Source: a virus (Duplodnaviria > Caudoviricetes). From it: a stretch of 64,000 nt of DNA. Within the stretch, counting starts at the first letter, position 1. Each line of letters starts with the position of its first letter. The notes beneath the pieces are model-generated. The model was given only the letters and a program-made list of their open reading frames with translations, did not search any database and had not been told where the DNA came from. The translations under genes were made by a program, and so were the position numbers. Positions 1 through 64,000 of the stretch are shown here, piece by piece. The DNA lies in the IMG/VR virus record IMGVR_UViG_3300043021_000113. The stretch is one strand, 5' to 3'.

Positions 1-1
1 G

Positions 2-3000
2 AATGTTATTAAATCTCCAATTATTGAATATTCGATGCGTTCTGGATCGTTAGTTCAAAAGCACAATGCAGACACTGTTCGTGCTTTATCAAAAACTATG
101 CATTATTTACAGGTTGGAGATGTAAGTTCGCAAATTAGAAATATTCTTGCAGAAGCTAAAAAATGGAATCAAGACATAGTTCTTAAAAATATACAAACAG
201 AGAATTTGTTTAGGGGTTGTAAAATGGGTCAAACAGCCGATGATGTAAAAGCTTTTATTGATTTTTTAAAGAAAAATGGAACAGATATGAAATCTGTTGC
301 TATTATATATGATGAAGAAAGCGATTATTTATTCGACCAAATAAAAGATTACAATCCGGATATTATAAAAATAAAACGTGATGAAGTTCAAGGTTCGGAA
401 TTTGATTATGTAATTTGTACTAGTGACATAAAAAATCCAAGTACAGATTTAAGAGCTGATAATGGTTTAACTTCTGCACGTGAGTTTTTATCTTATACTA
501 AGAAAATAAATACTCTTTTAAGTAGAGCTAAATTTGGAACGATATTTACAGGTAAAAATGATTTTACAGTTCAACAAGTAGAACGTGACACTAACCTTGT
601 ATTTGATAAAGACAAATCCCAAGAATTCCGAGATGTTAGAATAAAAGCTCTTGATGAATCTTTAGGTGAATATAAACCAGAAAAAGCAGAAGTTAAAACT
701 GAAGAAACAACAACTGAAGATAGAAAAGGAGAAGGCAAAGAAAGACTGCCTAATAAAACAGAACTTGAAGTTTCAAATGAATTGGGAGAAACTAAAGGAG
801 TAACTCTTGATCAACCAATAGAAGCTCAAGAAAGGGGAGCTTGCACTTTTAACAAGAAAGCGCATGGTTACACTCAATTTTCAAACTTTGGTTTTAAGCA
901 TAACATAACTTATGATGAAAACGGACAGCTTGTTTTAAATATTACCAAACAGCCGTCAAAATCTCAAATAAACAAGAAATTTTATCTTGACTTATCAAAT
1001 TATCTTGATAAAACAGTTTATACAGGAAACGAAGCAGAAACAATGCGTCTTAAAATGAAAGATTATGAAGCTAAAAGAAAATTTATAATCGATCAAATGA
1101 TAAACTCAGATATGAAACAATCTGAACTTGACGCGTTTTTAAAAGAACAAATAAAAGAAATTAAAGATTTAAAATTAGGAGATAGTTTTGACGGTGTTTA
1201 TGATGGCGTAGAAGTTCTTTTAACTGACAAAACAGATGCTGATTTAAATTGTGAAGCAGGAAGTCAAGATACAGTAAAAGTTGGTGATAAAATGATAAGG
1301 ATTGCAATTAAACTTAAAAATGGCAATTTTAATCCATCAACTGGTAAAACAGTAGAAACTAAACCAACTTATATAGTATTAGCAACAGTTAATCAAGAAG
1401 AGTTCAAAAATCAAAATTCAACAATGTTTGCTTCAATGGAACAAGATTTAAAGAAAAATGGTTTTGCAACTCGTAAGGTTTCAGCTGATGCTTTCAGACC
1501 AGCAGGTATTCATACTTACATAATGCCAAAAACAGGAGCTAGGGTTTCTTTAAGAGAATATATGGATTCTCCAGAATATAAGGTTATATCTAAACCTTAT
1601 ATTTTTACAGGAAAAGATGACCATTTAAAATCAATTACTGAATCTGGATCTTTTGCTGAAATAAGAGAAAAACTAGAAGCTTACCAAGGCTTAAATGGTC
1701 GTCCAGTTGTTTTTATTTCTAAGAGAGCAAAAGGAAATGAAGCTTCGGAAATGGACATTGACAAAATGGCTCTTGACTTTATAAATGACAGAATAGATAA
1801 TAAAACCAACACTGAGGTTAACATGGTTGTTCTTCAACCTAATTCTTACAAGAAATTTTCTGATTTTAGGAATGCTTATATGAAAGAAATTGTAAGTATT
1901 CGTGCTTTTGATAATAAAGCAGAAAAAGCAAAACGTCTTGACTCTTTCGCTAGTAAGTACATGGGACTTTCTATTCTTGAAGAAATTTACGCTTTTAAAG
2001 CAGCAATGGATCAATTCGGAGCTAAGACTTTAAGATATGCTAAGAAAGAATCTATGAGTTGGGAACAAAAAGTCAAAACTCTTAAAGATACATTAAATAA
2101 TGCTGGAATAAATGTTACAGAAGCAGAGGCTAAACAATTAATGTTTGATTATAACACAATTGATGATATATGTTCTTTTATGTCTAAAATTTATTTCTTA
2201 GATTATAAGAACATAAATGGCAATTATGTTGTTACTTATAAGGGAGAAGATAGAACAGCGGAAATGGTAATTAACGGAGAGTTAGACAAAAACAAAAAAG
2301 AAAGAAGCGTTTTATATGATAAATATTATTCGGCGGAAAACTGTTATGGTTTCGATTTTGTTTCGATTTTATCTACTCTTTGTTCAATTGCTAGACCATC
2401 AAAAGCTGACCATGCAAACCAACAATGCTTCGAATCTTACGTAGCAGCTATTAAAAAGAGAATTGATGAAACAGGAGAAACTATAATTAAAGAAAATTTC
2501 TTTGATGAAGCAAAGAATTTGCAATATTGGTTACCAGCACTTGATAGGGTTTTATCAACTGATAATAAAGTAAGAACAAGTAGATTTTATGGAGAAGGAA
2601 AAGGTTTTCAATATAGACCAACCTTTAAAGGTAAAGGTAATTCGGACACAAATTATGTTGAATTTGCGGATGAAAACGGAGGTTTAATTTATGATAATTT
2701 ATACATAAACGATGCTATCGTATGTTCTCAAAGATTCCATTTAGACTTAGAAAATGGAGTTTTAACTGATGTTCAATATGCAGAGAAAAAAGCAAATGAA
2801 AATAAAATTCTTGAACAAAAGAAAGAACAATTAAGAAATAGTATTTTATTACAATTGCCTTTATTATCTGAAGCAGACAATAAAAATATTGAAAATTCTT
2901 TTCAAACTAAACCTTACGAAGAGTTTGTAAAGGATGTTGAAAAAATAATCAAAAATTCTGCTAATATTAAAAACGATCTTTCAATATATAAAGCAGAAGT

Positions 3001-4015
3001 TAAAAATGGAACATTAGTTATTGAATCAATGGTTCAACATTTAACAAATACAGGTTTAATTGATCCGCAAATTAACTTTGCAAACAAAAAAGTTGTTTAT
3101 AAAGACTCGGAAGGTAACGAATATTCGGCAGATTTAAATTCTAATGGTAAAATATCAAACGCTGTTATTACTAAGCCAAAAGACACAGAAGAAAAGAAAC
3201 CAGTTGTTGATGAGAAAAAAGAAGTAGATTTTGATAATAAAGAAGCTTTAAATATATTTAACAATGTTTATAAAACATCTGATTTTGAAGAAGTAATATA
3301 CAATAGAATTGATGATTTATATTTAAATTCTGAATATAACATCGAACAATTAACAGATGATTTGTTAAAACAAACAAAAATTGATCTTAGAGATGAGATA
3401 ATTTCTGAAATGAGAGAAGAAATAAACCGTAAAGGATTAAGTCAAGATTTAATAAACAGTGATGTTATAAATAAAATTGATGAATTTATTAATAATTCTG
3501 TTGATGATTTATTAAATAATTTTAAATCTGAAAAAGCAAGACATAAACGACTTGGAGACGAAACAGAACAACACATTTTAAATAAATATTCTGGCTTTAT
3601 AAATGCAGCTATTGATCAAGCTTTAGGTGATGCAACATTAGATGAAAATTTCCTAAAAAACATTGATAAAATAACTGAAACAATAACTAATGAAATATTA
3701 GAAACTAAATTTTCTGCGGAAGATTCAAGAACATTAGGAAAAGTTATAACTGATGAAATGATCGCAATTTCTAAAAATTATCAAGACGACACATATGTTC
3801 TCGATGAAGCAATATATGATAGCGTTTATGCATTTATACATACCAACCTTGAAAACAAAACAGAAAGAGGCAAGATGTATCAAAATATTTTAGTAAATTT
3901 GCAAAATGCAAAGACATTTAACGATGTTAAATCGCTTTATGAAGAAGCATTAAGAATCGGAAAAGAAAATGACTTTGAAATTGAAGTTGAAAATAAATTA
4001 AAAGAATTATGTTGA
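2..4015 (+). CDS. Giant virion/ejection-associated protein, 5'-truncated by the window, with SF1 helicase C-terminal motifs
   Basis: Frame is open from position 2. Motifs VQGSEFDYV and LLSRAKFG resemble SF1 helicase motifs V and VI. Lies directly upstream of the RNAP gene. Confidence 0.6.
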   Translation, partial: NVIKSPIIEYSMRSGSLVQKHNADTVRALSKTMHYLQVGDVSSQIRNILAEAKKWNQDIVLKNIQTENLFRGCKMGQTADDVKAFIDFLKKNGTDMKSVAIIYDEESDYLFDQIKDYNPDIIKIKRDEVQGSEFDYVICTSDIKNPSTDLRADNGLTSAREFLSYTKKINTLLSRAKFGTIFTGKNDFTVQQVERDTNLVFDKDKSQEFRDVRIKALDESLGEYKPEKAEVKTEETTTEDRKGEGKERLPNKTELEVSNELGETKGVTLDQPIEAQERGACTFNKKAHGYTQFSNFGFKHNITYDENGQLVLNITKQPSKSQINKKFYLDLSNYLDKTVYTGNEAETMRLKMKDYEAKRKFIIDQMINSDMKQSELDAFLKEQIKEIKDLKLGDSFDGVYDGVEVLLTDKTDADLNCEAGSQDTVKVGDKMIRIAIKLKNGNFNPSTGKTVETKPTYIVLATVNQEEFKNQNSTMFASMEQDLKKNGFATRKVSADAFRPAGIHTYIMPKTGARVSLREYMDSPEYKVISKPYIFTGKDDHLKSITESGSFAEIREKLEAYQGLNGRPVVFISKRAKGNEASEMDIDKMALDFINDRIDNKTNTEVNMVVLQPNSYKKFSDFRNAYMKEIVSIRAFDNKAEKAKRLDSFASKYMGLSILEEIYAFKAAMDQFGAKTLRYAKKESMSWEQKVKTLKDTLNNAGINVTEAEAKQLMFDYNTIDDICSFMSKIYFLDYKNINGNYVVTYKGEDRTAEMVINGELDKNKKERSVLYDKYYSAENCYGFDFVSILSTLCSIARPSKADHANQQCFESYVAAIKKRIDETGETIIKENFFDEAKNLQYWLPALDRVLSTDNKVRTSRFYGEGKGFQYRPTFKGKGNSDTNYVEFADENGGLIYDNLYINDAIVCSQRFHLDLENGVLTDVQYAEKKANENKILEQKKEQLRNSILLQLPLLSEADNKNIENSFQTKPYEEFVKDVEKIIKNSANIKNDLSIYKAEVKNGTLVIESMVQHLTNTGLIDPQINFANKKVVYKDSEGNEYSADLNSNGKISNAVITKPKDTEEKKPVVDEKKEVDFDNKEALNIFNNVYKTSDFEEVIYNRIDDLYLNSEYNIEQLTDDLLKQTKIDLRDEIISEMREEINRKGLSQDLINSDVINKIDEFINNSVDDLLNNFKSEKARHKRLGDETEQHILNKYSGFINAAIDQALGDATLDENFLKNIDKITETITNEILETKFSAEDSRTLGKVITDEMIAISKNYQDDTYVLDEAIYDSVYAFIHTNLENKTERGKMYQNILVNLQNAKTFNDVKSLYEEALRIGKENDFEIEVENKLKELC

Positions 4016-4016
4016 T

Positions 4017-7000
4017 ATGATTTGCGAAGGATTAAACCCTTTTATGGCTTTACGTTTAGATAAGTTCGTAAAAGAAAATAATTTACAAGACAAACCAAGT
4101 AGAGAGATTTTCCAATCTCTCTCTGGTTTTATAAAAACACAATTTGGTTATGACGTAGATTTAAGCAACGATTTTTCGGAGCTTAACAGTCTAGTTGGAA
4201 ATATAATGAATTTGTCTGAATTAATAGAAACAGAAGATAAAACAGACGAAGAAGACGATTTCGTAATAACTGATGAAAAATTAAAAGATGAAGGAATAGA
4301 AGGTGACGCTATAGAAGGCACAAAAAATGAAGATTCCGAAGAATTAAACAAAAAGAAAACTCTTATTATTAAACCAGCACGCGTAGTGACAGTGTCAATA
4401 AATGATGATATAGAAACGCCACAAGATATTTTAAGAGTTTATTTTGGCGATAATACGACTCAGTATAATATTTTTAAAAATGGTTTTATAAGAGATATTA
4501 TCCAGCGTTCAATAATTAATTTTAAAACTGGAAACGAAGGTGTGATAAAGTCAAGTGATGACATACAAAGCAACATTGAACGTTATTATGGAGAAAATAT
4601 AAAAATACTTACTGATACTTTAGGGATAACTTATAGTGAAAGAAGAGATCTTATCCCTTATTTATTAGGAAACACAGATCTTGCCAATTCTTCGAATTAC
4701 GAAGTTAGAGGAGCTTATATTAAAGTAAAATATTTTAATAAGCTTATTTCTTCCATTTATAGGGATTATCTCCCAATTTCGGAAAAAAACGGTAATTATG
4801 AGCTTTTAAGAAAACATAAACAAAAAAACAATTATTCTGATTCTTTGGTAAATTTGTTTGATGAAGTCCCAAAAATTGTTAATTCAGTAATTAATAGTAT
4901 AAACATAATTGATCGTAACGGAAAGTTAATTGATACAAAATACATGAATACCGTTACCGCTTCAATGACAATGACTAATATTAAGGAAGCGGACATTTTA
5001 AAAACAAATTCAAGAGAAGATATAGAAGAAACAATGCGAGAATCAATGGTTGCTATATTAACAAGTGACCATTTAAGAGGTAAATTTGTAAGCGATCTTG
5101 ACAATATAGTTACACTTTACAATTATTTTTTTAAGCTTGACAATGACACTATAGATCTTAAATATAAAAACCCAGAAGTTACCTCTCTATTACAAATTAA
5201 ACTTAGAGATTATCAAGGTTCAAATATTCAAGACAACATAATTCATAACGCATTTAATGCTTTAGTTAACAAATCAGTTAGTCAATCATACGTTAGCTTA
5301 GAAAAAAACATTGAAGGATTATATGACCGAATAGAAATAAAAGCGAGAATAGTTGATAATTACATGTTTCAATTGAAAAAATCACTTGACGGTTACATTT
5401 TCAATGCTAATTTTGACAATGAATATCAAGCTAAAGTTGGAGATTATAATTTTTCGGTTGATGGTCCAAATGGTAATATAAGAGTAAATAGTGGACACGT
5501 TACACCATCAAAAGCCATGTTTTCTAAAGCAGAATTCCCAACTGGTGAATGGTGGAATAATCCAGAAGCGTTACCATCTAATCAACGCATGGTTTATGAA
5601 ATGTTAAAAGTTGTTAAAGATCTAACACAAATCGACACTATAGGTTATGAAGGAGAAATTTTCAAAAACCTTAGAATAACTGATCTTAGCGAATTTTTAT
5701 ATTCGGCTTTTGAAGTGGCAAGCGCAACATCTATGTATACCAAAAAGCAAAAGGCTTTAAATGACATGGACGAAATAAACAAAAATAAAATTCTAAACAA
5801 CGAAGCTGTAAGAAAAGTTACTTCTGGTTATAAATACGTTCCATTTTCTAAAGGATCTTTGGATAAAAAATACATGCCGTTTATTTCTAAGTTATCTGAC
5901 GCTCAAATGATAGCAAACGGAGAACAATTCAAATCTATTTCTAGAGATTTAGCGGGAAATGGACAACCGAATTCTTCTATTATTAATTTAATAGGTGATA
6001 TTCAAAATGCCATTAAAGATGCATCAAAAACTAATAATAGAAATTTAATAGCAGAAAATCAACAACTCATAAAATCTGTTACTTATAGAGCAGATGTTAT
6101 GGATGAAAACGGAAAAGTAAAATCTCACAAGAAATTTAACGCTGGAGAAATTACTTATCAAGCTATATTTCATGATTTTATAATGAATCTTAAAAATGGC
6201 TTCGTTGAAATGGAGCCTACCGTTTATGCTGATAAATTCGGTCAAGCAATGTTAAGAATTGACATAAATTCTGACTTAAGAGTTAATGGTATAAATAGAG
6301 GTTCAATTAAAAAGCTTTTAGCTGATCCACACGCAATGTCTCAAATATATTTTGAAACAATGCAAGCTCAATATAAAGCAATTTATGATAGGCTAATAAA
6401 TGACTATTCAATAATAATGGAGCGTCCAGTTAATAGCTTACAGGCTATCGATCAATTTTTAGCTGGACTTGATGTAAGCCTTTATGATTACGTAAAGAAT
6501 AAAAACATAAATATTGATATTCAATCTTTATTCCATTTTCAAGGGAGACCTGGAAATCAAAGCTTAAATAGACTTATTCTTCAAAAAATGGTTGAATATG
6601 GAGTTATTGGTGAAAGAGACAATAAAGCGTTTTTATCTAAAATGAAAAGAGAAGATAAAAAGTTTGCTTATATGTTCGACAAATACGCTCCAAAAATAAC
6701 CGTTGTTGATGAAGTAGGAGAAATTACAGCTGAGTTTAACGCTATAGTTGACAATTATTTTGAAGCTGTTTTTGGAGAAAAAAGCAAGAAAAAACTTACT
6801 GAAGAATATTTGAACGATTGGATAAATGAAGCTGGACAATTAGTACCTTATAAATTAAAAGCAGGGAATAATAAAGCTCTTGATAGAGAAATAAATTATT
6901 ATGATATATTCAAAGAAGGAACAACTGTTGAGCTTAACCCTTTATTTAGAGCTGTTCAAGATACACATAGGCTAGTAATAAATAACTTTAATCAATTAAT

Positions 7001-10000
7001 AAATGGAGGAGCTTTTGCTCATGCAATAAAAACCGATTTTATAAAAGAAGAAAAAGGTTTTAAAAATGACCATAACGCTTCTCAATATATAAAAACAAAT
7101 GATGAATTAGAAGATTACATAAATAATGCTTCTTCTGATTCTATAGAGTCAGCACATGTGTCAGCCATGTTTAAACGTATGGTTAACATGCAAGCAAAAA
7201 TACATACGTTCACGCAAGGATTAATAACTGGTATTCCAAAACACGCAAAAATGATGGTTATGAAAGACTTTAGCAAGAAAGTTTGGAATGCAGCAGGAGT
7301 TATTAAAAATCTAGACACAGACGATGGTTCTGGTTATTCTCCAGGTGTTGCTAATGTTCTTTATCAATATAGCTTAGGAGATTTTAGAAATGACACCTCA
7401 AGCTTAAAATTAATTAGACACGCAACAGATGCAGACACACAAGTTGCAGAACTTGACAAATACGCCGTACAAATAGCAACTAATCAAGCTTGCAGACAAT
7501 CGGAAGCTTCAAAAAGGCCATTTTCTGAACTTCAAAATGCGATGTTATCTGCAATTAAATTTAATGAAGTTTTCCCAGAAGGAACAACAAATTTAAATAT
7601 TCTTGATTATTTATACGAAGGAGACGGAAGACATTTAAAAGTTGAAAACTTACAAGAAGCAATACTTAATTATACAGATTTTGCAGAAGACAACGAAGCA
7701 GAAAATAACCCAGAAGTTGAAAAATTACTACCTAATGTTTTAAGAAATAGAAACATAGCTTACAGTAGAAATGGAGAAAATGTTTATAACCATTTAATGG
7801 GTATTACTTATTTACAAGAAACCGGAGGTTATGCTTTATTATATAAAGCAACCGATATTGCAGGAAAAGATGTTGACACTTTTGAATCAAACACTGTTCA
7901 ATTACCCAATGGTTATTTTGTTAAAGTAATAAATGGTGACACATTGCTTGATTGGTTCAATGCTTTTGGTGGTATTTACTCAGTAGATGCTAAAACAAAA
8001 GAATTTAACGATAACAGCAATTATGCTTTAGCTGATCTTATAAATAACGTTATAATTAAAAAGTCAAATTTTAATATTGCAGCAATTCAAGCTGTTTCTC
8101 CTTGGGAAACAATGCCTAATAAAAACTTAGGAATAATTAATCAAGCCAATTATTATCAACCTTTAAAACATGCTCTAATTTATCAAGTTAACAATACAAC
8201 TGGAATGAAAAATGGAGCAAAGAATATTAATAACAATTGGCTTAAAGGTAACAATCGTTGGTTTGTAACTGATACTTCTTATTTTGGAGTACAAGGAAAT
8301 TTTGACCATAAATTCGATGATGAGGATGAAGCAAGAAGTACTGAATCTTCGCAGATGATCCTTGCAGCTCAAATTAACGGTTATAAATTTAACAATGTAG
8401 ATAAGCTTTACAAAGCACTTAGTAAAGTAATACAATATACAGCTAAAAATGAAATTGAAGCATCAATGGATGGAAAATCAGCTGAATTTTTAGCTAGAAA
8501 AGTAACTGAACTTATCGGTGAAAAAGAAAGAATAGGACTTGCTCAATCTTGGAATGATAAAGTAATTCGTGAGTGGGAAGCTGAAGGCTTAGAAGTTAAT
8601 TATAAAAATTTAGCAAGTAAACAAGCTTTCAGCGATCCAAATTTCTTTAATGTTATTGTTTCTTCTTTATCTTCTGCTATTAATAGAGGAGCAATTAGAA
8701 GAGACATGTCCGGTATAGCAGCAATTCTTGCTCCTGGTGAAGATTTAATAACTGTTGTTGACACAATAGATGATAACGGAAAACCGAGAATTTCTATGTC
8801 AAATGATATGTTAGCAACACTTAGAGCTAAAATAAACAAAGATCCAGAATATAAAGATAACATAGCCAGAGATCTTGCTTATCAAGACGCTTTACAAGCT
8901 TTTCGAGAAGGACGAAATCCTTTATCTGAAAAAACACCAGTTCCAAGAATAACTGCTTATGGTATTTATCAAGCAAATATAATGCTTGAAGATGGAAGAG
9001 CTATTTCAAAGCAATTTGAAGTAACAGATCCTAACATGTATTATAATATACAAAGAGGAAATTTAAATGCTGCTTTTAGTGATATATTAGCAATTGATGA
9101 TAAAGTAGCAAGTGTTGAGTATTTCAAATTATCAAGAACACCTAGAAATTTATTAAGTCGTCATTGGGTGTTTAACGCTGAAAATGGCGCTACTTATTGC
9201 GATTTAGATTTAAGCAGTGCTTATGATTTATTATTAAAACGTAAAGAATTAGGCAATAAAAACTCACCAGAGGATGAACAAAGAATAAAAAGTGAAATTG
9301 CCAGTCTTGAACAAGAACAACAAAGACAACTTGACGAAATAGAAAAAACAGGAATTTTAACTCTTCCTGATGGAACACAACTTAGAGGAACTCTTGAACG
9401 TAACGCAGGAGAAATTATAATGCCTGCTTATATGGCTACCAAATATGGCTTAAAAGAAGGAATGAGCCTAAATGACGTTAACAGAGAATTTTTCAAAAAT
9501 AGATATGAAAAATTCAATAATAAAGTTGCAAGAGGTGCAGAATATGCGTTTTTATCTGGAGAAGGTAAACATGTAAACGTTGTTGAAAGTTTGGATAATG
9601 TAAATTACAAAAAAGCAACTAAACTTGAAAATGTAAATGGTTACTTTGTAAATAAGAATGGATCTAGACTTTACGAAGCAATAAACAACAATCAAGAAAT
9701 GTTCATTGTTGATGGTCAAGTATTTTTAGTTTCAGATGTAAGAGATGCTTACAAATTTTTTAATAATAACAATTTTGCAGAAGTAAGAGCAGTTAATGAC
9801 ACACCAGCTACTCAATCTTACATGCAAACTTACGCTAAGCGTTCTTATTATTATTTTAAAAATAATCGTAGAAATTATCTTGAATTATTGTTTAATGATT
9901 ATTTAGATAAGGTCGAAGCCTCTTTTAATCAATCATTAAAAGTAATGGGTGTTCGTATTCCATGTCAAGCTTTGCAGTCAATAATGGCTATGAAAGTTGT

Positions 10001-10073
10001 TGGGTTTATTGAAGAACATTCAAACAGAGCTTATGTTCCAATTAAAAAGAATTGGATCGATGGAAGTGACTTT
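4017..10073 (+). CDS. crAss-like virion two-barrel RNA polymerase, exon 1 (spliced product about 3142 aa)
   Basis: 2024-aa ORF containing RIPCQALQS and ending WIDGSDF. Joining 10073 to 10365 restores GSDFDIDK, the DFDID catalytic motif of crAss-like RNAPs. Confidence 0.88.
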
Positions 10074-10364
10074 TGTATAAATAAAAAATAATGGAAGTCG
10101 TAAAATCGCGTGAACTGCGGGAAACTCCTTAGAGCTTTTTTATACTAACTTATGGTAGAAATATACATAAGGGCTGAACTAATCACTCAGAGATAGTAAA
10201 AAGTAAAAAAGATTGGACAATCCGCAACCAAGCGTCCAGTAATGGATGAAGGCTCACAGACTATCCTTTTATGGAGTAGGGGCGAAAGCTTCGAAGTGCG
10301 CGACACTAATTAAAAATTAGTGATGATATAGTCGAGCTTTACGTGAAAACGTAGAGGGTAACTG
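10074..10364 (+). ncRNA. Group I intron (291 nt, no ORF) in the RNAP catalytic motif
   Basis: 5' exon ends in U. P1 pairs GACTTT with GAAGTC including a U.G pair. P/Q elements ACTGCGGGAA and AATCCGCAA; P7 GACTA and TAGTC; terminal G at 10364; splicing is in frame. Confidence 0.9.
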
Positions 10365-13300
10365 GATATTGACAAAATCTACTTAACAGGCTTCAATGCC
10401 TCTAAAAATGGCATAATGGATGTTCACACATCTTGGTTTGATTATCGCTTTATGGACCAATCGTTCCAATTGCCATTTGCCGATGGAAAAGAAAAGAAAG
10501 TTGCTGAAAGACCAATTGCTCATAATTTTTCAGAACAGCAATTTTTAAATTTCCAAAGATATTTAGAAATGAACGAAGTTTTAACTCCTGAAGAATATCA
10601 AGACTTCGTCGATATAATGAACTTTATTTCTGAATATGAAATAATACCTAATGAATTAAAAGCTTTTGAAGGAGACATTAACGATTACTTCATGGATTCT
10701 TCAACAGAAGGAGAAAAGCTAACAGAAGCAACCAAAAATATTGTTTCTTATTATTTACACGATATTTCAAATTCTGTGGTAAATTCTATGGCTTCGGATA
10801 CACCGGTAACATCTGATACAACAGCAGCTGTTGCTTCTAAATCTGAAAAAGCTAGAGATGCTAAGCTTTTTTCAATGGATAATTACATGACGCTTCCAGC
10901 CATGAAACAAGCTAATTCTTATGGTAAAGATTGCATCGGTATTTCTGCTGTAGGCTTAAAATGTTTTAACACTTTAAGCTTTATGTATTCAAAAAAAATG
11001 TCTAATTTAGAAAAAGAATTAATACAAAAAGGAATAACTCCAGATGCAAGAGTTGAAGATTTAGACCAAGAATTAGTAAATCAAATTTGGCACGATTTAA
11101 ATATTAAAAAAGTAAATTTAGGTAAAAGAGATTATAACAAGTTAACACGACTTAAAGATAGAGCAGGAGTTTTAACTAATGAAGCAATAAATAAAGAATT
11201 AAAAAACTTCTTTACTGGCTTAGAAATAAACGGAGATGATATAGTATCAATTAATAATGTAAATTATAGATTAAACATTGTTGATGGTTACAAATATCTT
11301 TCCCCTTTATATGAAAACGCAAAAAGCATTGATCTTAGCAAGAGAAATGATGATTTATCGGCAATTGTTGAAGAAGCAGCTTTATTTATTGAACTTTTAA
11401 ATCAAACGGGAGTTAATCCAGCAGAATTAGCTTTAAGTAAAATTGAAGAAGAAACGGGAGTTTCTAACTTTATAAGAACTCAAGCAATAAATATCGCTGA
11501 TTATACAGGAGATCAAAATTTATTAATTGAAAAATACAAGTTATCTTCTGCAATTATTAATGCAAATTTAGTTGCTAACGTTAACTTTACAAATACTCCA
11601 ATATTAAATAATATTTACGGTCAATTCGTAAAAAATAATAATATAATTGATGTTAGATTAACAGCTGATAAAAGCTTAGATATGTCCGAGCTTGTGACAA
11701 TTTCAACAGATAATGCAAAAGAGCTTATCCTTGAAAAAATCAATGCAAGTCCTGCACTAATAGGTGTTTATTCTTATTTAACTTCTATTGGGTTACCTCT
11801 TGATGTTATAGCTGATTATATGATATCAAAAGAAGTTAACACAATTGCTAGTTTAGCAGAAAGCAACGTTTTTACTGGAGACAACATGAACGTTGATAAA
11901 GCAATTGCTAAAATAACTGGTATTCCTTATTATAGAAATTATCTTAAAGGTTGGGAAGCAATAAAACTTCTTCGTGGACCAAAGAAAAGTAATTCTAAAA
12001 CAAGCATGTTATATCGTGCTTTAGAAGCTTACAAAAAACATAGATCAACAAGTATTCAAGATGCAAAAATAGCTACAAGCATTCAAAATAATTTAGGAGA
12101 TTATGAAAAAGTAAAGCTTGGACAGTTATTCAGTGAATTTAACAAATTAGGTCCTAATGCTTTAAAAGCTCTTGCTGATGTAATAAAAGATGATTACCCA
12201 AAATTGGATAGCAAAATAAAACATGGAATGAAGCGTTATGAGAACGCAATTCGTGAATCTGTAAGCTATAAAGAAGATCTAGACATGGATTTTATAAATG
12301 CTTTTGCTGAGTTATATTTAGGAGCTGATGAATTAAAGCTTTTTGGATCAAGACTTAATATTAATCAAGGAATGAAAACAACTGCATTTGAGCTTATAAG
12401 TGGTTATAATCGATACAATAATACAGTTGCAAGATTTGCTAAGAAAAGAGATTTAGATTTAATGGAACTTTCATCAAAAGTAAATTTAGATGGAAGCCAA
12501 TTTGACATAAGCAATATTTATACCGGTAAACAAACAAAAGAACTTACGGATTTATACGATGCTTTAAAAATTCATCATAACATAGTTGAAGCTGAAATAA
12601 TGTCTCCTAGCTTTTCTTCAATGCATCTTGCCAAAGATTCCGCGGTAAATATTCTTAGGAATTCTTCAGCTAAATTTAAAGCTCTTGAACTAATGTATAA
12701 AACATTTGGTCAATATGCAAACGAAGATAACTTCAAGGATCTTATGGATTTTTTAAATAAAGACATAACGAATCTTTATCTTTCAAATCTTGATCTTGAT
12801 TATAACGTTAAAAAAGACTCTGAGATTTACAAAGACGAGGACGATAAAAAAATAAAAACAGAACGTGATTCTGTAATTTCCATTAAAAGCAAAAATGGAG
12901 TTGTAAACTTTAAAATATTAATGGAAAAAAGACTTCAAGATTTAAAGAAATTGTATCCTGAAAATCAATTTTTATCTAACATTGGTTACGATTCAATAGC
13001 TGATAAATTAACCAGGGCTGAATATACAATAATGAAGCCTAATAACTTAAACATGAATAGCATTTTAAGTGATACGGACATTTACAGATATTCTCAAATG
13101 GTAAATGGCTTCAAAGAGCTTACAAGTATAAAATCAGATTTTATCGATGGAATGAATATTTCTGATGAATTCATGCTTTATAATTTAATAATAAATAATA
13201 ATGGCTACAGTAAATCTTCTTTTTCAAGATTTTTTGATGAAGCGATAGATTCTGATTCTGAAAATATAATTTCTGATTATATGCGATTTGTTGGTAATTT

Positions 13301-13736
13301 GGATTATTCTTCGCATTTATCAAATAAAGGAGAAAGTGAATTTGAATGGGCGAATGAATCAAATTATAAAACTTATGTTTCAGATGATAAAGAAATAGTT
13401 TATAATTCAACAATAAATAGTACTTATTTAAATTTACTTCATGCTCAAAAAGTAGGAAAAGAATTTAAGCTTGATTTTAAATCTAATGGAGATTTTGTCA
13501 AGAAATGGAATAATACTTCAAAATCGTTTGATTTTTACCGATGGATAGGAACAGGAAATAATGGTGCTTATGAAAAAATAAAAAACCTTGGTTCTCTTAA
13601 AAATGCTCCTTCTTTTTTAACGGTTATTAAAAACGATTCAAACAACGTTATTAATAATTCAAGGAGTAGATCAATAGCTAAAGAGCTTCAAAGGGATATT
13701 GACAATAACAAAATAACATTAATTTTTAATTGTTAA
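10365..13736 (+). CDS. Virion RNA polymerase, exon 2
   Basis: Starts DIDKIYLTGF, 17 codons upstream of and in frame with ORF 10416..13736. Contains GKDCIGISA and ISTDNAKELIL, typical of crAss RNAP C-terminal regions. Confidence 0.85.
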   Translation, partial: DIDKIYLTGFNASKNGIMDVHTSWFDYRFMDQSFQLPFADGKEKKVAERPIAHNFSEQQFLNFQRYLEMNEVLTPEEYQDFVDIMNFISEYEIIPNELKAFEGDINDYFMDSSTEGEKLTEATKNIVSYYLHDISNSVVNSMASDTPVTSDTTAAVASKSEKARDAKLFSMDNYMTLPAMKQANSYGKDCIGISAVGLKCFNTLSFMYSKKMSNLEKELIQKGITPDARVEDLDQELVNQIWHDLNIKKVNLGKRDYNKLTRLKDRAGVLTNEAINKELKNFFTGLEINGDDIVSINNVNYRLNIVDGYKYLSPLYENAKSIDLSKRNDDLSAIVEEAALFIELLNQTGVNPAELALSKIEEETGVSNFIRTQAINIADYTGDQNLLIEKYKLSSAIINANLVANVNFTNTPILNNIYGQFVKNNNIIDVRLTADKSLDMSELVTISTDNAKELILEKINASPALIGVYSYLTSIGLPLDVIADYMISKEVNTIASLAESNVFTGDNMNVDKAIAKITGIPYYRNYLKGWEAIKLLRGPKKSNSKTSMLYRALEAYKKHRSTSIQDAKIATSIQNNLGDYEKVKLGQLFSEFNKLGPNALKALADVIKDDYPKLDSKIKHGMKRYENAIRESVSYKEDLDMDFINAFAELYLGADELKLFGSRLNINQGMKTTAFELISGYNRYNNTVARFAKKRDLDLMELSSKVNLDGSQFDISNIYTGKQTKELTDLYDALKIHHNIVEAEIMSPSFSSMHLAKDSAVNILRNSSAKFKALELMYKTFGQYANEDNFKDLMDFLNKDITNLYLSNLDLDYNVKKDSEIYKDEDDKKIKTERDSVISIKSKNGVVNFKILMEKRLQDLKKLYPENQFLSNIGYDSIADKLTRAEYTIMKPNNLNMNSILSDTDIYRYSQMVNGFKELTSIKSDFIDGMNISDEFMLYNLIINNNGYSKSSFSRFFDEAIDSDSENIISDYMRFVGNLDYSSHLSNKGESEFEWANESNYKTYVSDDKEIVYNSTINSTYLNLLHAQKVGKEFKLDFKSNGDFVKKWNNTSKSFDFYRWIGTGNNGAYEKIKNLGSLKNAPSFLTVIKNDSNNVINNSRSRSIAKELQRDIDNNKITLIFNC

Positions 13737-16700
13737 TGGCAAATTGTGAAATAATAATGATGGCTGGTGGAGATGTAACAGCTGTCATTTCACCAGAAGA
13801 AAACACCGGAAATTTGACCCCAAGAACATTCTTGGGGCAAATTGTAGGTGATAAAGTGATTCAAGATAAATACGAATCAATAAGAAACAATATGAATAAC
13901 AGAGCCGTTGATTTGTCAGTGGTTCTAAATAATGAGAGAGCAACACTTATGGGTTATTCTCCATTAAGTTTTGATAGAAAATATGGAAGAATATTTCCAA
14001 CAGATATAAGAGAAATGTTAAATGTAATTTCTAATACAGAAAATGGAAAGAAATTAAAAATAGCATTTGCTCCTAAGTTTAAAATGAATGGCCAGTCAAC
14101 AGCTGGTGTTTATATGCATACAAAAGATTTAATAATTGTTGCTGATTCGGAAAGTAAAGCTTCAACTATTAATTCTTTAAGACATGAATTGGTTCATTAT
14201 TTATACGATAACGTTTTAGAAATTGGACTTAATAATAGAAACAATCCTGACTTAACAGAAGGAGACAAAATAAGTGTTCAAATTTTCAATGATCTTTTAA
14301 GTGTACATCAAGATTTATTAACAAAACTTCCAGAAATTGAACGCTTGTCAAGTTCAACTGGTACTGAATATATGTCTAGACTTTCAAATATCCTTAAAAA
14401 CTATAAAGATTTTAAAAATATTAATGATGTAAAAGAATTTGCAGCTTATATGTTGGAAGATCTAAGAGTTGTTAATTGGATAAGAGAAAATTTAGATAAT
14501 AAATTAGCAGATGCTTTCGATACATTCGCTGGAGCTTCTGGTATAAAATCTGGAATTGTTAAATATGAAGCCCACGCTTCAATTGAAAGCTCGATTAAAG
14601 AATTAAGAAATAAACACAAATTATTTAATGTTAAACCTTACACTGGCCCAATAAATAATTTTAACTATATAGGTTGGGGTTCTTATTTTGAAGGAGAAAT
14701 AAACAATACTCCAGGACGCTTTATATATGAAACAGCAGGACTTGTTAGATCAATAGATACTAACGAGTATTTTGATATAACACAAAGAGCAAAAGATATT
14801 TCAAAGTCAATGCCTATTGAAACAGCAGCAAGAATGCTTGCTGATATGAACGAAAATTTAAATAAAAACAAAATAGCAATTATTACATTAGAAGACTACG
14901 TAAACGATGCTGAATATTCCAACTTGTATGGAGCATTTACACAAGTAGGAAATACACCAATAACTATTAATTTAGAACAAGGAAAAGCTATTTTATCAAG
15001 AAATGAAGATGGAGTAGTTGTTCTTGGTTTTGAGAACCATCCTGCACTTGGTAATATGCAAAACATCTCAACTGATGACTTTTTAACACATGCTATAAAA
15101 GTTGGTGATAGTTTAATAGCTAAAGATCAAAGCGAAGCAAGAAATGAAGATTTAGAAGTTGACGGAAGCGATGCTGACCCTGAAACATTTGAAAGAAACA
15201 CGGGGATGTCTTTTAGGCTTTTAAATAATGATGTAAAAATTGATAAATCGGACAAGTTAGGTAGATTTTGGAGTAAAGAGAAAAACGAGAATAAAAAAGC
15301 AGAAAAAAACGCTGTTGAATTTTACAATTACTTTTTAGAAAGAAAAGATAATCAATTTCAATATTGGTCCCGCTTAAAACCTATTAACAATGACTTTCAA
15401 ATGAGACAAGTTTCTTCTGGAGATTTGATATTGTGTAATCCTATTGCTTACATGTCAGTTGATGAAGCGCATTCTTTAGGCTTTAAATATAACAAAGGTG
15501 TTATTTTACAACAATTCATCGATGAAACAAACAATTTATCTGATGATAACAAATACAAAAAAGCTCGTTTAGCTTGGGCTAAAAAGCAAGAAGAATTCAA
15601 AAGTTACGATACTAATTACATATCTAATGGTTCTTTTTATGATGCTAACGAAGGCAAATGGTATGCTTACATAATGTACCCATTCGGTAAAGGAGGAGAA
15701 AAAGGAGTTGCAGCTTTAAGAGTAAATCTAGAGAGTAAATATGTAAAAGGTTTTAAAAGCCTTGGTAGTGAATATAAGATGATTTATGACAGAAACGGTG
15801 ATCTTATAGAAAAAGACACTTATAGTCGATTAAATCTTGATGGAATGAGTGAAGGTGAAATTGAATTAGTAAATACTGTTGTAAATAATCTTAACTCTGA
15901 AGGTGTAAAATTATATGAAAACCAAACAACAATAAAAATGGATGATGACGACACGGACATTCAACTTTCGGAAGATGAAAACATTTTTAGTGTTAGAATT
16001 TCTGGATTTGCAGGAGATGAAGCCGTAATAAATATGGCTGATCAAGCAAGCGTTGGTGACGTGATCGTTTTTAATAAATGGGTAAAAGGTAAGAAAAAAC
16101 CAGTTCAACAATACGCTGTTAAAATTCAAAACTCAGAAGGCGGAATTGTAGCAAAAACAACTGATGGTGACATTGTAATTGTAAACCCAGAAATGATAAC
16201 TAGGGTTTATTTACACGCTAACAATGACCATAAATTACTTGATGAACTAAACCAAACAGAAGCAGCTTTTGCTTCTGGATATGATAATATACAAAGTGGA
16301 GACAATTTATATAGTATCTTTCCTTTCTTTAACCATGATCAAGCAGTAGATAAAGAAGGCAATTTAGTTTATGAAACAAGAAAGGATAAAAACGGCAATG
16401 AAGAATTCAAGCTTGATGATAACGGAAATCAAATTCCAGTTTTAGCTAAGAATCGCCAAAACATGGCTAATAATTTAAAACGTGGTGATATAATAAAAGT
16501 TCAATATGTAAGCGATGGTAAAATTAGAGATTCTTTATTTGAATTTCAATTTGCAACATCAACTAGGGCTTATTATAAAACTAGGGATGTTTACGATGAT
16601 AACGGAAAATTAATTAAAAAAGGATTTTTAAACCACGTTTCAATTAATCAATATTCGGACGCTAAATGGAAAAAGGATGACAATGGCAATTGGTATAATA

Positions 16701-18751
16701 TAGGAGATCCTTCAACTTATAAGCCAGAAATTATTGCTGCTTATTCTTTAGGATCAAAAGCTGATGGTGTCCTTTATGATTACGTACAAGAAAGAAAAGC
16801 TTTTCAAAGTGAACTTTTCAATCAAAAGAAAAGAATTAAGAAAGATGTTGCCACTGAGTCAATGGAAGATGCTTTATTAGCTCTTGCTGGTCAAGAAGAA
16901 ACAATAAACATGACAATTGATAGCAACGGAGAAGTTGAAATTTTCCAACATGAAAACGGTTTAGATCAAGAATGGAATATGGAAAGCTTGGATGGTTTAA
17001 AATATGAAGAAAAACTCGATGCTTTATGTGATCTTTCAAGAGGTGACTTAGTAGAAGTTAATTTTGAAAAAGACGGAGAAGCTAGAAAATACTTAGCGGT
17101 TTTTAAAGGTTATTCTAAAGATGGAGACATTAAGGTTATTTATAGAAAAAAAGACGGTAATAACACCGCTTTTGACGATATAGTACAACCTACGAATATT
17201 TCAAGAGTTGGTAAAAGAATAAAACCTTTGGTTTATTATCAAAGAGAAAATGAAAATGGAGAACGTATGACTTATTATTCTAGTTTAACGGAACAAGAAG
17301 TAAAATCACGTTTTGATGATATAAAAGTAATTCATACATTAGCAGATGGTCACACGGCAGATCTTAAATTTTTAAAAGATCGTTTAAATTGGCTTTATGA
17401 TTCAGGGAAAAAATCTGCTCAATTTACAGAAGCTCAAAAAAGAAAATTTGAAAATAAACATCCTGATTTAATGGATTATTTAAAGAAAAGAGGAATTTTT
17501 GTTAAAAACGCAGAATTTGCAAAGTTCTTTGTTTATAAAGATAACTCAGGAAATGTAAAATATAAAATGGAAGAATCCGAAATTGACGGATTCAAGCTTA
17601 CTGATGAAGTAAAATATTATATAAAGGTTGAAAGATACTTTAAAAATAAAAAAGGAGAAAGTGCAGTTAATGCTTTATCTGCTCTTGAATTACAAGAAGA
17701 CGAAAGAGGGCGTGGTTATACAAAACAATTTGGACTTGATAATGAAAGCTTCAATGATATTTTAAAGGTAACTGATATTGGAGATGCTATACAAGTTTAT
17801 TTTCCAAGTAAGGATAATCCAGACAAAAACGAATATAGAACAGGAATTGTTACCAAAAAAACAAATTCTATGATGTCTGTTGCTTATATTGTTAAATCAA
17901 ATGATGATACATTTTATCCTTGTAGTATTAACCTTTATGGGAATAAATATGATGACGGCAGTTTAAGGGTAAAAGAACTTTACACAATGTATCGTAAAGA
18001 AAAGCAAGAAGCGTTTTCAAATATGAAACGTAATATTAAGCAATCAAAAGAAACTGAAATTATTAAAAAGTCCCATGATTCAAAAGAAGCTGTAAGTTTA
18101 ATTACAAGAAACCTTAAAAATATATATAATGCTAATGTTGAGGTAATGAGTAATGAGCAAATGGTAAAAATGGGTTCTGATAGAGGAATAAACTTAGAAG
18201 GCACGAGAGCTTGCGTTATTGATGGCAAAATATATATAAATATTGATAGAGCCTCAACAGCTGATGTTTTACATGAATTTACGCATATATTACTTCCTGG
18301 TTTGAAAGCAAGAAATCCTGAAGCTTACGAAGCCATATTATCTAAAGTTCAAGAACACCCAGCTTTTGAACAGGTAAAAGCAGAATATAAAAATTTAAAT
18401 GATGCAGATTTGGCAGAAGAAACTTTTTGTACTATCTTTGGAGAATATTTCAGAAAACAATTAATGTCAAAAGATGAACAAGCATGGTTTGATGGAAACT
18501 TTATGGATATTGCAAGTTCAGTTGCTGATGTTGTCAAAGATGTTGTACAAGTTGATTTTGATTTTATAAGTTCTTATGACTTAATGAACATGTCTCTTGA
18601 TGAAATAATGGATCAATTCGGTTCTGATTTGATAACTGGAAAGTTTGACAGGGTTTATGAAATAGGTTATCAAATAGAGTCAAATAATAATGATGTTTCC
18701 AGGGTTTATCAAAGCCTGATTGATTTTGGAGATTTATTAATAATATGTTAA
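13736..18751 (+). CDS. Giant virion protein with two zincin-like metallopeptidase motifs
   Basis: HELVH near the N-terminus and HEFTH...EE near the C-terminus. ATG overlaps the upstream TAA (TAATG). Confidence 0.7.
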   Translation: MANCEIIMMAGGDVTAVISPEENTGNLTPRTFLGQIVGDKVIQDKYESIRNNMNNRAVDLSVVLNNERATLMGYSPLSFDRKYGRIFPTDIREMLNVISNTENGKKLKIAFAPKFKMNGQSTAGVYMHTKDLIIVADSESKASTINSLRHELVHYLYDNVLEIGLNNRNNPDLTEGDKISVQIFNDLLSVHQDLLTKLPEIERLSSSTGTEYMSRLSNILKNYKDFKNINDVKEFAAYMLEDLRVVNWIRENLDNKLADAFDTFAGASGIKSGIVKYEAHASIESSIKELRNKHKLFNVKPYTGPINNFNYIGWGSYFEGEINNTPGRFIYETAGLVRSIDTNEYFDITQRAKDISKSMPIETAARMLADMNENLNKNKIAIITLEDYVNDAEYSNLYGAFTQVGNTPITINLEQGKAILSRNEDGVVVLGFENHPALGNMQNISTDDFLTHAIKVGDSLIAKDQSEARNEDLEVDGSDADPETFERNTGMSFRLLNNDVKIDKSDKLGRFWSKEKNENKKAEKNAVEFYNYFLERKDNQFQYWSRLKPINNDFQMRQVSSGDLILCNPIAYMSVDEAHSLGFKYNKGVILQQFIDETNNLSDDNKYKKARLAWAKKQEEFKSYDTNYISNGSFYDANEGKWYAYIMYPFGKGGEKGVAALRVNLESKYVKGFKSLGSEYKMIYDRNGDLIEKDTYSRLNLDGMSEGEIELVNTVVNNLNSEGVKLYENQTTIKMDDDDTDIQLSEDENIFSVRISGFAGDEAVINMADQASVGDVIVFNKWVKGKKKPVQQYAVKIQNSEGGIVAKTTDGDIVIVNPEMITRVYLHANNDHKLLDELNQTEAAFASGYDNIQSGDNLYSIFPFFNHDQAVDKEGNLVYETRKDKNGNEEFKLDDNGNQIPVLAKNRQNMANNLKRGDIIKVQYVSDGKIRDSLFEFQFATSTRAYYKTRDVYDDNGKLIKKGFLNHVSINQYSDAKWKKDDNGNWYNIGDPSTYKPEIIAAYSLGSKADGVLYDYVQERKAFQSELFNQKKRIKKDVATESMEDALLALAGQEETINMTIDSNGEVEIFQHENGLDQEWNMESLDGLKYEEKLDALCDLSRGDLVEVNFEKDGEARKYLAVFKGYSKDGDIKVIYRKKDGNNTAFDDIVQPTNISRVGKRIKPLVYYQRENENGERMTYYSSLTEQEVKSRFDDIKVIHTLADGHTADLKFLKDRLNWLYDSGKKSAQFTEAQKRKFENKHPDLMDYLKKRGIFVKNAEFAKFFVYKDNSGNVKYKMEESEIDGFKLTDEVKYYIKVERYFKNKKGESAVNALSALELQEDERGRGYTKQFGLDNESFNDILKVTDIGDAIQVYFPSKDNPDKNEYRTGIVTKKTNSMMSVAYIVKSNDDTFYPCSINLYGNKYDDGSLRVKELYTMYRKEKQEAFSNMKRNIKQSKETEIIKKSHDSKEAVSLITRNLKNIYNANVEVMSNEQMVKMGSDRGINLEGTRACVIDGKIYINIDRASTADVLHEFTHILLPGLKARNPEAYEAILSKVQEHPAFEQVKAEYKNLNDADLAEETFCTIFGEYFRKQLMSKDEQAWFDGNFMDIASSVADVVKDVVQVDFDFISSYDLMNMSLDEIMDQFGSDLITGKFDRVYEIGYQIESNNNDVSRVYQSLIDFGDLLIIC

Positions 18752-18752
18752 A

Positions 18753-21700
18753 ATGTCTTGTGATAAATACGTTTTAAATTTAGAAAAAGGCCCAATAACT
18801 TTTGAGTCTAAGGAAGAACTTTCCCGATTTATAATGGACAATCGGGAAAGGCTTCAAAGAATAAAGAAAGATAATGGAATACATTTAAGCAAAGAGTTTC
18901 GAAAACAAGCTGAAGTTTTAGCTAAGCTTAAAAACATAAGTGATGCAATAAAACTTGATGAAAACAAATTTGATGAAAAAGAACTTGACCGTAAAGTTTC
19001 AAAAAGAGGTTATATATCTGTAACAAAAGCTATTACAAAAGAAGATTTAGGAGAAAAAGGAGTTCCTTTTGTAACTGGTTTTAATTTTGAAAATTATAAA
19101 AAGGTTGTTACTAAAAAGTTAGTAGAAGAGGGAGCAGATAAAACAAAAGTAGAAGAACACATCGAAAATTTAAAATATCAATGGGCTTTATTAGCTAAAT
19201 TTGGAACATCTTTCCATAAATACGCAGAGTTATTTTTTAGTTCTGATGATTCTTTCCAAGCAAGAAAGGATTTTATGGATTATGTAAAGAAAAAAGGCTT
19301 AGGTCTTGATGTTGTCGATATTTCAAACATGGGTGATTTACTAAGTAATGTTAAAAGAGCTTTATTACAACGATACGGAGAAAATGCACAATTTATTCCT
19401 GAGTTTAAAATAACTTCTAATAATAAAGAAGGAGAAAATTTCGTTGGAGTTATTGACTTATTAGTAATTACAGAAAACGGAGATGTTCACATTTGCGACT
19501 TTAAAACTTCTCCAAAAACCCATGATGAAGCAGACCAAGCAAAACAGCTTACTTATTCTTACCAGTTAGGCTTTTATCGTCAAATGTTAGCACAGCGTGG
19601 AATTTATATGGCACCAGCTGATCTTAACATTATTCCTGTAAGACTAGTTAATGTTGATTATCAAAAACAATCTTACGAAATAAACAGTACTTTTGGAGAA
19701 AGAGACATTGACACAAGAAACAGCGCTTCTGCTAATACTAGTTACGCAAAAAGCATTTATGAACAGTTAGCTTTGGCTAATGGTAAAATTACAAAAAGAG
19801 TTGAAGGTTTAATGCCTAATACTACAATATCCTTTAAAATGGACACATCAATTGCCGATAAACTAGACGGTGCTTATAAAACACTTTTTGGCTTTGATGG
19901 TTTAAATTCTAAAGGAGTAAATAGAAAATACACCTTGGATTATATAAAGAAAACTATTAAACAAGGAACAAATGGTAAATATGGAGTAAGAAATACTCAA
20001 ACAAACAAGACTGAGTATTACAATACCCGTGAAGAAGCAGAAAAGAAAGCTATTGAAATTTACAATGCTAACATGGAAAATCCGATTTCTTATGCGTTGG
20101 AGTTTTCCAGAAAATATAATGCAGCTTTAAAATCAAAAAAGAAAAGATTTGAATTTTCGGATGTAGCACAAGCTGAACGTTACAATAAGCTTTTTGGAAC
20201 TTATTTAGCTAATGAATACACCATTAATGAAGAATTATTAGATTTTGGAATAATTGTTTTTCAAAACGACATTTACAAAACAATTGATTTCTTCACGATA
20301 ACTGGTAATATTATAAAATTAAACAATAAGAGCTTTAAATATAAAGACAATGGAGCCAAAATTACTGGTAATTTAGTTCCTGATTCGGTAGTAAATGCAG
20401 ATGTTTTAGAAGCTGTAAACGGAAACGTTGATCTTATGAAAACAATGTTAGTTATTAATGAATTTCTAGCAAATAATGATGGAGAATATAAGGTTAATGG
20501 ATTAAAAGTCTATTGTGCACATAATGGACAATCTGCGGTTCAAATGAACAATGTTCTAAGAGAAAATTTCAGGCAACTTTTAATGTATGCAAGAAAGAAA
20601 AATCCGGATTTTAAACTTACAAATAACTTTGAAAATGGAAAAATTGAAATGGTTGATCCAATAGTTAAAGTTATAAACAAAATCGATGAAATAAGAAAAA
20701 TTGATGATAAAGTAAATCCTGATCTTTTAAATAAAGTTGAAAATAGATTAAAAGCAGTTAATAATTCTCCAAGAGATCAAAAAATACAATTATTGCATGA
20801 ATTATCAAATGAAGTAACAAATGATTTAATAGGTTACGGTGGAACTTTAATTGATCCTTTACATATTGACAACATGGCTTCTATGCTTTATGGTATGATT
20901 TATGAAGCAATGGCTGAAGAAGGAGGAATTTTAGCACAAATTGAATATAACGATACCCCAAAATATGCTTCTTTTAATTCTCAAATGTACACTTCTAACC
21001 AACAAACAAACAATAGAATTGTAAATGAATTTGAAATTAAAGTATTATCTAAATATAGAAACGACTTAAAAGAACATTTAACTTCTGAGTTAACACCAAT
21101 TGAAAAAGTTTGTTCTAATTATTTAATAAAACAAGGAAAAATTGATTCTTCTTTCAATGCTTTTAAATCTCTTGTTATTATGCAAGATGGAGACACTCCA
21201 ATTTTAAGAGTTCTTAATCCAGACACAGCAAATATAACACAAGAAGAAAAAGACTTTTTAAATTACTTTTTAAGAAAGATTAATGCTATAAGATATCCAA
21301 TTACTAAAGGAGACAAGAACAGCGAAGAAGCCAAACAATATATAGCAACTGGTGAATGGTTCGATATTCCTTTAATGGAAGCTGGTTTATTTTCTAAAAC
21401 AGCAAATGCTGGAGTAAAAGGATTTAAAAAGTGGATTAGCGATAAATGGGAACTTATGAAAAATCCTAACTCACTTTTTGAAACAAACAAAATTGAGAAA
21501 ATAGACGAAGAAAAAAATAAATTCTTAAAATATGTTAATAGTATGAAAATGAAGCGGGAAGACCGCGACAATTTTATTAGAAGCAGAGGTGTTGATTGGT
21601 TCTCAATAAATCTTGCAGAAGTATTAGCAGAATATACATATAAAAACATAGTTGAAGAAGAAACAAACAAAGTTCTTCCTTGGATTAGAACTTCAATTAT

Positions 21701-23222
21701 TCTTCAACATTGGTCAGCTTTAATGACTAACTCAGAAGTCAAAGAAGCTTGCGAAGTTTCAATGAAAAAATATCAATCGGACGTTTACAATGTTAATCAA
21801 ATATCAAAAGGAGAAGAACCAATTTATGGTGCATTTCAAGTTATAGATAACTTAATAAGCACAATGACCATTCCTTTTAACCCAAAAATGTTTGCACGAG
21901 AACTTATGACTGGACGATATAATAATTATTTAAGAACAGTCACTAAGTTTGGAGGTAGTTTATCTCCAAGTGTTCAAAATCTAACTAAAGCTTATGGATT
22001 CGTTGATCTTTACGCTGTTAAAGCATTAAGCGGAAATCAAAACAAGCTTTTTTATATGAATAAAAAATGGAATATTGGTGGTCGTGCAATGCGAGAAATG
22101 TTAGAATCACACAGAGCCAATACAGGAGAAGTTGCAAATATACTTGGAAGATCTGCTCCTAGTTATATATTAGCACAAATGACAGATTATGAACACCGAA
22201 TGGCTTTATTTTCTGCTTTTATGATGGAAGATGGAAGTTTTGATGCTTACGTTGAAGATAACGACAACAAAACTCTTGTTTATGATTTTAGCAAAGACAA
22301 ACGTTTTGATTTTATCAAAGAATGTGCAAAAACAGGAAAAGTTCCTGAAGGAAGAGCTAGAGATTTAGCAAAATATAATATGCTTTTAGCAGAATTTAAC
22401 GAACATCTACCAGATGATAAAAAATTAAAATTTGGAGATGATTTACCAGAAGGACTAACAGAAAAACAAATTTCAACATTTTTGAATATATCTAACCAGA
22501 TACACGGAAACATGGATGCAGACACACAGATGTTCTGGAAGCGTTATTTAGTGGGAAAAGTGTTTACTAAATTTCAAACGCACGTTTCAGCTAAAGCTAC
22601 AAACTTATTTTTAAAACCGGGTAAATATCAACGTTACGAAGAAATTTACATGGACGATCCAAACACTGGTCAACCATTATGGGTTAAAGTATCCAAAGAT
22701 CCTGAAACTGGAGAGTTTATAACCACTTATACCACAGATTATAACGACCCTGATTGTATAAAACAACGTGCAATTAAACTTGACATTGTAGGTGAAGCTG
22801 GGACTTTTTATGCTCTTAAGGATGCTTTCAAGCTGCTTTCTTCTGAAAATAGAGCTGAAGACTGGGAAACATTAAAAAATGATGAAGCAAAAATGCGTGG
22901 TTTACGTTTCTTGGTTTCTGATTTATTCTGTTTTCTTACTATGGGCTTATTTGCTAGTCTTGCTGGTTTAAAAGCTATGAGAAAAGAAGATAGGTTCAAG
23001 TATGATATTATGAAAGAAATGTTGGTTACTCCAACAACTGAAAATAACCCATTATTACTTGCAATGGGTGTTATTAATACCATAAATGCTCCAATAACGA
23101 GTATCTCTAAGAAATGGGCAACAAATACAATGGACTTTATAACAAGTGAGAATTATCAACTAAAAAATTATGTTTATAATACTTACGGATTCGGTAAGTT
23201 TGTTGGACCATTTCTTAATTAA
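18753..23222 (+). CDS. Giant virion protein with N-terminal PD-(D/E)XK nuclease domain and C-terminal hydrophobic segment
   Basis: GTSFH...GVIDLL...ICDFKT...QLGFY motifs. Hydrophobic stretch FLVSDLFCFLTMGLFASLAGL near the C-terminus. Confidence 0.72.
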   Translation: MSCDKYVLNLEKGPITFESKEELSRFIMDNRERLQRIKKDNGIHLSKEFRKQAEVLAKLKNISDAIKLDENKFDEKELDRKVSKRGYISVTKAITKEDLGEKGVPFVTGFNFENYKKVVTKKLVEEGADKTKVEEHIENLKYQWALLAKFGTSFHKYAELFFSSDDSFQARKDFMDYVKKKGLGLDVVDISNMGDLLSNVKRALLQRYGENAQFIPEFKITSNNKEGENFVGVIDLLVITENGDVHICDFKTSPKTHDEADQAKQLTYSYQLGFYRQMLAQRGIYMAPADLNIIPVRLVNVDYQKQSYEINSTFGERDIDTRNSASANTSYAKSIYEQLALANGKITKRVEGLMPNTTISFKMDTSIADKLDGAYKTLFGFDGLNSKGVNRKYTLDYIKKTIKQGTNGKYGVRNTQTNKTEYYNTREEAEKKAIEIYNANMENPISYALEFSRKYNAALKSKKKRFEFSDVAQAERYNKLFGTYLANEYTINEELLDFGIIVFQNDIYKTIDFFTITGNIIKLNNKSFKYKDNGAKITGNLVPDSVVNADVLEAVNGNVDLMKTMLVINEFLANNDGEYKVNGLKVYCAHNGQSAVQMNNVLRENFRQLLMYARKKNPDFKLTNNFENGKIEMVDPIVKVINKIDEIRKIDDKVNPDLLNKVENRLKAVNNSPRDQKIQLLHELSNEVTNDLIGYGGTLIDPLHIDNMASMLYGMIYEAMAEEGGILAQIEYNDTPKYASFNSQMYTSNQQTNNRIVNEFEIKVLSKYRNDLKEHLTSELTPIEKVCSNYLIKQGKIDSSFNAFKSLVIMQDGDTPILRVLNPDTANITQEEKDFLNYFLRKINAIRYPITKGDKNSEEAKQYIATGEWFDIPLMEAGLFSKTANAGVKGFKKWISDKWELMKNPNSLFETNKIEKIDEEKNKFLKYVNSMKMKREDRDNFIRSRGVDWFSINLAEVLAEYTYKNIVEEETNKVLPWIRTSIILQHWSALMTNSEVKEACEVSMKKYQSDVYNVNQISKGEEPIYGAFQVIDNLISTMTIPFNPKMFARELMTGRYNNYLRTVTKFGGSLSPSVQNLTKAYGFVDLYAVKALSGNQNKLFYMNKKWNIGGRAMREMLESHRANTGEVANILGRSAPSYILAQMTDYEHRMALFSAFMMEDGSFDAYVEDNDNKTLVYDFSKDKRFDFIKECAKTGKVPEGRARDLAKYNMLLAEFNEHLPDDKKLKFGDDLPEGLTEKQISTFLNISNQIHGNMDADTQMFWKRYLVGKVFTKFQTHVSAKATNLFLKPGKYQRYEEIYMDDPNTGQPLWVKVSKDPETGEFITTYTTDYNDPDCIKQRAIKLDIVGEAGTFYALKDAFKLLSSENRAEDWETLKNDEAKMRGLRFLVSDLFCFLTMGLFASLAGLKAMRKEDRFKYDIMKEMLVTPTTENNPLLLAMGVINTINAPITSISKKWATNTMDFITSENYQLKNYVYNTYGFGKFVGPFLN

Positions 23223-23284
23223 AGAAAAAAAATAGCCCCTTATACAGAAAAATTGCTTTCTCTGCATAAGGGGCTAAAATCTTT
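23221..23284. terminator. Intrinsic terminator between convergent gene blocks
   Basis: Stem TAGCCCCTTAT...ATAAGGGGCTA (23233-23276) flanked by an A-run and a T-rich run. Confidence 0.8.
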
Positions 23285-23292
23285 TTAAAGGG

Positions 23293-24087
23293 TTAATCAA
23301 AATTAAATTCGCGCATTCGTGTTAAAACTGTTGTTCCTGTTTTTCCATCTTTACTCCATCCTTTATCGTCAAGGTCAACACCAGCAAGCGCTTTTCTTAC
23401 TCCACCATTTCCTCCTAACCATGCACCAGCTAAAATTGCATTATCAGTGTAACCTTGTTCTTTTGCTTTTTTTCTGTCATCTTCTGACATTCCAGCTAAA
23501 AATGAATCTGCAAGTTTATTTGCAGCTAAAATTTGAATTTTAGGATTATTTCTGAACTCATCAATGCTTACTCCTGCGTATTTATCAATATTGTTCCAAG
23601 ATCTACCTTTAGCGGAACCTTGCATAAATTGAAATAATCCATAAGCAGGGGCACCTTGCTTATTTTGTATTGTATGGTTAAATCCGGATTCTGCAGCTGC
23701 AATTCTAGTTAAAAATTCTCTACGTTTTGCAATTTCTGGGTTTTCTTTTATTGCCTCATCCATTGCTGCATCAAAAGCTGCTTTATTCTTATATTTTGAA
23801 AAGTCTTTTGTTGAAGTAGTTTTACTTACTATTGGTTTAATTAAATTTACTTTTTTATCATCAATTACTTTAGGAGTTTTTATTTCTTCTTTGGTTGTTA
23901 TATTTTGTTTTTCTTCTTTCTTTTCTAATGGTGTATAATCAAAAGTTACATTATAACTTTTGGCTTGTGGTTTTGTATAATCAGAAAATGTGTTAATTTC
24001 TGGATTACTTACCCTTTGATAATTGAAAAAATCATCGTCTAATTCTGACAAATTAATTGGTTTATATGTGCTATAATTGTTCTTCAT
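23293..24087 (-). CDS. Lytic transglycosylase / lysozyme-like protein
   Basis: AAAESGFN...AYGLFQF...AGAWLG motifs. Start moved to ATG 24087 because the upstream extension overlaps a terminator and promoter. Confidence 0.75.
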   Translation of the reverse strand: MKNNYSTYKPINLSELDDDFFNYQRVSNPEINTFSDYTKPQAKSYNVTFDYTPLEKKEEKQNITTKEEIKTPKVIDDKKVNLIKPIVSKTTSTKDFSKYKNKAAFDAAMDEAIKENPEIAKRREFLTRIAAAESGFNHTIQNKQGAPAYGLFQFMQGSAKGRSWNNIDKYAGVSIDEFRNNPKIQILAANKLADSFLAGMSEDDRKKAKEQGYTDNAILAGAWLGGNGGVRKALAGVDLDDKGWSKDGKTGTTVLTRMREFNFD

Positions 24088-24101
24088 AAAAATTTTTTCT
24101 G

Positions 24102-24133
24102 CAAAAATAAGAAAAAAAAATGGGGGAAGCAAG
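24102..24133 (-). promoter_or_regulatory. Bacteroidota sigma70-type promoter overlapping a terminator
   Basis: CTTG-N20-TATTTTTG just upstream of ATG 24087. Confidence 0.6.
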
Positions 24134-24152
24134 CTTTACGCTCACTTCCCCC
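24112..24152 (-). terminator. Intrinsic terminator
   Basis: GGGGGAAG...CTTCCCCC stem followed by a T-run on the minus strand. Confidence 0.8.
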
Positions 24153-24161
24153 TAAAATCTT

Positions 24162-25151
24162 TTATTCTATGTTATAATCAAATTTAATGTTGTACAATTC
24201 GGTTTCGTTATTTTGAATCATTCTGTTTATTTCTTCTTTCATTAAATCAACAAGTATTGTTCTTGCTTCTTCTTTGTCTTCTTCATTTACTGCTTGTTCG
24301 TAAAATTTACGCATAGTTAACTTTATATTGCTAACTTCAAAATGTCCTGTGTTATAAAATCCCAATTGATCTAAAATATTTTTCCAAACTGCAGATTGTA
24401 ATTTACCATAAGCTTTATGTCTTATATCTTGAAGATTAGGCTTTATAATATTATAAATTTTTACTCTATTATTTATAATATTAAAATTTATTAACATATC
24501 AATTCCTAAGCTTATATTTTGTGCGTCTTTACTTTTTAATAAGTTAGAAATATTTTTTAAACTCTCAGCATCTGGAGTTAAATTATCATTTGCTAAATAT
24601 TTTTCTAAAACAGTTTTATCAACTAAAGGTAAAGTTGCATTTTCAACTGTTCTTATTTTATCAAGATTTTTCTTACTTTCTCTTCTAATTGGAATTCTTC
24701 CAAGACTAGCTGTTCCTTCTGGAAGAATATTTTTACTTATCAAAAAGCTTAAAATGTCACCTTCTTTTACATTCTTATTTTTTGTTATGTTTTCAATAAG
24801 TACAACATCCCAAGGCTGGAATGCATAATAAAGATCATCCGGTGTTTTAAATACATAATAACGATTCGGATAACGAGAACCTGGTTCTAAATGTTCAGTT
24901 ATTATTACTTCCGCTTTCTTTTCTGTGCAATTTTTGAATTTTTCATTATCTTTAATTTTAAATCTTGGAAAGCTAACATTCTTTCCAATATATATATTTT
25001 TAACATTGCTTAAATCATAATCTTTTAATATTTTTTTATTTAAAGCTTCAAAATCAATGTCTAATTGAACGTTTGTAAACCGTTGTTCAATTTTAAATAA
25101 ATTTGAATCATAACTTCTTACTATTTGATAATATGTCGTTAATTCTATCAT
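24162..25151 (-). CDS. Hypothetical protein (paralogue of 25879..26856)
   Basis: 329-aa ORF sharing the IY...SFPR.K.K motif with its paralogue. Confidence 0.7.
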   Translation of the reverse strand: MIELTTYYQIVRSYDSNLFKIEQRFTNVQLDIDFEALNKKILKDYDLSNVKNIYIGKNVSFPRFKIKDNEKFKNCTEKKAEVIITEHLEPGSRYPNRYYVFKTPDDLYYAFQPWDVVLIENITKNKNVKEGDILSFLISKNILPEGTASLGRIPIRRESKKNLDKIRTVENATLPLVDKTVLEKYLANDNLTPDAESLKNISNLLKSKDAQNISLGIDMLINFNIINNRVKIYNIIKPNLQDIRHKAYGKLQSAVWKNILDQLGFYNTGHFEVSNIKLTMRKFYEQAVNEEDKEEARTILVDLMKEEINRMIQNNETELYNIKFDYNIE

Positions 25152-25729
25152 TTCGTAATATTTATAACTTTTGTTTCACTTGTTCCGCAATCGTTAACAG
25201 TTGTTATTAACAATTTTCTTTTTTTAAATAACCTCCACCAAGGTTTTTTCTCATAATGCACTATATAATAACTGTTGTTTTCAGTTTCTAATTCGTGCAA
25301 GTTTACAGTAGTTGACTGATCTTTAGTTAAAGCATAAATTACCGCTTTATAACAAGCAGAATCAACAGTAAATTTTAATTTATACAATGAGTCATTTTCA
25401 ACTTTTACTTCTTCAGCAGGCATAAAAACAGTGTCTATTATACTAACAACTGTTTTATTATTTACTAATTGTTTAATATCTTTTAATTTGATATCATGTG
25501 CTTTTGTCACACTGTCTATTTCTTGCTTAAATTGTGTGTTAAGATCTCCTATATAATCTGTTAATTCTTTTTTGCTTAATTCTAACGTATAATTATCACT
25601 TTCTAACTGTTTAAAATTTGTTGTTGTTTTTTCTAATTGTTCTTTTGTTTCTGATAATTCGTTTTTAAGAACATAAACTAAGCCAGTAAGACTTGAAATA
25701 ATAAGAATTTCAATTATTAGACGTTTCAT
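25148..25729 (-). CDS. Membrane-anchored coiled-coil protein, possible spanin-like
   Basis: N-terminal TM helix, coiled coil, two C-terminal-half Cys, close to a muralytic gene. Confidence 0.5.
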   Translation of the reverse strand: MKRLIIEILIISSLTGLVYVLKNELSETKEQLEKTTTNFKQLESDNYTLELSKKELTDYIGDLNTQFKQEIDSVTKAHDIKLKDIKQLVNNKTVVSIIDTVFMPAEEVKVENDSLYKLKFTVDSACYKAVIYALTKDQSTTVNLHELETENNSYYIVHYEKKPWWRLFKKRKLLITTVNDCGTSETKVINITK

Positions 25730-25886
25730 TTTTTAAAATTTTAGTGATTTTTTCTATCTCTTCCAAATAAAAAGGAGCTCTCTTTGGTTCTTTTAAAACT
25801 TTAAGTTTGAGTTCATTTTTTACTTTCTTATAATATCTTATTATTTGTTCCTTATCATCCAGCTTGTAGTTTATTAATTCAGCCAT
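25710..25886 (-). CDS. Small hypothetical protein (58 aa)
   Basis: MAELINYKLDDKEQ... fills the gap and overlaps both neighbours. Confidence 0.55.
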   Translation of the reverse strand: MAELINYKLDDKEQIIRYYKKVKNELKLKVLKEPKRAPFYLEEIEKITKILKNETSNN

Positions 25887-26856
25887 TATTTACTATTTTA
25901 AAATCAAGTTTACAATCTATAATATCTAAGGATTCTTCTTCTATCTTTATAATTCGTTTTAATTCATTTTCTATGTATGTAATATAAGCTTTTTTTGCAA
26001 TTTCTTTGTCAAATTCAGATATTGCATTTTTAACCATCCATCGATAATTTATAGTATCATATACATCAACTTTTAAAATTTCAATTATATTCTTATAAAT
26101 TCCAAATCGTGTTCCTTGTTTGCTTAAAGTAAAATAATTCTTACTTAATAAATAATAAACACTAACTTTGTATTTTTCAACATTAATTAAATTTAAAGCA
26201 TTAAGTCCCAATTTTACTGTGTCATATTGTCTTAATAATCCATCGATATTTTCGAACATTTCCATTGTTAAATCTTCGTTTTTGTTTTCTACATAAGATC
26301 TTAGAACGGAAATATCAATTATCTTGTCCGAATCTTGAATTAATTTTAAGATTTCTAATTCATCATTACAAATAGACATTGCTTGGGTAATTTCTACTTC
26401 TGTATTATCAAAGATCCCCTCTTGCTGATAATATTTTATTATGTCTTTATCTTCAATTATGCCATGGGTGTTAGGAGTTATTTGATTAGAAGATGTTTTG
26501 AGTTTTTGACGCAAACACCATTGGCCAACATGGTTTATATATATAATGTCATTTTGCAAATAACATATAAAAAAACCTCTGTTAAATTCTTTGAAGTTTA
26601 TTACTGTATAATCAGCTTTTAGGGGATCTTTGGTTACCTTTATAAGGCCCTTTAACTTTTCTCTAGGAAAAGAAAGGCCCTTATCTAAATATATTGTTTT
26701 ATTTTCAAGATCTCTTATTTTTTTAACTTTATTTTGTAAAGTTTCGAAATCTTCTTTTACTAAAGCATGCCACTTGAAAGTATCATCATAAACTCTTATT
26801 TCATATTGGTTGTTATCCATATAATCATAAGAGATACGTTTTAATTTTTTAAACAT
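25879..26856 (-). CDS. Hypothetical protein (paralogue of 24162..25151)
   Basis: 325-aa ORF. Confidence 0.7.
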   Translation of the reverse strand: MFKKLKRISYDYMDNNQYEIRVYDDTFKWHALVKEDFETLQNKVKKIRDLENKTIYLDKGLSFPREKLKGLIKVTKDPLKADYTVINFKEFNRGFFICYLQNDIIYINHVGQWCLRQKLKTSSNQITPNTHGIIEDKDIIKYYQQEGIFDNTEVEITQAMSICNDELEILKLIQDSDKIIDISVLRSYVENKNEDLTMEMFENIDGLLRQYDTVKLGLNALNLINVEKYKVSVYYLLSKNYFTLSKQGTRFGIYKNIIEILKVDVYDTINYRWMVKNAISEFDKEIAKKAYITYIENELKRIIKIEEESLDIIDCKLDFKIVNNG

Positions 26857-27427
26857 TTAAAATCTGATCTATTATGTAAATAATCTGTTTTTGTTCTTTA
26901 TCATAAGAATTTTCTTTCTTATAATTTATTATTTCAAAGTCTGCTTTATAATTATTTAAAGCATTTTCGCTTATGTCTTGATCTTCTGCTGTTTCTTCTG
27001 GATTTATTATTTTAACAATAAATCCACCTTTTGACTTTATAGCCTCAACTTCATTTGGAAATCTTACATCTGTAATTAAAGCATGATCTACAATTTTATT
27101 CATTGCCAAATTTACAAAAATATTTTCTCCTAACGAAGTTTTCATTGATTGTCCGAATGTTTGCATTATTTTTCTAATGCTTATTGCATCTGGAGCTTCT
27201 TTTAAAGCCTTAACTTTACCTGAATTTATATCGAAACCGTAAAGATCTTTTGCGCTAGTATGTAAATAATACCTGGGAATCTCAAGCATTACTGCTATTC
27301 CTTCTTTTAAACTATCAGCAAATGCTATTCGTTTAGCTAATATTTTACGTTGGAATAATTCTTGTTGAAACATCCCTGCGATAAAGTCTTTTCCTGCGCC
27401 TTTTTTTCCTGCAAAACCAATAATCAT
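26849..27427 (-). CDS. Deoxynucleoside monophosphate kinase
   Basis: IIGFAGKKGAGKD, AFADSLK, RKIMQTFG and ITDVRFPNE motifs. Confidence 0.88.
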   Translation of the reverse strand: MIIGFAGKKGAGKDFIAGMFQQELFQRKILAKRIAFADSLKEGIAVMLEIPRYYLHTSAKDLYGFDINSGKVKALKEAPDAISIRKIMQTFGQSMKTSLGENIFVNLAMNKIVDHALITDVRFPNEVEAIKSKGGFIVKIINPEETAEDQDISENALNNYKADFEIINYKKENSYDKEQKQIIYIIDQILNV

Positions 27428-27536
27428 AAAATAAAAATTTAATATAATATGTTATTAAAAAGAGAGATCCTGCGCATAAAAGCACAAGACCTCCCAAAAC
27501 GAGAAATAAGCAATGATAAGCCGTTTTCATGTTTGT

Positions 27537-28142
27537 TTATACTTGCTTAGCAAGCATCATTTTTCCTTTTTTAGTAAGTGAATCTATATGATAAGGGATA
27601 AAATATTTTGTATCCTCCCAAATTTTACTTGTTCTTGACCAAGCACCGTTAAATTTTAAGCTTTTTAATAAATCAAACTTGCAATTTTCATTATATGCAT
27701 AATTTAGCATCCATTCCCAATATTCTAAGCTAATATCATTTTTAAAGCCTAATTCATCTTTTCCTATTTGTACGAATTCAAAATAGAATGTTATTCTATT
27801 AAAAATGTTTATTGAAATATAAGGATTGGTTTCATGTCTAAAATCCGAATATTTAGTTTTCCATCCTAAATCTTCACATTCAAAATCAAAAATTCTAGCA
27901 TTCCAACGCCATTTCTGCCTGTAAACATCAAATTTAACTTTTGGTCTTTTAAAATATTTTCTATTACTCCACCAAAACTTCAATGGTAAACTTAGAAAAA
28001 CAAATTTAAACCATTTTGTTTCTTCTTTAGCAAAGCTCTTTTTCTGAGAATTGTTTTCTGAGTTCATTTGATAAGTATTTAATGTCAATGTGAGCTTTGG
28101 CAGAAGTACGTAAGTTGAAAAAATGTTGCCAATCTGACACAT
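27537..28142 (-). CDS. Hypothetical protein (start uncertain)
   Basis: ORF track; the 5' part overlaps thyX. Confidence 0.55.
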   Translation of the reverse strand: MCQIGNIFSTYVLLPKLTLTLNTYQMNSENNSQKKSFAKEETKWFKFVFLSLPLKFWWSNRKYFKRPKVKFDVYRQKWRWNARIFDFECEDLGWKTKYSDFRHETNPYISINIFNRITFYFEFVQIGKDELGFKNDISLEYWEWMLNYAYNENCKFDLLKSLKFNGAWSRTSKIWEDTKYFIPYHIDSLTKKGKMMLAKQV

Positions 28143-28881
28143 AAGCTGTATGCATAAATTCTGTCTTAGTATCTAAAGGCAAAATAGTTCTTGCTTCTTG
28201 AGGTTGCCATCCTGCTTGAATTAATCTTTGATAACAAAACTCGCTTGTTTTATTAGCTAATAACCAATAAGCAATAGGTACAACTTCAGGAGTGCCTAAA
28301 CAAGCTTCAAATAATTCTCTAAGCGTTGTGTCACTTCTTTTTACTAATTCCTCATCAATAAAAGTTGGAAGACTTATGCTTATTTGATTATTGAATTTGT
28401 CCTTTGTATAATCACAAAATCTGGTTGATTCTTCGCATATACTGGCTGTTCTATGACGATTTGCTTCTCTACTAACTGCAATCTGAGAGTTAAATAAAGC
28501 ACTTACTTTTAATTCGTGGTAATCTGTGGGTTTATCATTTAAGAATTCCAAACAATACAAAAGGTCTTCTTCAATTATTACACGATAATTGGTAGTAATA
28601 TATGCTAAATTTTCAATAATAACTACTCTTGAATAATTATTATTAATGAAAATGTCAACGTATACATAATCTTTGGGTATTGTTAAATAAACCGTGCCAT
28701 GTTCTAGCACTGCACCATGGTTGGCATCAACCATGCGACTAACGAATTTTTCTGCGCTATCATCTGTTATCTTATCATGTGATTTGTAACAAATGCGACC
28801 TGCAAATTCTATCTGTTTATATATACCAAGCAATCCTGGTTCTTGATCTATAATTTCAACCTTTGGTTTAACTATTAGCAT
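28027..28881 (-). CDS. thyX: Flavin-dependent thymidylate synthase
   Basis: GRICYKS, HGAVLEH, RHRTASICEESTRF, ARTILP and LRTSAKAH motifs. Confidence 0.93.
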   Translation of the reverse strand: MLIVKPKVEIIDQEPGLLGIYKQIEFAGRICYKSHDKITDDSAEKFVSRMVDANHGAVLEHGTVYLTIPKDYVYVDIFINNNYSRVVIIENLAYITTNYRVIIEEDLLYCLEFLNDKPTDYHELKVSALFNSQIAVSREANRHRTASICEESTRFCDYTKDKFNNQISISLPTFIDEELVKRSDTTLRELFEACLGTPEVVPIAYWLLANKTSEFCYQRLIQAGWQPQEARTILPLDTKTEFMHTAYVSDWQHFFNLRTSAKAHIDIKYLSNELRKQFSEKELC

Positions 28882-29431
28882 ATTTTAATTTTCTTTCTTT
28901 TAAGATATTTTTTATTTCTTCCCAACTCAACGGAAACATATTGTGACAATCTAAACCAACATCTAAACGTTGAGGATTGCAAAAATCCATACAATTTATT
29001 TTTCCGTGAGTGTGCGCATGCAAGCAGACTCCTCCTGCTTGTTGTTTCCACCATTCAAACAATGGATAATGGCATAAATGCACATAATAATTTATCTCTT
29101 CACGAATTTTTAAATAAAGCATATCGTAACATTCTTCAAAATATTTTTCAATTGAATTTTCGTCATGATTTCCGCTAATTAATATTTTTTTACCGTTTAG
29201 TTGATCCAATATATGTTCGCAATGTTCAAGACGTTTCCAACTTACATCACCGAGGATGTAAGTTGTACTATTTCTTGATATTTTTTTATTCCAATTTTCA
29301 ATTATTAATTCGTGCATTTCTTCAACATCTTTTACAGGCCTATTTGCAAATTTAATTACTCCAGAATGGCACAAATGCAAATCTCCAGTAAAAAATAAAT
29401 CATCTGTACATTTAATCTCTTTTATTTTCAT
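28868..29431 (-). CDS. Calcineurin-like metallophosphoesterase
   Basis: DLH, LGD, GNHD, HYP and HAHTH motifs. Confidence 0.9.
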   Translation of the reverse strand: MKIKEIKCTDDLFFTGDLHLCHSGVIKFANRPVKDVEEMHELIIENWNKKISRNSTTYILGDVSWKRLEHCEHILDQLNGKKILISGNHDENSIEKYFEECYDMLYLKIREEINYYVHLCHYPLFEWWKQQAGGVCLHAHTHGKINCMDFCNPQRLDVGLDCHNMFPLSWEEIKNILKERKLKYANS

Positions 29432-29460
29432 ATCTTTTTAAAAGATTTTCTGTGTTTTGT

Positions 29461-29643
29461 TCAATAACAATTTTTTTCTATAATATTATTTAAAATTTTA
29501 TGTTCTATTGAAAAATAAGCTTCTTTTAAAATATCTTTTAATTTATTATAAAATAAATTATTTTCAGAAATACCAGAATAATTCAAAGTCATTTCTGTTG
29601 CCATAAGACATAATAATTCTTTATTTTTCAAATCAAAATCCAT
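29461..29643 (-). CDS. Small hypothetical protein
   Basis: 60-aa ORF overlapping the ligase end. Confidence 0.5.
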   Translation of the reverse strand: MDFDLKNKELLCLMATEMTLNYSGISENNLFYNKLKDILKEAYFSIEHKILNNIIEKNCY

Positions 29644-30811
29644 TAGCTCTTACACTTTTAAAAACCGGTAAGAATGGGCGTCCATCATCTGTTAAGTAAA
29701 AATATTTAATGGTTGCTTTCTTACCAATTAATTTGTCAATTTCTTTAAAATATCTTTCCTTAAGCTCTCTTGAACCCATAGGTTTTGCTTGAAATGCTAA
29801 GCCATTTTTGGTTTTTAAATCAAAAACCATGTCTTCAGTTCCTCTTAAGCCTAAAGTACAGCCTGTAATTTCAAACTCTTCATCTTTAAATTCTTTAATC
29901 TTTATCCATGCAACACTTCTTCCTGATCTATAAAAGCTGTTTTCATCTCTGATAACTGCTCCTTCGTAACCTTGACTAACGAAGTTGTCATGGTTTAATT
30001 TTATTTCATCCCAGCCAAAAACTGGTTTATGTTCAACAACTTTTATTTTTGACTCATCTCTGAAATATTCTTCTAACTTTTCAAGTAAAACTAATCTTTC
30101 AGAAAATTTCTTATCAGTAAGTGCTAAATCGAAAATGTGAAATTCTAATTGTAAAGTTCTTTCATCTGGTTTCTCTAATCTTGAAAGACCAGATAAAACT
30201 TCAAGACTTACTCCGTGCGAATATAATTCACCATCTAATATTAAATATCTTCTAGCTTTTAATAATTTAACCAACTTTGGATTTGATGTTAAATGACTAA
30301 CTGATTTTTGATAAAGCTTACCTCCTCTTGACCAAGCAACCACTTTATCTAATTTATCATCCCATTTCATAAGACATCTGCAACCGTCTAGTTTGGCTGA
30401 TATTAAATATCTTCGTTGAAAAATTTCTGGTTTAAGTCTTGAACCATCTTTTGCAAGCATTGGTTTTATTAATCCTTGTTGATCCGTTACTTCATCTCCA
30501 AGAAATTTTAAACAATCATTTTCTGTTAATTTTTGAAATTCTTCTAATGTTGTATTTTCTAAGCTTTTATAACCTCTATCTTTATAACGGATAATTAAAC
30601 TGTTTTTTTCAAGTTCTACTTGTTGATCAATTGTTCTTCCTGCTTTTCCTTCTTTTATTTCTAAATCAGGTTGTAAAGTGTCTTTTTTACCTATAAATCC
30701 AGAAGCTCTTTTTAATATCTTATAATTTTTCTTATCTTCTACCCATACTTTAATAAATCTTATTTTGTCTTTTTGATCTTTAGTTATCAGAAATTCCATC
30801 TTTAACCTCAC
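29633..30811 (-). CDS. ATP-dependent DNA ligase
   Basis: PMLA, KLDG.R, LDGELY, FHIFD, EGAVIR and KIK motifs plus a C-terminal OB fold. Confidence 0.92.
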   Translation of the reverse strand: MRLKMEFLITKDQKDKIRFIKVWVEDKKNYKILKRASGFIGKKDTLQPDLEIKEGKAGRTIDQQVELEKNSLIIRYKDRGYKSLENTTLEEFQKLTENDCLKFLGDEVTDQQGLIKPMLAKDGSRLKPEIFQRRYLISAKLDGCRCLMKWDDKLDKVVAWSRGGKLYQKSVSHLTSNPKLVKLLKARRYLILDGELYSHGVSLEVLSGLSRLEKPDERTLQLEFHIFDLALTDKKFSERLVLLEKLEEYFRDESKIKVVEHKPVFGWDEIKLNHDNFVSQGYEGAVIRDENSFYRSGRSVAWIKIKEFKDEEFEITGCTLGLRGTEDMVFDLKTKNGLAFQAKPMGSRELKERYFKEIDKLIGKKATIKYFYLTDDGRPFLPVFKSVRANGF

Positions 30812-31178
30812 TTTCTTTTTCTGGCTTATAGGTAAATTTATAAACAGAATTTAAAGTTTTAAATTCTCCTGTTGTGTCACTTGTCCATTTAAAATCATTT
30901 ACTGTTGAAGTGTTAAACCATTTTGTGGCATTTTCTATACGAACACCTAATCCTTTAACTATACCATAAGAAAAACCACTAACAGTAAAACCATTTTTAA
31001 TTAATTTTTGATTTACTCCAGATTCTTTAGTTATTGTGTAAATTCCAGGTTTTCCTTCTTTATACATTTCAGCGATTGAATCTTGCATTTCATTTAATAA
31101 TTCTTGAAAATGCTCTAAATCTCCAATATTAACCTTTAAAATTTTATCCATGATATAATCTTTTTTATAATTAAACAC
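30780..31178 (-). CDS. Hypothetical protein
   Basis: ORF track; C-terminal F.TLNSVYK motif. Confidence 0.6.
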   Translation of the reverse strand: MFNYKKDYIMDKILKVNIGDLEHFQELLNEMQDSIAEMYKEGKPGIYTITKESGVNQKLIKNGFTVSGFSYGIVKGLGVRIENATKWFNTSTVNDFKWTSDTTGEFKTLNSVYKFTYKPEKESEVKDGISDN

Positions 31179-31897
31179 TTTTCAAATTTATTCATAATGT
31201 CTTTTTTATCATTTGTTATTCCTGACAAAAAATTTTCTAATAAATCAAGTTTCGTGAACTCTTGTTTATCTCCTAAATAATATGTGCTGTCTCTATCAAC
31301 ACAAAAATTAATATAAGTTGATATTGCATCTTTAGGAGAAACTTTAATTTTTCCAGAATCGTTCAAATAAAACTCGTTTACACATCCTCTCACCCAGGAG
31401 CCTAAATAAGTATCCATCAACTGACGCGAAAGTTTACAATCTTCAAAATTACAAATAAAATTTTTAAAATCATTTGTTTTTTCAAGTAATTTATCAACAA
31501 CCGAATAAGTCAAAATTTCGTCTTCTTCTATTTCTTGACGTTCTAAAAAACTTTCATCATGAGCAATTAAATTTCCATTGTCTTCATTATAAAAAGCCCT
31601 GTAAAATTTAGCAACTGGCTTTTTAATATCTAAAGCATAACAAAAACCCATAACTTCTTTGAAACCTTCAATTTCACTTTTTAATATAGCAAGAATGCTT
31701 ACTTTATTAAAAACAACATCCCAGTTTTCACGAGAACCTGTCAATTGATCCGGAGTTTGAACATTTATAATGAACTTTTCTGTTAGTGGCTCTAATTTCT
31801 CAATAAAAGGTTTACAATATTTTTCAGAATTGAAATATTGTTTATTTTTAATTATTGTTGCTTTACCAGTGTAAAGTTCTTTAATATTAACTATCAT
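31136..31897 (-). CDS. Hypothetical protein
   Basis: 253-aa ORF coupled to neighbours. Confidence 0.7.
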   Translation of the reverse strand: MIVNIKELYTGKATIIKNKQYFNSEKYCKPFIEKLEPLTEKFIINVQTPDQLTGSRENWDVVFNKVSILAILKSEIEGFKEVMGFCYALDIKKPVAKFYRAFYNEDNGNLIAHDESFLERQEIEEDEILTYSVVDKLLEKTNDFKNFICNFEDCKLSRQLMDTYLGSWVRGCVNEFYLNDSGKIKVSPKDAISTYINFCVDRDSTYYLGDKQEFTKLDLLENFLSGITNDKKDIMNKFEKCLIIKKIISWIKF

Positions 31898-32388
31898 CTA
31901 CTAAGCATTAATAATTGTTTAACTTTTTTTTCTAATAATTCTCCTGAATTTATAACTTCAATTTTTTTTTCAAGATTTTTTACTAAATGTCTTTTTTCTA
32001 TTTTGTTAATTTCACTTAAGGAAAGGTGCATTCTAAATGCAACCTTTCCTGGGTAAGTTTCATTATAAGCTGTTATAAATCTACCTACAATTTGAAACCA
32101 CGAATAAAATTCTAATCTTGAAATGTAATTTATAATCCATCCTGCATTATTAGCAACAATGCTTGAAAAAGAACTATCTTCAAACATAAATTCAGCAATT
32201 ACATTTTTAGGTTTATCTTTGTTTAACTCTGAATGATGAGAAAACATCCTAAATTGAACTTGATTGTTAGATTCAACAAGAATTAATCTATATTTTAAAT
32301 CTTCCAAATCTTCTTCTACAAGTTCAACGTGCCAATCAAACAAAAATAATTTTATTTGATAATCACTTTCGTTATTTGAATAATACAT
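31894..32388 (-). CDS. Hypothetical protein (paralogue of 32388..32828)
   Basis: Shared C-terminal IEK...L...IE.INSGE motif. Confidence 0.65.
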   Translation of the reverse strand: MYYSNNESDYQIKLFLFDWHVELVEEDLEDLKYRLILVESNNQVQFRMFSHHSELNKDKPKNVIAEFMFEDSSFSSIVANNAGWIINYISRLEFYSWFQIVGRFITAYNETYPGKVAFRMHLSLSEINKIEKRHLVKNLEKKIEVINSGELLEKKVKQLLMLSR

Positions 32389-32828
32389 TACATTTTTAAA
32401 TAACTTTCTACTAAACTAGCCATTCTTTCTCCACTGTTTATTTCTTCAATTTCTGCTAATAAATAATCTCTGTGTAAATGCTTTTCAATTTCAGCTATTC
32501 TTTCAATACTTGCCGTTAAAACAAACCCCAAAACTTCTTTAGGGTCTACTAACTCCATATACAAAGTTAACAGATAAAAGAAGCTTTGGCGGTTTGACAT
32601 GGCAAATTTTCTATAAATAGCATTAGTTCTAGCATGATTTCGTATCCCGGTAGTCTTGTCTTTATAAATAAAACAACCAACACCACCAGGAATGGAATTA
32701 AAAATCAACTCAAATCTATCTTTTTTAGGAAAAAAGCTTGTGCAATGATTATTTAAGTATTTAGCAGGAAATTCTAAGTAAAATTCAGTGTAATTTGATA
32801 AAAGAATTTCAAGATCGTTAATGTGCAT
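32388..32828 (-). CDS. Hypothetical protein
   Basis: 146-aa ORF with the IEEINSGE motif. Confidence 0.65.
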   Translation of the reverse strand: MHINDLEILLSNYTEFYLEFPAKYLNNHCTSFFPKKDRFELIFNSIPGGVGCFIYKDKTTGIRNHARTNAIYRKFAMSNRQSFFYLLTLYMELVDPKEVLGFVLTASIERIAEIEKHLHRDYLLAEIEEINSGERMASLVESYLKM

Positions 32829-33423
32829 CTTTAAATCTTAAATTTGTTAATACTTTTCCATTATATTTAAAACATCTTGGGCCATTATAATTGTTAGAAT
32901 TATTTTTTAAATTTTTAGGTGTAAATTCTTTTGCAAATCCAGACATACTATAAATTTTATCTTTATATTTTATTTTTGATTCATTATAAACTTCTACTTC
33001 TAAATTATTATGAATAAAATTTATTTTATCTCCTGGTTTTAAACCAACCATTGAAAATTTAAAGTCTGAATTTCTTTTTGTTTTTGAATCATAATTTGAA
33101 TTTTTAAATTTGCATTTTTCAATGTAACCATCAGCTGTTAATTCTACAAGTTGTTTTAATAATTCGTAAGCATCTTTTGCTGGATATTTGAAAAACTCCC
33201 TATTTGTTCTTGTTCTTGTATCAGTAAGTTTCGTTAATATATCATGAATTGTTTTTTCTATTTCGTTAAACTTATAAGTATAAGCGTAACCGTAAATTTC
33301 AAAAGGAGTTGGAGTTGATGTATTGTCAAGCTCTTTTACTCGTTCTTCAATAGGTCTTGATGTTTTCCCTATTTTTATATCCTCAAAAGATGGATTAATT
33401 AATATATAAACGTAACCATGCAT
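32818..33423 (-). CDS. GIY-YIG (T5orf172-type) nuclease fused to a RAMA-like domain
   Basis: GYVYIL...IKIGKT...R...L...PTPF...E...H...REFF. C-terminus GLKPGD...YSMSGFA...NGP..F...L.NLR resembles RAMA. Confidence 0.72.
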   Translation of the reverse strand: MHGYVYILINPSFEDIKIGKTSRPIEERVKELDNTSTPTPFEIYGYAYTYKFNEIEKTIHDILTKLTDTRTRTNREFFKYPAKDAYELLKQLVELTADGYIEKCKFKNSNYDSKTKRNSDFKFSMVGLKPGDKINFIHNNLEVEVYNESKIKYKDKIYSMSGFAKEFTPKNLKNNSNNYNGPRCFKYNGKVLTNLRFKDAH

Positions 33424-33920
33424 TACTTAAATTTATTAATTAAGTTATTTATTTTTTGTTGTACAATAGGCTTTATTGTTTCGTGCATATATTCAAAATC
33501 AATATCTCCAGATTCTGTAATTGGAAGTGGTATATATTGTTTTTTAAGTCTAGCTAAACCAGCTGCTCTACCATAACAATACCTTGGTACAAGATAACTA
33601 CTCATAATTGCTGCAATATACATTGCGCAATAATCACTAATTATTTTTATTTTAGGTTTTGCAATTACTACATGACAATTAACACCGAATTTGTAATTAT
33701 GCCATCTTGTAACTCCAGGTTTTCCATCTTTTGCAATAGTAAATAAATTTTCTCCAGCTAAATTATCTGTAAAACCACCATGTCCATTGTTAAATTCTGT
33801 TGCAGTTATTTGAGGATATTTTCCTTTTTCTGATATATTACCTGTTCCATTTTTAAGATCAAATAAATCCATTAAAAGAAATAATCCACAAGATCTATTA
33901 TTATATACTATTTTTTTCAC
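33423..33920 (-). CDS. R-M specificity subunit, single TRD (copy 2)
   Basis: DLFDLKNG, YPQITAT..NNG, Y.YGR, IPLP...G.IDFEYM, as in BcgIB-like S subunits. GTG start. Confidence 0.8.
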   Translation of the reverse strand: MKKIVYNNRSCGLFLLMDLFDLKNGTGNISEKGKYPQITATEFNNGHGGFTDNLAGENLFTIAKDGKPGVTRWHNYKFGVNCHVVIAKPKIKIISDYCAMYIAAIMSSYLVPRYCYGRAAGLARLKKQYIPLPITESGDIDFEYMHETIKPIVQQKINNLINKFK

Positions 33921-34458
33921 ATTTATTAATATTTATGTTATTTTCATTATTTATAAAATTACAATTTAAACTATTTTTTATTTTATTTATTTTTTCTTGC
34001 ATTAATGGTCGTATTATAGATTCCATATAATCAAAATCTATTTTTTCATTTTCTGTAATTGGTAAAGGAATTTCTTGTTTTTTTAATCTTGCAACATTAG
34101 CAGTTCTACCATAAGAATACCTAGGTTTTAAATAAGAACTAATAATTGCTGCCATATACATTGCTTGATAATTATTATCTATTTTATTTTTAGGAATTAA
34201 AATAACAATATTTGAAGTTGCAGAAAATTTATAATCATGCCAAAAAGTAGCTCCACCATCACCTACTGAAACAACAGTAAAACAATTTTCATAATCTTCA
34301 GAATCAGTTTTACCACCTATTCCATTATTTTTTGTTGTAGCTGTTATTAATGGATATTTTCCTTTATCAGTTATAACTCCTTTTCCCTTTTTAATTTCAA
34401 ATAAACTTGAAATTAAAAATAATCCACAAGCTCTATTATTATATACAATTTTTTTCAT
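33901..34458 (-). CDS. R-M specificity subunit, single TRD (copy 1)
   Basis: LFEIKKG, YPLITAT.KNNG, YSYGR and IPLP...IDFDYME motifs. Confidence 0.8.
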   Translation of the reverse strand: MKKIVYNNRACGLFLISSLFEIKKGKGVITDKGKYPLITATTKNNGIGGKTDSEDYENCFTVVSVGDGGATFWHDYKFSATSNIVILIPKNKIDNNYQAMYMAAIISSYLKPRYSYGRTANVARLKKQEIPLPITENEKIDFDYMESIIRPLMQEKINKIKNSLNCNFINNENNININKCEKNSI

Positions 34459-36305
34459 AAATTAGCGTTTATTTGAGATAAAACGATAATTTCAAGTTCT
34501 TTTTTTAAATCATTTCCTATATCATCTTTTGGTAAATAACACCAATCATCATTTCCAATTTTTCTAAAATTAGATTTATTAGTAATTTTTCTATTATCTA
34601 TTATATCTATTATTTCATCATATAATTTCTGTACATTTTCAGTTGGTTTACGTATATTATCTGAAACATAGAATCCATCGTCACTATAATCAACACAAAA
34701 TACTTGATGGTTAGTTGTTACTGTTTCTCCTACTGTAAATACAAATATAGATGTATTAACAGCTGCACTTGGTTGAAATAAATTATCAGCAACTTTAATT
34801 ATCATATCAAGTCTATTATTCTTTAATATTTCATTTCTAAGTTCACTAACAATTTTATTATCATTAAGACCACAACTCATAGGTACAATTGCTGCCATTT
34901 TAGCTCCTTTTGGAAGATATTTTATAGTTTCAATAACAAAAGACCATTCATGCATTTTCTTGTTTTTAGTTCCTTTCATCATTGAATATGGAGGATTTAA
35001 AATGCCAGCTGTAGGTTGAGTTTTTTTTATCTTATCTCCTACTTCGTAACAATCACCATATATTAAATTATCAGTAGAAATATTATTAAACGAAAAATTT
35101 GCAAATGCTAAAAAATACATATGTTGTAATAATTCAACTGCAATATAACCTTCTTGTAATTTTTCTTCATCTTCTTTTGTTTGACATAAACTTTTTTTAC
35201 GATTAAAAGTTTCTACAGGAAAAGCTCCAGTACCAGTACAAAGATCAAGAATAACATCTTGTGCATTATTTACTACTATATGATTCATTAATCTTGTTAT
35301 ATGATAAGGAGTTAAAACTACTCCACAATCTTTACCATCAGATTTAGTATATCTTAAAAATTCATTATATAAAATACTTGATATATCAATTTTTTTGTCT
35401 TTATATTTATTTTCTAATGGAATTAATATTTCATGTAAAATAAAAGAACAAATAAATTTAGGTAAACTCATTGTATCAATTCCAGTTTCTGAATAATTAC
35501 TCATATATTGTTTATAAGGAACAGTAGCTGAATTATTAATTGATAAACGAGATTGATCAAATCTTGATATTGAACGTTTCACATTTTCTTGAACTTCTAT
35601 TTTATGATAAGCAATTGTTTGTATTATTGCATTATATATATAACGTGAAAAATCAATATCTTTAATTTTTCTATTAACAAGATTGTTTCTGAAATCAATA
35701 CATTGTATTGACATTATACAAGCAGTCAATAAATCTATTTTATCAGATGCTGCAATGCCTGCATGATTTCTTACTCCTTCATGTAATATTCCAATTTTAG
35801 ATTTAATTTCTAACTCTACTATATGATGAATACTATTATTTTTATTAACTTTAGTTTTATTAATTATAACATCTAATGCATAATTTAAATAATCAAGTAT
35901 AGAGTCATTAGTATTTTTCTTATCTATATATTGTATTTCTTCTTCTTCGTCTAAATAAAAACAAGCTATTTCTATTTCTGTTTTACTTAAACCAAAAACA
36001 TTAACACCAAATGGTTTAATTCCAGTTTTTAAAGTTTCTAACATATAATCTTTAAGTTGAGCTTTAGCTAAAGATTTTGTTTTATTGTCATTATCAACTT
36101 TTACTTCAGCTATTAACTGCATAGGCATTTCATCAGATTTAAGACAAACATCAGATATAGAATCTGGACGTTTACCTTTTAAATTTGAAACTTGGCGAGT
36201 ATATCTATTGCCGTTTTCTTGTTTAGCTAATTTTTCCCAAGTATTAATTATTTTAAAGAAATTATCTTCAACTTGAGATTCATTAAATTTATTAATTTTT
36301 GCCAT
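34455..36305 (-). CDS. Fused restriction endonuclease / N6-adenine methyltransferase (BcgIA-like, type IIB/IIG)
   Basis: N-terminal RPD...AEVK...QLKDY nuclease motifs; GVVLTPYHIT; motif I LDLCTGTGAF; motif IV NPPY. Confidence 0.87.
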   Translation of the reverse strand: MAKINKFNESQVEDNFFKIINTWEKLAKQENGNRYTRQVSNLKGKRPDSISDVCLKSDEMPMQLIAEVKVDNDNKTKSLAKAQLKDYMLETLKTGIKPFGVNVFGLSKTEIEIACFYLDEEEEIQYIDKKNTNDSILDYLNYALDVIINKTKVNKNNSIHHIVELEIKSKIGILHEGVRNHAGIAASDKIDLLTACIMSIQCIDFRNNLVNRKIKDIDFSRYIYNAIIQTIAYHKIEVQENVKRSISRFDQSRLSINNSATVPYKQYMSNYSETGIDTMSLPKFICSFILHEILIPLENKYKDKKIDISSILYNEFLRYTKSDGKDCGVVLTPYHITRLMNHIVVNNAQDVILDLCTGTGAFPVETFNRKKSLCQTKEDEEKLQEGYIAVELLQHMYFLAFANFSFNNISTDNLIYGDCYEVGDKIKKTQPTAGILNPPYSMMKGTKNKKMHEWSFVIETIKYLPKGAKMAAIVPMSCGLNDNKIVSELRNEILKNNRLDMIIKVADNLFQPSAAVNTSIFVFTVGETVTTNHQVFCVDYSDDGFYVSDNIRKPTENVQKLYDEIIDIIDNRKITNKSNFRKIGNDDWCYLPKDDIGNDLKKELEIIVLSQINANL

Positions 36306-36472
36306 TTTATACTATAAATATTATAATTCTTTTTCATCTTATCTAAAGTTTAATATCTATTTTTAATGACTATCTATAGGTTTTTATATATTAACTAAAT
36401 TTAAAATTAACGTGTTTTCAAGGTATAGATTAAAAAGTAACTAATTATTATTATTTATTTAGATGTTAGAAT

Positions 36473-36988
36473 TTATTTATTATTATAATTAACAAAATTT
36501 TCTGCTTTTATATATTTAGAAGGACATTCAGGACATGCATATATGCAAGCATAAGCTTTATTTGATCCTTCAAATATTAAAGACATCATTGTATTATTTT
36601 TTAATAAAGTATTTAATAATTTAAAATTATTTCCAGTTAAAATCATTTTACCTTTAATTATTTTTGTATTAAATGTATATTCATCATTTGAAATTGGAGT
36701 TTTAATTATTACATTAAAATAATCATTTACTTCTTTTTCTTTATTATTTTTTTCTTTAAATGTTATTTCATAAAATTTATCATAATAACGAATAATTATT
36801 AAACAATCATTTTCTTTTCCATTTCTTTCTATACATGTTCCAGCTATAGGGAAAGATGTTCTTCTTTCATCTGATGGCGAACCATCTTCATTTATTCTTG
36901 CTTCAAATTCCCATTGTAAATCTTTATCTTACGCTTTAACACTAATTATTGTAAACAAAAATAAAGTACTTACTAAAAATTTTTTCAT
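36473..36988 (-). pseudogene. Signal-peptide protein interrupted by an in-frame TAA at codon 20
   Basis: MKKFLVSTLFLFTIISVKA*DKDLQWEF..., then open for about 150 more codons. Confidence 0.7.
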
Positions 36989-37025
36989 CTTATCTAATGT
37001 TTTATTATCTATTAATAAATTTTAT

Positions 37026-37559
37026 TTATTGACTAACTTTATTTTCAGTCTGAGTTTTTAAAGTTCTATTTGTAAAATTCACAGAATCTTTAAGTTCTTT
37101 AAGAAGTTTTACTTCTTCAATTGAAGCATGTTCTGATGAATCTTTAACATCACTTAATTTTTGATTCAGATTGAAAATTCCTGTTTTATTTTCTCTTATC
37201 AGCAACTCTAGATCATAAATTCTGTTTGATATATCGTTAAACTCTACTGAATGATCTTTTGTTAATAATTCAATTTTAGATTGACTCATTCCAATTGCTC
37301 TAACATTATTTTTTATTTCGTCAATCTTTCCATAATTATTATCTGTTGCTTTAATATTTTTTAATTCTTCACTTATTAAATAAAGCTTAGAATTAATTTC
37401 AGTTGAGGTGTTGAGTGTTCTTGTGAAACTCAAACTAAGATCATAAAGGTCTAAAGATTGTTTGTCTAATAGACCATTAATTGCTTTTAATTTTTTATTT
37501 ATATAAACAAAAAAGCAAAGACCAGAAAATGCAATCACTGCTAATGTTAAAGATCCCAT
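37026..37559 (-). CDS. Membrane-anchored coiled-coil protein
   Basis: N-terminal TM helix and heptad-rich body. Confidence 0.65.
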   Translation of the reverse strand: MGSLTLAVIAFSGLCFFVYINKKLKAINGLLDKQSLDLYDLSLSFTRTLNTSTEINSKLYLISEELKNIKATDNNYGKIDEIKNNVRAIGMSQSKIELLTKDHSVEFNDISNRIYDLELLIRENKTGIFNLNQKLSDVKDSSEHASIEEVKLLKELKDSVNFTNRTLKTQTENKVSQ

Positions 37560-37570
37560 GTTTTAATTAA

Positions 37571-37720
37571 TTAAAGATTCTTAACTAAACTTTCAAGTAA
37601 TCTGTTAAACATTGCGTCGTGATCATCTAAACGCTCATTTAATTTTTTAAGCTCTAATTCTATTCTATCTAAGGACTCCTTGAGACCTTGAATTTCTGTT
37701 AAACTACTTCTAATCTTCAT
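37571..37720 (-). CDS. Small coiled-coil protein (49 aa)
   Basis: MKIRSSLTEIQGLKESLDRIELELKKL... fills the gap. Confidence 0.5.
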   Translation of the reverse strand: MKIRSSLTEIQGLKESLDRIELELKKLNERLDDHDAMFNRLLESLVKNL

Positions 37721-37726
37721 TATATC

Positions 37727-37975
37727 TTATCTTTTTTCATCCCAATTTATTTTATCTATTGCATCATCTGGCAATTTAAAAACTCCCATGTTTTCCTCTT
37801 TAGCACCAATGCTAAAGAGAACAAACATGAAACTTCCAATTTGACTGTCTAAATCTTGTTTGTAAATACTACTTATTCTTTTAATTGCTAAATAATCGCT
37901 ATTATCAGAATTTAATTTTACTGTATTATTTACAAAAAGTTTAAAATCAGCTTTATATGGTATGTAATTTTGCAT
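37727..37975 (-). CDS. Hypothetical protein
   Basis: ORF track. Confidence 0.6.
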   Translation of the reverse strand: MQNYIPYKADFKLFVNNTVKLNSDNSDYLAIKRISSIYKQDLDSQIGSFMFVLFSIGAKEENMGVFKLPDDAIDKINWDEKR

Positions 37976-38310
37976 TATTGAGCACTTTTACTTTTTAATT
38001 CTTCTAATTGTTTTTGTAAAATTTCAATTTGCATTTCTTGCATTTCTTGCATTTTCTTTTTACTTTCTTTTTCTTCTAATTTTTCTTGATTATATGTTAA
38101 ATCGAATTGTTCTTCGCCATCCAATACTAATTGGAAAAAATCAATTACTGCCCAAATTAAAATTAAAACTGGGACAAAATATGTCCAACAAAACAAAATA
38201 CTTAAAAAAAGTTTTGTTAAACCAAATCCAATTCTTTTTAAATAAAAATCATGAAATCCAATTATACCAAAAAAGACACATAATAAGATTGCTGTTCCTC
38301 TACTTTTCAT
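37975..38310 (-). CDS. TM2/NINE-domain membrane protein
   Basis: KSRGTAILLCVFFG..GFHDFYL...G, ...IWAVIDF...FD..YN. Confidence 0.85.
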   Translation of the reverse strand: MKSRGTAILLCVFFGIIGFHDFYLKRIGFGLTKLFLSILFCWTYFVPVLILIWAVIDFFQLVLDGEEQFDLTYNQEKLEEKESKKKMQEMQEMQIEILQKQLEELKSKSAQ

Positions 38311-38337
38311 TGCTTAAAATTTATCTGTTTTTAATAA

Positions 38338-38709
38338 TTATTTATTATATTTATTTTTTATGTATTCAGATTCACCGAAACGTTCTTTCGTTTCAAGTAT
38401 AATATCAATAGGAAATTTTTCTTTTAAATCTCCATAATTATCAATATATTTAAAAGTTTTTTCATCTGAAATACATAAATAATAATTCCTAATAATATGA
38501 ATTAAATCATCTAAAACTTGATCTCGAACATGTTCATCCGCTTCTTCTCGTGATGGTTTAGATTTGATTTCTTTTTCTATTGCTTCATATACATTTTTTA
38601 TTGATTCACTCACAGATAATACGGTAGCATAATATTTATCTGATTTTTCTTCAGCATTTATGTTAAAAACAGATAACATCATAGCTGTTATTATTAAAAA
38701 CTTTTTCAT
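38338..38709 (-). CDS. Secreted hypothetical protein
   Basis: Signal peptide MKKFLIITAMMLSVFNINA. Confidence 0.65.
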   Translation of the reverse strand: MKKFLIITAMMLSVFNINAEEKSDKYYATVLSVSESIKNVYEAIEKEIKSKPSREEADEHVRDQVLDDLIHIIRNYYLCISDEKTFKYIDNYGDLKEKFPIDIILETKERFGESEYIKNKYNK

Positions 38710-38749
38710 TTTATAAATTGTTAAGTGTTAGTAAATTATTTTTTAAATT

Positions 38750-38776
38750 AAAAAAGCCAGGCTTTCACCTGGCTTT
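38750..38776 (-). terminator. Intrinsic terminator
   Basis: AAAGCCAGG...CCTGGCTTT stem plus T-run on the minus strand. Confidence 0.75.
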
Positions 38777-38788
38777 AGACACTGATTT

Positions 38789-39019
38789 TTAATTCAAATT
38801 AGCATTAGAATTTGAGTTTATCCATTCGTTAACTGTTCCAGTAAAACCTATTGGTTGTCTACTTTCCCATTCAGGATTTACTTTTTCTTCAGTTTTATTA
38901 TCAGTGACAATATCATTTATTAAACTATCGTTTATTACTTGTTGTTCTGCTTGTTCAATTATTATATCACTACAAGAACAAGTAGCCAAAACAAAAGTTA
39001 TTAATATAAAATTTTTCAT
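38789..39019 (-). CDS. Putative lipoprotein
   Basis: MKNFILITFVLATCSC lipobox-like N-terminus. Confidence 0.6.
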   Translation of the reverse strand: MKNFILITFVLATCSCSDIIIEQAEQQVINDSLINDIVTDNKTEEKVNPEWESRQPIGFTGTVNEWINSNSNANLN

Positions 39020-39037
39020 TTTTTTAAATATTAAAAT

Positions 39038-39070
39038 AAAAAAGGGCCAAGCATTAATGCAAGACCCTTT
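39038..39070 (-). terminator. Probable intrinsic terminator
   Basis: AAAGGG..AAGCATTAATGC..CCCTTT stem with T-run on the minus strand. Confidence 0.6.
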
Positions 39071-39087
39071 AAATATCGTTTATTTAG

Positions 39088-39591
39088 TTATTCACTAAAT
39101 ACAATGTATTTTCCAATTTTTGTTCCTTTTCCTGGTATATATTCAAAAGTAAATGCTTTTGGTTCTCCTTCTGAAACAACTTTAACTAATCGGCAATAAT
39201 GTTTTACATTTTCGCCTAAAATTTCTCTATATTCTCTTACAATTTCTCTTGCAAGATCCATTGCTGCGTTTTTATGTTCTGCTTTTCCTAGAATTTCTCC
39301 AGTTTCTGAATTTATCAATTCATAAATTGTTTTATATTTTCTTTGTCCAGTTGAAGAAATAGAATTAATTTTATAAGGATTTAATCTTTTATCCTCAGTT
39401 GGTAATTCTTCGATTATATATGCATTTTCAACTTTGTTTTTTTCAAGATAATTTTTAGCGAACTCTTCAAATTCAACACCTATAGGTTTTCCTGCTTTTT
39501 TCCAAGAAAAAGTAGCGTTTTTTGAAAGTTCCAAACCTGTTTCTTCTTTTACATTTTGCAAATTGAATGCCTTTACTTTAACTATTTTCAT
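39088..39591 (-). CDS. Hypothetical protein
   Basis: 167-aa ORF with its own promoter and terminator. Confidence 0.7.
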   Translation of the reverse strand: MKIVKVKAFNLQNVKEETGLELSKNATFSWKKAGKPIGVEFEEFAKNYLEKNKVENAYIIEELPTEDKRLNPYKINSISSTGQRKYKTIYELINSETGEILGKAEHKNAAMDLAREIVREYREILGENVKHYCRLVKVVSEGEPKAFTFEYIPGKGTKIGKYIVFSE

Positions 39592-39638
39592 AAAACAATA
39601 TTTTTAGTTATTAACTATTATTTCTTATTTTTACATTA

Positions 39639-39670
39639 CAAAGATAATTTTTATTTTTTTAACTACCAAA
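39639..39670 (-). promoter_or_regulatory. Bacteroidota sigma70-type promoter
   Basis: Exact TTTG-N20-TATCTTTG. Confidence 0.75.
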
Positions 39671-39680
39671 TGTTTTTGCA

Positions 39681-40310
39681 TTAAAAAGGTATATAACCTC
39701 TCAAAATTTCATTTACTTTTGCTTTAACATCACTTGCCGCTGTAATTCCAAAATAATTGGGAATTGTAACACCTCCCAGAAACTCGCCAACATAAAGAGC
39801 TAAAGTTTCCTTAAAATTTATCGCTTGTTCATCTGTCATTCCAGCGGTATTTAACGCTTTAAGATCTACTAATTTATTAATTGCATCTATTGGTCCAGCT
39901 TTTGGATCTTTCTTTCTTAAAGATAAAGTAATTGATCCAGTAAGAGCAATTAATAAAAGCTTATTATCTATTGCTTCGCCTAAATTTCCAAGGCTAAATA
40001 AACTTTGAAATACTGCCACTCGTTCATCACTAGATAATGCTTTATAATCTTTTATAACACTAGCAACTGTTGGAGCCAATTTTATTGGTTCAACTTTTAC
40101 TTCTTCGGCAGTCTTGACTAACTCTTGAAGCTTATTAATTTTTAAATTAATTTCACTTTGTGCATTTAAAATATCATTAATTTTTATGCTTAATTCTTCG
40201 TTTATCATTTGATATTTACAATTATACGTTGGTATTATCTCTTCACAAAGACATTTACAATTTGTGCAGTATTCATTCATAAAATAACAAGAGAATTTAA
40301 ACCGCACCAA
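39681..40310 (-). CDS. Hypothetical protein (probable start 40280)
   Basis: ORF track; Cys-rich N-terminus. Confidence 0.6.
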   Translation of the reverse strand: MVRFKFSCYFMNEYCTNCKCLCEEIIPTYNCKYQMINEELSIKINDILNAQSEINLKINKLQELVKTAEEVKVEPIKLAPTVASVIKDYKALSSDERVAVFQSLFSLGNLGEAIDNKLLLIALTGSITLSLRKKDPKAGPIDAINKLVDLKALNTAGMTDEQAINFKETLALYVGEFLGGVTIPNYFGITAASDVKAKVNEILRGYIPF

Positions 40311-40510
40311 AAATCAATTATTCCATCTTTAGGAGATAATCCTTTATAAACTATTTCTTGATCACTAAAAATGTAATCTAAAACTAATTTTATACATTCT
40401 GGTTGTTGTTCGTAATTATCTTTAAGTGGTGGCGAACCATTCCAAAATAACGGAAATGGTAAAATTTCTTTGTCGTTAGGTATAAAATACCATAAACATT
40501 TTTTGCTCAT
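40277..40510 (-). CDS. Hypothetical protein
   Basis: ORF track; ATGA overlaps. Confidence 0.55.
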   Translation of the reverse strand: MSKKCLWYFIPNDKEILPFPLFWNGSPPLKDNYEQQPECIKLVLDYIFSDQEIVYKGLSPKDGIIDFWCGLNSLVIL

Positions 40511-40797
40511 AAATTCAAATCATCAAAATTCCAATTATCATCGTTTATATCATCAATTCTTGTTTCTTTATTATAACTCCATTCTAAAGTATTTTCATAT
40601 CCGTTGGCTTGATGCCAAGCAACACGCTTTATAAGCTCTAAAAATTCATGCCATCCTAAAATTAATTGATCATTTTTAACATTATAAAGCTTGGATCTTT
40701 TCAATCCTATTGTTTCAACAACAAGCATATTCGCTGTTCCAGAAAATCCTTCTCCATAAGTTTTTTTAATGTATTCTCTTAATAAAAAATAATAACT
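40507..40797 (-). CDS. PD-(D/E)XK exonuclease (RecE/ExoVIII-like), exon 2
   Basis: Begins SYYFLLREY, in frame with ORF 40507..40728; completes the RQMASY (QxxxY) motif. Confidence 0.78.
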   Translation of the reverse strand, partial: SYYFLLREYIKKTYGEGFSGTANMLVVETIGLKRSKLYNVKNDQLILGWHEFLELIKRVAWHQANGYENTLEWSYNKETRIDDINDDNWNFDDLNL

Positions 40798-40942
40798 CTA
40801 TTATGTTCACATACAGTCGCTAATTGTATGCCGGTTTTTATAAAAACCTGCTGTATGTTACCATACAGTCCAGACTATATCATGATCTTCAGCATTATCT
40901 GTTAAGATCCCCTCCATTTCCACTCGCTTGAGTGTACTCTAC

Positions 40943-41755
40943 TCACTTCCAGATTTTTTCTGTGTTTTCGATAGTCGTTGAGCACAAATTTAAATTATGG
41001 TAAATTTTATAAATTTGATTTTTAAAATCATTTATATTATAATCAATTTTCATATAATTGCACATAGGACAACATGACACACAATTTCCAGGTATATATC
41101 CTTTATTTGGATTTATTCTATCAATTCCATTGGTAGGTAAAGCTTCTTCTTTAAATCTTGTTTTAACCCAATCTCTCATTTGTGGTTTATTACCACAATA
41201 ATAGCAATTTCCATTAATGAGATTTTTTACTTCTTCTTTTGATAGTTTAAATTCAATTTCTCCACGTCTTTTTTCTGCTATAATTTTTTTACTATAATCA
41301 TTATAAAATCTAGTATAAAAATCTCCAGCTTTTATGCCTTTTTTCCCTGTACATTTATTACATCCGTCGCCTTTAATATTTAAAATTTGGGCTTTATACT
41401 TCATATGAATATCACCACATTTTTTACATTGAACAACGAATTTTGTATGATTTTTTAATCTTTTACAATCTATAACTTTATAGGCTTTATTTTCATATCC
41501 TACAAATTTTTTTGCTTTTTTTGGTTTTTCTTGCTTAGTTCTTGTTACAACAAGTTTTTTTAAACATCCAGTACAAGATGTTTGCTTGTATTTTTTAATT
41601 TCACCCATACTTTTTACAAATTCTTTACCGCAATAAATGCATTTACATTTATAAGCTGTACTATGGGGTCTTTTTTCTCTTTCTATTTCTAAAACCTCAA
41701 AACAATTAATAATTTTTCCAATATATTGGCTTATAGATTTATTAACTTTCTCCAT
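40943..41755 (-). CDS. Intron-encoded HNH (His-Me finger) homing endonuclease
   Basis: CxxC ribbons; CYYCG...NGIDRINPNKGYIPGNCVSCCPMCNYMK; C-terminus runs into the intron core (CSTTIE). Confidence 0.88.
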   Translation of the reverse strand: MEKVNKSISQYIGKIINCFEVLEIEREKRPHSTAYKCKCIYCGKEFVKSMGEIKKYKQTSCTGCLKKLVVTRTKQEKPKKAKKFVGYENKAYKVIDCKRLKNHTKFVVQCKKCGDIHMKYKAQILNIKGDGCNKCTGKKGIKAGDFYTRFYNDYSKKIIAEKRRGEIEFKLSKEEVKNLINGNCYYCGNKPQMRDWVKTRFKEEALPTNGIDRINPNKGYIPGNCVSCCPMCNYMKIDYNINDFKNQIYKIYHNLNLCSTTIENTEKIWK

Positions 41756-41784
41756 AATTTAAATTCTTCGCTTATGATTATCTG

Positions 41785-41792
41785 CAAATATA
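41785..41792 (-). promoter_or_regulatory. -7 promoter box for the intron HNH gene
   Basis: TATATTTG about 30 nt upstream of the HNH start. Confidence 0.5.
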
Positions 41793-41887
41793 ATAAAATT
41801 TTTTGTAACATTTAAATATTTGCACATTTCCCATAAATTAGAAGGGTTATTCGTGTGTTATTTCTAACACAAGGGCCGTTATTTTTC

Positions 41888-42766
41888 AGCCATTTGTCTT
41901 GAATAATGAAACTTACTCCAAGAACCGGGCTTTTGAACTATTTTTTCTTCTATTGGATCATATTCTGAAAAACCCATAAAATTTTCAACTGGCGAACCGC
42001 TGGTTTTAAGATCGTTTAGACAAAAAACTTTGTTTTCTTTATTTATCCATCCATGATCAAGTTTCATCTTAAAACCCACAATTTCTGTTATCTTTTCTCC
42101 TTCCAAATTGCCTAAATCCTTTGGAAATGTAATTTTAAAATCTGCTAAAATAGCCATTTCAAATAAACTTCCTTTATGGTTTATTTGATCCATTATTTCT
42201 TTATTTTCTTTTAAATTTTTAATGCAATTAATAGCTCTAATTCTTAGATCACTAGGTAATATTATTTCTTCAATTTCTCTTTTTGGCTTAATAATTGCTT
42301 TGTAATAAGCTAAACTTTCTCTTATTTTGTCCTTTATAAATCCTGGAATTCCTAAAGAACCATTAGATAAAATTCTATTTAAATAATAATCAGCACGAGA
42401 ACAAGCCAAAACTATTGATTCTTCAATAGTTTTACCTTTACTTCTATATTCTTTGAAAGCTTCAACTGCTAAATAAAATTTACCTGTTGGAGCTTCAATT
42501 TCTGATAATTTAAACTCGTTCGGCTGCAATAATGCTTGGTGAATTGCACTTCCGAGCGATAAAGCAACACTATTTGAAGGTTTGAATCCTTCGAAAAATT
42601 TTGTTGGAGAACCACCTTGAGCTGGATTTAATAATCCAAGCTTTGAATTACTAACATATCTTGCATATTTAGAACTAAAATAAACTTCATCTGGTATATC
42701 TAACATTTGCAGACTGTCTGAAATAAGTTCTATTTTAAAATGTTTTAATATTTCGTTAATTTCCAT
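41888..42766 (-). CDS. PD-(D/E)XK exonuclease (RecE/ExoVIII-like), exon 1 (spliced 389 aa)
   Basis: SNSKL, LGSAIH, KMKLD, LNDLKT and HYSRQMA motifs. Confidence 0.8.
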
Positions 42767-42768
42767 TT

Positions 42769-43044
42769 TTAATTGTTGTTATTAAGACAGCTTGTAGATT
42801 TTGGTGGATCGTAATGATCCAGCAATCTGTCTATTGCATTTCTGCATTTGAAATACTCATAACTATCTATTACAGCCGCTTGTAAATCTTGGTTCATTTT
42901 AGGATAGTTATCGTGAAATTCTTTGCTTAAATCATCGTAGCCTTCTTTGATTAGCTCTACTTTCTTTAATAACTCAACCAAGAGCTCATACTCCATATTG
43001 TATAACTTCTTCACATCAGCTACTATTGTATCGAAACTACGCAT
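42769..43044 (-). CDS. Hypothetical protein
   Basis: ORF track. Confidence 0.6.
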   Translation of the reverse strand: MRSFDTIVADVKKLYNMEYELLVELLKKVELIKEGYDDLSKEFHDNYPKMNQDLQAAVIDSYEYFKCRNAIDRLLDHYDPPKSTSCLNNNN

Positions 43045-43070
43045 AGTTTATAAATAAGAAAAGCCAAAGA

Positions 43071-43472
43071 CTATTCTTTGGCTTTTTGATTTTTTAATAA
43101 TTCATAAAATGCTTTTTTATCAAGCATTACAAATTCGCCCATTGAGACGCATTTTTGTTCTTTTTTTACTTGTGACTTCCAAAAAATAGCAAGTGGCTTA
43201 TCTTTTATTTTACAGGCTGCTTGTAGCTTTGCCGGATTTGGGCAATTTTGGGTACATTTCACTTGAATCAGAAAATTTAAAATATTTTCACGATCTACTA
43301 CATCAACTCCTGCATCATCTAAACGTTTACTTTCAGATCTAGCAGAAACTAAAGAATTAGTATTGTATAGTTCGTTAAGCTCTTTTATAATTTGCAATTC
43401 ATAACGATTCCCCTTTTTTTTCGAATAAGCACCCCTAAATGTTTTTTTATTTTCATTTTTTAATTCAGCCAT
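43071..43472 (-). CDS. Holliday junction resolvase-like PD-(D/E)XK nuclease
   Basis: KKGNRYE, GVDVV and IQVK motifs. Confidence 0.75.
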   Translation of the reverse strand: MAELKNENKKTFRGAYSKKKGNRYELQIIKELNELYNTNSLVSARSESKRLDDAGVDVVDRENILNFLIQVKCTQNCPNPAKLQAACKIKDKPLAIFWKSQVKKEQKCVSMGEFVMLDKKAFYELLKNQKAKE

Positions 43473-44487
43473 TCAACCATTTTTTAAGTGTAAATTCTAC
43501 TTTATCTTTGCCATATAGTTTTACAGCGTCACTAATATCTTTTACTTTATATTTGCGAGGAATCCACATGAACTCAAGCTCTGAGTATTTTTTCTTTATA
43601 TGTCGCATATTCCCGATGCCTACAAGATCATTATCAAAAAAAACAATTATTCTTTTAAAACGCCCTTTAATTGTCTTTAACTGGTTTTCATGCATAAAAA
43701 GAGTTTCTGAACAAGGCGCAATAGCTGGAAACCCCATTTCATATAAAACCATAACGTCTTTTAAACTTTTAGTTATAAATAAAACTTCCCCAGTCTTGGG
43801 TAACATGTGGGAACCTTGCATCATATATTTTGTCCAATTACTAATAAATTTGAATTTTTTTTGTCCTGGTCTGTAAATACGCCATAACTCTTCACCATCT
43901 TTCTTTCCTCCATAATAACCATACATGTTACAAGATAATTGAAAGTTAGCAAATAAAGCATTATTTAAAAATACATTTTTACATGAAAAAACCCTAAATT
44001 TATTTAAAGTTTCTTTTGTTATTCCTTGACTTTTCCACCAACGCAATTGATAAGGTGTGAATTCTTGAACCTCAACATTTATTTTCGCTCGTTCTGTCTT
44101 TTCTAAAATTTTATTTGAATAACTAATTTTTGGCGGATTTTTCTTGTGGTTCTTATATTCAACTAAGCCAAAGTCATTTGCAATTATTTTTAATGCTTCA
44201 ACAAATGTTACTTTGTATTTTTCCATTACAACACTAATGAAATTTCCACAGAAACCATTTCCAAAATCTTTCATTAGTAATTCTCCACGGTTATTCTTAT
44301 AGAACGAACACGTAGGAGTTCGGTCTGATCTTAAAGGAGATTTAAACAAACCTTTTCCTACGTGTACGCCTAAATAATGTTCCATGTACTTTTCTTGGCT
44401 ATGCTTTGAAAGTAAAAATTCTTTTGTTATGCGTTCTGCATATACTGGTATAGCGTCTTTCGGTAATTCAAAGCTTAGCTCCGTCAT
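43465..44487 (-). CDS. dnaG: DNA primase (degenerate Zn-finger plus Toprim)
   Basis: SPLRSD..PTC...KDFG; ITKSLKDV, FFDNDLVG and KDISD motifs. Confidence 0.82.
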   Translation of the reverse strand: MTELSFELPKDAIPVYAERITKEFLLSKHSQEKYMEHYLGVHVGKGLFKSPLRSDRTPTCSFYKNNRGELLMKDFGNGFCGNFISVVMEKYKVTFVEALKIIANDFGLVEYKNHKKNPPKISYSNKILEKTERAKINVEVQEFTPYQLRWWKSQGITKETLNKFRVFSCKNVFLNNALFANFQLSCNMYGYYGGKKDGEELWRIYRPGQKKFKFISNWTKYMMQGSHMLPKTGEVLFITKSLKDVMVLYEMGFPAIAPCSETLFMHENQLKTIKGRFKRIIVFFDNDLVGIGNMRHIKKKYSELEFMWIPRKYKVKDISDAVKLYGKDKVEFTLKKWLNG

Positions 44488-44499
44488 GTTTATTTAAAA

Positions 44500-45216
44500 T
44501 TATAGTTCAAAATCCATGTCAATGTCTGATTCTGCAATTGGAGCTGTAGTTTCTGGATCTTCAATTGATAATGAATCAGAGTCTAAATTTGGCATGGTTG
44601 TTGGTTTTGCTGCTTGTTGAACAGCAATTGTTACCATTTCTTTATCAGTAAATTTCAATCCTTGTCCAATAAAATTGCTTCTCATAAAGCAAGAACCGGA
44701 TTTTGTATATCCAACAGGAAAACTTGGAAAAGATGCATAACCCTTGTTATTTGCTACTAGTTTAATTTGAGTTTTTGTATCAATTGCACTATTTACAATT
44801 TGTGCGATATATTTTGCATATTGTATAAAAACAGAATCTTTGCTTTTCGCAGGTGTAAATGGAGCTATTTTTCCAGTCTCCATATCTTTTACTAATTGAG
44901 GATTTACGCCAACCATTAAATGTTTAACGAACATTTGGAAACATTCAAATTTTGACGGATTTTTACCACCAAAGCTGTTAGCTTGTGGTTCCATATCTTT
45001 TGGATTGTTTACATCAAAGCCGAATTCTTTATGTTCAAAGCTTTTCCCATCTTCACTTTCAAATTTAACAACTAAAGCTTCGTAAGTCTCCGTTTTCTTT
45101 GCTTCTGCACCCTTAAATAGTACATCATGAATTTTGTTTTTCTCAAGATAATTACCGCCATTGCCGCTATTTACTGAATAGTTATTACCTGTTAAATTGA
45201 AATTAAAATTTGCCAT
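44500..45216 (-). CDS. Putative single-stranded DNA-binding protein
   Basis: Acidic tail (ESDIDMDFEL); lies between the AAA ATPase and the primase. Confidence 0.55.
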   Translation of the reverse strand: MANFNFNLTGNNYSVNSGNGGNYLEKNKIHDVLFKGAEAKKTETYEALVVKFESEDGKSFEHKEFGFDVNNPKDMEPQANSFGGKNPSKFECFQMFVKHLMVGVNPQLVKDMETGKIAPFTPAKSKDSVFIQYAKYIAQIVNSAIDTKTQIKLVANNKGYASFPSFPVGYTKSGSCFMRSNFIGQGLKFTDKEMVTIAVQQAAKPTTMPNLDSDSLSIEDPETTAPIAESDIDMDFEL

Positions 45217-45291
45217 CTTATAAAAAATTAAAATCTAAATTAATAATAAAAATTAAAATCTGTTGTTTTCAAGGTATTTTAAACACTACAA

Positions 45292-45819
45292 TTATAAATC
45301 TAAATTGAAATCAAAAGTTATTATTTCTTCTTCTTCTTTTTTATCTAAAGCTTCCGTTAAATTTTCTGTTTCTTCAACGTCTGCTTCAGTAAGCATTTTT
45401 ACATCAGAATTTCCAATTAATTTGTAAATCATCTTTTCGTGTAATTCAAGCTTGAATTCGTCACCATATATTTTTAACGCTTCAGCTTGTTTGCCTCTAT
45501 AACTAATGGTAAGTTTTTTCGTTAATTTATTACCATTGAGGCTTTGTCCCATGTTTTGTTCTGTTCCTATAACTGGAACGAAAACATCGTTAATTTGAAT
45601 GTATTGCACGCAAATCTTATCGCCTACTTTTGCGCCTATAAGATCTACGGCAGCTTGGTTTAACTCTAAAGAGTTATTGACTAACTTGACGAAAGCTGTT
45701 GAAGGATCACTTGTTTTTTCTACTTTAGGAATAATTCCATTTATTACTTCAAACTTCTTTGTTGTACTTATTAGCACTCCATTTTCGTCAAAAATTTCAG
45801 TTGTTACTATTTGATACAT
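45292..45819 (-). CDS. Hypothetical protein with acidic tail
   Basis: ORF track. Confidence 0.65.
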   Translation of the reverse strand: MYQIVTTEIFDENGVLISTTKKFEVINGIIPKVEKTSDPSTAFVKLVNNSLELNQAAVDLIGAKVGDKICVQYIQINDVFVPVIGTEQNMGQSLNGNKLTKKLTISYRGKQAEALKIYGDEFKLELHEKMIYKLIGNSDVKMLTEADVEETENLTEALDKKEEEEIITFDFNLDL

Positions 45820-45831
45820 AATAATTTATAT

Positions 45832-46519
45832 TTAATTATTTTTCAAACTTGGAAACACCCTCGACCAGTGACTGATAAATTCTCCATCTTCTGTTCTTTC
45901 ACAAACAGTAATTACTTTATTTGCCAAATGTTTTGGTCTTGCTCCACACTCTACAGCATCACTTCTAAAATCAATAACAAGATTGCTGTTTTCATCTCTA
46001 AAAATATAGCCTATCGCGTCTGATTGACTAGCAAAATATCTTTTAGCTTGACCTGCTAAATCTAATGATTTTGTAATATCAGTTGCTGTCTCTGTTTCAA
46101 TTTGAGTTAATTTAACATGACCAACAATAATTACATTTTCACAAACACTAGCAAATAACTTAATAACCTTGCTCATAGCTTCTTTTACTAATGTAAAACC
46201 TTTTCCAAATGGCAACAAATCAAGGTTAATGTCCTTTTCGCTTTTTCCTTGAAGTTTTAATTTTGCCAAATACTTTTCGCCATCTTCTGTAATTAAAAAA
46301 TCTTTAATTGCCAAAGGTCTTACCATTTCAGCCAATGCTGTTATCGTATCAAGAACAATAAACTTATAAGGATTGCCAGCATCTTTAATTGCTTTTACTA
46401 ATTCTTGAATTTCTTTAATAGAATTGATTGAAACTTTACATGCTGAAATGAACGTACTGCCTTGTTCCATATCCACGAGCAGCGAGTTGGGTAATTCTGC
46501 CAATAATGTTGTCTTGCCG
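45832..46519 (-). CDS. Sak4/AAA_24-like ATPase, exon 2 (spliced 256 aa)
   Basis: GKTT, VDMEQGS, IVLDTIT, IIVGH and DAIGYI motifs. Confidence 0.8.
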
Positions 46520-46817
46520 CAATTTGTTATCATTAGAGCTTTTTATCTCTAATTTCTGGCGGTTTCCCGCTTACTTGGTCCAACATTTAAAACCAAGATA
46601 TTCAGATTTAATCTGACAGTTCAGCGTACATCACACCCTATAATATAGGGGCTGGAGACTCTTGGAGGGATTATTGAACGTTAACCTCACCCTCTACGCG
46701 TTACAAGGGCCTATACGTTTTAGGTCCTCACGATATTGTCATGCGCTAATTTTAGCGTTTAGATTCTTTCGTTTTTCCCCAGTTTCATATATACATTACT
46801 GTATATATGGGCCGTTG
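46520..46817 (-). ncRNA. Group I intron (298 nt, no ORF) in the Walker A motif
   Basis: P1 GGTC/GGCC with U.G pair; variant P7 GCGTA/TACGC; terminal G; splice gives GSPKVGKTT. Confidence 0.82.
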
Positions 46818-46900
46818 ACCTTTGGCGAACCGAATAAAATTAAATTCTTTGGATCCTGTGTTTCTGCTGCTACTTTTCCTTTAGGTAATGTTATAGCCAT
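46818..46900 (-). CDS. Sak4/AAA_24-like ATPase, exon 1
   Basis: MAITLPKGKVAAETQDPKNLILFGSPKV. Confidence 0.8.
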
Positions 46901-46911
46901 AAATTATACTT

Positions 46912-47997
46912 TTATAATGTAAAACTAAAATCTATCTTTACTTCCTCTTTTTTTTCTTCCTTTAGACTGGAAGTTTTAAGGTTAATTAGCTTTTCGTAAT
47001 CGTCTATGTCTTCTGGTTCTGGGCATTCTTTAAAATAATTTATATTTCCCCAGAAATTTACAACAACATTTTTATCTGATTTTCCAAATCTTGATTTTAA
47101 AATTTGAATTATTCTTACATTATCAGACATTGCTTTAAAGTTGTAACCATCAAGTTTATTTAATTTTTCTCTATGTGGATTATAAACTCCAATTACAAGT
47201 TCTGAAGCTTGAGCTGGACCTGATGAATCACTCATATCTTCAAGACCTAATAATTGATAACTACCACTTCCAGACATTCTACGATCCATTGATTTAAAGC
47301 CTCTATTTGCTTGTTGAATCATAATAAATGTATTTTGACATTTATTTCTATAATAAATAGCAATGTTTGCTTCATCATCAATAGTTGCTTTAGATCCTTT
47401 TCCGTTATCTTTAGCTAATTTTACATGATCTATAATAACAAAATTGTATGATTCTTTATCTTTAAGAATGTAAGCTTCTTGATCATTTTCCATATCCACA
47501 AATCGTCCAAATTTAGAATTCCAATTTCTAATTGTTAAATCCATTTGCATTGGAACAATTGGAGTATCAACTATTGTTAATCTTTGTTCTATTGTTTCTA
47601 ACCAACTTTTAGCATCACAAACTATTTTGTATTTTTCATCATCTATTGCTTTAGTTAAACTTAAGACTTCATCATAAGATATAATTTCACCATATTCTTC
47701 GTAAATATAAATAGTAAGTAATTTTGCTAATAAAACTTCATCTGATAATTCAAAACTGAAATATAAAATATTAACATTAACGTTATTATTTATATATTCC
47801 ATTAATGGCTTATAAACATAAGAAAACAAAGCTTTTGAACTTTTACCACATCCACTATCACCAAAAATAGTGATGACATATCCACGTTGAATGCCATAAG
47901 TTAAAGCATCCAATTTAGGAATTCCAGTTGATAATCCAACATTTTTTCCTTGTTTACCTTTAACAATATTTTTGTAAAGTCTGTCTGTAATACTCAT
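46912..47997 (-). CDS. dnaB: DnaB-like replicative helicase
   Basis: STGIPKLD, GDSGCGKS, YFSFEL, IIDH, QQANR and LKSRFG motifs. Confidence 0.85.
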   Translation of the reverse strand: MSITDRLYKNIVKGKQGKNVGLSTGIPKLDALTYGIQRGYVITIFGDSGCGKSSKALFSYVYKPLMEYINNNVNVNILYFSFELSDEVLLAKLLTIYIYEEYGEIISYDEVLSLTKAIDDEKYKIVCDAKSWLETIEQRLTIVDTPIVPMQMDLTIRNWNSKFGRFVDMENDQEAYILKDKESYNFVIIDHVKLAKDNGKGSKATIDDEANIAIYYRNKCQNTFIMIQQANRGFKSMDRRMSGSGSYQLLGLEDMSDSSGPAQASELVIGVYNPHREKLNKLDGYNFKAMSDNVRIIQILKSRFGKSDKNVVVNFWGNINYFKECPEPEDIDDYEKLINLKTSSLKEEKKEEVKIDFSFTL

Positions 47998-48605
47998 TAC
48001 TCAAAAGTAATTTCTACGCCATAATCTAGCGCTCCATTTTCAAATTCATGCTTTAATATATCCCATCTTTGATTTCCAACATAACTTAATATTCCTTCAT
48101 TTAACATTCCTGCTTTATTGGCTTTTTCTGTTATTTCTAAAACTTCTTTGTGCTTTTCTGGATCAAATTTTATTGATTTACCATAAGCAAAGAAAAATTC
48201 ATCTAAGTTTCTATACCCTACATTTTCTTTGATAATATTTTTCAAGCTCATTGCTCTTCCATTTATTATCATAAAACTTGGGTAAGCTTCCCAAAGTTCT
48301 TTTCCCATTTGTCCAGAATGTTTCAAAAATATTTTAAGAAAAGTTTTGTTAAATTCTACGGAATTAGGACTAAATCTTGCACCTTCTACTGGGATAATAA
48401 AAGACTTTAAAATAACCTCTTTATTTTTAAGACCTATTAAAGAATTTTTGAATATTTCGTGACCATGTATTTTATACCATGTCATCAAATATTTTGGATT
48501 TGCTTCTTCATCTTGAGCCATAAAAATTGCTACGGCCAAGTCAATCTCATTGCTTGTTAAACCGTAATGTTGCATTAATTCAATTTTTCTTTCTATTGTT
48601 AGCAT
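47997..48605 (-). CDS. Replication-associated protein (possible initiator or helicase loader)
   Basis: ELWEAYP motif; coupled to the DnaB-like gene. Confidence 0.5.
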   Translation of the reverse strand: MLTIERKIELMQHYGLTSNEIDLAVAIFMAQDEEANPKYLMTWYKIHGHEIFKNSLIGLKNKEVILKSFIIPVEGARFSPNSVEFNKTFLKIFLKHSGQMGKELWEAYPSFMIINGRAMSLKNIIKENVGYRNLDEFFFAYGKSIKFDPEKHKEVLEITEKANKAGMLNEGILSYVGNQRWDILKHEFENGALDYGVEITFE

Positions 48606-48698
48606 TTCTTCATTTTATTTGAGCGTTAATCCGCACCAACGGTTTATTCAGCTTTATTGCGTGTTTAGCGTTGGCTAAAATGCAGAAAATGTATTTAT

Positions 48699-48906
48699 TT
48701 AACCTAAATATAAATTACCTGAATTGTCCCTTTCTCTATTATCTATTGATCCTTGACTTAAAACTATTTCTAAGTCTTCTTCATCAATTGTTATATAATT
48801 TGTATTACGACTTGCGTCATTATACCATTTTTCATCATTAGTTCCTCTAATTACTAAAGAAAAAATTTCAGAAATTTTGCCAGGAACATACCTGGCTGCT
48901 CTTCCT
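48699..48906 (-). CDS. SF2 helicase, last exon
   Basis: After splicing reads QRVGRAARYVPGK (motif VI) through YLG*. Confidence 0.8.
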
Positions 48907-49109
48907 CGTTATGTTAATGAATAATCGCTACTTATTCACCAAGTATTAAAATACTTGCTATATGTTACCATATAGACCAGACTATCTCTTCATTTTTCAA
49001 TGTCTCCTGTTTCGGATTGCTTAATCCTACGCCTTACGGCTAGTCGTTACACCTTCTTATTTCTAAGCTTGGCTCGGTATTCTGCTTGTATTTACCGAAT
49101 TAAAGAGAT

Positions 49110-49862
49110 TTAAAGAGAGCCACGTTTTAATTTATACTCTAACTTCCAGATAAAACCTTTACATGTTTTTTGACCACCAGTAGCTGCAGCTGCAATTTGA
49201 CCACCTTTTGATTTTTCATCAACTACTTTGCTTGCTTCTTTGTATGAATCATATTCAGCAATTTTGTTACCTTTCATATCATATTGTACAACATTACAAA
49301 AATACAAGCTATTTTTGTTAATATCGGATATATCACCCAATTGATCTCCTTTATATCTCCAAATGTAGCCGTGAGCATGTTTTCTTTTACCCTTACAGCA
49401 CATTGTAATTTTACTTCCTGATGATAAACCTTCTGCTCTTACTGCATCTTCTGTTATTGGATATTCTGCAATTTTTTCACCAAAAATGTTATACTGAACA
49501 ACAGCTTTGATATTTTTTCTTTTAAGAACTACTTCTCGATCATATACTCTAAACCCCATATGATCTCCACCAGCAGTTCCATTAGTTAATCTATACTGAT
49601 CCTTATATTTTGCAATATAATCTACTTCAGCTTCTTTAGCTTCTTCTATTGTGTCAAATTCATCTATCTGTTCTATTTTCGGGATTAACCCACCTTTTTG
49701 AAGATGTTTAATCCATGCTATTTTATGATAGTTTAAATCTGGACGTGCTATTACGTCTCTTAAATGACCTCTGAGGCGTTGTTCTAGAGTTCTTGTTGTT
49801 ATTCCAACATATCTGATCTCATCAGTTGTTGGATCTTTTAATACGTATACTTTGCATTTCAT
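49110..49862 (-). CDS. Intron-encoded GIY-YIG homing endonuclease with NUMOD1-type repeats
   Basis: VYVL...YVGIT...RL..H...E...LTN...GGD; two VVQY...G.KIAEY...G(Y/F)IW repeats. Confidence 0.88.
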   Translation of the reverse strand: MKCKVYVLKDPTTDEIRYVGITTRTLEQRLRGHLRDVIARPDLNYHKIAWIKHLQKGGLIPKIEQIDEFDTIEEAKEAEVDYIAKYKDQYRLTNGTAGGDHMGFRVYDREVVLKRKNIKAVVQYNIFGEKIAEYPITEDAVRAEGLSSGSKITMCCKGKRKHAHGYIWRYKGDQLGDISDINKNSLYFCNVVQYDMKGNKIAEYDSYKEASKVVDEKSKGGQIAAAATGGQKTCKGFIWKLEYKLKRGSL

Positions 49863-49870
49863 AATGAATG

Positions 49871-49902
49871 CAAAGATACGGAATAATATTTAAACTACCA
49901 AG
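49871..49902 (-). promoter_or_regulatory. Intron-internal promoter for the GIY-YIG gene
   Basis: CTTG-N20-TATCTTTG; shares TTGGTAGTT with the promoter at 39639. Confidence 0.7.
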
Positions 49903-49929
49903 TCGTTGTATAATTAAAACCAAGCATTA

Positions 49930-50995
49930 ACCCTCTGTGTTTTCTGTATGTTAGAACTATTACCACTTAAAATTATTGCTAAATTAACATCTGGAACATC
50001 AAGTCCAACATCTATAGCTTTACTTGAATTTAACACACCTTTTTTACATGCTTTGAATTCTTCCATAATTTCTCCACGCTTTTTCTTAGTATGTTTACTA
50101 TGGAATGTATAGCCTCGTTGTATTTTTTCTGCTTCTTCTATTGTATGGCTAAATGTAATAGCCTTAGCATTAGGTCTAGCATCTAAAATCTTTTGTGCTA
50201 TTTCAATTTTCTTAGGGTGTTTAGTTACAAATTCTTTTCGTTTTCTCATCGCATAACTCCAAGAATAAGCAATAGCTCTTAATTCTTCATTTATAGTGTG
50301 TATAGTTGCTTTATAATCTTTATGCTCTTTAGGATAAGCACAAAGTTTTTTTGCATATTCTAATCTATATATATAAGATTTAGGCCCTATACTACATTTC
50401 ATGGCCAAATTAAAATCAAAATTAAATGTTGCAAAACTTTTTAAAAATTCTGCATTCCATTTATTATACTCTATCATATCAACATTTAAAAGTACTTTAT
50501 ATTCTCTAACAGGTGATAACCACCCATTATTTACAGCTTCATTAAATGTTATTATATCACAAACTGGAGCATATTTTTTAATTAAAATTTCTTTACCATC
50601 TAATCTTTCTAATGTAGCAGTAAGACATAAAATCAATTTATATTTAACACACTTAAAAATTGTAGAAAACATATTAGAACATACAGCGTGGGCTTCATCT
50701 ATTATCAATAAATCCACGATATGCTCATCTTTAATAATCGTATTAACAATTTTAACAGTTACACTTTTAACTAAATTATTTTTAATGACCATATCTTGCC
50801 ATTGTTTCTGTAATTCATCAGTTGGTACAGAAACAAGAACACTAAGATTTGGATTTTTAGTAAGTAAAGCATCTATTAATAATTTTGCAGTATGTGTTTT
50901 ACCTAACCAAAGCCGGTACTGTAGACACACGTAGCTCTACCTCCGGCTTTTTTCCATTTTCTTATTCCTTCTTTTTGCCGTTCTGTTCTATCCAT
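49930..50995 (-). CDS. SF2 (DEAH) helicase, first exon, with a 5-nt interruption at Walker A
   Basis: MDRTERQKEG...STGFG* then GKT in another frame; IIDEAH, LTAT and DVGLDVP motifs. Confidence 0.75.
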
Positions 50996-51003
50996 AAATT
51001 AAG

Positions 51004-51417
51004 TTATTTTTTTACTTTTTTTTGTTCAATTAATTTTTGAATTTTTAATTTGTAAATTGAAAGTTCAATATCTTCTGGGTTCGGGCTTACACCGTAAATT
51101 TCTATTGGTTCATCATTTTCAAGAATTGTATTATTGCTATTACTATAATAAAAATCTATATATTTATATATAGAAGCAGGAATAGCTGTTAAATTCTCCA
51201 AACTCTGCCAACAGTAATTCGCATTTTCAAGAGTTTTCACTCTATTTATAAATAAACTTGGGTTTTTTTCTAATTGACGCTTTAATACATCTTCAATTTT
51301 TACGTCACTATCTAGTACATGACCAGCTACTAGATCAATAATTGGTGCTGGTATTATTCTAACGTTAATCCTCGATATTTCGCTACTGCGTCGATCTGTC
51401 TCATTCTTTCTTCCCAT
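51004..51417 (-). CDS. Hypothetical protein (start uncertain)
   Basis: ORF track. Confidence 0.5.
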   Translation of the reverse strand: MGRKNETDRRSSEISRINVRIIPAPIIDLVAGHVLDSDVKIEDVLKRQLEKNPSLFINRVKTLENANYCWQSLENLTAIPASIYKYIDFYYSNSNNTILENDEPIEIYGVSPNPEDIELSIYKLKIQKLIEQKKVKK

Positions 51418-52184
51418 TGCTTAATATGATTTGAAACTTCTTTTTTAAGGTTAAGTAATATTCTTTCTCTAAGAACCGTTAATTGTTCATCGGTCATCTC
51501 AGAATATTTTTTATTTTTTATTGTAACAATGGCTTTTAGTGCTTGATATGGCACACCTTGTGAACTAATTTTTAATTCTGTATCTTTATATATCCCTAAT
51601 TTTTCTTTTGCTACTTCTAGTGGTTCTTTTCCTTCTTCTTTGAGTTCTTCTAAATCTAATTTAGAAAACCAAATTCCTTTTTTAATAATAAACTTTAGTG
51701 GAGTATGCCTTTTTGAATGAGTACCTAATGCATCCAAACAACCTGCAATTACTAAATTAAGTGGTAAATTTTCAAATTCTACCGGGCAACCTTTGGTTAC
51801 ATCTGAAATTTTAAGAGTCTTTGGATCTACTCCAGAATTTTTGATTTCTTCTTGGAGTTTTTCATATAATGTATATCTTGGAATTCTGTTTTCTGAGTTT
51901 TCAAGACTTCTTAAAAATAATTCTACAGCACATCTGTTGATTTGATCATTTGCTATATCTAAAACTAAATATCGTCCAGGATCTGTTTTTGACGTATTAA
52001 ACAACATTGTTTTGCAATAATTGTTAAACGTGACTAACTGTTCTTGCGAAGCATCAATAAGCTTTATTTTTTCTTGTGTTATTACACCATCAACTTTTAT
52101 TTTTTTACCTTTCCAATAATATTTGGAAATTTCCATTTCAGCTTTTTTATTATCCAATGCTTCTTTCAATCTTTCTTTCAACAT
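51354..52184 (-). CDS. Hypothetical protein
   Basis: 276-aa ORF. Confidence 0.7.
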   Translation of the reverse strand: MLKERLKEALDNKKAEMEISKYYWKGKKIKVDGVITQEKIKLIDASQEQLVTFNNYCKTMLFNTSKTDPGRYLVLDIANDQINRCAVELFLRSLENSENRIPRYTLYEKLQEEIKNSGVDPKTLKISDVTKGCPVEFENLPLNLVIAGCLDALGTHSKRHTPLKFIIKKGIWFSKLDLEELKEEGKEPLEVAKEKLGIYKDTELKISSQGVPYQALKAIVTIKNKKYSEMTDEQLTVLRERILLNLKKEVSNHIKQWEERMRQIDAVAKYRGLTLE

Positions 52185-52503
52185 CTTCTAAAGTGTTAAT
52201 TATCCTTTTAATAATCTTATCTAGCGTTTCATTATCTATTTTGTTTTTTACTTCGTAATCGTCATTCCAAGGAATCGTTTTTATATTATTAATTTTTACG
52301 TAACTATCCTTGCTTAACTTTGGGTGTGTAATAGGAATTAGATTTTCACTTCCTAAAGAGTTATTGCTTGTTATAGGTAAAACAAGCCAATTATAAGGCA
52401 CACCTGCCTTATTACAAAAAACTTTAACGCATACATACGGTCTCCGTTTTTCGTTTTCTTGAATAAAAATTAAACTACCTTCTTTTGCATTATATAGCTG
52501 CAT
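52150..52503 (-). CDS. PemK/MazF-like endoribonuclease
   Basis: EKRRPYVCV...VLPITS...SYVKINNIKTI pattern and size. Confidence 0.7.
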   Translation of the reverse strand: MQLYNAKEGSLIFIQENEKRRPYVCVKVFCNKAGVPYNWLVLPITSNNSLGSENLIPITHPKLSKDSYVKINNIKTIPWNDDYEVKNKIDNETLDKIIKRIINTLEDVERKIERSIG

Positions 52504-52813
52504 AAATTAAGAAATTTCCATCGTCAAGATCTTTCGAACTTCTCAGTTTCTCAAGTTCTAGATAGACGGCTGCTCGTTGTTTAAAACAAGCGGTTTTACT
52601 TAATAATGGCAACTGATAATTTGAATTTGGAGTTCTTCTTATATTTAAAATTGTTGGGTTATTGTTTTTTATATTAAAAGTTATTACCCTATTTTTAAAT
52701 ACCACATGATATAAATTATTTCCAGTTTGAATAACAGTTCCTGACTCAAAGATCATTTGCCATTCACTATCTGATACCAAGCATTCTGCTTGATATTTTC
52801 TTAAATCAAACAT
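52490..52813 (-). CDS. Hypothetical protein
   Basis: ORF track; overlaps the MazF-like start. Confidence 0.6.
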   Translation of the reverse strand: MFDLRKYQAECLVSDSEWQMIFESGTVIQTGNNLYHVVFKNRVITFNIKNNNPTILNIRRTPNSNYQLPLLSKTACFKQRAAVYLELEKLRSSKDLDDGNFLIYAAI

Positions 52814-52826
52814 ATCTTTTAAATTT

Positions 52827-53132
52827 TTACATTATTATTTCATCTTCTGGTCCTTTTGTTTCTTTTATGAATTTTCGAAATGCAATATAAGTATTTTTGT
52901 ATAAATCAGTTTTTCCTGATTTGTAATATTCAGATTTTCCCGCTATTACATATTCAACCTCTATATACCCAGTAGCTCCTTTTTGTGGCAAACACCATTG
53001 CCACCTTGGAAATCTGGTTGTAATGTAAATTTGGTTTGTTTCTAAATCTTTAAATACTAAATAGCTATATTCTGTGGAATAAACACTTTCTAAAACTTCA
53101 CAATGAAAAAACATTAAACCTGGTTGTAACAT
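52827..53132 (-). CDS. Hypothetical protein
   Basis: ORF track. Confidence 0.65.
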   Translation of the reverse strand: MLQPGLMFFHCEVLESVYSTEYSYLVFKDLETNQIYITTRFPRWQWCLPQKGATGYIEVEYVIAGKSEYYKSGKTDLYKNTYIAFRKFIKETKGPEDEIIM

Positions 53133-53218
53133 ATTAAATAAAATTTTAACATTTTAAAATTTCATCTAATACTTATTAATTTTTAACGGCCGGTAAGTAA
53201 GTCAAATCAGCCGCGGAT

Positions 53219-53722
53219 TTAATCCAATAAAGCTAAAATTTTACGCGCACGTTCTAATATTGGCGTATCTTTTAGTTTTATAATATCTAAAGCTGTTCTA
53301 GAAGTACTTTCTTCTTCCGTTTGCTCTTTATAAAGCTTTTCATCAAGCCAAATTCTAGTGAACCCGTCACCTTCTAAAACTGCTTGGTCATAAATTCTTT
53401 TAATAGATGCTGTGGTTTTAATTTCAACATCTACTGTATCTTCAAAAATTTTTATTGTTTCCGAAACACTTTGTTTGATTTTTTCAATTGGTGGAATATC
53501 TATGAAAGCGTCTTGATATCCCATATAAGAAAAAACCCATCCAAAGTGTTCTAATTCTTCAGCAGCTCTTTTTCTGTAATATTCTTTTAAATCATCGATT
53601 CCTTCGACTTCAAAGAAATTTTCCATTGTCTTATACAAATTGTGGTTGTATAATTCATCTTTTAGCTGTTGATTTAATAATTCTTGCATTTTGTCGCTTA
53701 AACGGCATTCTCTAACATTCAT
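53219..53722 (-). CDS. ftn: Ferritin-like protein
   Basis: LNQQLKDELYNHNLY, EELEH, E..TT.SI and EQTEEE ferroxidase residues. Confidence 0.85.
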   Translation of the reverse strand: MNVRECRLSDKMQELLNQQLKDELYNHNLYKTMENFFEVEGIDDLKEYYRKRAAEELEHFGWVFSYMGYQDAFIDIPPIEKIKQSVSETIKIFEDTVDVEIKTTASIKRIYDQAVLEGDGFTRIWLDEKLYKEQTEEESTSRTALDIIKLKDTPILERARKILALLD

Positions 53723-54009
53723 TCTTTAAGAAAATATTTGTTTTTAATAATGTACCATTCAGGAGCGGCTATTAAATCGATATATTTTAAATATCGTTTT
53801 TCACCTTTCTTTATTTGTTCAAACTTTGTTTTAAATTTAAATTCTTTGCTTACTGTTTCTTTATTTTCAATCATCATGCAAAGTCCTTGTTCTATTTCAT
53901 AAACAGTCATTTTGTAAATAAAATCTTTTGACTCAGAAATTGCATGATTATTGTTATTTATATAAAAATTCTTAGGTTCAATTACTTTCTTTGCCATATA
54001 ATAAGTCAT
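53719..54009 (-). CDS. Hypothetical protein
   Basis: ORF track. Confidence 0.6.
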   Translation of the reverse strand: MTYYMAKKVIEPKNFYINNNNHAISESKDFIYKMTVYEIEQGLCMMIENKETVSKEFKFKTKFEQIKKGEKRYLKYIDLIAAPEWYIIKNKYFLKE

Positions 54010-54256
54010 TAAGCCAAGCTACGGGATTTTCAGATATATTATAATAATTGTCATAATCACTCCATACATTAACAACGTTTAAACGCTTACTAATATAAAC
54101 AGAAACAAGGTTGTTGTTTTTATTATAAAAAGATAAATAAGCTTTTTCTTCTTTATTATTTTTGTACCAACAACCCGGTTTGTGAAATTCGTAACCATTA
54201 TAATTTTTTTTATCCTCAAAATTGGCCATGAAAAATTCATACCAAAATTTAATCAT
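53978..54256 (-). CDS. Array member (divergent)
   Basis: KFWYEFF motif shared with the adjacent gene. Confidence 0.65.
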   Translation of the reverse strand: MIKFWYEFFMANFEDKKNYNGYEFHKPGCWYKNNKEEKAYLSFYNKNNNLVSVYISKRLNVVNVWSDYDNYYNISENPVAWLNDLLYGKESN

Positions 54257-54524
54257 AGTCTAACAAGTCAAGAAGAAAGTTTACTGAATCTCCGTCATAA
54301 TCTGATATTATTTCATTATTTAAAACTTCAATTGTAGTATTTCCTAAATTTAAATCAAGACTAGAAATTACAATAAATTTTCCTTTTCTAAATTTAAAAT
54401 CTACGTATTCTTCATTTTCCGTATGACTTATAAATTCATATCCTTTGTAGCTTTTACCAACTTTAAATTGTGCTATGAAAAACTCAGCCCAAAATTTAAA
54501 CATTGGATCATTTATCTTGTCCAT
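54249..54524 (-). CDS. Array member (divergent)
   Basis: KFWAEFF...LLDY. Confidence 0.65.
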   Translation of the reverse strand: MDKINDPMFKFWAEFFIAQFKVGKSYKGYEFISHTENEEYVDFKFRKGKFIVISSLDLNLGNTTIEVLNNEIISDYDGDSVNFLLDLLDYD

Positions 54525-54786
54525 TATTAATTCCTAATAAATTAAAAATATACTCTAACGCTGCATCATCACAGACTGTAACTTTTGAACCTTCAATTAC
54601 TGAAGCATGCAATTTGTCATCTTTACGTTTAATTTCTAAACGTGAAGTTGGACCCATAAATTGTATTTTTTCGTCTATATCTAAACAGACATAATTTCCA
54701 TAAACTTCGCCAATTTCAAATTGCTTTTTGACTAACTCCCAATAGAAATCTTTGTTTTTCTCCCAATCAGTGAAAATTTCTGTCAT
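54508..54786 (-). CDS. Array member
   Basis: KNKDFYWEL...IFNLLG. Confidence 0.65.
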   Translation of the reverse strand: MTEIFTDWEKNKDFYWELVKKQFEIGEVYGNYVCLDIDEKIQFMGPTSRLEIKRKDDKLHASVIEGSKVTVCDDAALEYIFNLLGINNGQDK

Positions 54787-55340
54787 ATTTCAAATTTTAA
54801 TCTATTACAAAATTTCAAAAATATTTTGTAACTATCGTTATAATTTAAACTTGAATTATCAGCATAAGAAATCATCCTTGCTTCTTCTAACCATTTATTA
54901 TCCTTTGTTATCATAAGCGCATATGGCTTATAAGGGAATAAATAATATCTAAAAAGAATTGATGATTTCCAGTATTTAGCACCAGCTTTTCTTGCTTCTT
55001 CCAATAAAAGTAAGTTATAAAACGCACTATTGTTTAAATATTCTTTTTCAGAAATCATAGAATATAAATTATAATTTACAACTTTACAAAATCTAACAAA
55101 TCTTCTATAATAATAAGATTCTTCTTCTTTTTTAAAATAATAACTAGGAGTAAAAATTCTTGATTCTGAAATTACTTTTTCATCTTCTTTTATTATAAAA
55201 GCATAATGAGCTAATGGTAAAGAATAAAAAACGCAATCTTTGGATTTTTTCCAACGTTTACCTCCAATTGATATTATATATTGAAGTAAAAGTTTATTAT
55301 AAAATTTTTTATTTTTTAAATATTTAGTTTTTGAAATCAT
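54783..55340 (-). CDS. Array member, two-unit fusion
   Basis: MISKTKYLKNKKFYNKLLL and internal MISEKEYLNNSAFYNLLLL. Confidence 0.7.
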   Translation of the reverse strand: MISKTKYLKNKKFYNKLLLQYIISIGGKRWKKSKDCVFYSLPLAHYAFIIKEDEKVISESRIFTPSYYFKKEEESYYYRRFVRFCKVVNYNLYSMISEKEYLNNSAFYNLLLLEEARKAGAKYWKSSILFRYYLFPYKPYALMITKDNKWLEEARMISYADNSSLNYNDSYKIFLKFCNRLKFEI

Positions 55341-55581
55341 AATTTAAAATTTCCATTATCTCTTTAAACGCTGAATAATTATGTAACCAATCTTTAGGTA
55401 AATAAACATCTAAATTATCATCCCAAACATGAATTTCAAATTCAATATTTTTTATTTTTCCAAAAAATACTAAAAAATAATCATTATTAGTTACATTTTT
55501 AAATCCTCGTTCAATTAATAAACTACAAATTAAAATATTAAAAAACTTTTGATTTTTTAAATATTCATTTTCAGTTATCAT
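55324..55581 (-). CDS. Array member
   Basis: MITENEYLKNQKFF...ILNYD. Confidence 0.7.
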   Translation of the reverse strand: MITENEYLKNQKFFNILICSLLIERGFKNVTNNDYFLVFFGKIKNIEFEIHVWDDNLDVYLPKDWLHNYSAFKEIMEILNYDFKN

Positions 55582-55633
55582 AATTTAGTAATTTAAACAA
55601 TAATTCAATTGTTTAATAATCACTTTTAAAAAT

Positions 55634-55906
55634 TTAATGTTTATTATATCCTAAAAAGCTAGCTAAATATTTAACAGCTGACCAATTATAAAACGCGTCT
55701 TGTTCTTTTGGCCAATTTCTCCAAAGAATAGCTGTTTTATCATTAATGAATAATTCATGTTTCACATTGTCTAAATATCCAGAAAAAGTCAATTTGTCTC
55801 TTTCTATAAGATCCAATGTAAAATTAAGTCTTGTTATTATATATTCAACAAATAATGGAGCAATATCTAAACTTGGAAAAAATTTGTTTTTATGTTTTTT
55901 TGACAT
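55634..55906 (-). CDS. Array member
   Basis: ...AVKYLASFLGY. Confidence 0.65.
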   Translation of the reverse strand: MSKKHKNKFFPSLDIAPLFVEYIITRLNFTLDLIERDKLTFSGYLDNVKHELFINDKTAILWRNWPKEQDAFYNWSAVKYLASFLGYNKH

Positions 55907-56144
55907 ATCCTAAATTTTTAGTCATAAAATTTAATGCTTCTTCATTGCTAAAGTCATAATAAAACCAATCTTTACTATCAATTGATAATATCGCATAATG
56001 GTTGCTAACTTCTAAAATATAAGATTTATTGTTTATTTTGCCTTTTAATTTTTTATAAGTGCAAAGTGGACTAGTGTTTTTTTCTTCTATAAAGCCAAAT
56101 CTATTGGCTAAATATAAGAAAAAATCCTTATTATGAACGTACAT
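55890..56144 (-). CDS. Array member
   Basis: NKDFF...NLGYV. Confidence 0.65.
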   Translation of the reverse strand: MYVHNKDFFLYLANRFGFIEEKNTSPLCTYKKLKGKINNKSYILEVSNHYAILSIDSKDWFYYDFSNEEALNFMTKNLGYVKKT

Positions 56145-56439
56145 AATGCATTTTTCGGGTTAAATAATTAATCGCTGCTTCGTCATGATAAATTATGCCA
56201 GCTTCTCTTAATTCAAAATAAGCTCTGTCAATATAGGCAAACATTATTTCATTATTTTTTGTTTTTAAATAAAAATTCTTGTGTTGTTTATTTAAAGAAA
56301 CTTCTGTTTCTAAATAAAAATTTTCATGTTTATTTAAAGAAACTTTTTTTTCTTTAATAACATTTATTTTATTACATAAATAACAAAATAATTCCCTATA
56401 AAAACTCCTTTGTTTTATAAAATCAAGTCTTCCTAACAT
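56131..56439 (-). CDS. Array member with internal tandem duplication
   Basis: VSLNK..NFYL occurs twice. Confidence 0.65.
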   Translation of the reverse strand: MLGRLDFIKQRSFYRELFCYLCNKINVIKEKKVSLNKHENFYLETEVSLNKQHKNFYLKTKNNEIMFAYIDRAYFELREAGIIYHDEAAINYLTRKMHYVRS

Positions 56440-56689
56440 AACCTAAAAGTCCGCAAAGTTCTTTTATTACTTCACCATTGATTAATGCGGTAGATTCCCA
56501 GCCATCAACAATTAAAAATAATTTTGAATCAACAATTCTTAATTCATAAACTCTTTCATCAAAAACTGCATAATATGTTTTTATACCATTATAAGACCTC
56601 GCATTAGTAAAATTTAATTTCTTAATAGCCCAATAAACAAAACTTAAAAATAATTCAGAATTTTTGACATACTTTTCAAAACTTATCAT
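56423..56689 (-). CDS. Array member
   Basis: MISFEKYVKN...LLGYV. Confidence 0.7.
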   Translation of the reverse strand: MISFEKYVKNSELFLSFVYWAIKKLNFTNARSYNGIKTYYAVFDERVYELRIVDSKLFLIVDGWESTALINGEVIKELCGLLGYVRKT

Positions 56690-56930
56690 ATCCTAATAAA
56701 TTAGAAAGTTTTTTTATAACTTGAGTGTTTATTAATAATCTATTATCAATTTTTAAATATATTTCTAAAGAATTTTCACTATAAAAAAACCTGTAATATG
56801 TACCATTAATTATTGTTGAATATCCTTTAAAATTATTTGGATCTTTAAGTTTAAACTTAAATCCAAGTCTTTTAATCATATATAAAGATAATTGATAGTA
56901 AAAATTCTTATTATCGGAATAAAAAAACAT
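56676..56930 (-). CDS. Array member
   Basis: NKNFYYQL...LLGYD. Confidence 0.7.
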   Translation of the reverse strand: MFFYSDNKNFYYQLSLYMIKRLGFKFKLKDPNNFKGYSTIINGTYYRFFYSENSLEIYLKIDNRLLINTQVIKKLSNLLGYDKF

Positions 56931-57164
56931 TTATCTTGTATAATTAAAAATTTTTAATAAATTAAAAATTGCTTGCTCTCCTGAAAAACAATCTCCATTA
57001 AGAACATAAGATATTTGTTTATCTTTAGAAATATAAATTGAAATGTAATTATTATTTAATTTTCCAAAATACGATTCACTTTCATATATCCATTTTTCAT
57101 AATCTAAATTGAATTTTTTTATTATATAATGGATTAATAAATAATAAAAATCATTTTTGTTCAT
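56931..57164 (-). CDS. Array member
   Basis: NDFYYLL...IFNY. Confidence 0.65.
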   Translation of the reverse strand: MNKNDFYYLLIHYIIKKFNLDYEKWIYESESYFGKLNNNYISIYISKDKQISYVLNGDCFSGEQAIFNLLKIFNYTR

Positions 57165-57447
57165 AATATCCCAAAAGATAAAAAATCTTATTTATTGCAT
57201 CAACATTGAACAAATATTGCACAGAACCATTTTTTCTTTCTTCTCCAAGCCAAATTGAATTATTTTTATATTTTGATTTATGATCATTAAGTATAAATAC
57301 ATAATAAACATCACCAATTGTTCCATTATAAGATAAAAAATAATCATCAGCATTGCTAACTTTGAAATAATCAGAATTTTTGACCATTTCATGAGCCATG
57401 TTTAAATAAAAATCAATGTTCTTTTTGTAATCTTGTTCACTTATCAT
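57151..57447 (-). CDS. Array member
   Basis: MISEQDYKKNIDFY...LLGYY; start placed at the family-consensus Met. Confidence 0.65.
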   Translation of the reverse strand: MISEQDYKKNIDFYLNMAHEMVKNSDYFKVSNADDYFLSYNGTIGDVYYVFILNDHKSKYKNNSIWLGEERKNGSVQYLFNVDAINKIFYLLGYYEQK

Positions 57448-57709
57448 TATATCCAAATATTTTTGCAATTTCTAAAAATGCTTGATAATTTTTATAAATT
57501 ATCTCTTCTCCAGGAATATTTAATTTTCTATATCTAAGATAAAAGCCATCATGATCAATTACTATTGAGCTACAAACTCTGCAGTTGCTAAAATGCCAAA
57601 CATAATATAAATCGTTTTCGTCTAATTCATAATTATTAGCATATAACCAACTAAAAACTAATTTATTATAAAAACAAATATTTTCGTAATATTCTTTTTT
57701 GCTTATCAT
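57437..57709 (-). CDS. Array member
   Basis: MISKKEYYENICFY...IFGYND. Confidence 0.7.
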   Translation of the reverse strand: MISKKEYYENICFYNKLVFSWLYANNYELDENDLYYVWHFSNCRVCSSIVIDHDGFYLRYRKLNIPGEEIIYKNYQAFLEIAKIFGYNDK

Positions 57710-57724
57710 ATATTGTTAAAATCC

Positions 57725-58006
57725 CTAAATTATATCTTTAGAAATCCACCTATGGTTATTGTATCCTGCAATATCTGCTAAATAAAAAACAACTTCTTTT
57801 TCTCCATAAAAAATTTCATGGTGATTTTCAAATAAACACCACAAACCACAAGCAATCTTTTTTATTTGATAATTGTTGTTATTAATTCTTTTTTTAAAAA
57901 TTAAATCCCAACTTGTATCATCTTTTTTAAAGCCTGCTTTTTCCGCTAAAACTGGAATTAAACTTCTATAAAAAGCTAATTGTTTTTTATGTTTTTTTAT
58001 AATCAT
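57725..58006 (-). CDS. Array member
   Basis: FYRSL...IAGYN. Confidence 0.65.
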   Translation of the reverse strand: MIIKKHKKQLAFYRSLIPVLAEKAGFKKDDTSWDLIFKKRINNNNYQIKKIACGLWCLFENHHEIFYGEKEVVFYLADIAGYNNHRWISKDII

Positions 58007-58271
58007 AATCGATTTCCTCTAATAAAATATAAATTATTTGTTCATTAATGGCTGCTAGTTCGTGGTCAGATCTCCACATATAACAGATTTTTCCTACTTC
58101 ATGAAAATTAATGTATACTTTATCGGGATATACATTAATTTTTCCCCTAAAACAAATTGTCCCAAGATCATTTCTTGTACATTCAAAATTTAATCTATTA
58201 CATAAATAAATTCCTAAATCACAATAAAAATCTTTATTTTTTGAAAAATCTTTAATCTCTAGCATATCCAA
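57987..58271 (-). CDS. Array member
   Basis: KNKDFYCDL...AINEQ...IDYD. Confidence 0.65.
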   Translation of the reverse strand: MDMLEIKDFSKNKDFYCDLGIYLCNRLNFECTRNDLGTICFRGKINVYPDKVYINFHEVGKICYMWRSDHELAAINEQIIYILLEEIDYDYKKT

Positions 58272-58521
58272 TAAACCTTGTTAAAACATCCAAGACATCT
58301 TCATTTATAGCTACACAATAATTATCTTCTGCTTCATAAACTTTGACATCTCCTGTTTCATATTCAATTATAATTTCGTATACTGTATCATAATTGTTAT
58401 CTACAAAAACGATTTCTTGTTTTACATTATATTTAATAACATAGTTTACTTTTTTACAAATATAAATTGCTAATTGAGAATAAAACGATTTATTTTTGTT
58501 AAAATCATTCTCTGTTATCAT
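58252..58521 (-). CDS. Array member
   Basis: MITENDFNKNKSFYSQL...IGYA. Confidence 0.7.
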   Translation of the reverse strand: MITENDFNKNKSFYSQLAIYICKKVNYVIKYNVKQEIVFVDNNYDTVYEIIIEYETGDVKVYEAEDNYCVAINEDVLDVLTRFIGYARD

Positions 58522-58756
58522 AATTTAAAAACTCAAGAATATTTTTGAAAGCATCATATAAAAAAAACTTTTCTTCGTTTTTTTGAAAATACAAAAATAA
58601 TCCGTCTCCGTGACATTCAACAATTGTGTTTTTGTCTATTTCACAATAAAAATCTCTTTCTTCTTCTGTAACTTTATAATTTCTTTCTTCTAATAAACTT
58701 TTAATCAGCGTTTGGTACATGTCCAAATTAGCTGTATATTCCTTTTCTGTTATCAT
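58505..58756 (-). CDS. Array member
   Basis: MITEKEY...FLNYD. Confidence 0.7.
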   Translation of the reverse strand: MITEKEYTANLDMYQTLIKSLLEERNYKVTEEERDFYCEIDKNTIVECHGDGLFLYFQKNEEKFFLYDAFKNILEFLNYDNRE

Positions 58757-59025
58757 ATTTCAATTTTTAATAATTTACAAAATTTCAAAAATACGTCATA
58801 ATCACTTAACCATTCTTCTTCTGGATCATAATTACAACGCATAGTCATTATTTCAATACTTTTTAAGTCATTATAAACAACTAAACCATAAGGCTTATAA
58901 GAAAATAAATAATATTTAGCATATTTTGTATTTTTCCAATATTTAGCGCCTTTCTCTTTTGCTTGTTCTAATAACCAAACATTAAAAAATACTTTATTAG
59001 AATAATATTCTTTACTTGTTATCAT
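58753..59025 (-). CDS. Array member
   Basis: MITSKEYYSN...GAKYWK...FLKFC. Confidence 0.7.
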   Translation of the reverse strand: MITSKEYYSNKVFFNVWLLEQAKEKGAKYWKNTKYAKYYLFSYKPYGLVVYNDLKSIEIMTMRCNYDPEEEWLSDYDVFLKFCKLLKIEI

Positions 59026-59270
59026 AATTTTTTATAACCTATAAAACCAGCAAGAAAAATACATTCTATTTTTAGCTCTTTAAAGCTTAAATATCTTATG
59101 TATAAATTGCACCAATCATCAGTATAAGGAAAATATAAATAATTAAAAACGTATTTATCAAAAATTATTTTATATTTTATGCAGTAATCGTCACGTTCTA
59201 TTTTAGGGTTAAAATATTTTTCTAAAATATATTTAAAAAGTTTTGAATAAAATTTCCAATTATTATCCAT
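59022..59270 (-). CDS. Array member
   Basis: FYSKLFKYILEKY...IGY. Confidence 0.65.
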   Translation of the reverse strand: MDNNWKFYSKLFKYILEKYFNPKIERDDYCIKYKIIFDKYVFNYLYFPYTDDWCNLYIRYLSFKELKIECIFLAGFIGYKKL

Positions 59271-59559
59271 AACCTATTTTTTTAGAAAATATAAAACATA
59301 AGTCTTTTATTGCAACCCAATTTAAATAACTTTTCCATTCTCCGTTATAATACCAATCACCAGTTAAGTTTTCAATACCGAAAGAATTTGTACCAGAAAT
59401 TACAGAATCAGGTTTAATTGTATATATAGTGAGAACTGCACAACCTTTATATACTAAAATTTCTTTTTGTTTAACTTCTGGGTTGTAATATTTTTCTAAA
59501 ATATATTTAAAAAGACTTGAAAAAAAGGTATAATTATTTAAAAGATTAAAATTATTCAT
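59263..59559 (-). CDS. Array member
   Basis: FFSSLFKYILEKY...IGY. Confidence 0.65.
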   Translation of the reverse strand: MNNFNLLNNYTFFSSLFKYILEKYYNPEVKQKEILVYKGCAVLTIYTIKPDSVISGTNSFGIENLTGDWYYNGEWKSYLNWVAIKDLCFIFSKKIGYG

Positions 59560-59569
59560 AATTAAAATC

Positions 59570-60046
59570 TTATATTAAAGTTTTACTTTCGCTTGCAAAA
59601 TACTTTGCTTTGTATTTATCCAAAATTTCTTTTGCTTTTTTACTGTCTTTTTGTGTGTTACAATAACAATTAAACATTGTGTAATTATTATTAACGTATG
59701 TGTAGTTATAAGGTATTTTTGCTTCTTCAAGATCTTTTGACATGTTATCTGTATTTAAACTTTTACAAGTTGCTTGAACAAGCCATAATTTGTCTTTTTG
59801 TTTTTTTTCTTCAAATAATTTTACAAAATAAACTCCAACAAGGTTTGATAAGCCAATAATTAAAGCTTTTTTCCAATTGTCCAAACTCTCGTCGCACATG
59901 TAAATTACTATGTAAGTATAAAAACCATAAGCTAAAGCATTTGCAATTGAAGCTGTAATTTTTCCACCTTTAATTGTTGCAATTGATTTTATGGTTTGAA
60001 TTATTACATTAATAACATTTAATATTATAAATCCAGTTAAATTCAT
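59570..60046 (-). CDS. Membrane protein (three TM helices plus soluble C-terminal domain; DUF2179/DUF5698-like)
   Basis: Hydrophobic N-terminal helices; NVIIQTIKSI and N.VGVY patterns. Confidence 0.6.
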   Translation of the reverse strand: MNLTGFIILNVINVIIQTIKSIATIKGGKITASIANALAYGFYTYIVIYMCDESLDNWKKALIIGLSNLVGVYFVKLFEEKKQKDKLWLVQATCKSLNTDNMSKDLEEAKIPYNYTYVNNNYTMFNCYCNTQKDSKKAKEILDKYKAKYFASESKTLI

Positions 60047-60216
60047 AAGTCTAAGTAATTATCAACAATTGTAAATTCTGGATTCACAACCTCAATTACA
60101 AAGCCATTATTTCCTGGATCTTCTATAACTTTAAAATCTGCTTCTTGTGTAATTTCTGTTAGTTCATTATTACAAGCTATCAAAAAAAACGGTGCAAGAA
60201 TTAAAAATCTTTTCAT
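60043..60216 (-). CDS. Small putative lipoprotein (57 aa)
   Basis: MKRFLILAPFFLIAC lipobox; ATGA overlap with the next gene. Confidence 0.6.
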   Translation of the reverse strand: MKRFLILAPFFLIACNNELTEITQEADFKVIEDPGNNGFVIEVVNPEFTIVDNYLDL

Positions 60217-60219
60217 TGT

Positions 60220-60582
60220 TTAATATCTATTTATAATTTCTTTTAATAATTGATTTTGTGTTTGATCATACATTGGGTTTGCATCCTCGATTAACTCCTT
60301 AATTTTAGTCAATTTTAAGCCTTTATAAAGCTTCGAATTTTTAATAAGCCACTTCTTCGGTAGTTGATCGTAAACTTCATAGCCGTCAAAATAAAGGCCT
60401 TTAATAACACATATTACATGGAAAACATCTTGAGGATCATTAGCGAATCCATAATAAACAAAATCTACATCATCATTGAATCTTTCTTTAATAAATAAAG
60501 CCAAAAAACCACAGCCTCCATTATATAAATTTTTAATGTTAGCTTTGATTTCTTGACTCATTTTCTTTAATTTTTCAATCAT
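60220..60582 (-). CDS. Hypothetical protein, possible papain-like fold
   Basis: NGGCG.LA...HV...YFDG suggests a Cys-His-Asp pattern. Confidence 0.5.
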   Translation of the reverse strand: MIEKLKKMSQEIKANIKNLYNGGCGFLALFIKERFNDDVDFVYYGFANDPQDVFHVICVIKGLYFDGYEVYDQLPKKWLIKNSKLYKGLKLTKIKELIEDANPMYDQTQNQLLKEIINRY

Positions 60583-61034
60583 AAATAACCACCAGCCATA
60601 ACTGCGAAAATATCTGCTATTTCGTTTCCATATAAACCCTTATGGCCTTTTATATGTGTAAGGATTATTTGGTCTTTTACTTCTTCATAAAGAGGAATTA
60701 AAATATCCCAAAGATCATTATTAGCATTTCTTGACCAATTTTTAGTAAGAGTTCCTATGCAATACATGCTATCGCTAAAAACTTCGCAGTTAATCTTAAG
60801 TTTTTTTATGTATCTAAAGGCAGCAACCAACCCGAACATCTCTGCTCGTTGGTTGGTCGCATTTTCTAAAGGTTGAGCATAGAAAGCTTTTAACTTTCCA
60901 TCCTCTATCAATATAAAGCTATAGCCGCCTTTTTGTTTACTTTGACTGTAAGCTCCGTCAGTGTAAATTTCAACGCGTTTTAACACTGCCTGGTCTTGTG
61001 TGAGCTTTCTGATAATCTCCTGGTTGAGTATCAA
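60579..61034 (-). CDS. rnhA: Ribonuclease HI
   Basis: IYTDGA, TNQRAEM, SDSMY, N.DLW, HIKGH and GNEIAD motifs. Confidence 0.93.
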   Translation of the reverse strand: MILNQEIIRKLTQDQAVLKRVEIYTDGAYSQSKQKGGYSFILIEDGKLKAFYAQPLENATNQRAEMFGLVAAFRYIKKLKINCEVFSDSMYCIGTLTKNWSRNANNDLWDILIPLYEEVKDQIILTHIKGHKGLYGNEIADIFAVMAGGYL

Positions 61035-61103
61035 ACCAACGTTGTCTTCCTTCTAATTTTTTAACTTTCTTTGCGTACTTCATGATTTTTGATTTTTTAT
61101 AAA

Positions 61104-62321
61104 TTAAAGAATGATTCTCTTTATTACATCTTTATTTGTAATTAACTTTTTAACTCTTGCTGGATATTTAACAGTAAGTGTTTTTATCATATTAAATATT
61201 AAATCTTCACTTAAAAGTTTTTTACTCTTATTCTTGTCATCTATAATCTCAAGAATTCTTGTTACTATAGGATCACTCTTAGTTCCTTTTTGAGCAAATA
61301 AACTTTCAATATGATTTATAAATCTAATTGATAATATGCTTGCAATGTCTGCTCTGTAAATATCTTCAGTTCCTCGTTTTTCATAAACGCATTCTTCAAG
61401 CTTCTTAGAAGCCTTTTCCCATTCAAGATTTAATAATTCTTCAGGAGTAATTAACTTGTGAAGTTTATTATTAATAAATGTTGTAAACATATTGCCAACT
61501 GTGTTTTTGTCATCATCAAAACAACCATTAGCAATATTTAAAATTAACGCTAAAGATTCAGGAGTTGACCAATCTTTAATTCCAGAAATAGTATTAAAGA
61601 AAGTTGTCATAGATCTCGCGTTAATAGTTAAATTTTCTTTCTTTGTTATAAGCTCAGGTGCCCATAAAAGAAAATTTATTGCCTCATCTCTTAATCCGTA
61701 TTCACCAGCCCATTTTGACCATATTTTAACGTCAAATTCAACATCAAAAGTAATATATCTTGACTTCATCGCAGCATCAAGAGATACTCCCAACGTATAA
61801 TCTGCATTATCTGGATTTTCTGACAAGATAATTGTTGAACCTTTAGGTAGAGACCAAGAAGTAAACGCTTGAAGATTTATAATCTCCATTACGGCTTGCA
61901 TAAGCATTGGGCTGCAACGCGTAAAATCGTCCATTAGAAGGACGACAGGCTCGTTTGCTTGAGGAACCCATGAAGGGATAGAATAACCCATCCTATGGTT
62001 TCCTGTAACTGTAGCTCCAGCTTTGATATATTCTGGTAAAATATCTTTAGCTATCCACTCACAGTTGCCATTTATACACACTTCATATTCTTTTAAGGGA
62101 AATCCCAGAAGATCTCCTGTCTCCTCTAATTGACTTAGACGTAAAGTTTGAAATGGCATGTTTAATTCTTGCGCTAATTGCTCTATTGCAGACGTTTTCC
62201 CTAATCCCGCGTCACCACGCAATGATACAGCAACTGCTTTCTTATTTTGTGCTGCTAATTCTTTATTATTGTTGATTATATAAGTTAAAACTTCCTTGAT
62301 CTCTTGTATATTATATTTCAT
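61104..62321 (-). CDS. MoxR-like AAA+ ATPase
   Basis: GDAGLGKT, GDLLGFP, LLMDDFTR and LDAAMKSR motifs; adjacent to a vWA gene. Confidence 0.85.
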   Translation of the reverse strand: MKYNIQEIKEVLTYIINNNKELAAQNKKAVAVSLRGDAGLGKTSAIEQLAQELNMPFQTLRLSQLEETGDLLGFPLKEYEVCINGNCEWIAKDILPEYIKAGATVTGNHRMGYSIPSWVPQANEPVVLLMDDFTRCSPMLMQAVMEIINLQAFTSWSLPKGSTIILSENPDNADYTLGVSLDAAMKSRYITFDVEFDVKIWSKWAGEYGLRDEAINFLLWAPELITKKENLTINARSMTTFFNTISGIKDWSTPESLALILNIANGCFDDDKNTVGNMFTTFINNKLHKLITPEELLNLEWEKASKKLEECVYEKRGTEDIYRADIASILSIRFINHIESLFAQKGTKSDPIVTRILEIIDDKNKSKKLLSEDLIFNMIKTLTVKYPARVKKLITNKDVIKRIIL

Positions 62322-62326
62322 CTTTA

Positions 62327-63301
62327 TTACTTTTTATTTTTTGGAATTAAAATTGTTTTACCTGGATATTCTGATTTGTGATCTCCATCTGAAGATATAA
62401 GCCAAATCCAATGTAATTTTTCAGCTGGCTTTTTATCTAAATAACCATCGGTAAAATAAACTGTAGTTGTATAAACACCTTTTCTTTCTTCTAAATATTC
62501 AACAATAGGTACACAAGAAGTACCGCCACCACCTGTTATTTTACAATCTGGCTTACCTTTATATTCATAAACACGGCCTATGTGGCAATCGCATTCTAAA
62601 ATATCAATAGCAACACCTGATTTGTACATATGGTGAACTTCAGTGAAAAAGTCTTTTAAATCTTCATCATTAATTGATCCTGACGTATCAATTGCAACTA
62701 AGATTTTTTGTTTGAATTTAATTTGAGTTTTTGAAAAATCCTCAAATCTTCTTGACTCTCTCTTTCTGTTTTTCTTCTGAAACATTTGTGTTGAATTACC
62801 AACAACTCGTTTAAAATAATTTTTCCAATTAAAAACCGGAGGTTCAGGTTTTAATAATTTTTCAATTAAACTCCTTAATTCTGCCGGAATAGAACCAATA
62901 CCACTTGCTGAGCTCTTCATCGTTTCCTCTGCTGCACTCTTCAATTGATGTTCAATTTGATTCTTGACTAACTGCTTTTGAGAATCTGGAAGACTGTCAA
63001 AATCTTTCCATAACTTATGAGATCCAACATTTTCTCCTTGTTGTGGTGCATCTTGACCTTCAAGTTCTCTGTAAAGCTCTTTGTAATAATAATTAGTACC
63101 TGCTCTTGGATCTAAAGATTTACCAACAATCTCATTTAACGATTCAAGAGTTACTCCATCACCTGGTAAACACGTATCTTTATCTTTAAGCTCTGCATTG
63201 TTAATTATAATCTGGTTAACTTCACAATCCGCAGCTATGTTAAATAATTCTGCATTATCAAACATTGTACGCATTGTAAGGTGTCCTAGTGCTATATGAA
63301 G
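62327..63301 (-). CDS. Metallopeptidase-vWA (DUF2201-like) protein, 3' exon
   Basis: Begins LHIALGH (second half of HExxH); NIAADCEVN; DTSGS, GGGT and YFTDG MIDAS motifs. Confidence 0.82.
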   Translation of the reverse strand, partial: LHIALGHLTMRTMFDNAELFNIAADCEVNQIIINNAELKDKDTCLPGDGVTLESLNEIVGKSLDPRAGTNYYYKELYRELEGQDAPQQGENVGSHKLWKDFDSLPDSQKQLVKNQIEHQLKSAAEETMKSSASGIGSIPAELRSLIEKLLKPEPPVFNWKNYFKRVVGNSTQMFQKKNRKRESRRFEDFSKTQIKFKQKILVAIDTSGSINDEDLKDFFTEVHHMYKSGVAIDILECDCHIGRVYEYKGKPDCKITGGGGTSCVPIVEYLEERKGVYTTTVYFTDGYLDKKPAEKLHWIWLISSDGDHKSEYPGKTILIPKNKK

Positions 63302-64000
63302 CTTTAATACCTCAATTTTCATTGAGGAGTAGACTATCCCTTAACCCGGTCTGGGTTGTCTATTATAGTCGTTGAACGTCTTTCTTGTAAATAATTATTA
63401 AAAATATTATATTTTCTTAATAAATAAATTGTAGCATTTTTATAAATATATTCTGAAAATTTAATAGAATCTTTAACTGAAAATTAAAGTTGATATAGAA
63501 TAGAAGGGTCGCCATTTTGAGTTTTTCTATGCCTTTCATAAATTTTAATATTTTTCAAATTTAAATATTTAATTAATTTCTGCATAAATTTTAATGATCC
63601 ACAACACATACCACTTCTAATAGTTTTAATGGTTTTAATTTTATTGCTGTTATTATAAACACCAACTGTTCCATCGCCATCAAAATATCCTCTAATAAAA
63701 TGATTTATTAAATTTTTAGGTAATATATTTTCACCTGGAAATTCAATTGTTAATGATTTTCTTTCAGTACATCCACAATTTATAAGATCTTGCGCTAGTT
63801 TATTGTCTGATATATTCAATTTAAAACATTCTTTATTAAACTTTTTATGATATTCTCTATATATAAGCCCTGTATATTCAATGTGCTCTTTAAATTTATC
63901 GAGCCATTCAATATCTTTAGATATTAGAGTTACACTATAAGAATTTTTATTATTTCTAACGCATCCGTCAGCATATAAAGCACCAAGCCAATATGCTTTT
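63302..64000 (-). mobile_element. Group I intron (runs off the window) carrying a LAGLIDADG endonuclease gene
   Basis: P7 ACGACTA and GGGATAGTC; P9 CCTCAAT...ATTGAGG; terminal G before LHIALGH. Confidence 0.8.
63334..64000 (-). pseudogene. Double-motif LAGLIDADG homing endonuclease with premature TAA at 63484-63486
   Basis: AYWLGALYADG and FIRGYFDGDG; frame continues after the stop with IYKNATIYLLRK. Confidence 0.72.

What the first reader, a model, noticed from the sequence alone, without database searches (positions are those of the whole stretch)
32818..36305. Phage-encoded BcgI-like R-M operon coupled to a GIY-YIG-RAMA (putative m6A-reader) nuclease
Seen: four overlapping genes, visibly more AT-rich than their flanks: a fused REase-MTase with intact-looking PD..EVK and NPPY motifs, two single-TRD S genes, and a T5orf172-type nuclease with a RAMA-like C-terminus. 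Established: phages commonly carry orphan MTases, but complete R-M-S sets are uncommon in lytic phages, and RAMA domains are associated with modified-adenine recognition. Inference: a dual weapon that cuts unmethylated and differently methylated DNA (host chromosome or co-infecting phages) while marking self.
Basis: partly seen in the sequence, partly recalled or inferred. Interest (0 to 1): 0.75.

Follow-up and report, generated by a model that had tools for sequence, protein, structure and literature searches.

The report
Phage restriction-modification cassette with accessory nuclease
A large uncultured gut phage carries an intact-looking BcgI-type restriction-modification system with two half-size specificity genes and a small GIY-YIG nuclease of a kind often found inside bacterial restriction operons. 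Every part is a known type, so this is a new setting rather than a new kind of system.

Summary
Four overlapping minus-strand genes encode:
- a 616-aa nuclease-methylase fusion with PD48...E67-x-K69, DLCTGTG and NPPY motifs;
- two single-TRD specificity proteins, 59% identical to each other;
- a 201-aa T5orf172/GIY-YIG protein.

The nuclease's C-terminal domain has the RAMA fold. The only two solved RAMA domains are its best matches among 48,161 chains (CcrM Z 8.6-8.9, MPND Z 7.0-7.6). No sequence model of RAMA detects it.

The whole 201-aa protein matches PADLOC's untested candidate PDC-S57. In bacteria its family sits directly beside Type I hsdR or hsdM in at least a quarter of 80 loci. In one Bacteroidales locus it sits beside a BcgIA-like gene followed by three tandem half-size S genes.

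The four genes plus one upstream ORF form a low-GC3 island (0.05-0.11 against 0.17 in neighbouring genes). This suggests they were acquired together.

BcgI-like systems in phages are already known (Sau42I of staphylococcal phage phi42). RAMA fused to T5orf172 was described in 2015.

The "m6A reader / dual weapon" reading is not supported. Solved RAMA domains bind the DNA backbone, and 6mA made no difference to MPND binding.

The scan has seen GIY-RAMA passengers in bacterial Type I operons before. Verdict: a new member or variant of known kinds, of moderate interest.

The parts
34455..36305 (-). RM gene (616 aa). It fuses an N-terminal PD-(D/E)XK nuclease, an HsdM-type helical domain and a gamma-class N6-adenine methyltransferase, as in BcgI subunit A.
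   Evidence: Pfam N6_Mtase covers residues 306-588. PADLOC REase_MTase_IIG models hit, and PDLC03608 covers residues 49-534. In the AF2 model (pLDDT 83), residues 160-600 match HsdM structures at Z 25-30, and BsaXI RM aligns over residues 3-573 at Z 22. Full-length relatives exist at 28-38% identity.
36099..36167 (-). Nuclease motif P47-D48 ... E67-V-K69
   Evidence: E67 and K69 are invariant in 8 relatives and nearly invariant in 74. The motif aligns with PE...E(D/C)K of staphylococcal-phage bcgIA and of a Bacteroidales BcgIA-like protein. BcgI Glu53 belongs to this motif, and E53A abolishes cleavage (PMC3592470).
35226..35246 (-). AdoMet-binding motif I, D-L-C-T-G-T-G (residues 354-360)
   Evidence: D354, C356, G358, T359 and G360 are invariant in 74 homologues.
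34986..34997 (-). Catalytic motif IV, NPPY (residues 437-440)
   Evidence: Invariant in all alignments.
33901..34458 (-). S1: half-size specificity subunit (185 aa, one TRD plus a helical conserved region and an Asn-rich tail)
   Evidence: Pfam Methylase_S E 8.5e-19. PADLOC Specificity_II PDLC03591. 59% identical to S2 over 164 aa with no gaps.
33423..33920 (-). S2: a second half-size specificity subunit (165 aa, GTG start) and tandem paralogue of S1
   Evidence: Pfam Methylase_S E 3.9e-10. A stand-alone 169-aa orthologue with its own ATG exists in another metagenome (P0215, 68% identity). S1 and S2 differ at 67 non-synonymous and 24 synonymous codons.
33112..33423 (-). GIY-RAMA protein, N-terminal T5orf172/GIY-YIG nuclease domain (residues 1-104)
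   Evidence: Pfam T5orf172 scores 48.5 bits (cut-off 20) and MUG113 51.3 bits. The fold matches Slx1 at Z 8.0 and HIGLE at Z 7.9. The residues invariant in the 26-sequence alignment are all present: Y6, K17, G19, R28, E31, H60, R75, E76.
32821..33084 (-). GIY-RAMA protein, C-terminal RAMA-fold domain (residues 114-201)
   Evidence: VIA-align gives CcrM C-terminal domain 6pbd at Z 8.9 (82 aa, 2.6 A) and MPND RAMA 7ydw/7ydt at Z 7.6/7.2. The next fold, SAND, scores 5.5. The order is the same across 48,161 representative chains. ESM Atlas neighbours carry RAMA. No hit comes from the Pfam RAMA or DUF4357 models or from a profile search of PDB sequences.
32818..37005 (-). Low-GC3 island: GIY, S2, S1, RM and the upstream interrupted secreted-protein ORF
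   Evidence: GC3 is 0.109, 0.090, 0.048, 0.076 and 0.046. The flanking genes are at 0.231 (32388-32828) and 0.135 (37026-37559), and 30 neighbouring genes average 0.174 +/- 0.039.
36330..36354 (-). First copy of a 25-nt direct repeat (ATTAAACTTTAGATAAGATGAAAAA), 25 nt upstream of the RM start. The second copy lies at 36981-37005, at the start of the upstream ORF.
   Evidence: The copies are 92% identical, and the core TTAGATAAGATG occurs in these two places only in the 112-kb genome. Function is unknown. It could be a local promoter or leader, or a recombination scar.

Best explanation
This is a horizontally acquired cassette in the replication-gene block of a large uncultured phage.

Its core is a BcgI-type (Type IIB-like) restriction-modification system. 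The 616-aa RM protein carries both the PD-(D/E)XK nuclease and the N6-adenine methyltransferase. The DNA-recognition module is not the usual two-TRD S protein. It is assembled from dimers of two paralogous half-size S proteins, giving an (RM)2(half-S)2 complex.

By inference, the complex methylates adenines in bipartite sites on replicating phage DNA. It would cut unmethylated DNA of the host, rival phages or plasmids near those sites without ATP. S1-S1, S2-S2 and S1-S2 dimers could give up to three specificities.

The fourth gene encodes a small GIY-YIG nuclease tethered to a RAMA-fold, probably sequence-independent, DNA-binding domain. It belongs to the PADLOC candidate family PDC-S57. That family commonly rides inside adenine-methylase R-M operons, and here it arrived with the cassette.

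The nuclease's role is inferred only. It is most likely an accessory or independent DNA nuclease of the same conflict module, not a proven m6A reader.

Shown here: gene structure, motifs, folds, family membership, genomic associations and the compositional island. Inferred: complex stoichiometry, activity, targets and biological role.
For: RM domains and motifs. BcgI E53 lies in the same motif (PMC3592470).

In 19 of 20 viral-contig loci that hold a relative, the RM gene is followed by, or fused to, an S gene with no motor gene between them. The same bcgIA/bcgIB layout occurs in staphylococcal phages.

Half-S proteins: both are Methylase_S, 59% identical to each other, with a stand-alone orthologue P0215. 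Engineered half-HsdS proteins dimerise into active, palindrome-recognising enzymes (PMC6158711).

GIY-RAMA: full-length PDC-S57 match at E 3e-49, with folds. Among 80 bacterial loci, hsdR is directly adjacent in 21 and hsdM in 14. The order hsdR-GIY-hsdM-rhuM-hsdS is seen in L026 and L022. Locus L121 has GIY, then a BcgIA-like gene, then three half-S genes.

Sequence relatives of the C-terminal domain are fused to HSDR_N, GmrSD, Mrr_cat, helicases and MTaX1.

All four genes and the upstream ORF share unusually low GC3, while overall codon usage matches the phage at r 0.89-0.94.
Against: No activity data of any kind exist, and the recognition site is unknown.

The N-terminal nuclease domain could not be folded and searched by itself. 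Residues 21-61 have low pLDDT.

The genomic context of the closest RM, S and GIY relatives (P0002-P0007, P0122, P0123, P0215) could not be fetched. Conservation of the four-gene order in sister phages is therefore unknown.

None of the 20 viral BcgI-like loci carries the GIY gene. Only 1 of 80 bacterial GIY loci has a BcgI-like neighbour. The pairing with a Type IIB system is therefore sporadic.

S2 starts with GTG inside S1, and no S2 entry appeared among the S1 hits in the protein collection.
Confidence: 0.6

Rival explanations
1. The GIY-RAMA protein is an m6A-reading, modification-dependent nuclease. Together with the R-M system it forms a dual weapon against both unmethylated and differently methylated DNA.
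For: RAMA was named for its association with adenine methylases and restriction nucleases, and was predicted to discriminate m6A. T5orf172 fusions are listed in that paper (PMC4738411). The family is adjacent to hsdM/hsdR and to one BcgI-like gene.
Against: In the CcrM and MPND structures RAMA contacts the DNA backbone without base contacts, and 6mA did not increase MPND binding (PMC9963953). An m6A-dependent nuclease encoded beside an m6A methylase would threaten self DNA unless it were motif-selective. 55 of 80 family loci show no detected Type I gene within 8 kb. No sequence model of RAMA matches.
Confidence: 0.12
2. The GIY-RAMA gene is a functionally independent passenger. It would be a stand-alone defence or offence nuclease, or a selfish homing-type endonuclease, that merely shares islands with R-M genes.
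For: PADLOC files the family as a single-gene candidate. Neighbours in other loci include Schlafen/AlbA, an SF1 helicase with DUF2726, PLD nucleases, and also housekeeping genes. None of 20 viral BcgI-like loci has it. T5orf172 domains are common in phage mobile nucleases (established knowledge).
Against: The position is fixed and co-oriented between hsdR and hsdM, with gaps of 4-30 nt or overlaps, in many species. It shows the same tight overlap and the same low GC3 as the R-M genes here. It recurs beside a second R-M type in L121.
Confidence: 0.25
3. S1 and S2 are one two-TRD S gene split by a frameshift at the A7 run. It would be either a pseudogene or one repaired by A7-to-A6 slippage to make a 345-aa BcgIB-like subunit.
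For: S2 lies in the +1 frame and overlaps S1 at GTGAAAAAAATAG. Loss of one A would fuse them. Full-size S genes of 320-370 aa follow the RM gene in distant relatives.
Against: The A7 run is just the Lys-Lys-Ile codons of the duplicated N-terminus MKKIVYNN. It is also present at the S1 start. There are 70 runs of 7 or more A/T in the window. S1 and S2 are 59% identical along their whole length, unlike the two halves of ordinary S subunits, per established knowledge of HsdS. P0215 is a stand-alone 169-aa orthologue of S2 with its own ATG. A Bacteroidales BcgI-like locus has three tandem half-S genes.
Confidence: 0.07
4. The system serves mainly as a protective methylase that lets the phage evade host restriction. 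The nuclease half would be inactive or irrelevant.
For: Phages commonly carry methyltransferases for anti-restriction (established knowledge). The low-confidence loop at residues 21-61 of the model covers part of the nuclease domain.
Against: P47, E67 and K69 are nearly invariant in the 74-sequence family alignment, and the D/E at position 48 is kept in all eight closest relatives and in the BcgIA-like proteins. A methylase alone would not need the nuclease domain. This subclade keeps the N-terminal domain at full length.
Confidence: 0.1

Closest known systems
BcgI (Type IIB; BcgIA 637 aa plus BcgIB 341 aa) and its phage-borne relative Sau42I of Staphylococcus phage phi42 (bcgIA/bcgIB also in phiSabovST1)
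   Same: One polypeptide carries an N-terminal PD...ExK nuclease and an NPPY adenine methylase. A separate HsdS-type specificity gene lies immediately downstream. There is no ATPase motor. It is carried by a phage (PMC3592470).
   Different: Identity to the staphylococcal-phage proteins is only about 27%, and only over residues 166-560. Specificity is encoded by two half-size paralogous genes instead of one two-TRD subunit. The host is a large phage with a replication-module setting, not a 40-50 kb temperate siphovirus. A GIY-RAMA gene is attached.
BsaXI (Type IIB, cryo-EM structures 8w0p and 8w2p; (RM)2S)
   Same: The overall architecture is shared: nuclease, then HsdM-like helical domain, then methylase. 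The model aligns to BsaXI RM over residues 3-573 at Z 22. BsaXI has a canonical PD-(D/E)xK site in its N-terminal domain (PMC11997821).
   Different: BsaXI RM is about 915 aa and has 'knob' and 'paddle' elaborations that the 616-aa phage protein is too short to hold. No sequence-level hit to BsaXI was found in the PDB search.
PADLOC PDC-S57: T5orf172-RAMA proteins embedded in Type I R-M operons (RAMA architectures of Iyer, Zhang and Aravind 2015)
   Same: The match to PDC-S57 is full length at E 3e-49. The two-domain architecture is the same, and so is the habit of sitting in adenine-methylase R-M operons. The T5orf172-RAMA fusion is listed in PMC4738411.
   Different: The phage copy is shorter (201 aa against 215-235 aa) and only 41-45% identical to the Bacteroidales, Clostridia and Verrucomicrobia copies. 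It is attached to a Type IIB-like rather than a Type I system, and it lies at the 3' end of the operon rather than between hsdR and hsdM.
Engineered and natural half-HsdS subunits of Type I systems
   Same: A single TRD plus a conserved helical region. Such halves dimerise to rebuild a full S subunit and recognise symmetric bipartite targets (PMC6158711).
   Different: Here two diverged halves are encoded in tandem, and they partner a motor-less RM fusion. Heterodimer formation is untested.

Membership tests
Type IIB (BcgI-like) restriction-modification system | A single polypeptide with an N-terminal PD-(D/E)XK nuclease motif fused to a gamma-class N6-adenine methyltransferase (motif I and NPPY) | tested here: met
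   P47-D48, E67-x-K69, DLCTGTG and NPPY are conserved and align with BcgIA-like proteins. PADLOC REase_MTase_IIG models hit. The HsdM fold scores Z 25-30, and BsaXI RM aligns over residues 3-573.
Type IIB (BcgI-like) restriction-modification system | A separate HsdS-family specificity subunit carrying two TRDs, in (RM)2S stoichiometry | tested here: inconclusive
   HsdS-family genes lie directly downstream. However, there are two one-TRD genes of 185 and 165 aa, not one two-TRD gene. Assembly as (RM)2(half-S)2 is inferred from engineered half-HsdS (PMC6158711) and was not tested.
Type IIB (BcgI-like) restriction-modification system | No ATP-dependent motor (HsdR or Res) subunit in the system | tested here: met
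   No helicase or ATPase domain is present in the four genes or in the adjacent ORFs on either side (31136-32828, 36473-37559).
Type IIB (BcgI-like) restriction-modification system | AdoMet-dependent cleavage on both sides of a bipartite site, excising a short fragment | not testable with these tools
   Needs enzyme assays.
RAMA domain (Pfam PF18755) | A match to the family's sequence model above its gathering score | tested here: not met
   No RAMA or DUF4357 hit for the domain alone at E<=10. None for any of 81 family members at E<=1. None appears among the 25 commonest of the 34 families matched by 149 sequence relatives of the domain. A six-frame scan of the phage genome with PF18755 hit only an unrelated spot at 15 bits. 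A profile search of PDB sequences found neither CcrM nor MPND.
RAMA domain (Pfam PF18755) | The fold of the solved RAMA domains (CcrM C-terminal domain 6PBD; MPND 7YDT and 7YDW) | tested here: met
   Z 8.9, 7.6 and 7.2 over 77-82 residues of an 88-residue domain. These rank first and second for this domain among 48,161 representative chains. The next fold, SAND, scores Z 5.5. ESM Atlas neighbours carry RAMA.
RAMA domain (Pfam PF18755) | Fusion or operon linkage with restriction-type nucleases and N6-adenine methylases | tested here: met
   Sequence relatives of the domain are fused to T5orf172, HSDR_N, GmrSD, Mrr_cat, PDDEXK_4, helicases and MTaX1. The GIY-RAMA family is adjacent to hsdR/hsdM and to a BcgIA-like gene.
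RAMA domain (Pfam PF18755) | Selective recognition of N6-methyladenine in DNA | not testable with these tools
   This was a prediction (PMC4738411). The structural and EMSA work on MPND found no 6mA effect (PMC9963953).
T5orf172 / GIY-YIG nuclease superfamily | A Pfam match above the cut-off, the GIY-YIG fold, and conserved catalytic-core residues | tested here: met
   T5orf172 scores 48.5 bits (cut-off 20) and MUG113 51.3 bits (cut-off 22.3). Slx1 matches at Z 8.0 and HIGLE at Z 7.9. The residues invariant in the 26-sequence alignment are retained: Y6, K17, G19, R28, E31, H60, R75, E76.
PADLOC PDC-S57 (phage defence candidate, single gene) | A full-length match to the PDC-S57 profile | tested here: met
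   PDLC05041 at E 3.1e-49, residues 2-196 against profile positions 5-203 of 212.
PADLOC PDC-S57 (phage defence candidate, single gene) | Demonstrated anti-phage activity | not testable with these tools
   It is a candidate family only. No paper mentioning PDC-S57 was found.

The most novel reading that the evidence does not exclude
A virulent-type gut phage uses a combinatorial Type IIB system offensively. Two half-S paralogues would give three specificities. The phage would mark its own replicating DNA while shredding the host chromosome and rival phages. The attached GIY-RAMA nuclease would be functionally coupled to it, reading methylation state or being released when the R-M complex is inhibited. 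That would make a two-layer self/non-self module carried by a virus.
Probability: 0.1. Interest if true: 0.7.

Novelty: new member of a known kind. Interest (0 to 1): 0.4.

Why it matters
Complete restriction-modification systems are rare in phages outside temperate ones. This example sits in the replication block of a large, very divergent gut phage. It suggests the phage uses R-M for competition with other mobile DNA, or for host takeover, rather than for lysogen defence.

The tandem half-size specificity genes offer a natural test of combinatorial target recognition in a motor-less R-M enzyme.

The GIY-RAMA family is widespread in gut Bacteroidales R-M operons and has no tested function. 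Its recurrence beside two different R-M types makes it a tractable target for finding out what these passenger nucleases do.

None of this changes current classification.

Tried and rejected
**Searches that found nothing useful**
- DNA search of the phage collection with the 5-kb region: no match.
- A single-protein scan of viral contigs with RM found nothing. An alignment-based scan found only relatives at 23-34% identity.
The contexts of the closest relatives (P0002-P0007, P0122, P0123, P0215) could not be read.
- The only related phage record, MT835470.1, shares few genes and gave no usable synteny around the operon.

**Tests of the C-terminal domain that failed**
- Sequence-level RAMA/DUF4357 tests all failed.

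**Other negative or uninformative results**
- NCBIfam gave only a sub-threshold MAD2 methylase hit.
- Promoter and terminator scans were no better than shuffled sequence.
- The repeat upstream of RM is not a genome-wide promoter motif.
- The 146-aa gene downstream of GIY has no detectable relatives or fold.
- The secreted ORF upstream has no Pfam family.
- A small MAFFT alignment of N-terminal fragments misaligned the phage protein. It was replaced by a full-length alignment.

**Rejected idea**
- The A7 run as a dedicated specificity switch. See the third rival explanation.

Full report
**What is there**

On the minus strand, four ORFs run head to tail with overlaps of 4, 20 and 1 nt:

| Gene | Coordinates | Length |
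|---|---|---|
| RM | 34455-36305 | 616 aa |
| S1 | 33901-34458 | 185 aa |
| S2 | 33423-33920 | 165 aa, GTG start |
| GIY | 32818-33423 | 201 aa |

The GIY gene overlaps the next phage gene by 11 nt. Pfam assigns N6_Mtase to RM residues 306-588, Methylase_S to both S proteins, and T5orf172/MUG113 to GIY residues 3-92.

The record is an IMG/VR virus contig of 111,878 bp, CheckV completeness 63%, with no terminal repeat. The operon lies in a same-strand block with DNA ligase, thymidylate synthase, primase, DnaB-type helicase and an exonuclease.

The giant ORF 4017-10091 ends in GSDF just before a gap. I did not verify that further. Only one distant phage record, MT835470.1 from human faeces, shares genes with this phage. 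No integrase was found, but the record is incomplete.

**The RM protein**

Full-length relatives at 28-38% identity exist (P0003, P0004, P0006, P0007). A further 70 proteins of about 600 aa share its architecture.

- E67 and K69 are invariant or nearly so, and P47 is nearly invariant.
- D48 aligns with the Glu of PE...E(C/D)K in a Bacteroidales BcgIA-like protein and in the bcgIA gene of Staphylococcus phage phiSabovST1.
- In BcgI itself, Glu53 belongs to this PD...EXK motif, and E53A abolishes cleavage (PMC3592470).
- Motif I (DLCTGTG) and motif IV (NPPY) are intact.

The AF2 model has pLDDT 83. Residues 160-600 match HsdM structures at Z 25-30. The Type IIB enzyme BsaXI and the Type IIG/L enzyme DrdV align from residue 2-3 onward.

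Its nuclease fold therefore rests on the motif, the secondary-structure order and these long alignments.

PADLOC calls the protein REase_MTase_IIG.

**The specificity genes**

In 19 of 20 viral-contig loci that hold an RM relative, an S gene comes next: a separate gene of roughly 280-390 aa in most, and fused to the RM gene in a few. Staphylococcal phages carry bcgIA plus a 333-aa bcgIB.

Here there are two single-TRD genes instead. They are 59% identical over 164 ungapped residues. They share the N-terminus MKKIVYNNR(A/S)CGLFL and differ at 67 non-synonymous and 24 synonymous codons.

The A7 run at their junction is the Lys-Lys-Ile coding of that duplicated N-terminus. It is also present at the S1 start. 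The window holds 70 runs of seven or more A or T.

A 169-aa protein from another metagenome, P0215, is 68% identical to S2 over its full length and has its own ATG. A Bacteroidales BcgI-like locus, L121, has three tandem half-size S genes. Half-size S genes are therefore a stable design here, not a fresh frameshift.

Engineered half-HsdS proteins dimerise into active subunits that recognise palindromic bipartite sites (PMC6158711). By inference, S1 and S2 could give two symmetric specificities and one hybrid.

**The GIY-RAMA protein**

The AF2 model has pLDDT 82 and shows two domains joined by a disordered linker at residues 107-116.

- *N-terminal domain.* It matches the GIY-YIG nucleases Slx1 (Z 8.0) and HIGLE (Z 7.9). 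The residues invariant in the 26-sequence alignment are all kept.
- *C-terminal domain.* Residues 114-201 match the C-terminal domain of CcrM (6pbd) at Z 8.9, 82 residues, 2.6 A. They match the MPND RAMA domain (7ydw, 7ydt) at Z 7.6 and 7.2. The next fold, SAND, scores 5.5.
- *Unbiased check.* Against 48,161 representative chains, CcrM is the best hit of the whole model, and MPND is second for this domain.
- *Literature.* CcrM and MPND are the two published RAMA structures, and their sequences are barely conserved (PMC9963953).
- *ESM Atlas.* Its neighbours point the same way.

Every sequence test failed. These were the Pfam RAMA and DUF4357 models on the domain, on 81 family members and on the phage genome, and a 45-sequence profile against PDB sequences. 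The domain is therefore RAMA by fold and by context. It is not a member of the Pfam family as currently modelled.

An exhaustive phmmer search with the domain alone found 382 cluster representatives. Partner domains among the best 149 include T5orf172 (54), HSDR_N/HSDR_N_2 (13), GmrSD, Mrr_cat, PDDEXK_4, helicases, MTaX1, HARE-HTH and EVE. This is the restriction-associated repertoire for which RAMA was named, and the original paper already lists T5orf172 fusions (PMC4738411).

**Is the nuclease coupled to the R-M system?**

The whole protein matches PADLOC's candidate PDC-S57 at E 3e-49. I found no paper mentioning PDC-S57.

Homologues of 215-235 aa at 40-45% identity are common in gut Bacteroidales, Verrucomicrobia (Opitutales, Akkermansia) and some Clostridia.

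In 80 species-representative loci, single-sequence searches found Type I genes within 8 kb in 25. hsdR was directly adjacent in 21 and hsdM in 14, co-oriented, with small gaps or overlaps. These counts are a lower bound, because the searches were insensitive and many contigs are cut short.

The usual order is hsdR-GIY-hsdM-rhuM-hsdS. The same arrangement appears in viral or prophage contigs. Given that genomes hold few Type I systems, chance adjacency should be far below 1%. That figure is an inference from established knowledge.

In L121 the GIY gene directly precedes a strong BcgIA-like gene (PDLC03602, E 1e-177) and the half-S array.

Against tight coupling:
- The other 55 loci have varied neighbours. 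Some are defence-like (Schlafen/AlbA, an SF1 helicase with DUF2726, a PLD nuclease) and some are housekeeping.
- None of the 20 viral BcgI-like loci has the gene.

Earlier reports of this scan describe the same passenger in bacterial Type I operons.

**Acquisition**

Total GC of the operon is 24.4%. That is only about 1.4 SD below 3.5-kb windows of the phage. GC3 is much lower:

| Gene or set | GC3 |
|---|---|
| RM | 0.076 |
| S1 | 0.048 |
| S2 | 0.090 |
| GIY | 0.109 |
| Upstream ORF 36473-36931 | 0.046 |
| 30 neighbouring genes | 0.174 +/- 0.039 (minimum 0.105) |
| Flanking gene 32388-32828 | 0.231 |
| Flanking gene 37026-37559 | 0.135 |

Overall codon usage still correlates with the phage at r 0.89-0.94. 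The five genes therefore look like one island from an even more AT-rich source, and the nuclease came with the R-M genes.

A 25-nt repeat flanks the upstream ORF (36330-36354 and 36981-37005). Its core occurs nowhere else in the genome.

**Mechanism**

*Shown:* intact motifs, folds, family memberships and linkages.

*Inferred:*
- An (RM)2(half-S)2 enzyme methylates bipartite adenine sites on phage DNA as it replicates.
- The same enzyme cleaves unmethylated DNA near its sites, as BcgI-type enzymes do.
- The GIY-RAMA protein is a small DNA nuclease held on DNA by a backbone-binding domain.
- Whether the nuclease cooperates with the R-M enzyme, backs it up, or acts alone is open.

The claim that it reads m6A is not supported. 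In the solved complexes RAMA makes no base contacts, and 6mA did not alter MPND binding (PMC9963953).

**Comparison and verdict**

BcgI-like systems on phages are known. Sau42I of phage phi42 and related staphylococcal phages carry bcgIA/bcgIB. T5orf172-RAMA proteins in R-M contexts are known, and so are half-S subunits.

Three things are new here:
- the setting, in a large divergent gut phage's replication block;
- a pair of half-S paralogues serving a motor-less RM fusion;
- attachment of the PDC-S57 passenger to such a system, seen in only one other locus.

I rate it a new member of known kinds, bordering on a new variant, with moderate interest.

Noticed in passing
window 36473-36988 (-): An ORF begins with a clear signal peptide (MKKFLVSTLFLFTIISVKA). 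It hits an in-frame TAA at about 36929-36931 and then stays open for 151 more codons, with no start codon until 36646. It belongs to the same low-GC3 island as the R-M genes. It has no Pfam family. It could be a nonsense-mutated gene, a readthrough case or a sequencing error.
   Followed up: partly
window 36330-36354 and 36981-37005: A 25-nt direct repeat (92% identical, extending to about 35 nt at lower identity) sits just upstream of the RM start and at the start of the upstream ORF. Its core TTAGATAAGATG occurs only at these two places in the 112-kb genome.
   Followed up: partly
L121:2202-6393 (Bacteroidales bacterium UBA3724): This bacterial locus mirrors the phage cassette. A PDC-S57 GIY-RAMA gene is followed by a strong BcgIA-like gene (638 aa) and three tandem single-TRD specificity genes.
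   Followed up: partly
L026, L098, L100, L106, L109: These Type I operons have the order hsdR-GIY-hsdM-(rhuM)-hsdS. Additional inverted hsdS copies lie downstream, which looks like invertible specificity shufflons.
   Followed up: no
P0217, P0220, P0226: The RAMA-fold domain occurs in 4-5 tandem copies within single proteins of 499-983 aa. It also occurs as stand-alone proteins of 81-130 aa.
   Followed up: no
window about 3056-3157 (+), inside the giant ORF 2-4015: The only match of the Pfam RAMA model in the phage genome lies here. It is weak (15 bits, E 0.0016, well under the cut-off) and probably chance.
   Followed up: no
window 40943-41755 (-): An HNH / endonuclease VII-like gene lies in the replication block. 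It is a possible free-standing homing endonuclease.
   Followed up: no

Follow-up and report, generated by a model that had tools for sequence, protein, structure and literature searches.

Phage arrays of small tandem genes are already known; the protein family that makes up the array described here is an undescribed one. More than 30 similar genes are reported for phages G and 121Q (Hua et al. 2017, PMC5646251) and about 35 copies of a zinc-ribbon gene for Bacillus phage G (Iyer et al. 2021, PMC7824862), and the accessible text of both papers gives the function of these genes as unknown or as a guess. The present locus resembles those arrays in its dozens of small paralogues arranged head to tail, which the same text attributes to tandem duplication. 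It differs from them in the age of the copies, which are old here (at most 47-56% identical) but "very similar" there as far as that text describes them, and in the protein family, which is a different and undescribed one. The record is also smaller, with 112 kb (153 kb for a near-identical contig) instead of the 200 kb used as the cut-off for jumbo phages, and a junction in which a tyrosine codon at the same time provides the next ATG is not described for the phage G and 121Q arrays in the accessible text.

The large eukaryotic DNA viruses also possess multigene families, such as MGF110, MGF360 and MGF505 of ASFV, whose presumed targets are host defences. Elde et al. reportedly described in 2012 the amplification of K3L in vaccinia virus as a "genomic accordion." Like the ASFV and vaccinia families, the array contains tandem paralogues between conserved genes and a copy number that differs between related viruses. 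An accordion proper, as in vaccinia, has recent and near-identical copies that expand and contract in populations, but here there are none and close strains are collinear; the array resembles only the stable multigene-family state in this comparison. Poly-immunity loci are rows of diverged small immunity genes with gain and loss of whole genes (Zhang et al. 2012, PMC3482391). The array shares with them the diverged small paralogous or analogous genes and their turnover as whole genes, and the single-domain binders that immunity proteins are may be what the units are as well. Unlike poly-immunity loci, it shows no match to an immunity family, has no polymorphic toxin gene as neighbour, is phage-borne and is found in one lineage.

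Composition of the array and its junctions

The window is a stretch of 64,000 nucleotides from an uncultured phage record of 112 kb. On its minus strand, 5.6 kb (positions 53978 to 59559) are occupied by 20 back-to-back ORFs with 21 units of 77 to 105 aa; the number of units exceeds that of the ORFs because one of them, 185 aa long, joins two units in a single open frame. These coordinates, the strand and the counts agree with those of the earlier note. In the list below, E is the E-value of the leave-one-out profile, and R numbers designate units in the sister phage L014.

59263..59559, minus strand: U01, 98 aa, opens the array; member of the U01/U02 subfamily with the FYSKLFKYILEKY motif; E 2.7e-5; orthologue R15, 45% identity
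59022..59270, minus strand: U02, 82 aa; ATG is TAT+G of the G-Y in U01; BLASTP to U01 2e-7; three U02-like copies in L014, R16-R18
58753..59025, minus strand: U03, 90 aa; C-terminal KIEI, ATGA junction; U03/U17/U18 subfamily; E 2.8e-8; 47% identical to U18, 56% to R38
58505..58756, minus strand: U04, 83 aa, acidic, net charge -9; E 2.3e-9; orthologue R06, 57% identical, placed first in the L014 array
58252..58521, minus strand: U05, 89 aa; Tyr-ATG junction with 17-nt overlap; E 5.7e-11
57987..58265, minus strand: U06, 92 aa with ATG at 58265 or 94 aa with TTG at 58271; Tyr-ATG junction; E 4.9e-8
57725..58006, minus strand: U07, 93 aa, 12-residue tail beyond G-Y; TAG stop where close relatives read 3 residues further (WGF; orthologues of 96 aa in L007 and L009); E 5e-6
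57437..57709, minus strand: U08, 90 aa; 15-nt gap ahead of the gene; E 3.4e-8; dN/dS 0.82 versus L009; orthologue R19, 45% identical
57151..57447, minus strand: U09, 98 aa with ATG or 105 aa with TTG at 57468; E 2.8e-8; orthologue R20, 29% identity
56931..57164, minus strand: U10, 77 aa, without the first short helix; E 1.8e-8
56676..56930, minus strand: U11, 84 aa; starts immediately after the stop of U10; E 7e-9; orthologue R22, 39% identical, SH-aLRT 95
56423..56689, minus strand: U12, 88 aa; E 1.5e-11
56131..56439, minus strand: U13, 102 aa; sheet region with an insertion; E 8e-8
55890..56144, minus strand: U14, 84 aa; E 3e-4; orthologue R29, 35% identical
55634..55906, minus strand: U15, 90 aa; E 1.2e-8; single copy here, clade of six in L014 (R30, R31, R33-R36; SH-aLRT 97)
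55582..55633, minus strand: relic before U16, a 52-nt "gap" that is the 3' end of a lost unit; stop-TIELLFKLLNYDN-stop in one frame, with a TAT+G that provides the ATG of U16 (read from the sequence)
55324..55581, minus strand: U16, 85 aa, modelled unit; E 5.7e-12
54783..55340, minus strand: U17+U18, 185-aa ORF, two units fused in frame, split at 55058/55059 between ..VVNYNLYS and MISEKEY..; one open frame with two profile matches; fusion also present in the relative L010, 90% identical
54508..54786, minus strand: U19, 92 aa, marginal family member, slow-evolving; E 0.12 (weak alone), yet clusters with the family in the tree; 86% identical to R40; dN/dS 0.02-0.06
54249..54524, minus strand: U20, 91 aa; separate sequence family, FWxEFFxAxF start; 53% identical to R41
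53978..54256, minus strand: U21, 92 aa, paralogue of U20; 68% identical to R42
53719..54009, minus strand: U22, small ORF of 92-96 aa after the array, not in the family; no match to the family profile and unrelated by sequence; kept in the sister phage (R43, 80% identical)

The array is located in a block of early genes and genes for replication and nucleic-acid metabolism, where its neighbours encode RNase H, a ferritin-like protein and a 158-aa membrane protein; about 1.5 kb downstream follows a MazF-like gene, which is not a polymorphic toxin gene. Its G+C content of 22-24% is the lowest in the window. Phe, Trp and Tyr together account for 18.9% of the residues and Tyr alone for 9.7%, compared with 10.5% and 4.7% in the window's remaining minus-strand ORFs, so that the units are indeed rich in aromatic residues, as noted earlier. 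Neither terminator-like sites nor Rfam elements were found across 8 kb, which reads as one operon.

U01 to U19 form one sequence family of 19 units with the consensus MIxxxxYxxNxxFYxxL ... LGY. The N-terminal helix motif and the C-terminal (L/I)(G/N/D)Y reported before are present in this consensus; an alignment of 54 units from this array and that of the sister phage has L or I at the C-terminal core position, followed by G in 41 and Y in 46 of the 54. Leave-one-out profiles recovered 17 units with E-values of 3e-4 to 6e-12 (Z=1000), U02 is linked to the family via U01, and a six-frame profile search of the 112-kb record yielded 19 matches, every one inside the array and identical with the units that built the profile. 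The recovery of the units by both searches places their paralogy beyond chance. U20 and U21 match one another (BLASTP, 1e-6) but have no sequence link to the core family (hhalign probability 0.2%). The assignment of all 21 units to a single family thus stands for U01 to U19; U20 and U21 have only the predicted order of helix, five strands and helix in common with it.

No match to the core family was found in Pfam (10 units scanned), PHROG or PADLOC. Among 1.84 billion representative proteins there were only 23 matches at E<=1e-3, those traced being all within such arrays, and none in bacterial genomes; the family is restricted to one phage lineage. Judged by these searches, the family appears to be an undescribed orphan.

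The ATG of the next unit is made up of TAT+G of a tyrosine codon in the upstream gene at 12 of the 20 junctions, 10 of them with the Tyr of a (G/N/D/H)-Y motif, and at 24 of 37 junctions in a relative. The terminal tyrosine region does supply the next start, as had been observed before: L-G-Y-x-x-stop and the M-I-T/S-E... of the following unit share their nucleotides, read in two different frames. Overlaps of 8-20 nt, in every case into the +1 frame, dominate the array, whereas the flanking genes mostly overlap by 4 nt; ATGA and the lack of an overlap account for 3 of the 20 junctions each. The arrangement suggests that translation of the units may be coupled by reinitiation.

Three insertions or deletions among the relatives, including L013 and L011, comprise precisely whole units, and their joints lie within the junction motif GGNTATG. 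Together with overlaps that supply the next start, this agrees with the modular units proposed earlier. The joints are also consistent with the proposed recombination at the junction motif, which may have occurred there; the same pattern could arise if selection kept in-frame products.

Copy number and divergence among relatives

The same slot of the sister phage, bounded likewise by the genes for the 158-aa membrane protein and the ferritin-like protein, contains 34-35 family units compared to 18-19 here. The flanking proteins are 69-90% identical between both phages but the matched core units only 29-57%, and dN is 0.32-0.91 for the core units versus 0.06-0.19 for five flanking genes, with dS being saturated in this comparison. 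Number and content of the units thus differ among relatives between conserved flanks, as predicted for a changing repertoire. Adjacent paralogues are demonstrable and their copy number varies between conserved flanks, which are features of a tandem multigene family. The roughly doubled copy number in the sister slot suggests a putative swappable panel of host-protein binders.

Versus strains with 89-98% DNA identity, dN/dS of the concatenated units was 0.15-0.39. This indicates that the units are real genes under purifying selection. Whole-gene values were below 1, and positive selection is therefore not demonstrated by this analysis, which the earlier note had proposed. One possibly frameshifted unit is present in L012, and truncated units were also seen.

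Active, accordion-like expansion, a central part of the earlier interpretation, was not supported. The closest paralogues are 47% identical in the window and 56% in the sister phage, leaving no recent copies. L006 to L010 (89-100% DNA identity, fragments only for four of the five) are collinear with the array over the recovered parts, four of them gap-free and L008 with a single gap opening. A strict gene accordion was rejected since near-identical tandem copies are absent and the copy number does not vary among close strains over those parts. Turnover must be slow because there are neither recent duplicates nor changes among close strains, and the array appears to be a slowly remodelled multigene family and not an active accordion.

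Predicted fold and possible functions of the units

The AF2 model of U16 (pLDDT 92.3, pTM 0.82) has helices at 4-9 and 11-24, five strands and a helix at 68-78; that of U20 reached a pLDDT of 83.7 and a pTM of 0.77. Conserved columns in the 54-unit alignment (U16 positions 7, 13, 14, 17, 20-22, 27, 39, 43, 48, 50, 52, 59, 71, 72, 75 and 79-81) are hydrophobic or aromatic, as expected for a core. High entropy is found at the remaining strand positions and in the loops, and net charge ranges from -9 to +12, with 7 of the 19 family units being acidic. A fixed scaffold with a variable surface, as postulated before, is supported by the confident model and this pattern. Dimerisation or the binding of nucleic acids would explain the exposed aromatic sheet equally well.

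Structure searches (PDB, BFVD) and PHROGs revealed nothing significant, and the best fold match (frataxin/CyaY, HicA-like proteins, the MotA C-terminal domain and the RNase H3 N-domain) had a Z of 5.6, in the range expected for chance topology. Like frataxin/CyaY and the C-terminal domain of T4 MotA, the model has an N-terminal helix, an antiparallel sheet and a C-terminal helix on one face. These alignments (Z 4.5-5.6, 70-75 of 85 residues, 3.8-4.0 Å) fall within what chance can produce, no Pfam match to frataxin/CyaY was obtained, no sequence relationship to frataxin or MotA exists, and the units lack a conserved acidic ridge or DNA-binding surface. A HicA toxin was considered and rejected: no Pfam match among the 10 units scanned, a fold Z of 4.4-5.5 only and no conserved His column for the catalytic histidine in the 54 units.

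The aromatic-rich sheet might bind DNA or RNA, and the units might be regulators that tune transcription or translation of phage or host targets; sheets of this kind are known from the T4 MotA C-terminal domain and from TBP-like and RRM-like folds. The U16 model resembles the MotA DNA-binding domain weakly (Z 5.1, 73 residues aligned), the RNase H3 N-domain (Z 5.6) and HicA-like dsRBD folds (Z 5.5), the U20 model also matches MotA (Z 5.4), Tyr and Phe are abundant, and the surrounding block deals with nucleic acids. Nevertheless, every Z is below the level of a meaningful topology match, the acidic units with charges down to -9 are unfavourable for binding, and in the alignment neither basic nor aromatic residues are conserved at the surface, those aromatics that are conserved being at hydrophobic, core-like positions. 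Such regulators are thus unlikely. Similarly improbable are oligomeric building blocks, the sheets of which pair or stack with identical or different partners so that the variable "surface" is a co-evolving interface. The fusion of U17 and U18, kept in a relative, shows that a single chain can hold two working units, and a monomer would probably not leave the open aromatic-rich face of a five-stranded sheet to the solvent, but this fusion is the only one among about 55 units and no other sign of an assembly was seen.

If the array were a locus of the poly-immunity kind, each unit would neutralise a different toxin domain, either of host abortive-infection or toxin-antitoxin nucleases or of interbacterial effectors. 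The genomic appearance is the same, with tandem diverged small paralogues in variable copy number (PMC3482391). Both models match the CdiI immunity protein 6cp9 weakly (Z 4.5-4.8), the U20 model the TriTu immunity protein 7zhm_D (Z 5.5, also weak), and the MazF-like gene is close by. The probability of this explanation is nevertheless low: these Z scores are non-specific, no SUKH or Imm family of Pfam was matched at E<=1 by the 10 units scanned, no polymorphic toxin gene is located beside the array, and no bacterial genome yielded a relative of the family. Dispensable passengers, meaning old duplicates under weak selection that have no specific role and are lost neutrally, would be in agreement with a dN above that of the flanks, per-unit dN/dS values of up to about 0.8, the relics, the truncated and the possibly frameshifted units, and the low G+C content. 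They are nevertheless very unlikely, for 21 of 21 units are open, concatenated dN/dS is low, and hydrophobic core and junction architecture are kept across about 55 units in two lineages; moreover, phage genomes seldom keep 5-9 kb of useless DNA.

The explanation tentatively preferred is a stable multigene family that serves as a panel of binders or inhibitors and is remodelled by loss and gain of whole units and by fast amino-acid change. One long operon would encode single-domain cytoplasmic proteins, all from one orphan family and numbering between about 19 (this phage) and 35 (its sister). Their predicted shape is a two-layer sandwich, in which two N-terminal helices are followed by an antiparallel sheet of five strands and a helix at the C-terminus, and the units would be read in succession via termination and reinitiation. 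The units may bind or inhibit proteins of the host or of competitors that differ from unit to unit or are polymorphic, in anti-defence, host takeover or an immunity-like process; homology, fold matches and gene fusions gave no pointer to a target. Over evolutionary time, units would be lost or gained at the junction motif while their amino-acid sequences change fast.

A more far-reaching and rather doubtful proposal is that the dual-coded L-G-Y/ATG junction is a built-in cassette boundary and that the lineage carries reshufflable inhibitor repertoires against polymorphic host proteins of defence or surface regulation. If this were true, whole units could be deleted, inserted or swapped between co-infecting phages without breaking frame or coupling, and the array would amount to a strain-specific, modular "library" for counter-defence that has a grammar of exchange of its own.

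Array of small paralogous genes and its genomic setting

On the minus strand between 53978 and 59559, 20 ORFs of 77 to 105 aa and one ORF of 185 aa, in which two units (U17 and U18) are fused in frame, yielded 21 units by the count used here, numbered U01 to U21 from 59559 downward. ORF reading and the alignment consensus, MIxxxxYxxNxxFYxxL ... LGY, bore out the extent, strand and number of genes (about 20, or 21 units) of an earlier note made from the sequence alone, as well as its shared N-terminal helix motif and C-terminal motif. The aromatic richness it had claimed was also found, with an F+W+Y content of 18.9% in the array versus 10.5% elsewhere on the minus strand. Leave-one-out profiles recovered 17 units with E values from 3e-4 to 6e-12, U02 was tied to U01 by BLASTP (2e-7), and U19 was a marginal member of this core family in the profile test. 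A core-family profile run against all frames of the 112-kb record gave 19 matches, every one inside the array. U20 and U21 are alike each other, and hhalign indicated no relationship of the two to the core family (probability 0.2%). Their AF2 model (pLDDT 83.7) nevertheless has the helix, five strands, helix order of the core family, and shares about ten weak structural neighbours with the model of U16. The small ORF following the array, U22 (53719-54009), has no sequence relationship to the units.

The multigene family of this array is real, clearly delimited and orphan, and its dual-coded junction is unusual. Scans of the units against Pfam, PHROGs and PADLOC returned nothing below an E value of 0.01, and a PDB sequence-profile search nothing below 0.19. 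Among 1.84 billion representative proteins, the profile search found only 23 at E<=1e-3, and the traced matches other than those of the window itself were located in similar arrays on metagenome contigs. The array had no blastn match in 50,697 phage records, and the ATPase, the ferritin-like protein and the U01/U02 subfamily as queries found no relatives among the IMG/VR or JGI metagenome contigs. In tblastn, the neighbouring ATPase retrieved only distant MoxR-like ATPases from unrelated phages. The relatives compared here were obtained via protein collections and the contigs encoding these proteins.

The window corresponds to positions 14032-78031, read on the reverse strand, of a 111,878-bp IMG/VR virus record with a CheckV completeness estimate of 63%, and a 152,878-bp contig carries its proteins as well. 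Around the array, the minus-strand block contains replication and nucleic-acid genes for helicases, a methyltransferase, an RNase H, a MoxR-like ATPase and an HNH protein, with a ferritin-like and a MazF-like gene downstream of the array; the giant plus-strand ORFs of this phage had no match in PHROGs. The region 54001-60000 is the AT-richest stretch of the window (G+C 22-24% versus 28-31% in the flanks) with an AT skew near zero (−0.03 to −0.07 versus −0.09 to −0.18 in the flanks), both consistent with units made up of much Tyr, Phe, Leu and Ile, the codons of which are T-rich.

Genes beside the array in the window
60043-60216, minus strand: 57-aa ORF with a lipoprotein-type signal (…LIAC…), between the genes for proteins of 120 aa and 158 aa
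53219-53722, minus strand: ferritin-like gene, 167 aa; 142 aa in the sister-phage contig L014 (11226-11654), 90% identical over 134 aa
52150-52503 and 52490-52813, minus strand: MazF/PemK-like growth-inhibitor gene (PHROG 1936, E 3e-7) and 107-aa ORF

The 107-aa ORF had no match and is located upstream of the MazF/PemK-like gene with an overlap of 14 nt, so that both may be a phage-borne toxin-antitoxin pair. The 57-aa ORF has no counterpart in L014, where R04 (922-1281) directly abuts R05 (1281-1757). An additional 196-aa gene (11773-12363) follows the ferritin-like gene in L014 and is absent from the window.

Predicted fold and evolutionary rates

With the paralogues serving as its alignment, U16 was modelled with a pLDDT of 92.3 and a pTM of 0.82, comprising helices at 4-9 and 11-24, strands at 28-32, 36-43, 46-53, 57-61 and 64-67, and a helix at 68-78. 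The conserved columns of a 54-unit alignment are hydrophobic or aromatic and are located in two helices, at several strand positions and in L-G-Y. The conserved strand positions mostly alternate (39, 43, 48, 50, 52 and 59), position 39 being Tyr or Phe in 53 of the 54 units. The remaining strand positions and the loops, which hold the indels, are variable, and the net charge of the units ranges from −9 to +12. As predicted by this model, the scaffold of the units is fixed and their surface variable; the model and the column conservation thus agree with the scaffold proposed earlier.

No significant Foldseek match existed in PDB (best E 0.16) or BFVD (best E 0.03), and the ESM Atlas gave feature scores of at most 0.82, in the chance range, with DUF1815 as best structural neighbour (TM 0.68, uninformative). 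VIA-align reached best Z scores of 5.6-5.8 for both models. The best structural alignments, with Z scores of 4.5-5.6, were rated as a common arrangement and included frataxin/CyaY, a HicA-like protein, the RNase H3 N-domain, the T4 MotA C-domain and a CdiI immunity protein. The homologue search returned no longer or fused homologues, which is weak evidence. The weak frataxin-like topology of the units adjoins the ferritin-like gene, which is probably a coincidence; no iron-binding ridge is conserved in the units, and a functional link between the two found no support.

Compared to close strains, the concatenated core units displayed dN/dS values of 0.15-0.39, and single units values up to 0.82 (U08), with 0.02 for U19; positive selection is not demonstrated by these values. 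Between the window and L014, dN was 0.32-0.91 for the core units versus 0.06-0.19 for the flanking genes and 0.07 for U19, with dS saturated at about 1-2 in all genes. This indicates that the units are constrained coding genes, the proteins of which change roughly 3 to 10 times faster than those of their neighbours.

Dual-coded junctions

At 12 of the 20 window junctions, the last two bases of the Tyr codon TAT and the following G form the next ATG, and the same arrangement occurs in 24 of the 37 junctions of L014, so that the terminal Tyr region supplies the next start at most junctions, as had been noted. In 10 of the 12 cases, this Tyr is that of the C-terminal (G/N/D/H)-Y motif. Overlaps at the window junctions are 8, 14, 17 or 20 nt, always in the +1 frame, and those of the flanking genes mostly 4 nt. 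Three junctions are of the ATGA type, after units ending with K(I/F)EI or KKL, and three have no overlap. The same bases, read in two frames, encode the tail G-Y-D-(N/K)-stop and the head M-I-T/S-E, and in several units the upstream TGA sits within the downstream ACT-GAA (Thr-Glu) codons; the two motifs therefore share part of their conservation. One short sequence represents a protein C-terminus, the next start codon and often the upstream stop, a layout that helps gene calling in AT-rich phages not relying on Shine-Dalgarno sites.

No Rfam elements or terminator-like sites were present in the 8 kb scanned around the array. A sigma-70 promoter scan of the array, using a consensus not applicable to Bacteroidota-type promoters, gave nothing above shuffles. 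The simplest reading would be a single transcript with termination-reinitiation coupling. Programmed +1 frameshifting at the junctions, leading to poly-unit proteins, was rejected because a conserved slippery motif is absent.

Change of the array and its possible role

The 12.9-kb contig L014 spans the entire slot of the sister phage.

Protein identities of L014 and the window, and the L014 array
ATPase: 90%
RNase H: 69%
119-aa gene: 78%
158-aa membrane protein: 77%
Array: 38 small ORFs between the 158-aa membrane protein gene and the ferritin-like gene

That array content varies among relatives, as suggested earlier, was confirmed by 34 core units in L014 (R06-R39) versus 18 in the window and by a partly rearranged order, with a U04-like unit first and a U03-like unit near the end. 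R40-R43 match U19-U22 with 86, 53, 68 and 80% identity. Core orthologues share no more than 29-57% of their residues, and a window counterpart at E<=1e-3 is missing for 11 of the 34 core units of L014. The units of both phages intermix in the tree, so most paralogue lineages are older than the phage split, and L014 has expanded on its own in the U15 clade (six units), in the U02 clade (three units) and by the R10/R11 pair. Contigs of both lineages, L006 of the window's lineage (18-19 units) and L016 of the sister lineage (34-35 units), came from the same run, SRR11794475, indicating co-existence, and units could be exchanged. Besides this run, JGI samples 3300035499, 3300035506, 3300035517, 3300036769, 3300043078, 3300043095, 3300046319 and 3300046327 contain phages of this kind.

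Over the parts recovered, contigs of close strains are all collinear with the window array: L006 is identical across 5.9 kb, and L007, L008, L009 and L010 share 98, 93, 89 and 95% DNA identity, gap-free except for one gap opening in L008. U07 stops at a TAG (57725-57733, minus strand), where L007 and L009 read on through three further residues (WGF) to their own stop; U07 has apparently gained this stop by a point mutation at its very C-terminus.

The closest paralogues share only 47% (window) and 56% (L014) identity, so that no unit is a recent duplicate. What can be seen is unit loss, old duplication and remodelling. In L013, the DNA of which is 86-89% identical to L014, an extra 72-aa unit separates the R19-like from the R20-like unit. 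The L014 joint consists of the left flank of the left L013 junction followed by the right L013 junction, with the switch at an AAAA some 14 nt upstream of the ATG. Lacking any close paralogue, the extra unit is either an old one that L014 and L012 have lost or one acquired elsewhere. L011 (74% DNA identity) is without R23 and R24 and without R26, with joints within GG(T/C)TATG. The 52-nt gap before U16, one frame of which reads stop-TIELLFKLLNYDN-stop, is the relic of a lost unit, comprising its C-terminal helix and its junction, and still supplies the ATG of U16. Further signs of flux are the U17-U18 fusion, which is also present in L010, the short unit R33, preceded by a 31-nt gap, and a possibly frameshifted R24 orthologue in L012 (3116-3396). 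The latter is readable only over three frames with two frameshifts, representing either a unit in decay or homopolymer errors of the assembly.

Judged from the sequences, recombination at the junction motif would account for the unit-precise joints. Alternatively, they would also result from selection retaining only in-frame, still-coupled products. A strict gene accordion has near-identical recent copies and variation among close strains; both features were tested in the array, and neither was found. Of the accordion-like repertoire in the earlier note, the unit-precise joints and the difference in unit number remain, but not recent near-identical copies or close-strain variation. The evolutionary picture is like that of the multigene families of large eukaryotic DNA viruses. 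Tandem small-gene families are already on record in large phages, with more than 30 similar small genes in phages G and 121Q as described in PMC5646251 and about 35 zinc-ribbon copies in phage G as described in PMC7824862; the protein family itself is orphan. Poly-immunity loci (PMC3482391) resemble the array in their arrangement, but the units belong to no immunity family and no toxin partner is present. The best guess, a tentative one, is that the array may be a translationally coupled panel of putative host-protein binders or inhibitors.

Large uncultured phages are rich in small genes without known function. A strong candidate for acting at the phage-host interface is a family such as this one, which takes up 5 to 9 kb, evolves at several times the rate of the genes beside it and has about twice as many copies in one sister phage as in the other. 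The confident fold model, the conserved scaffold and variable positions, and the natural variants (34 versus 18 units) make it a tractable entry to the targets of the array.
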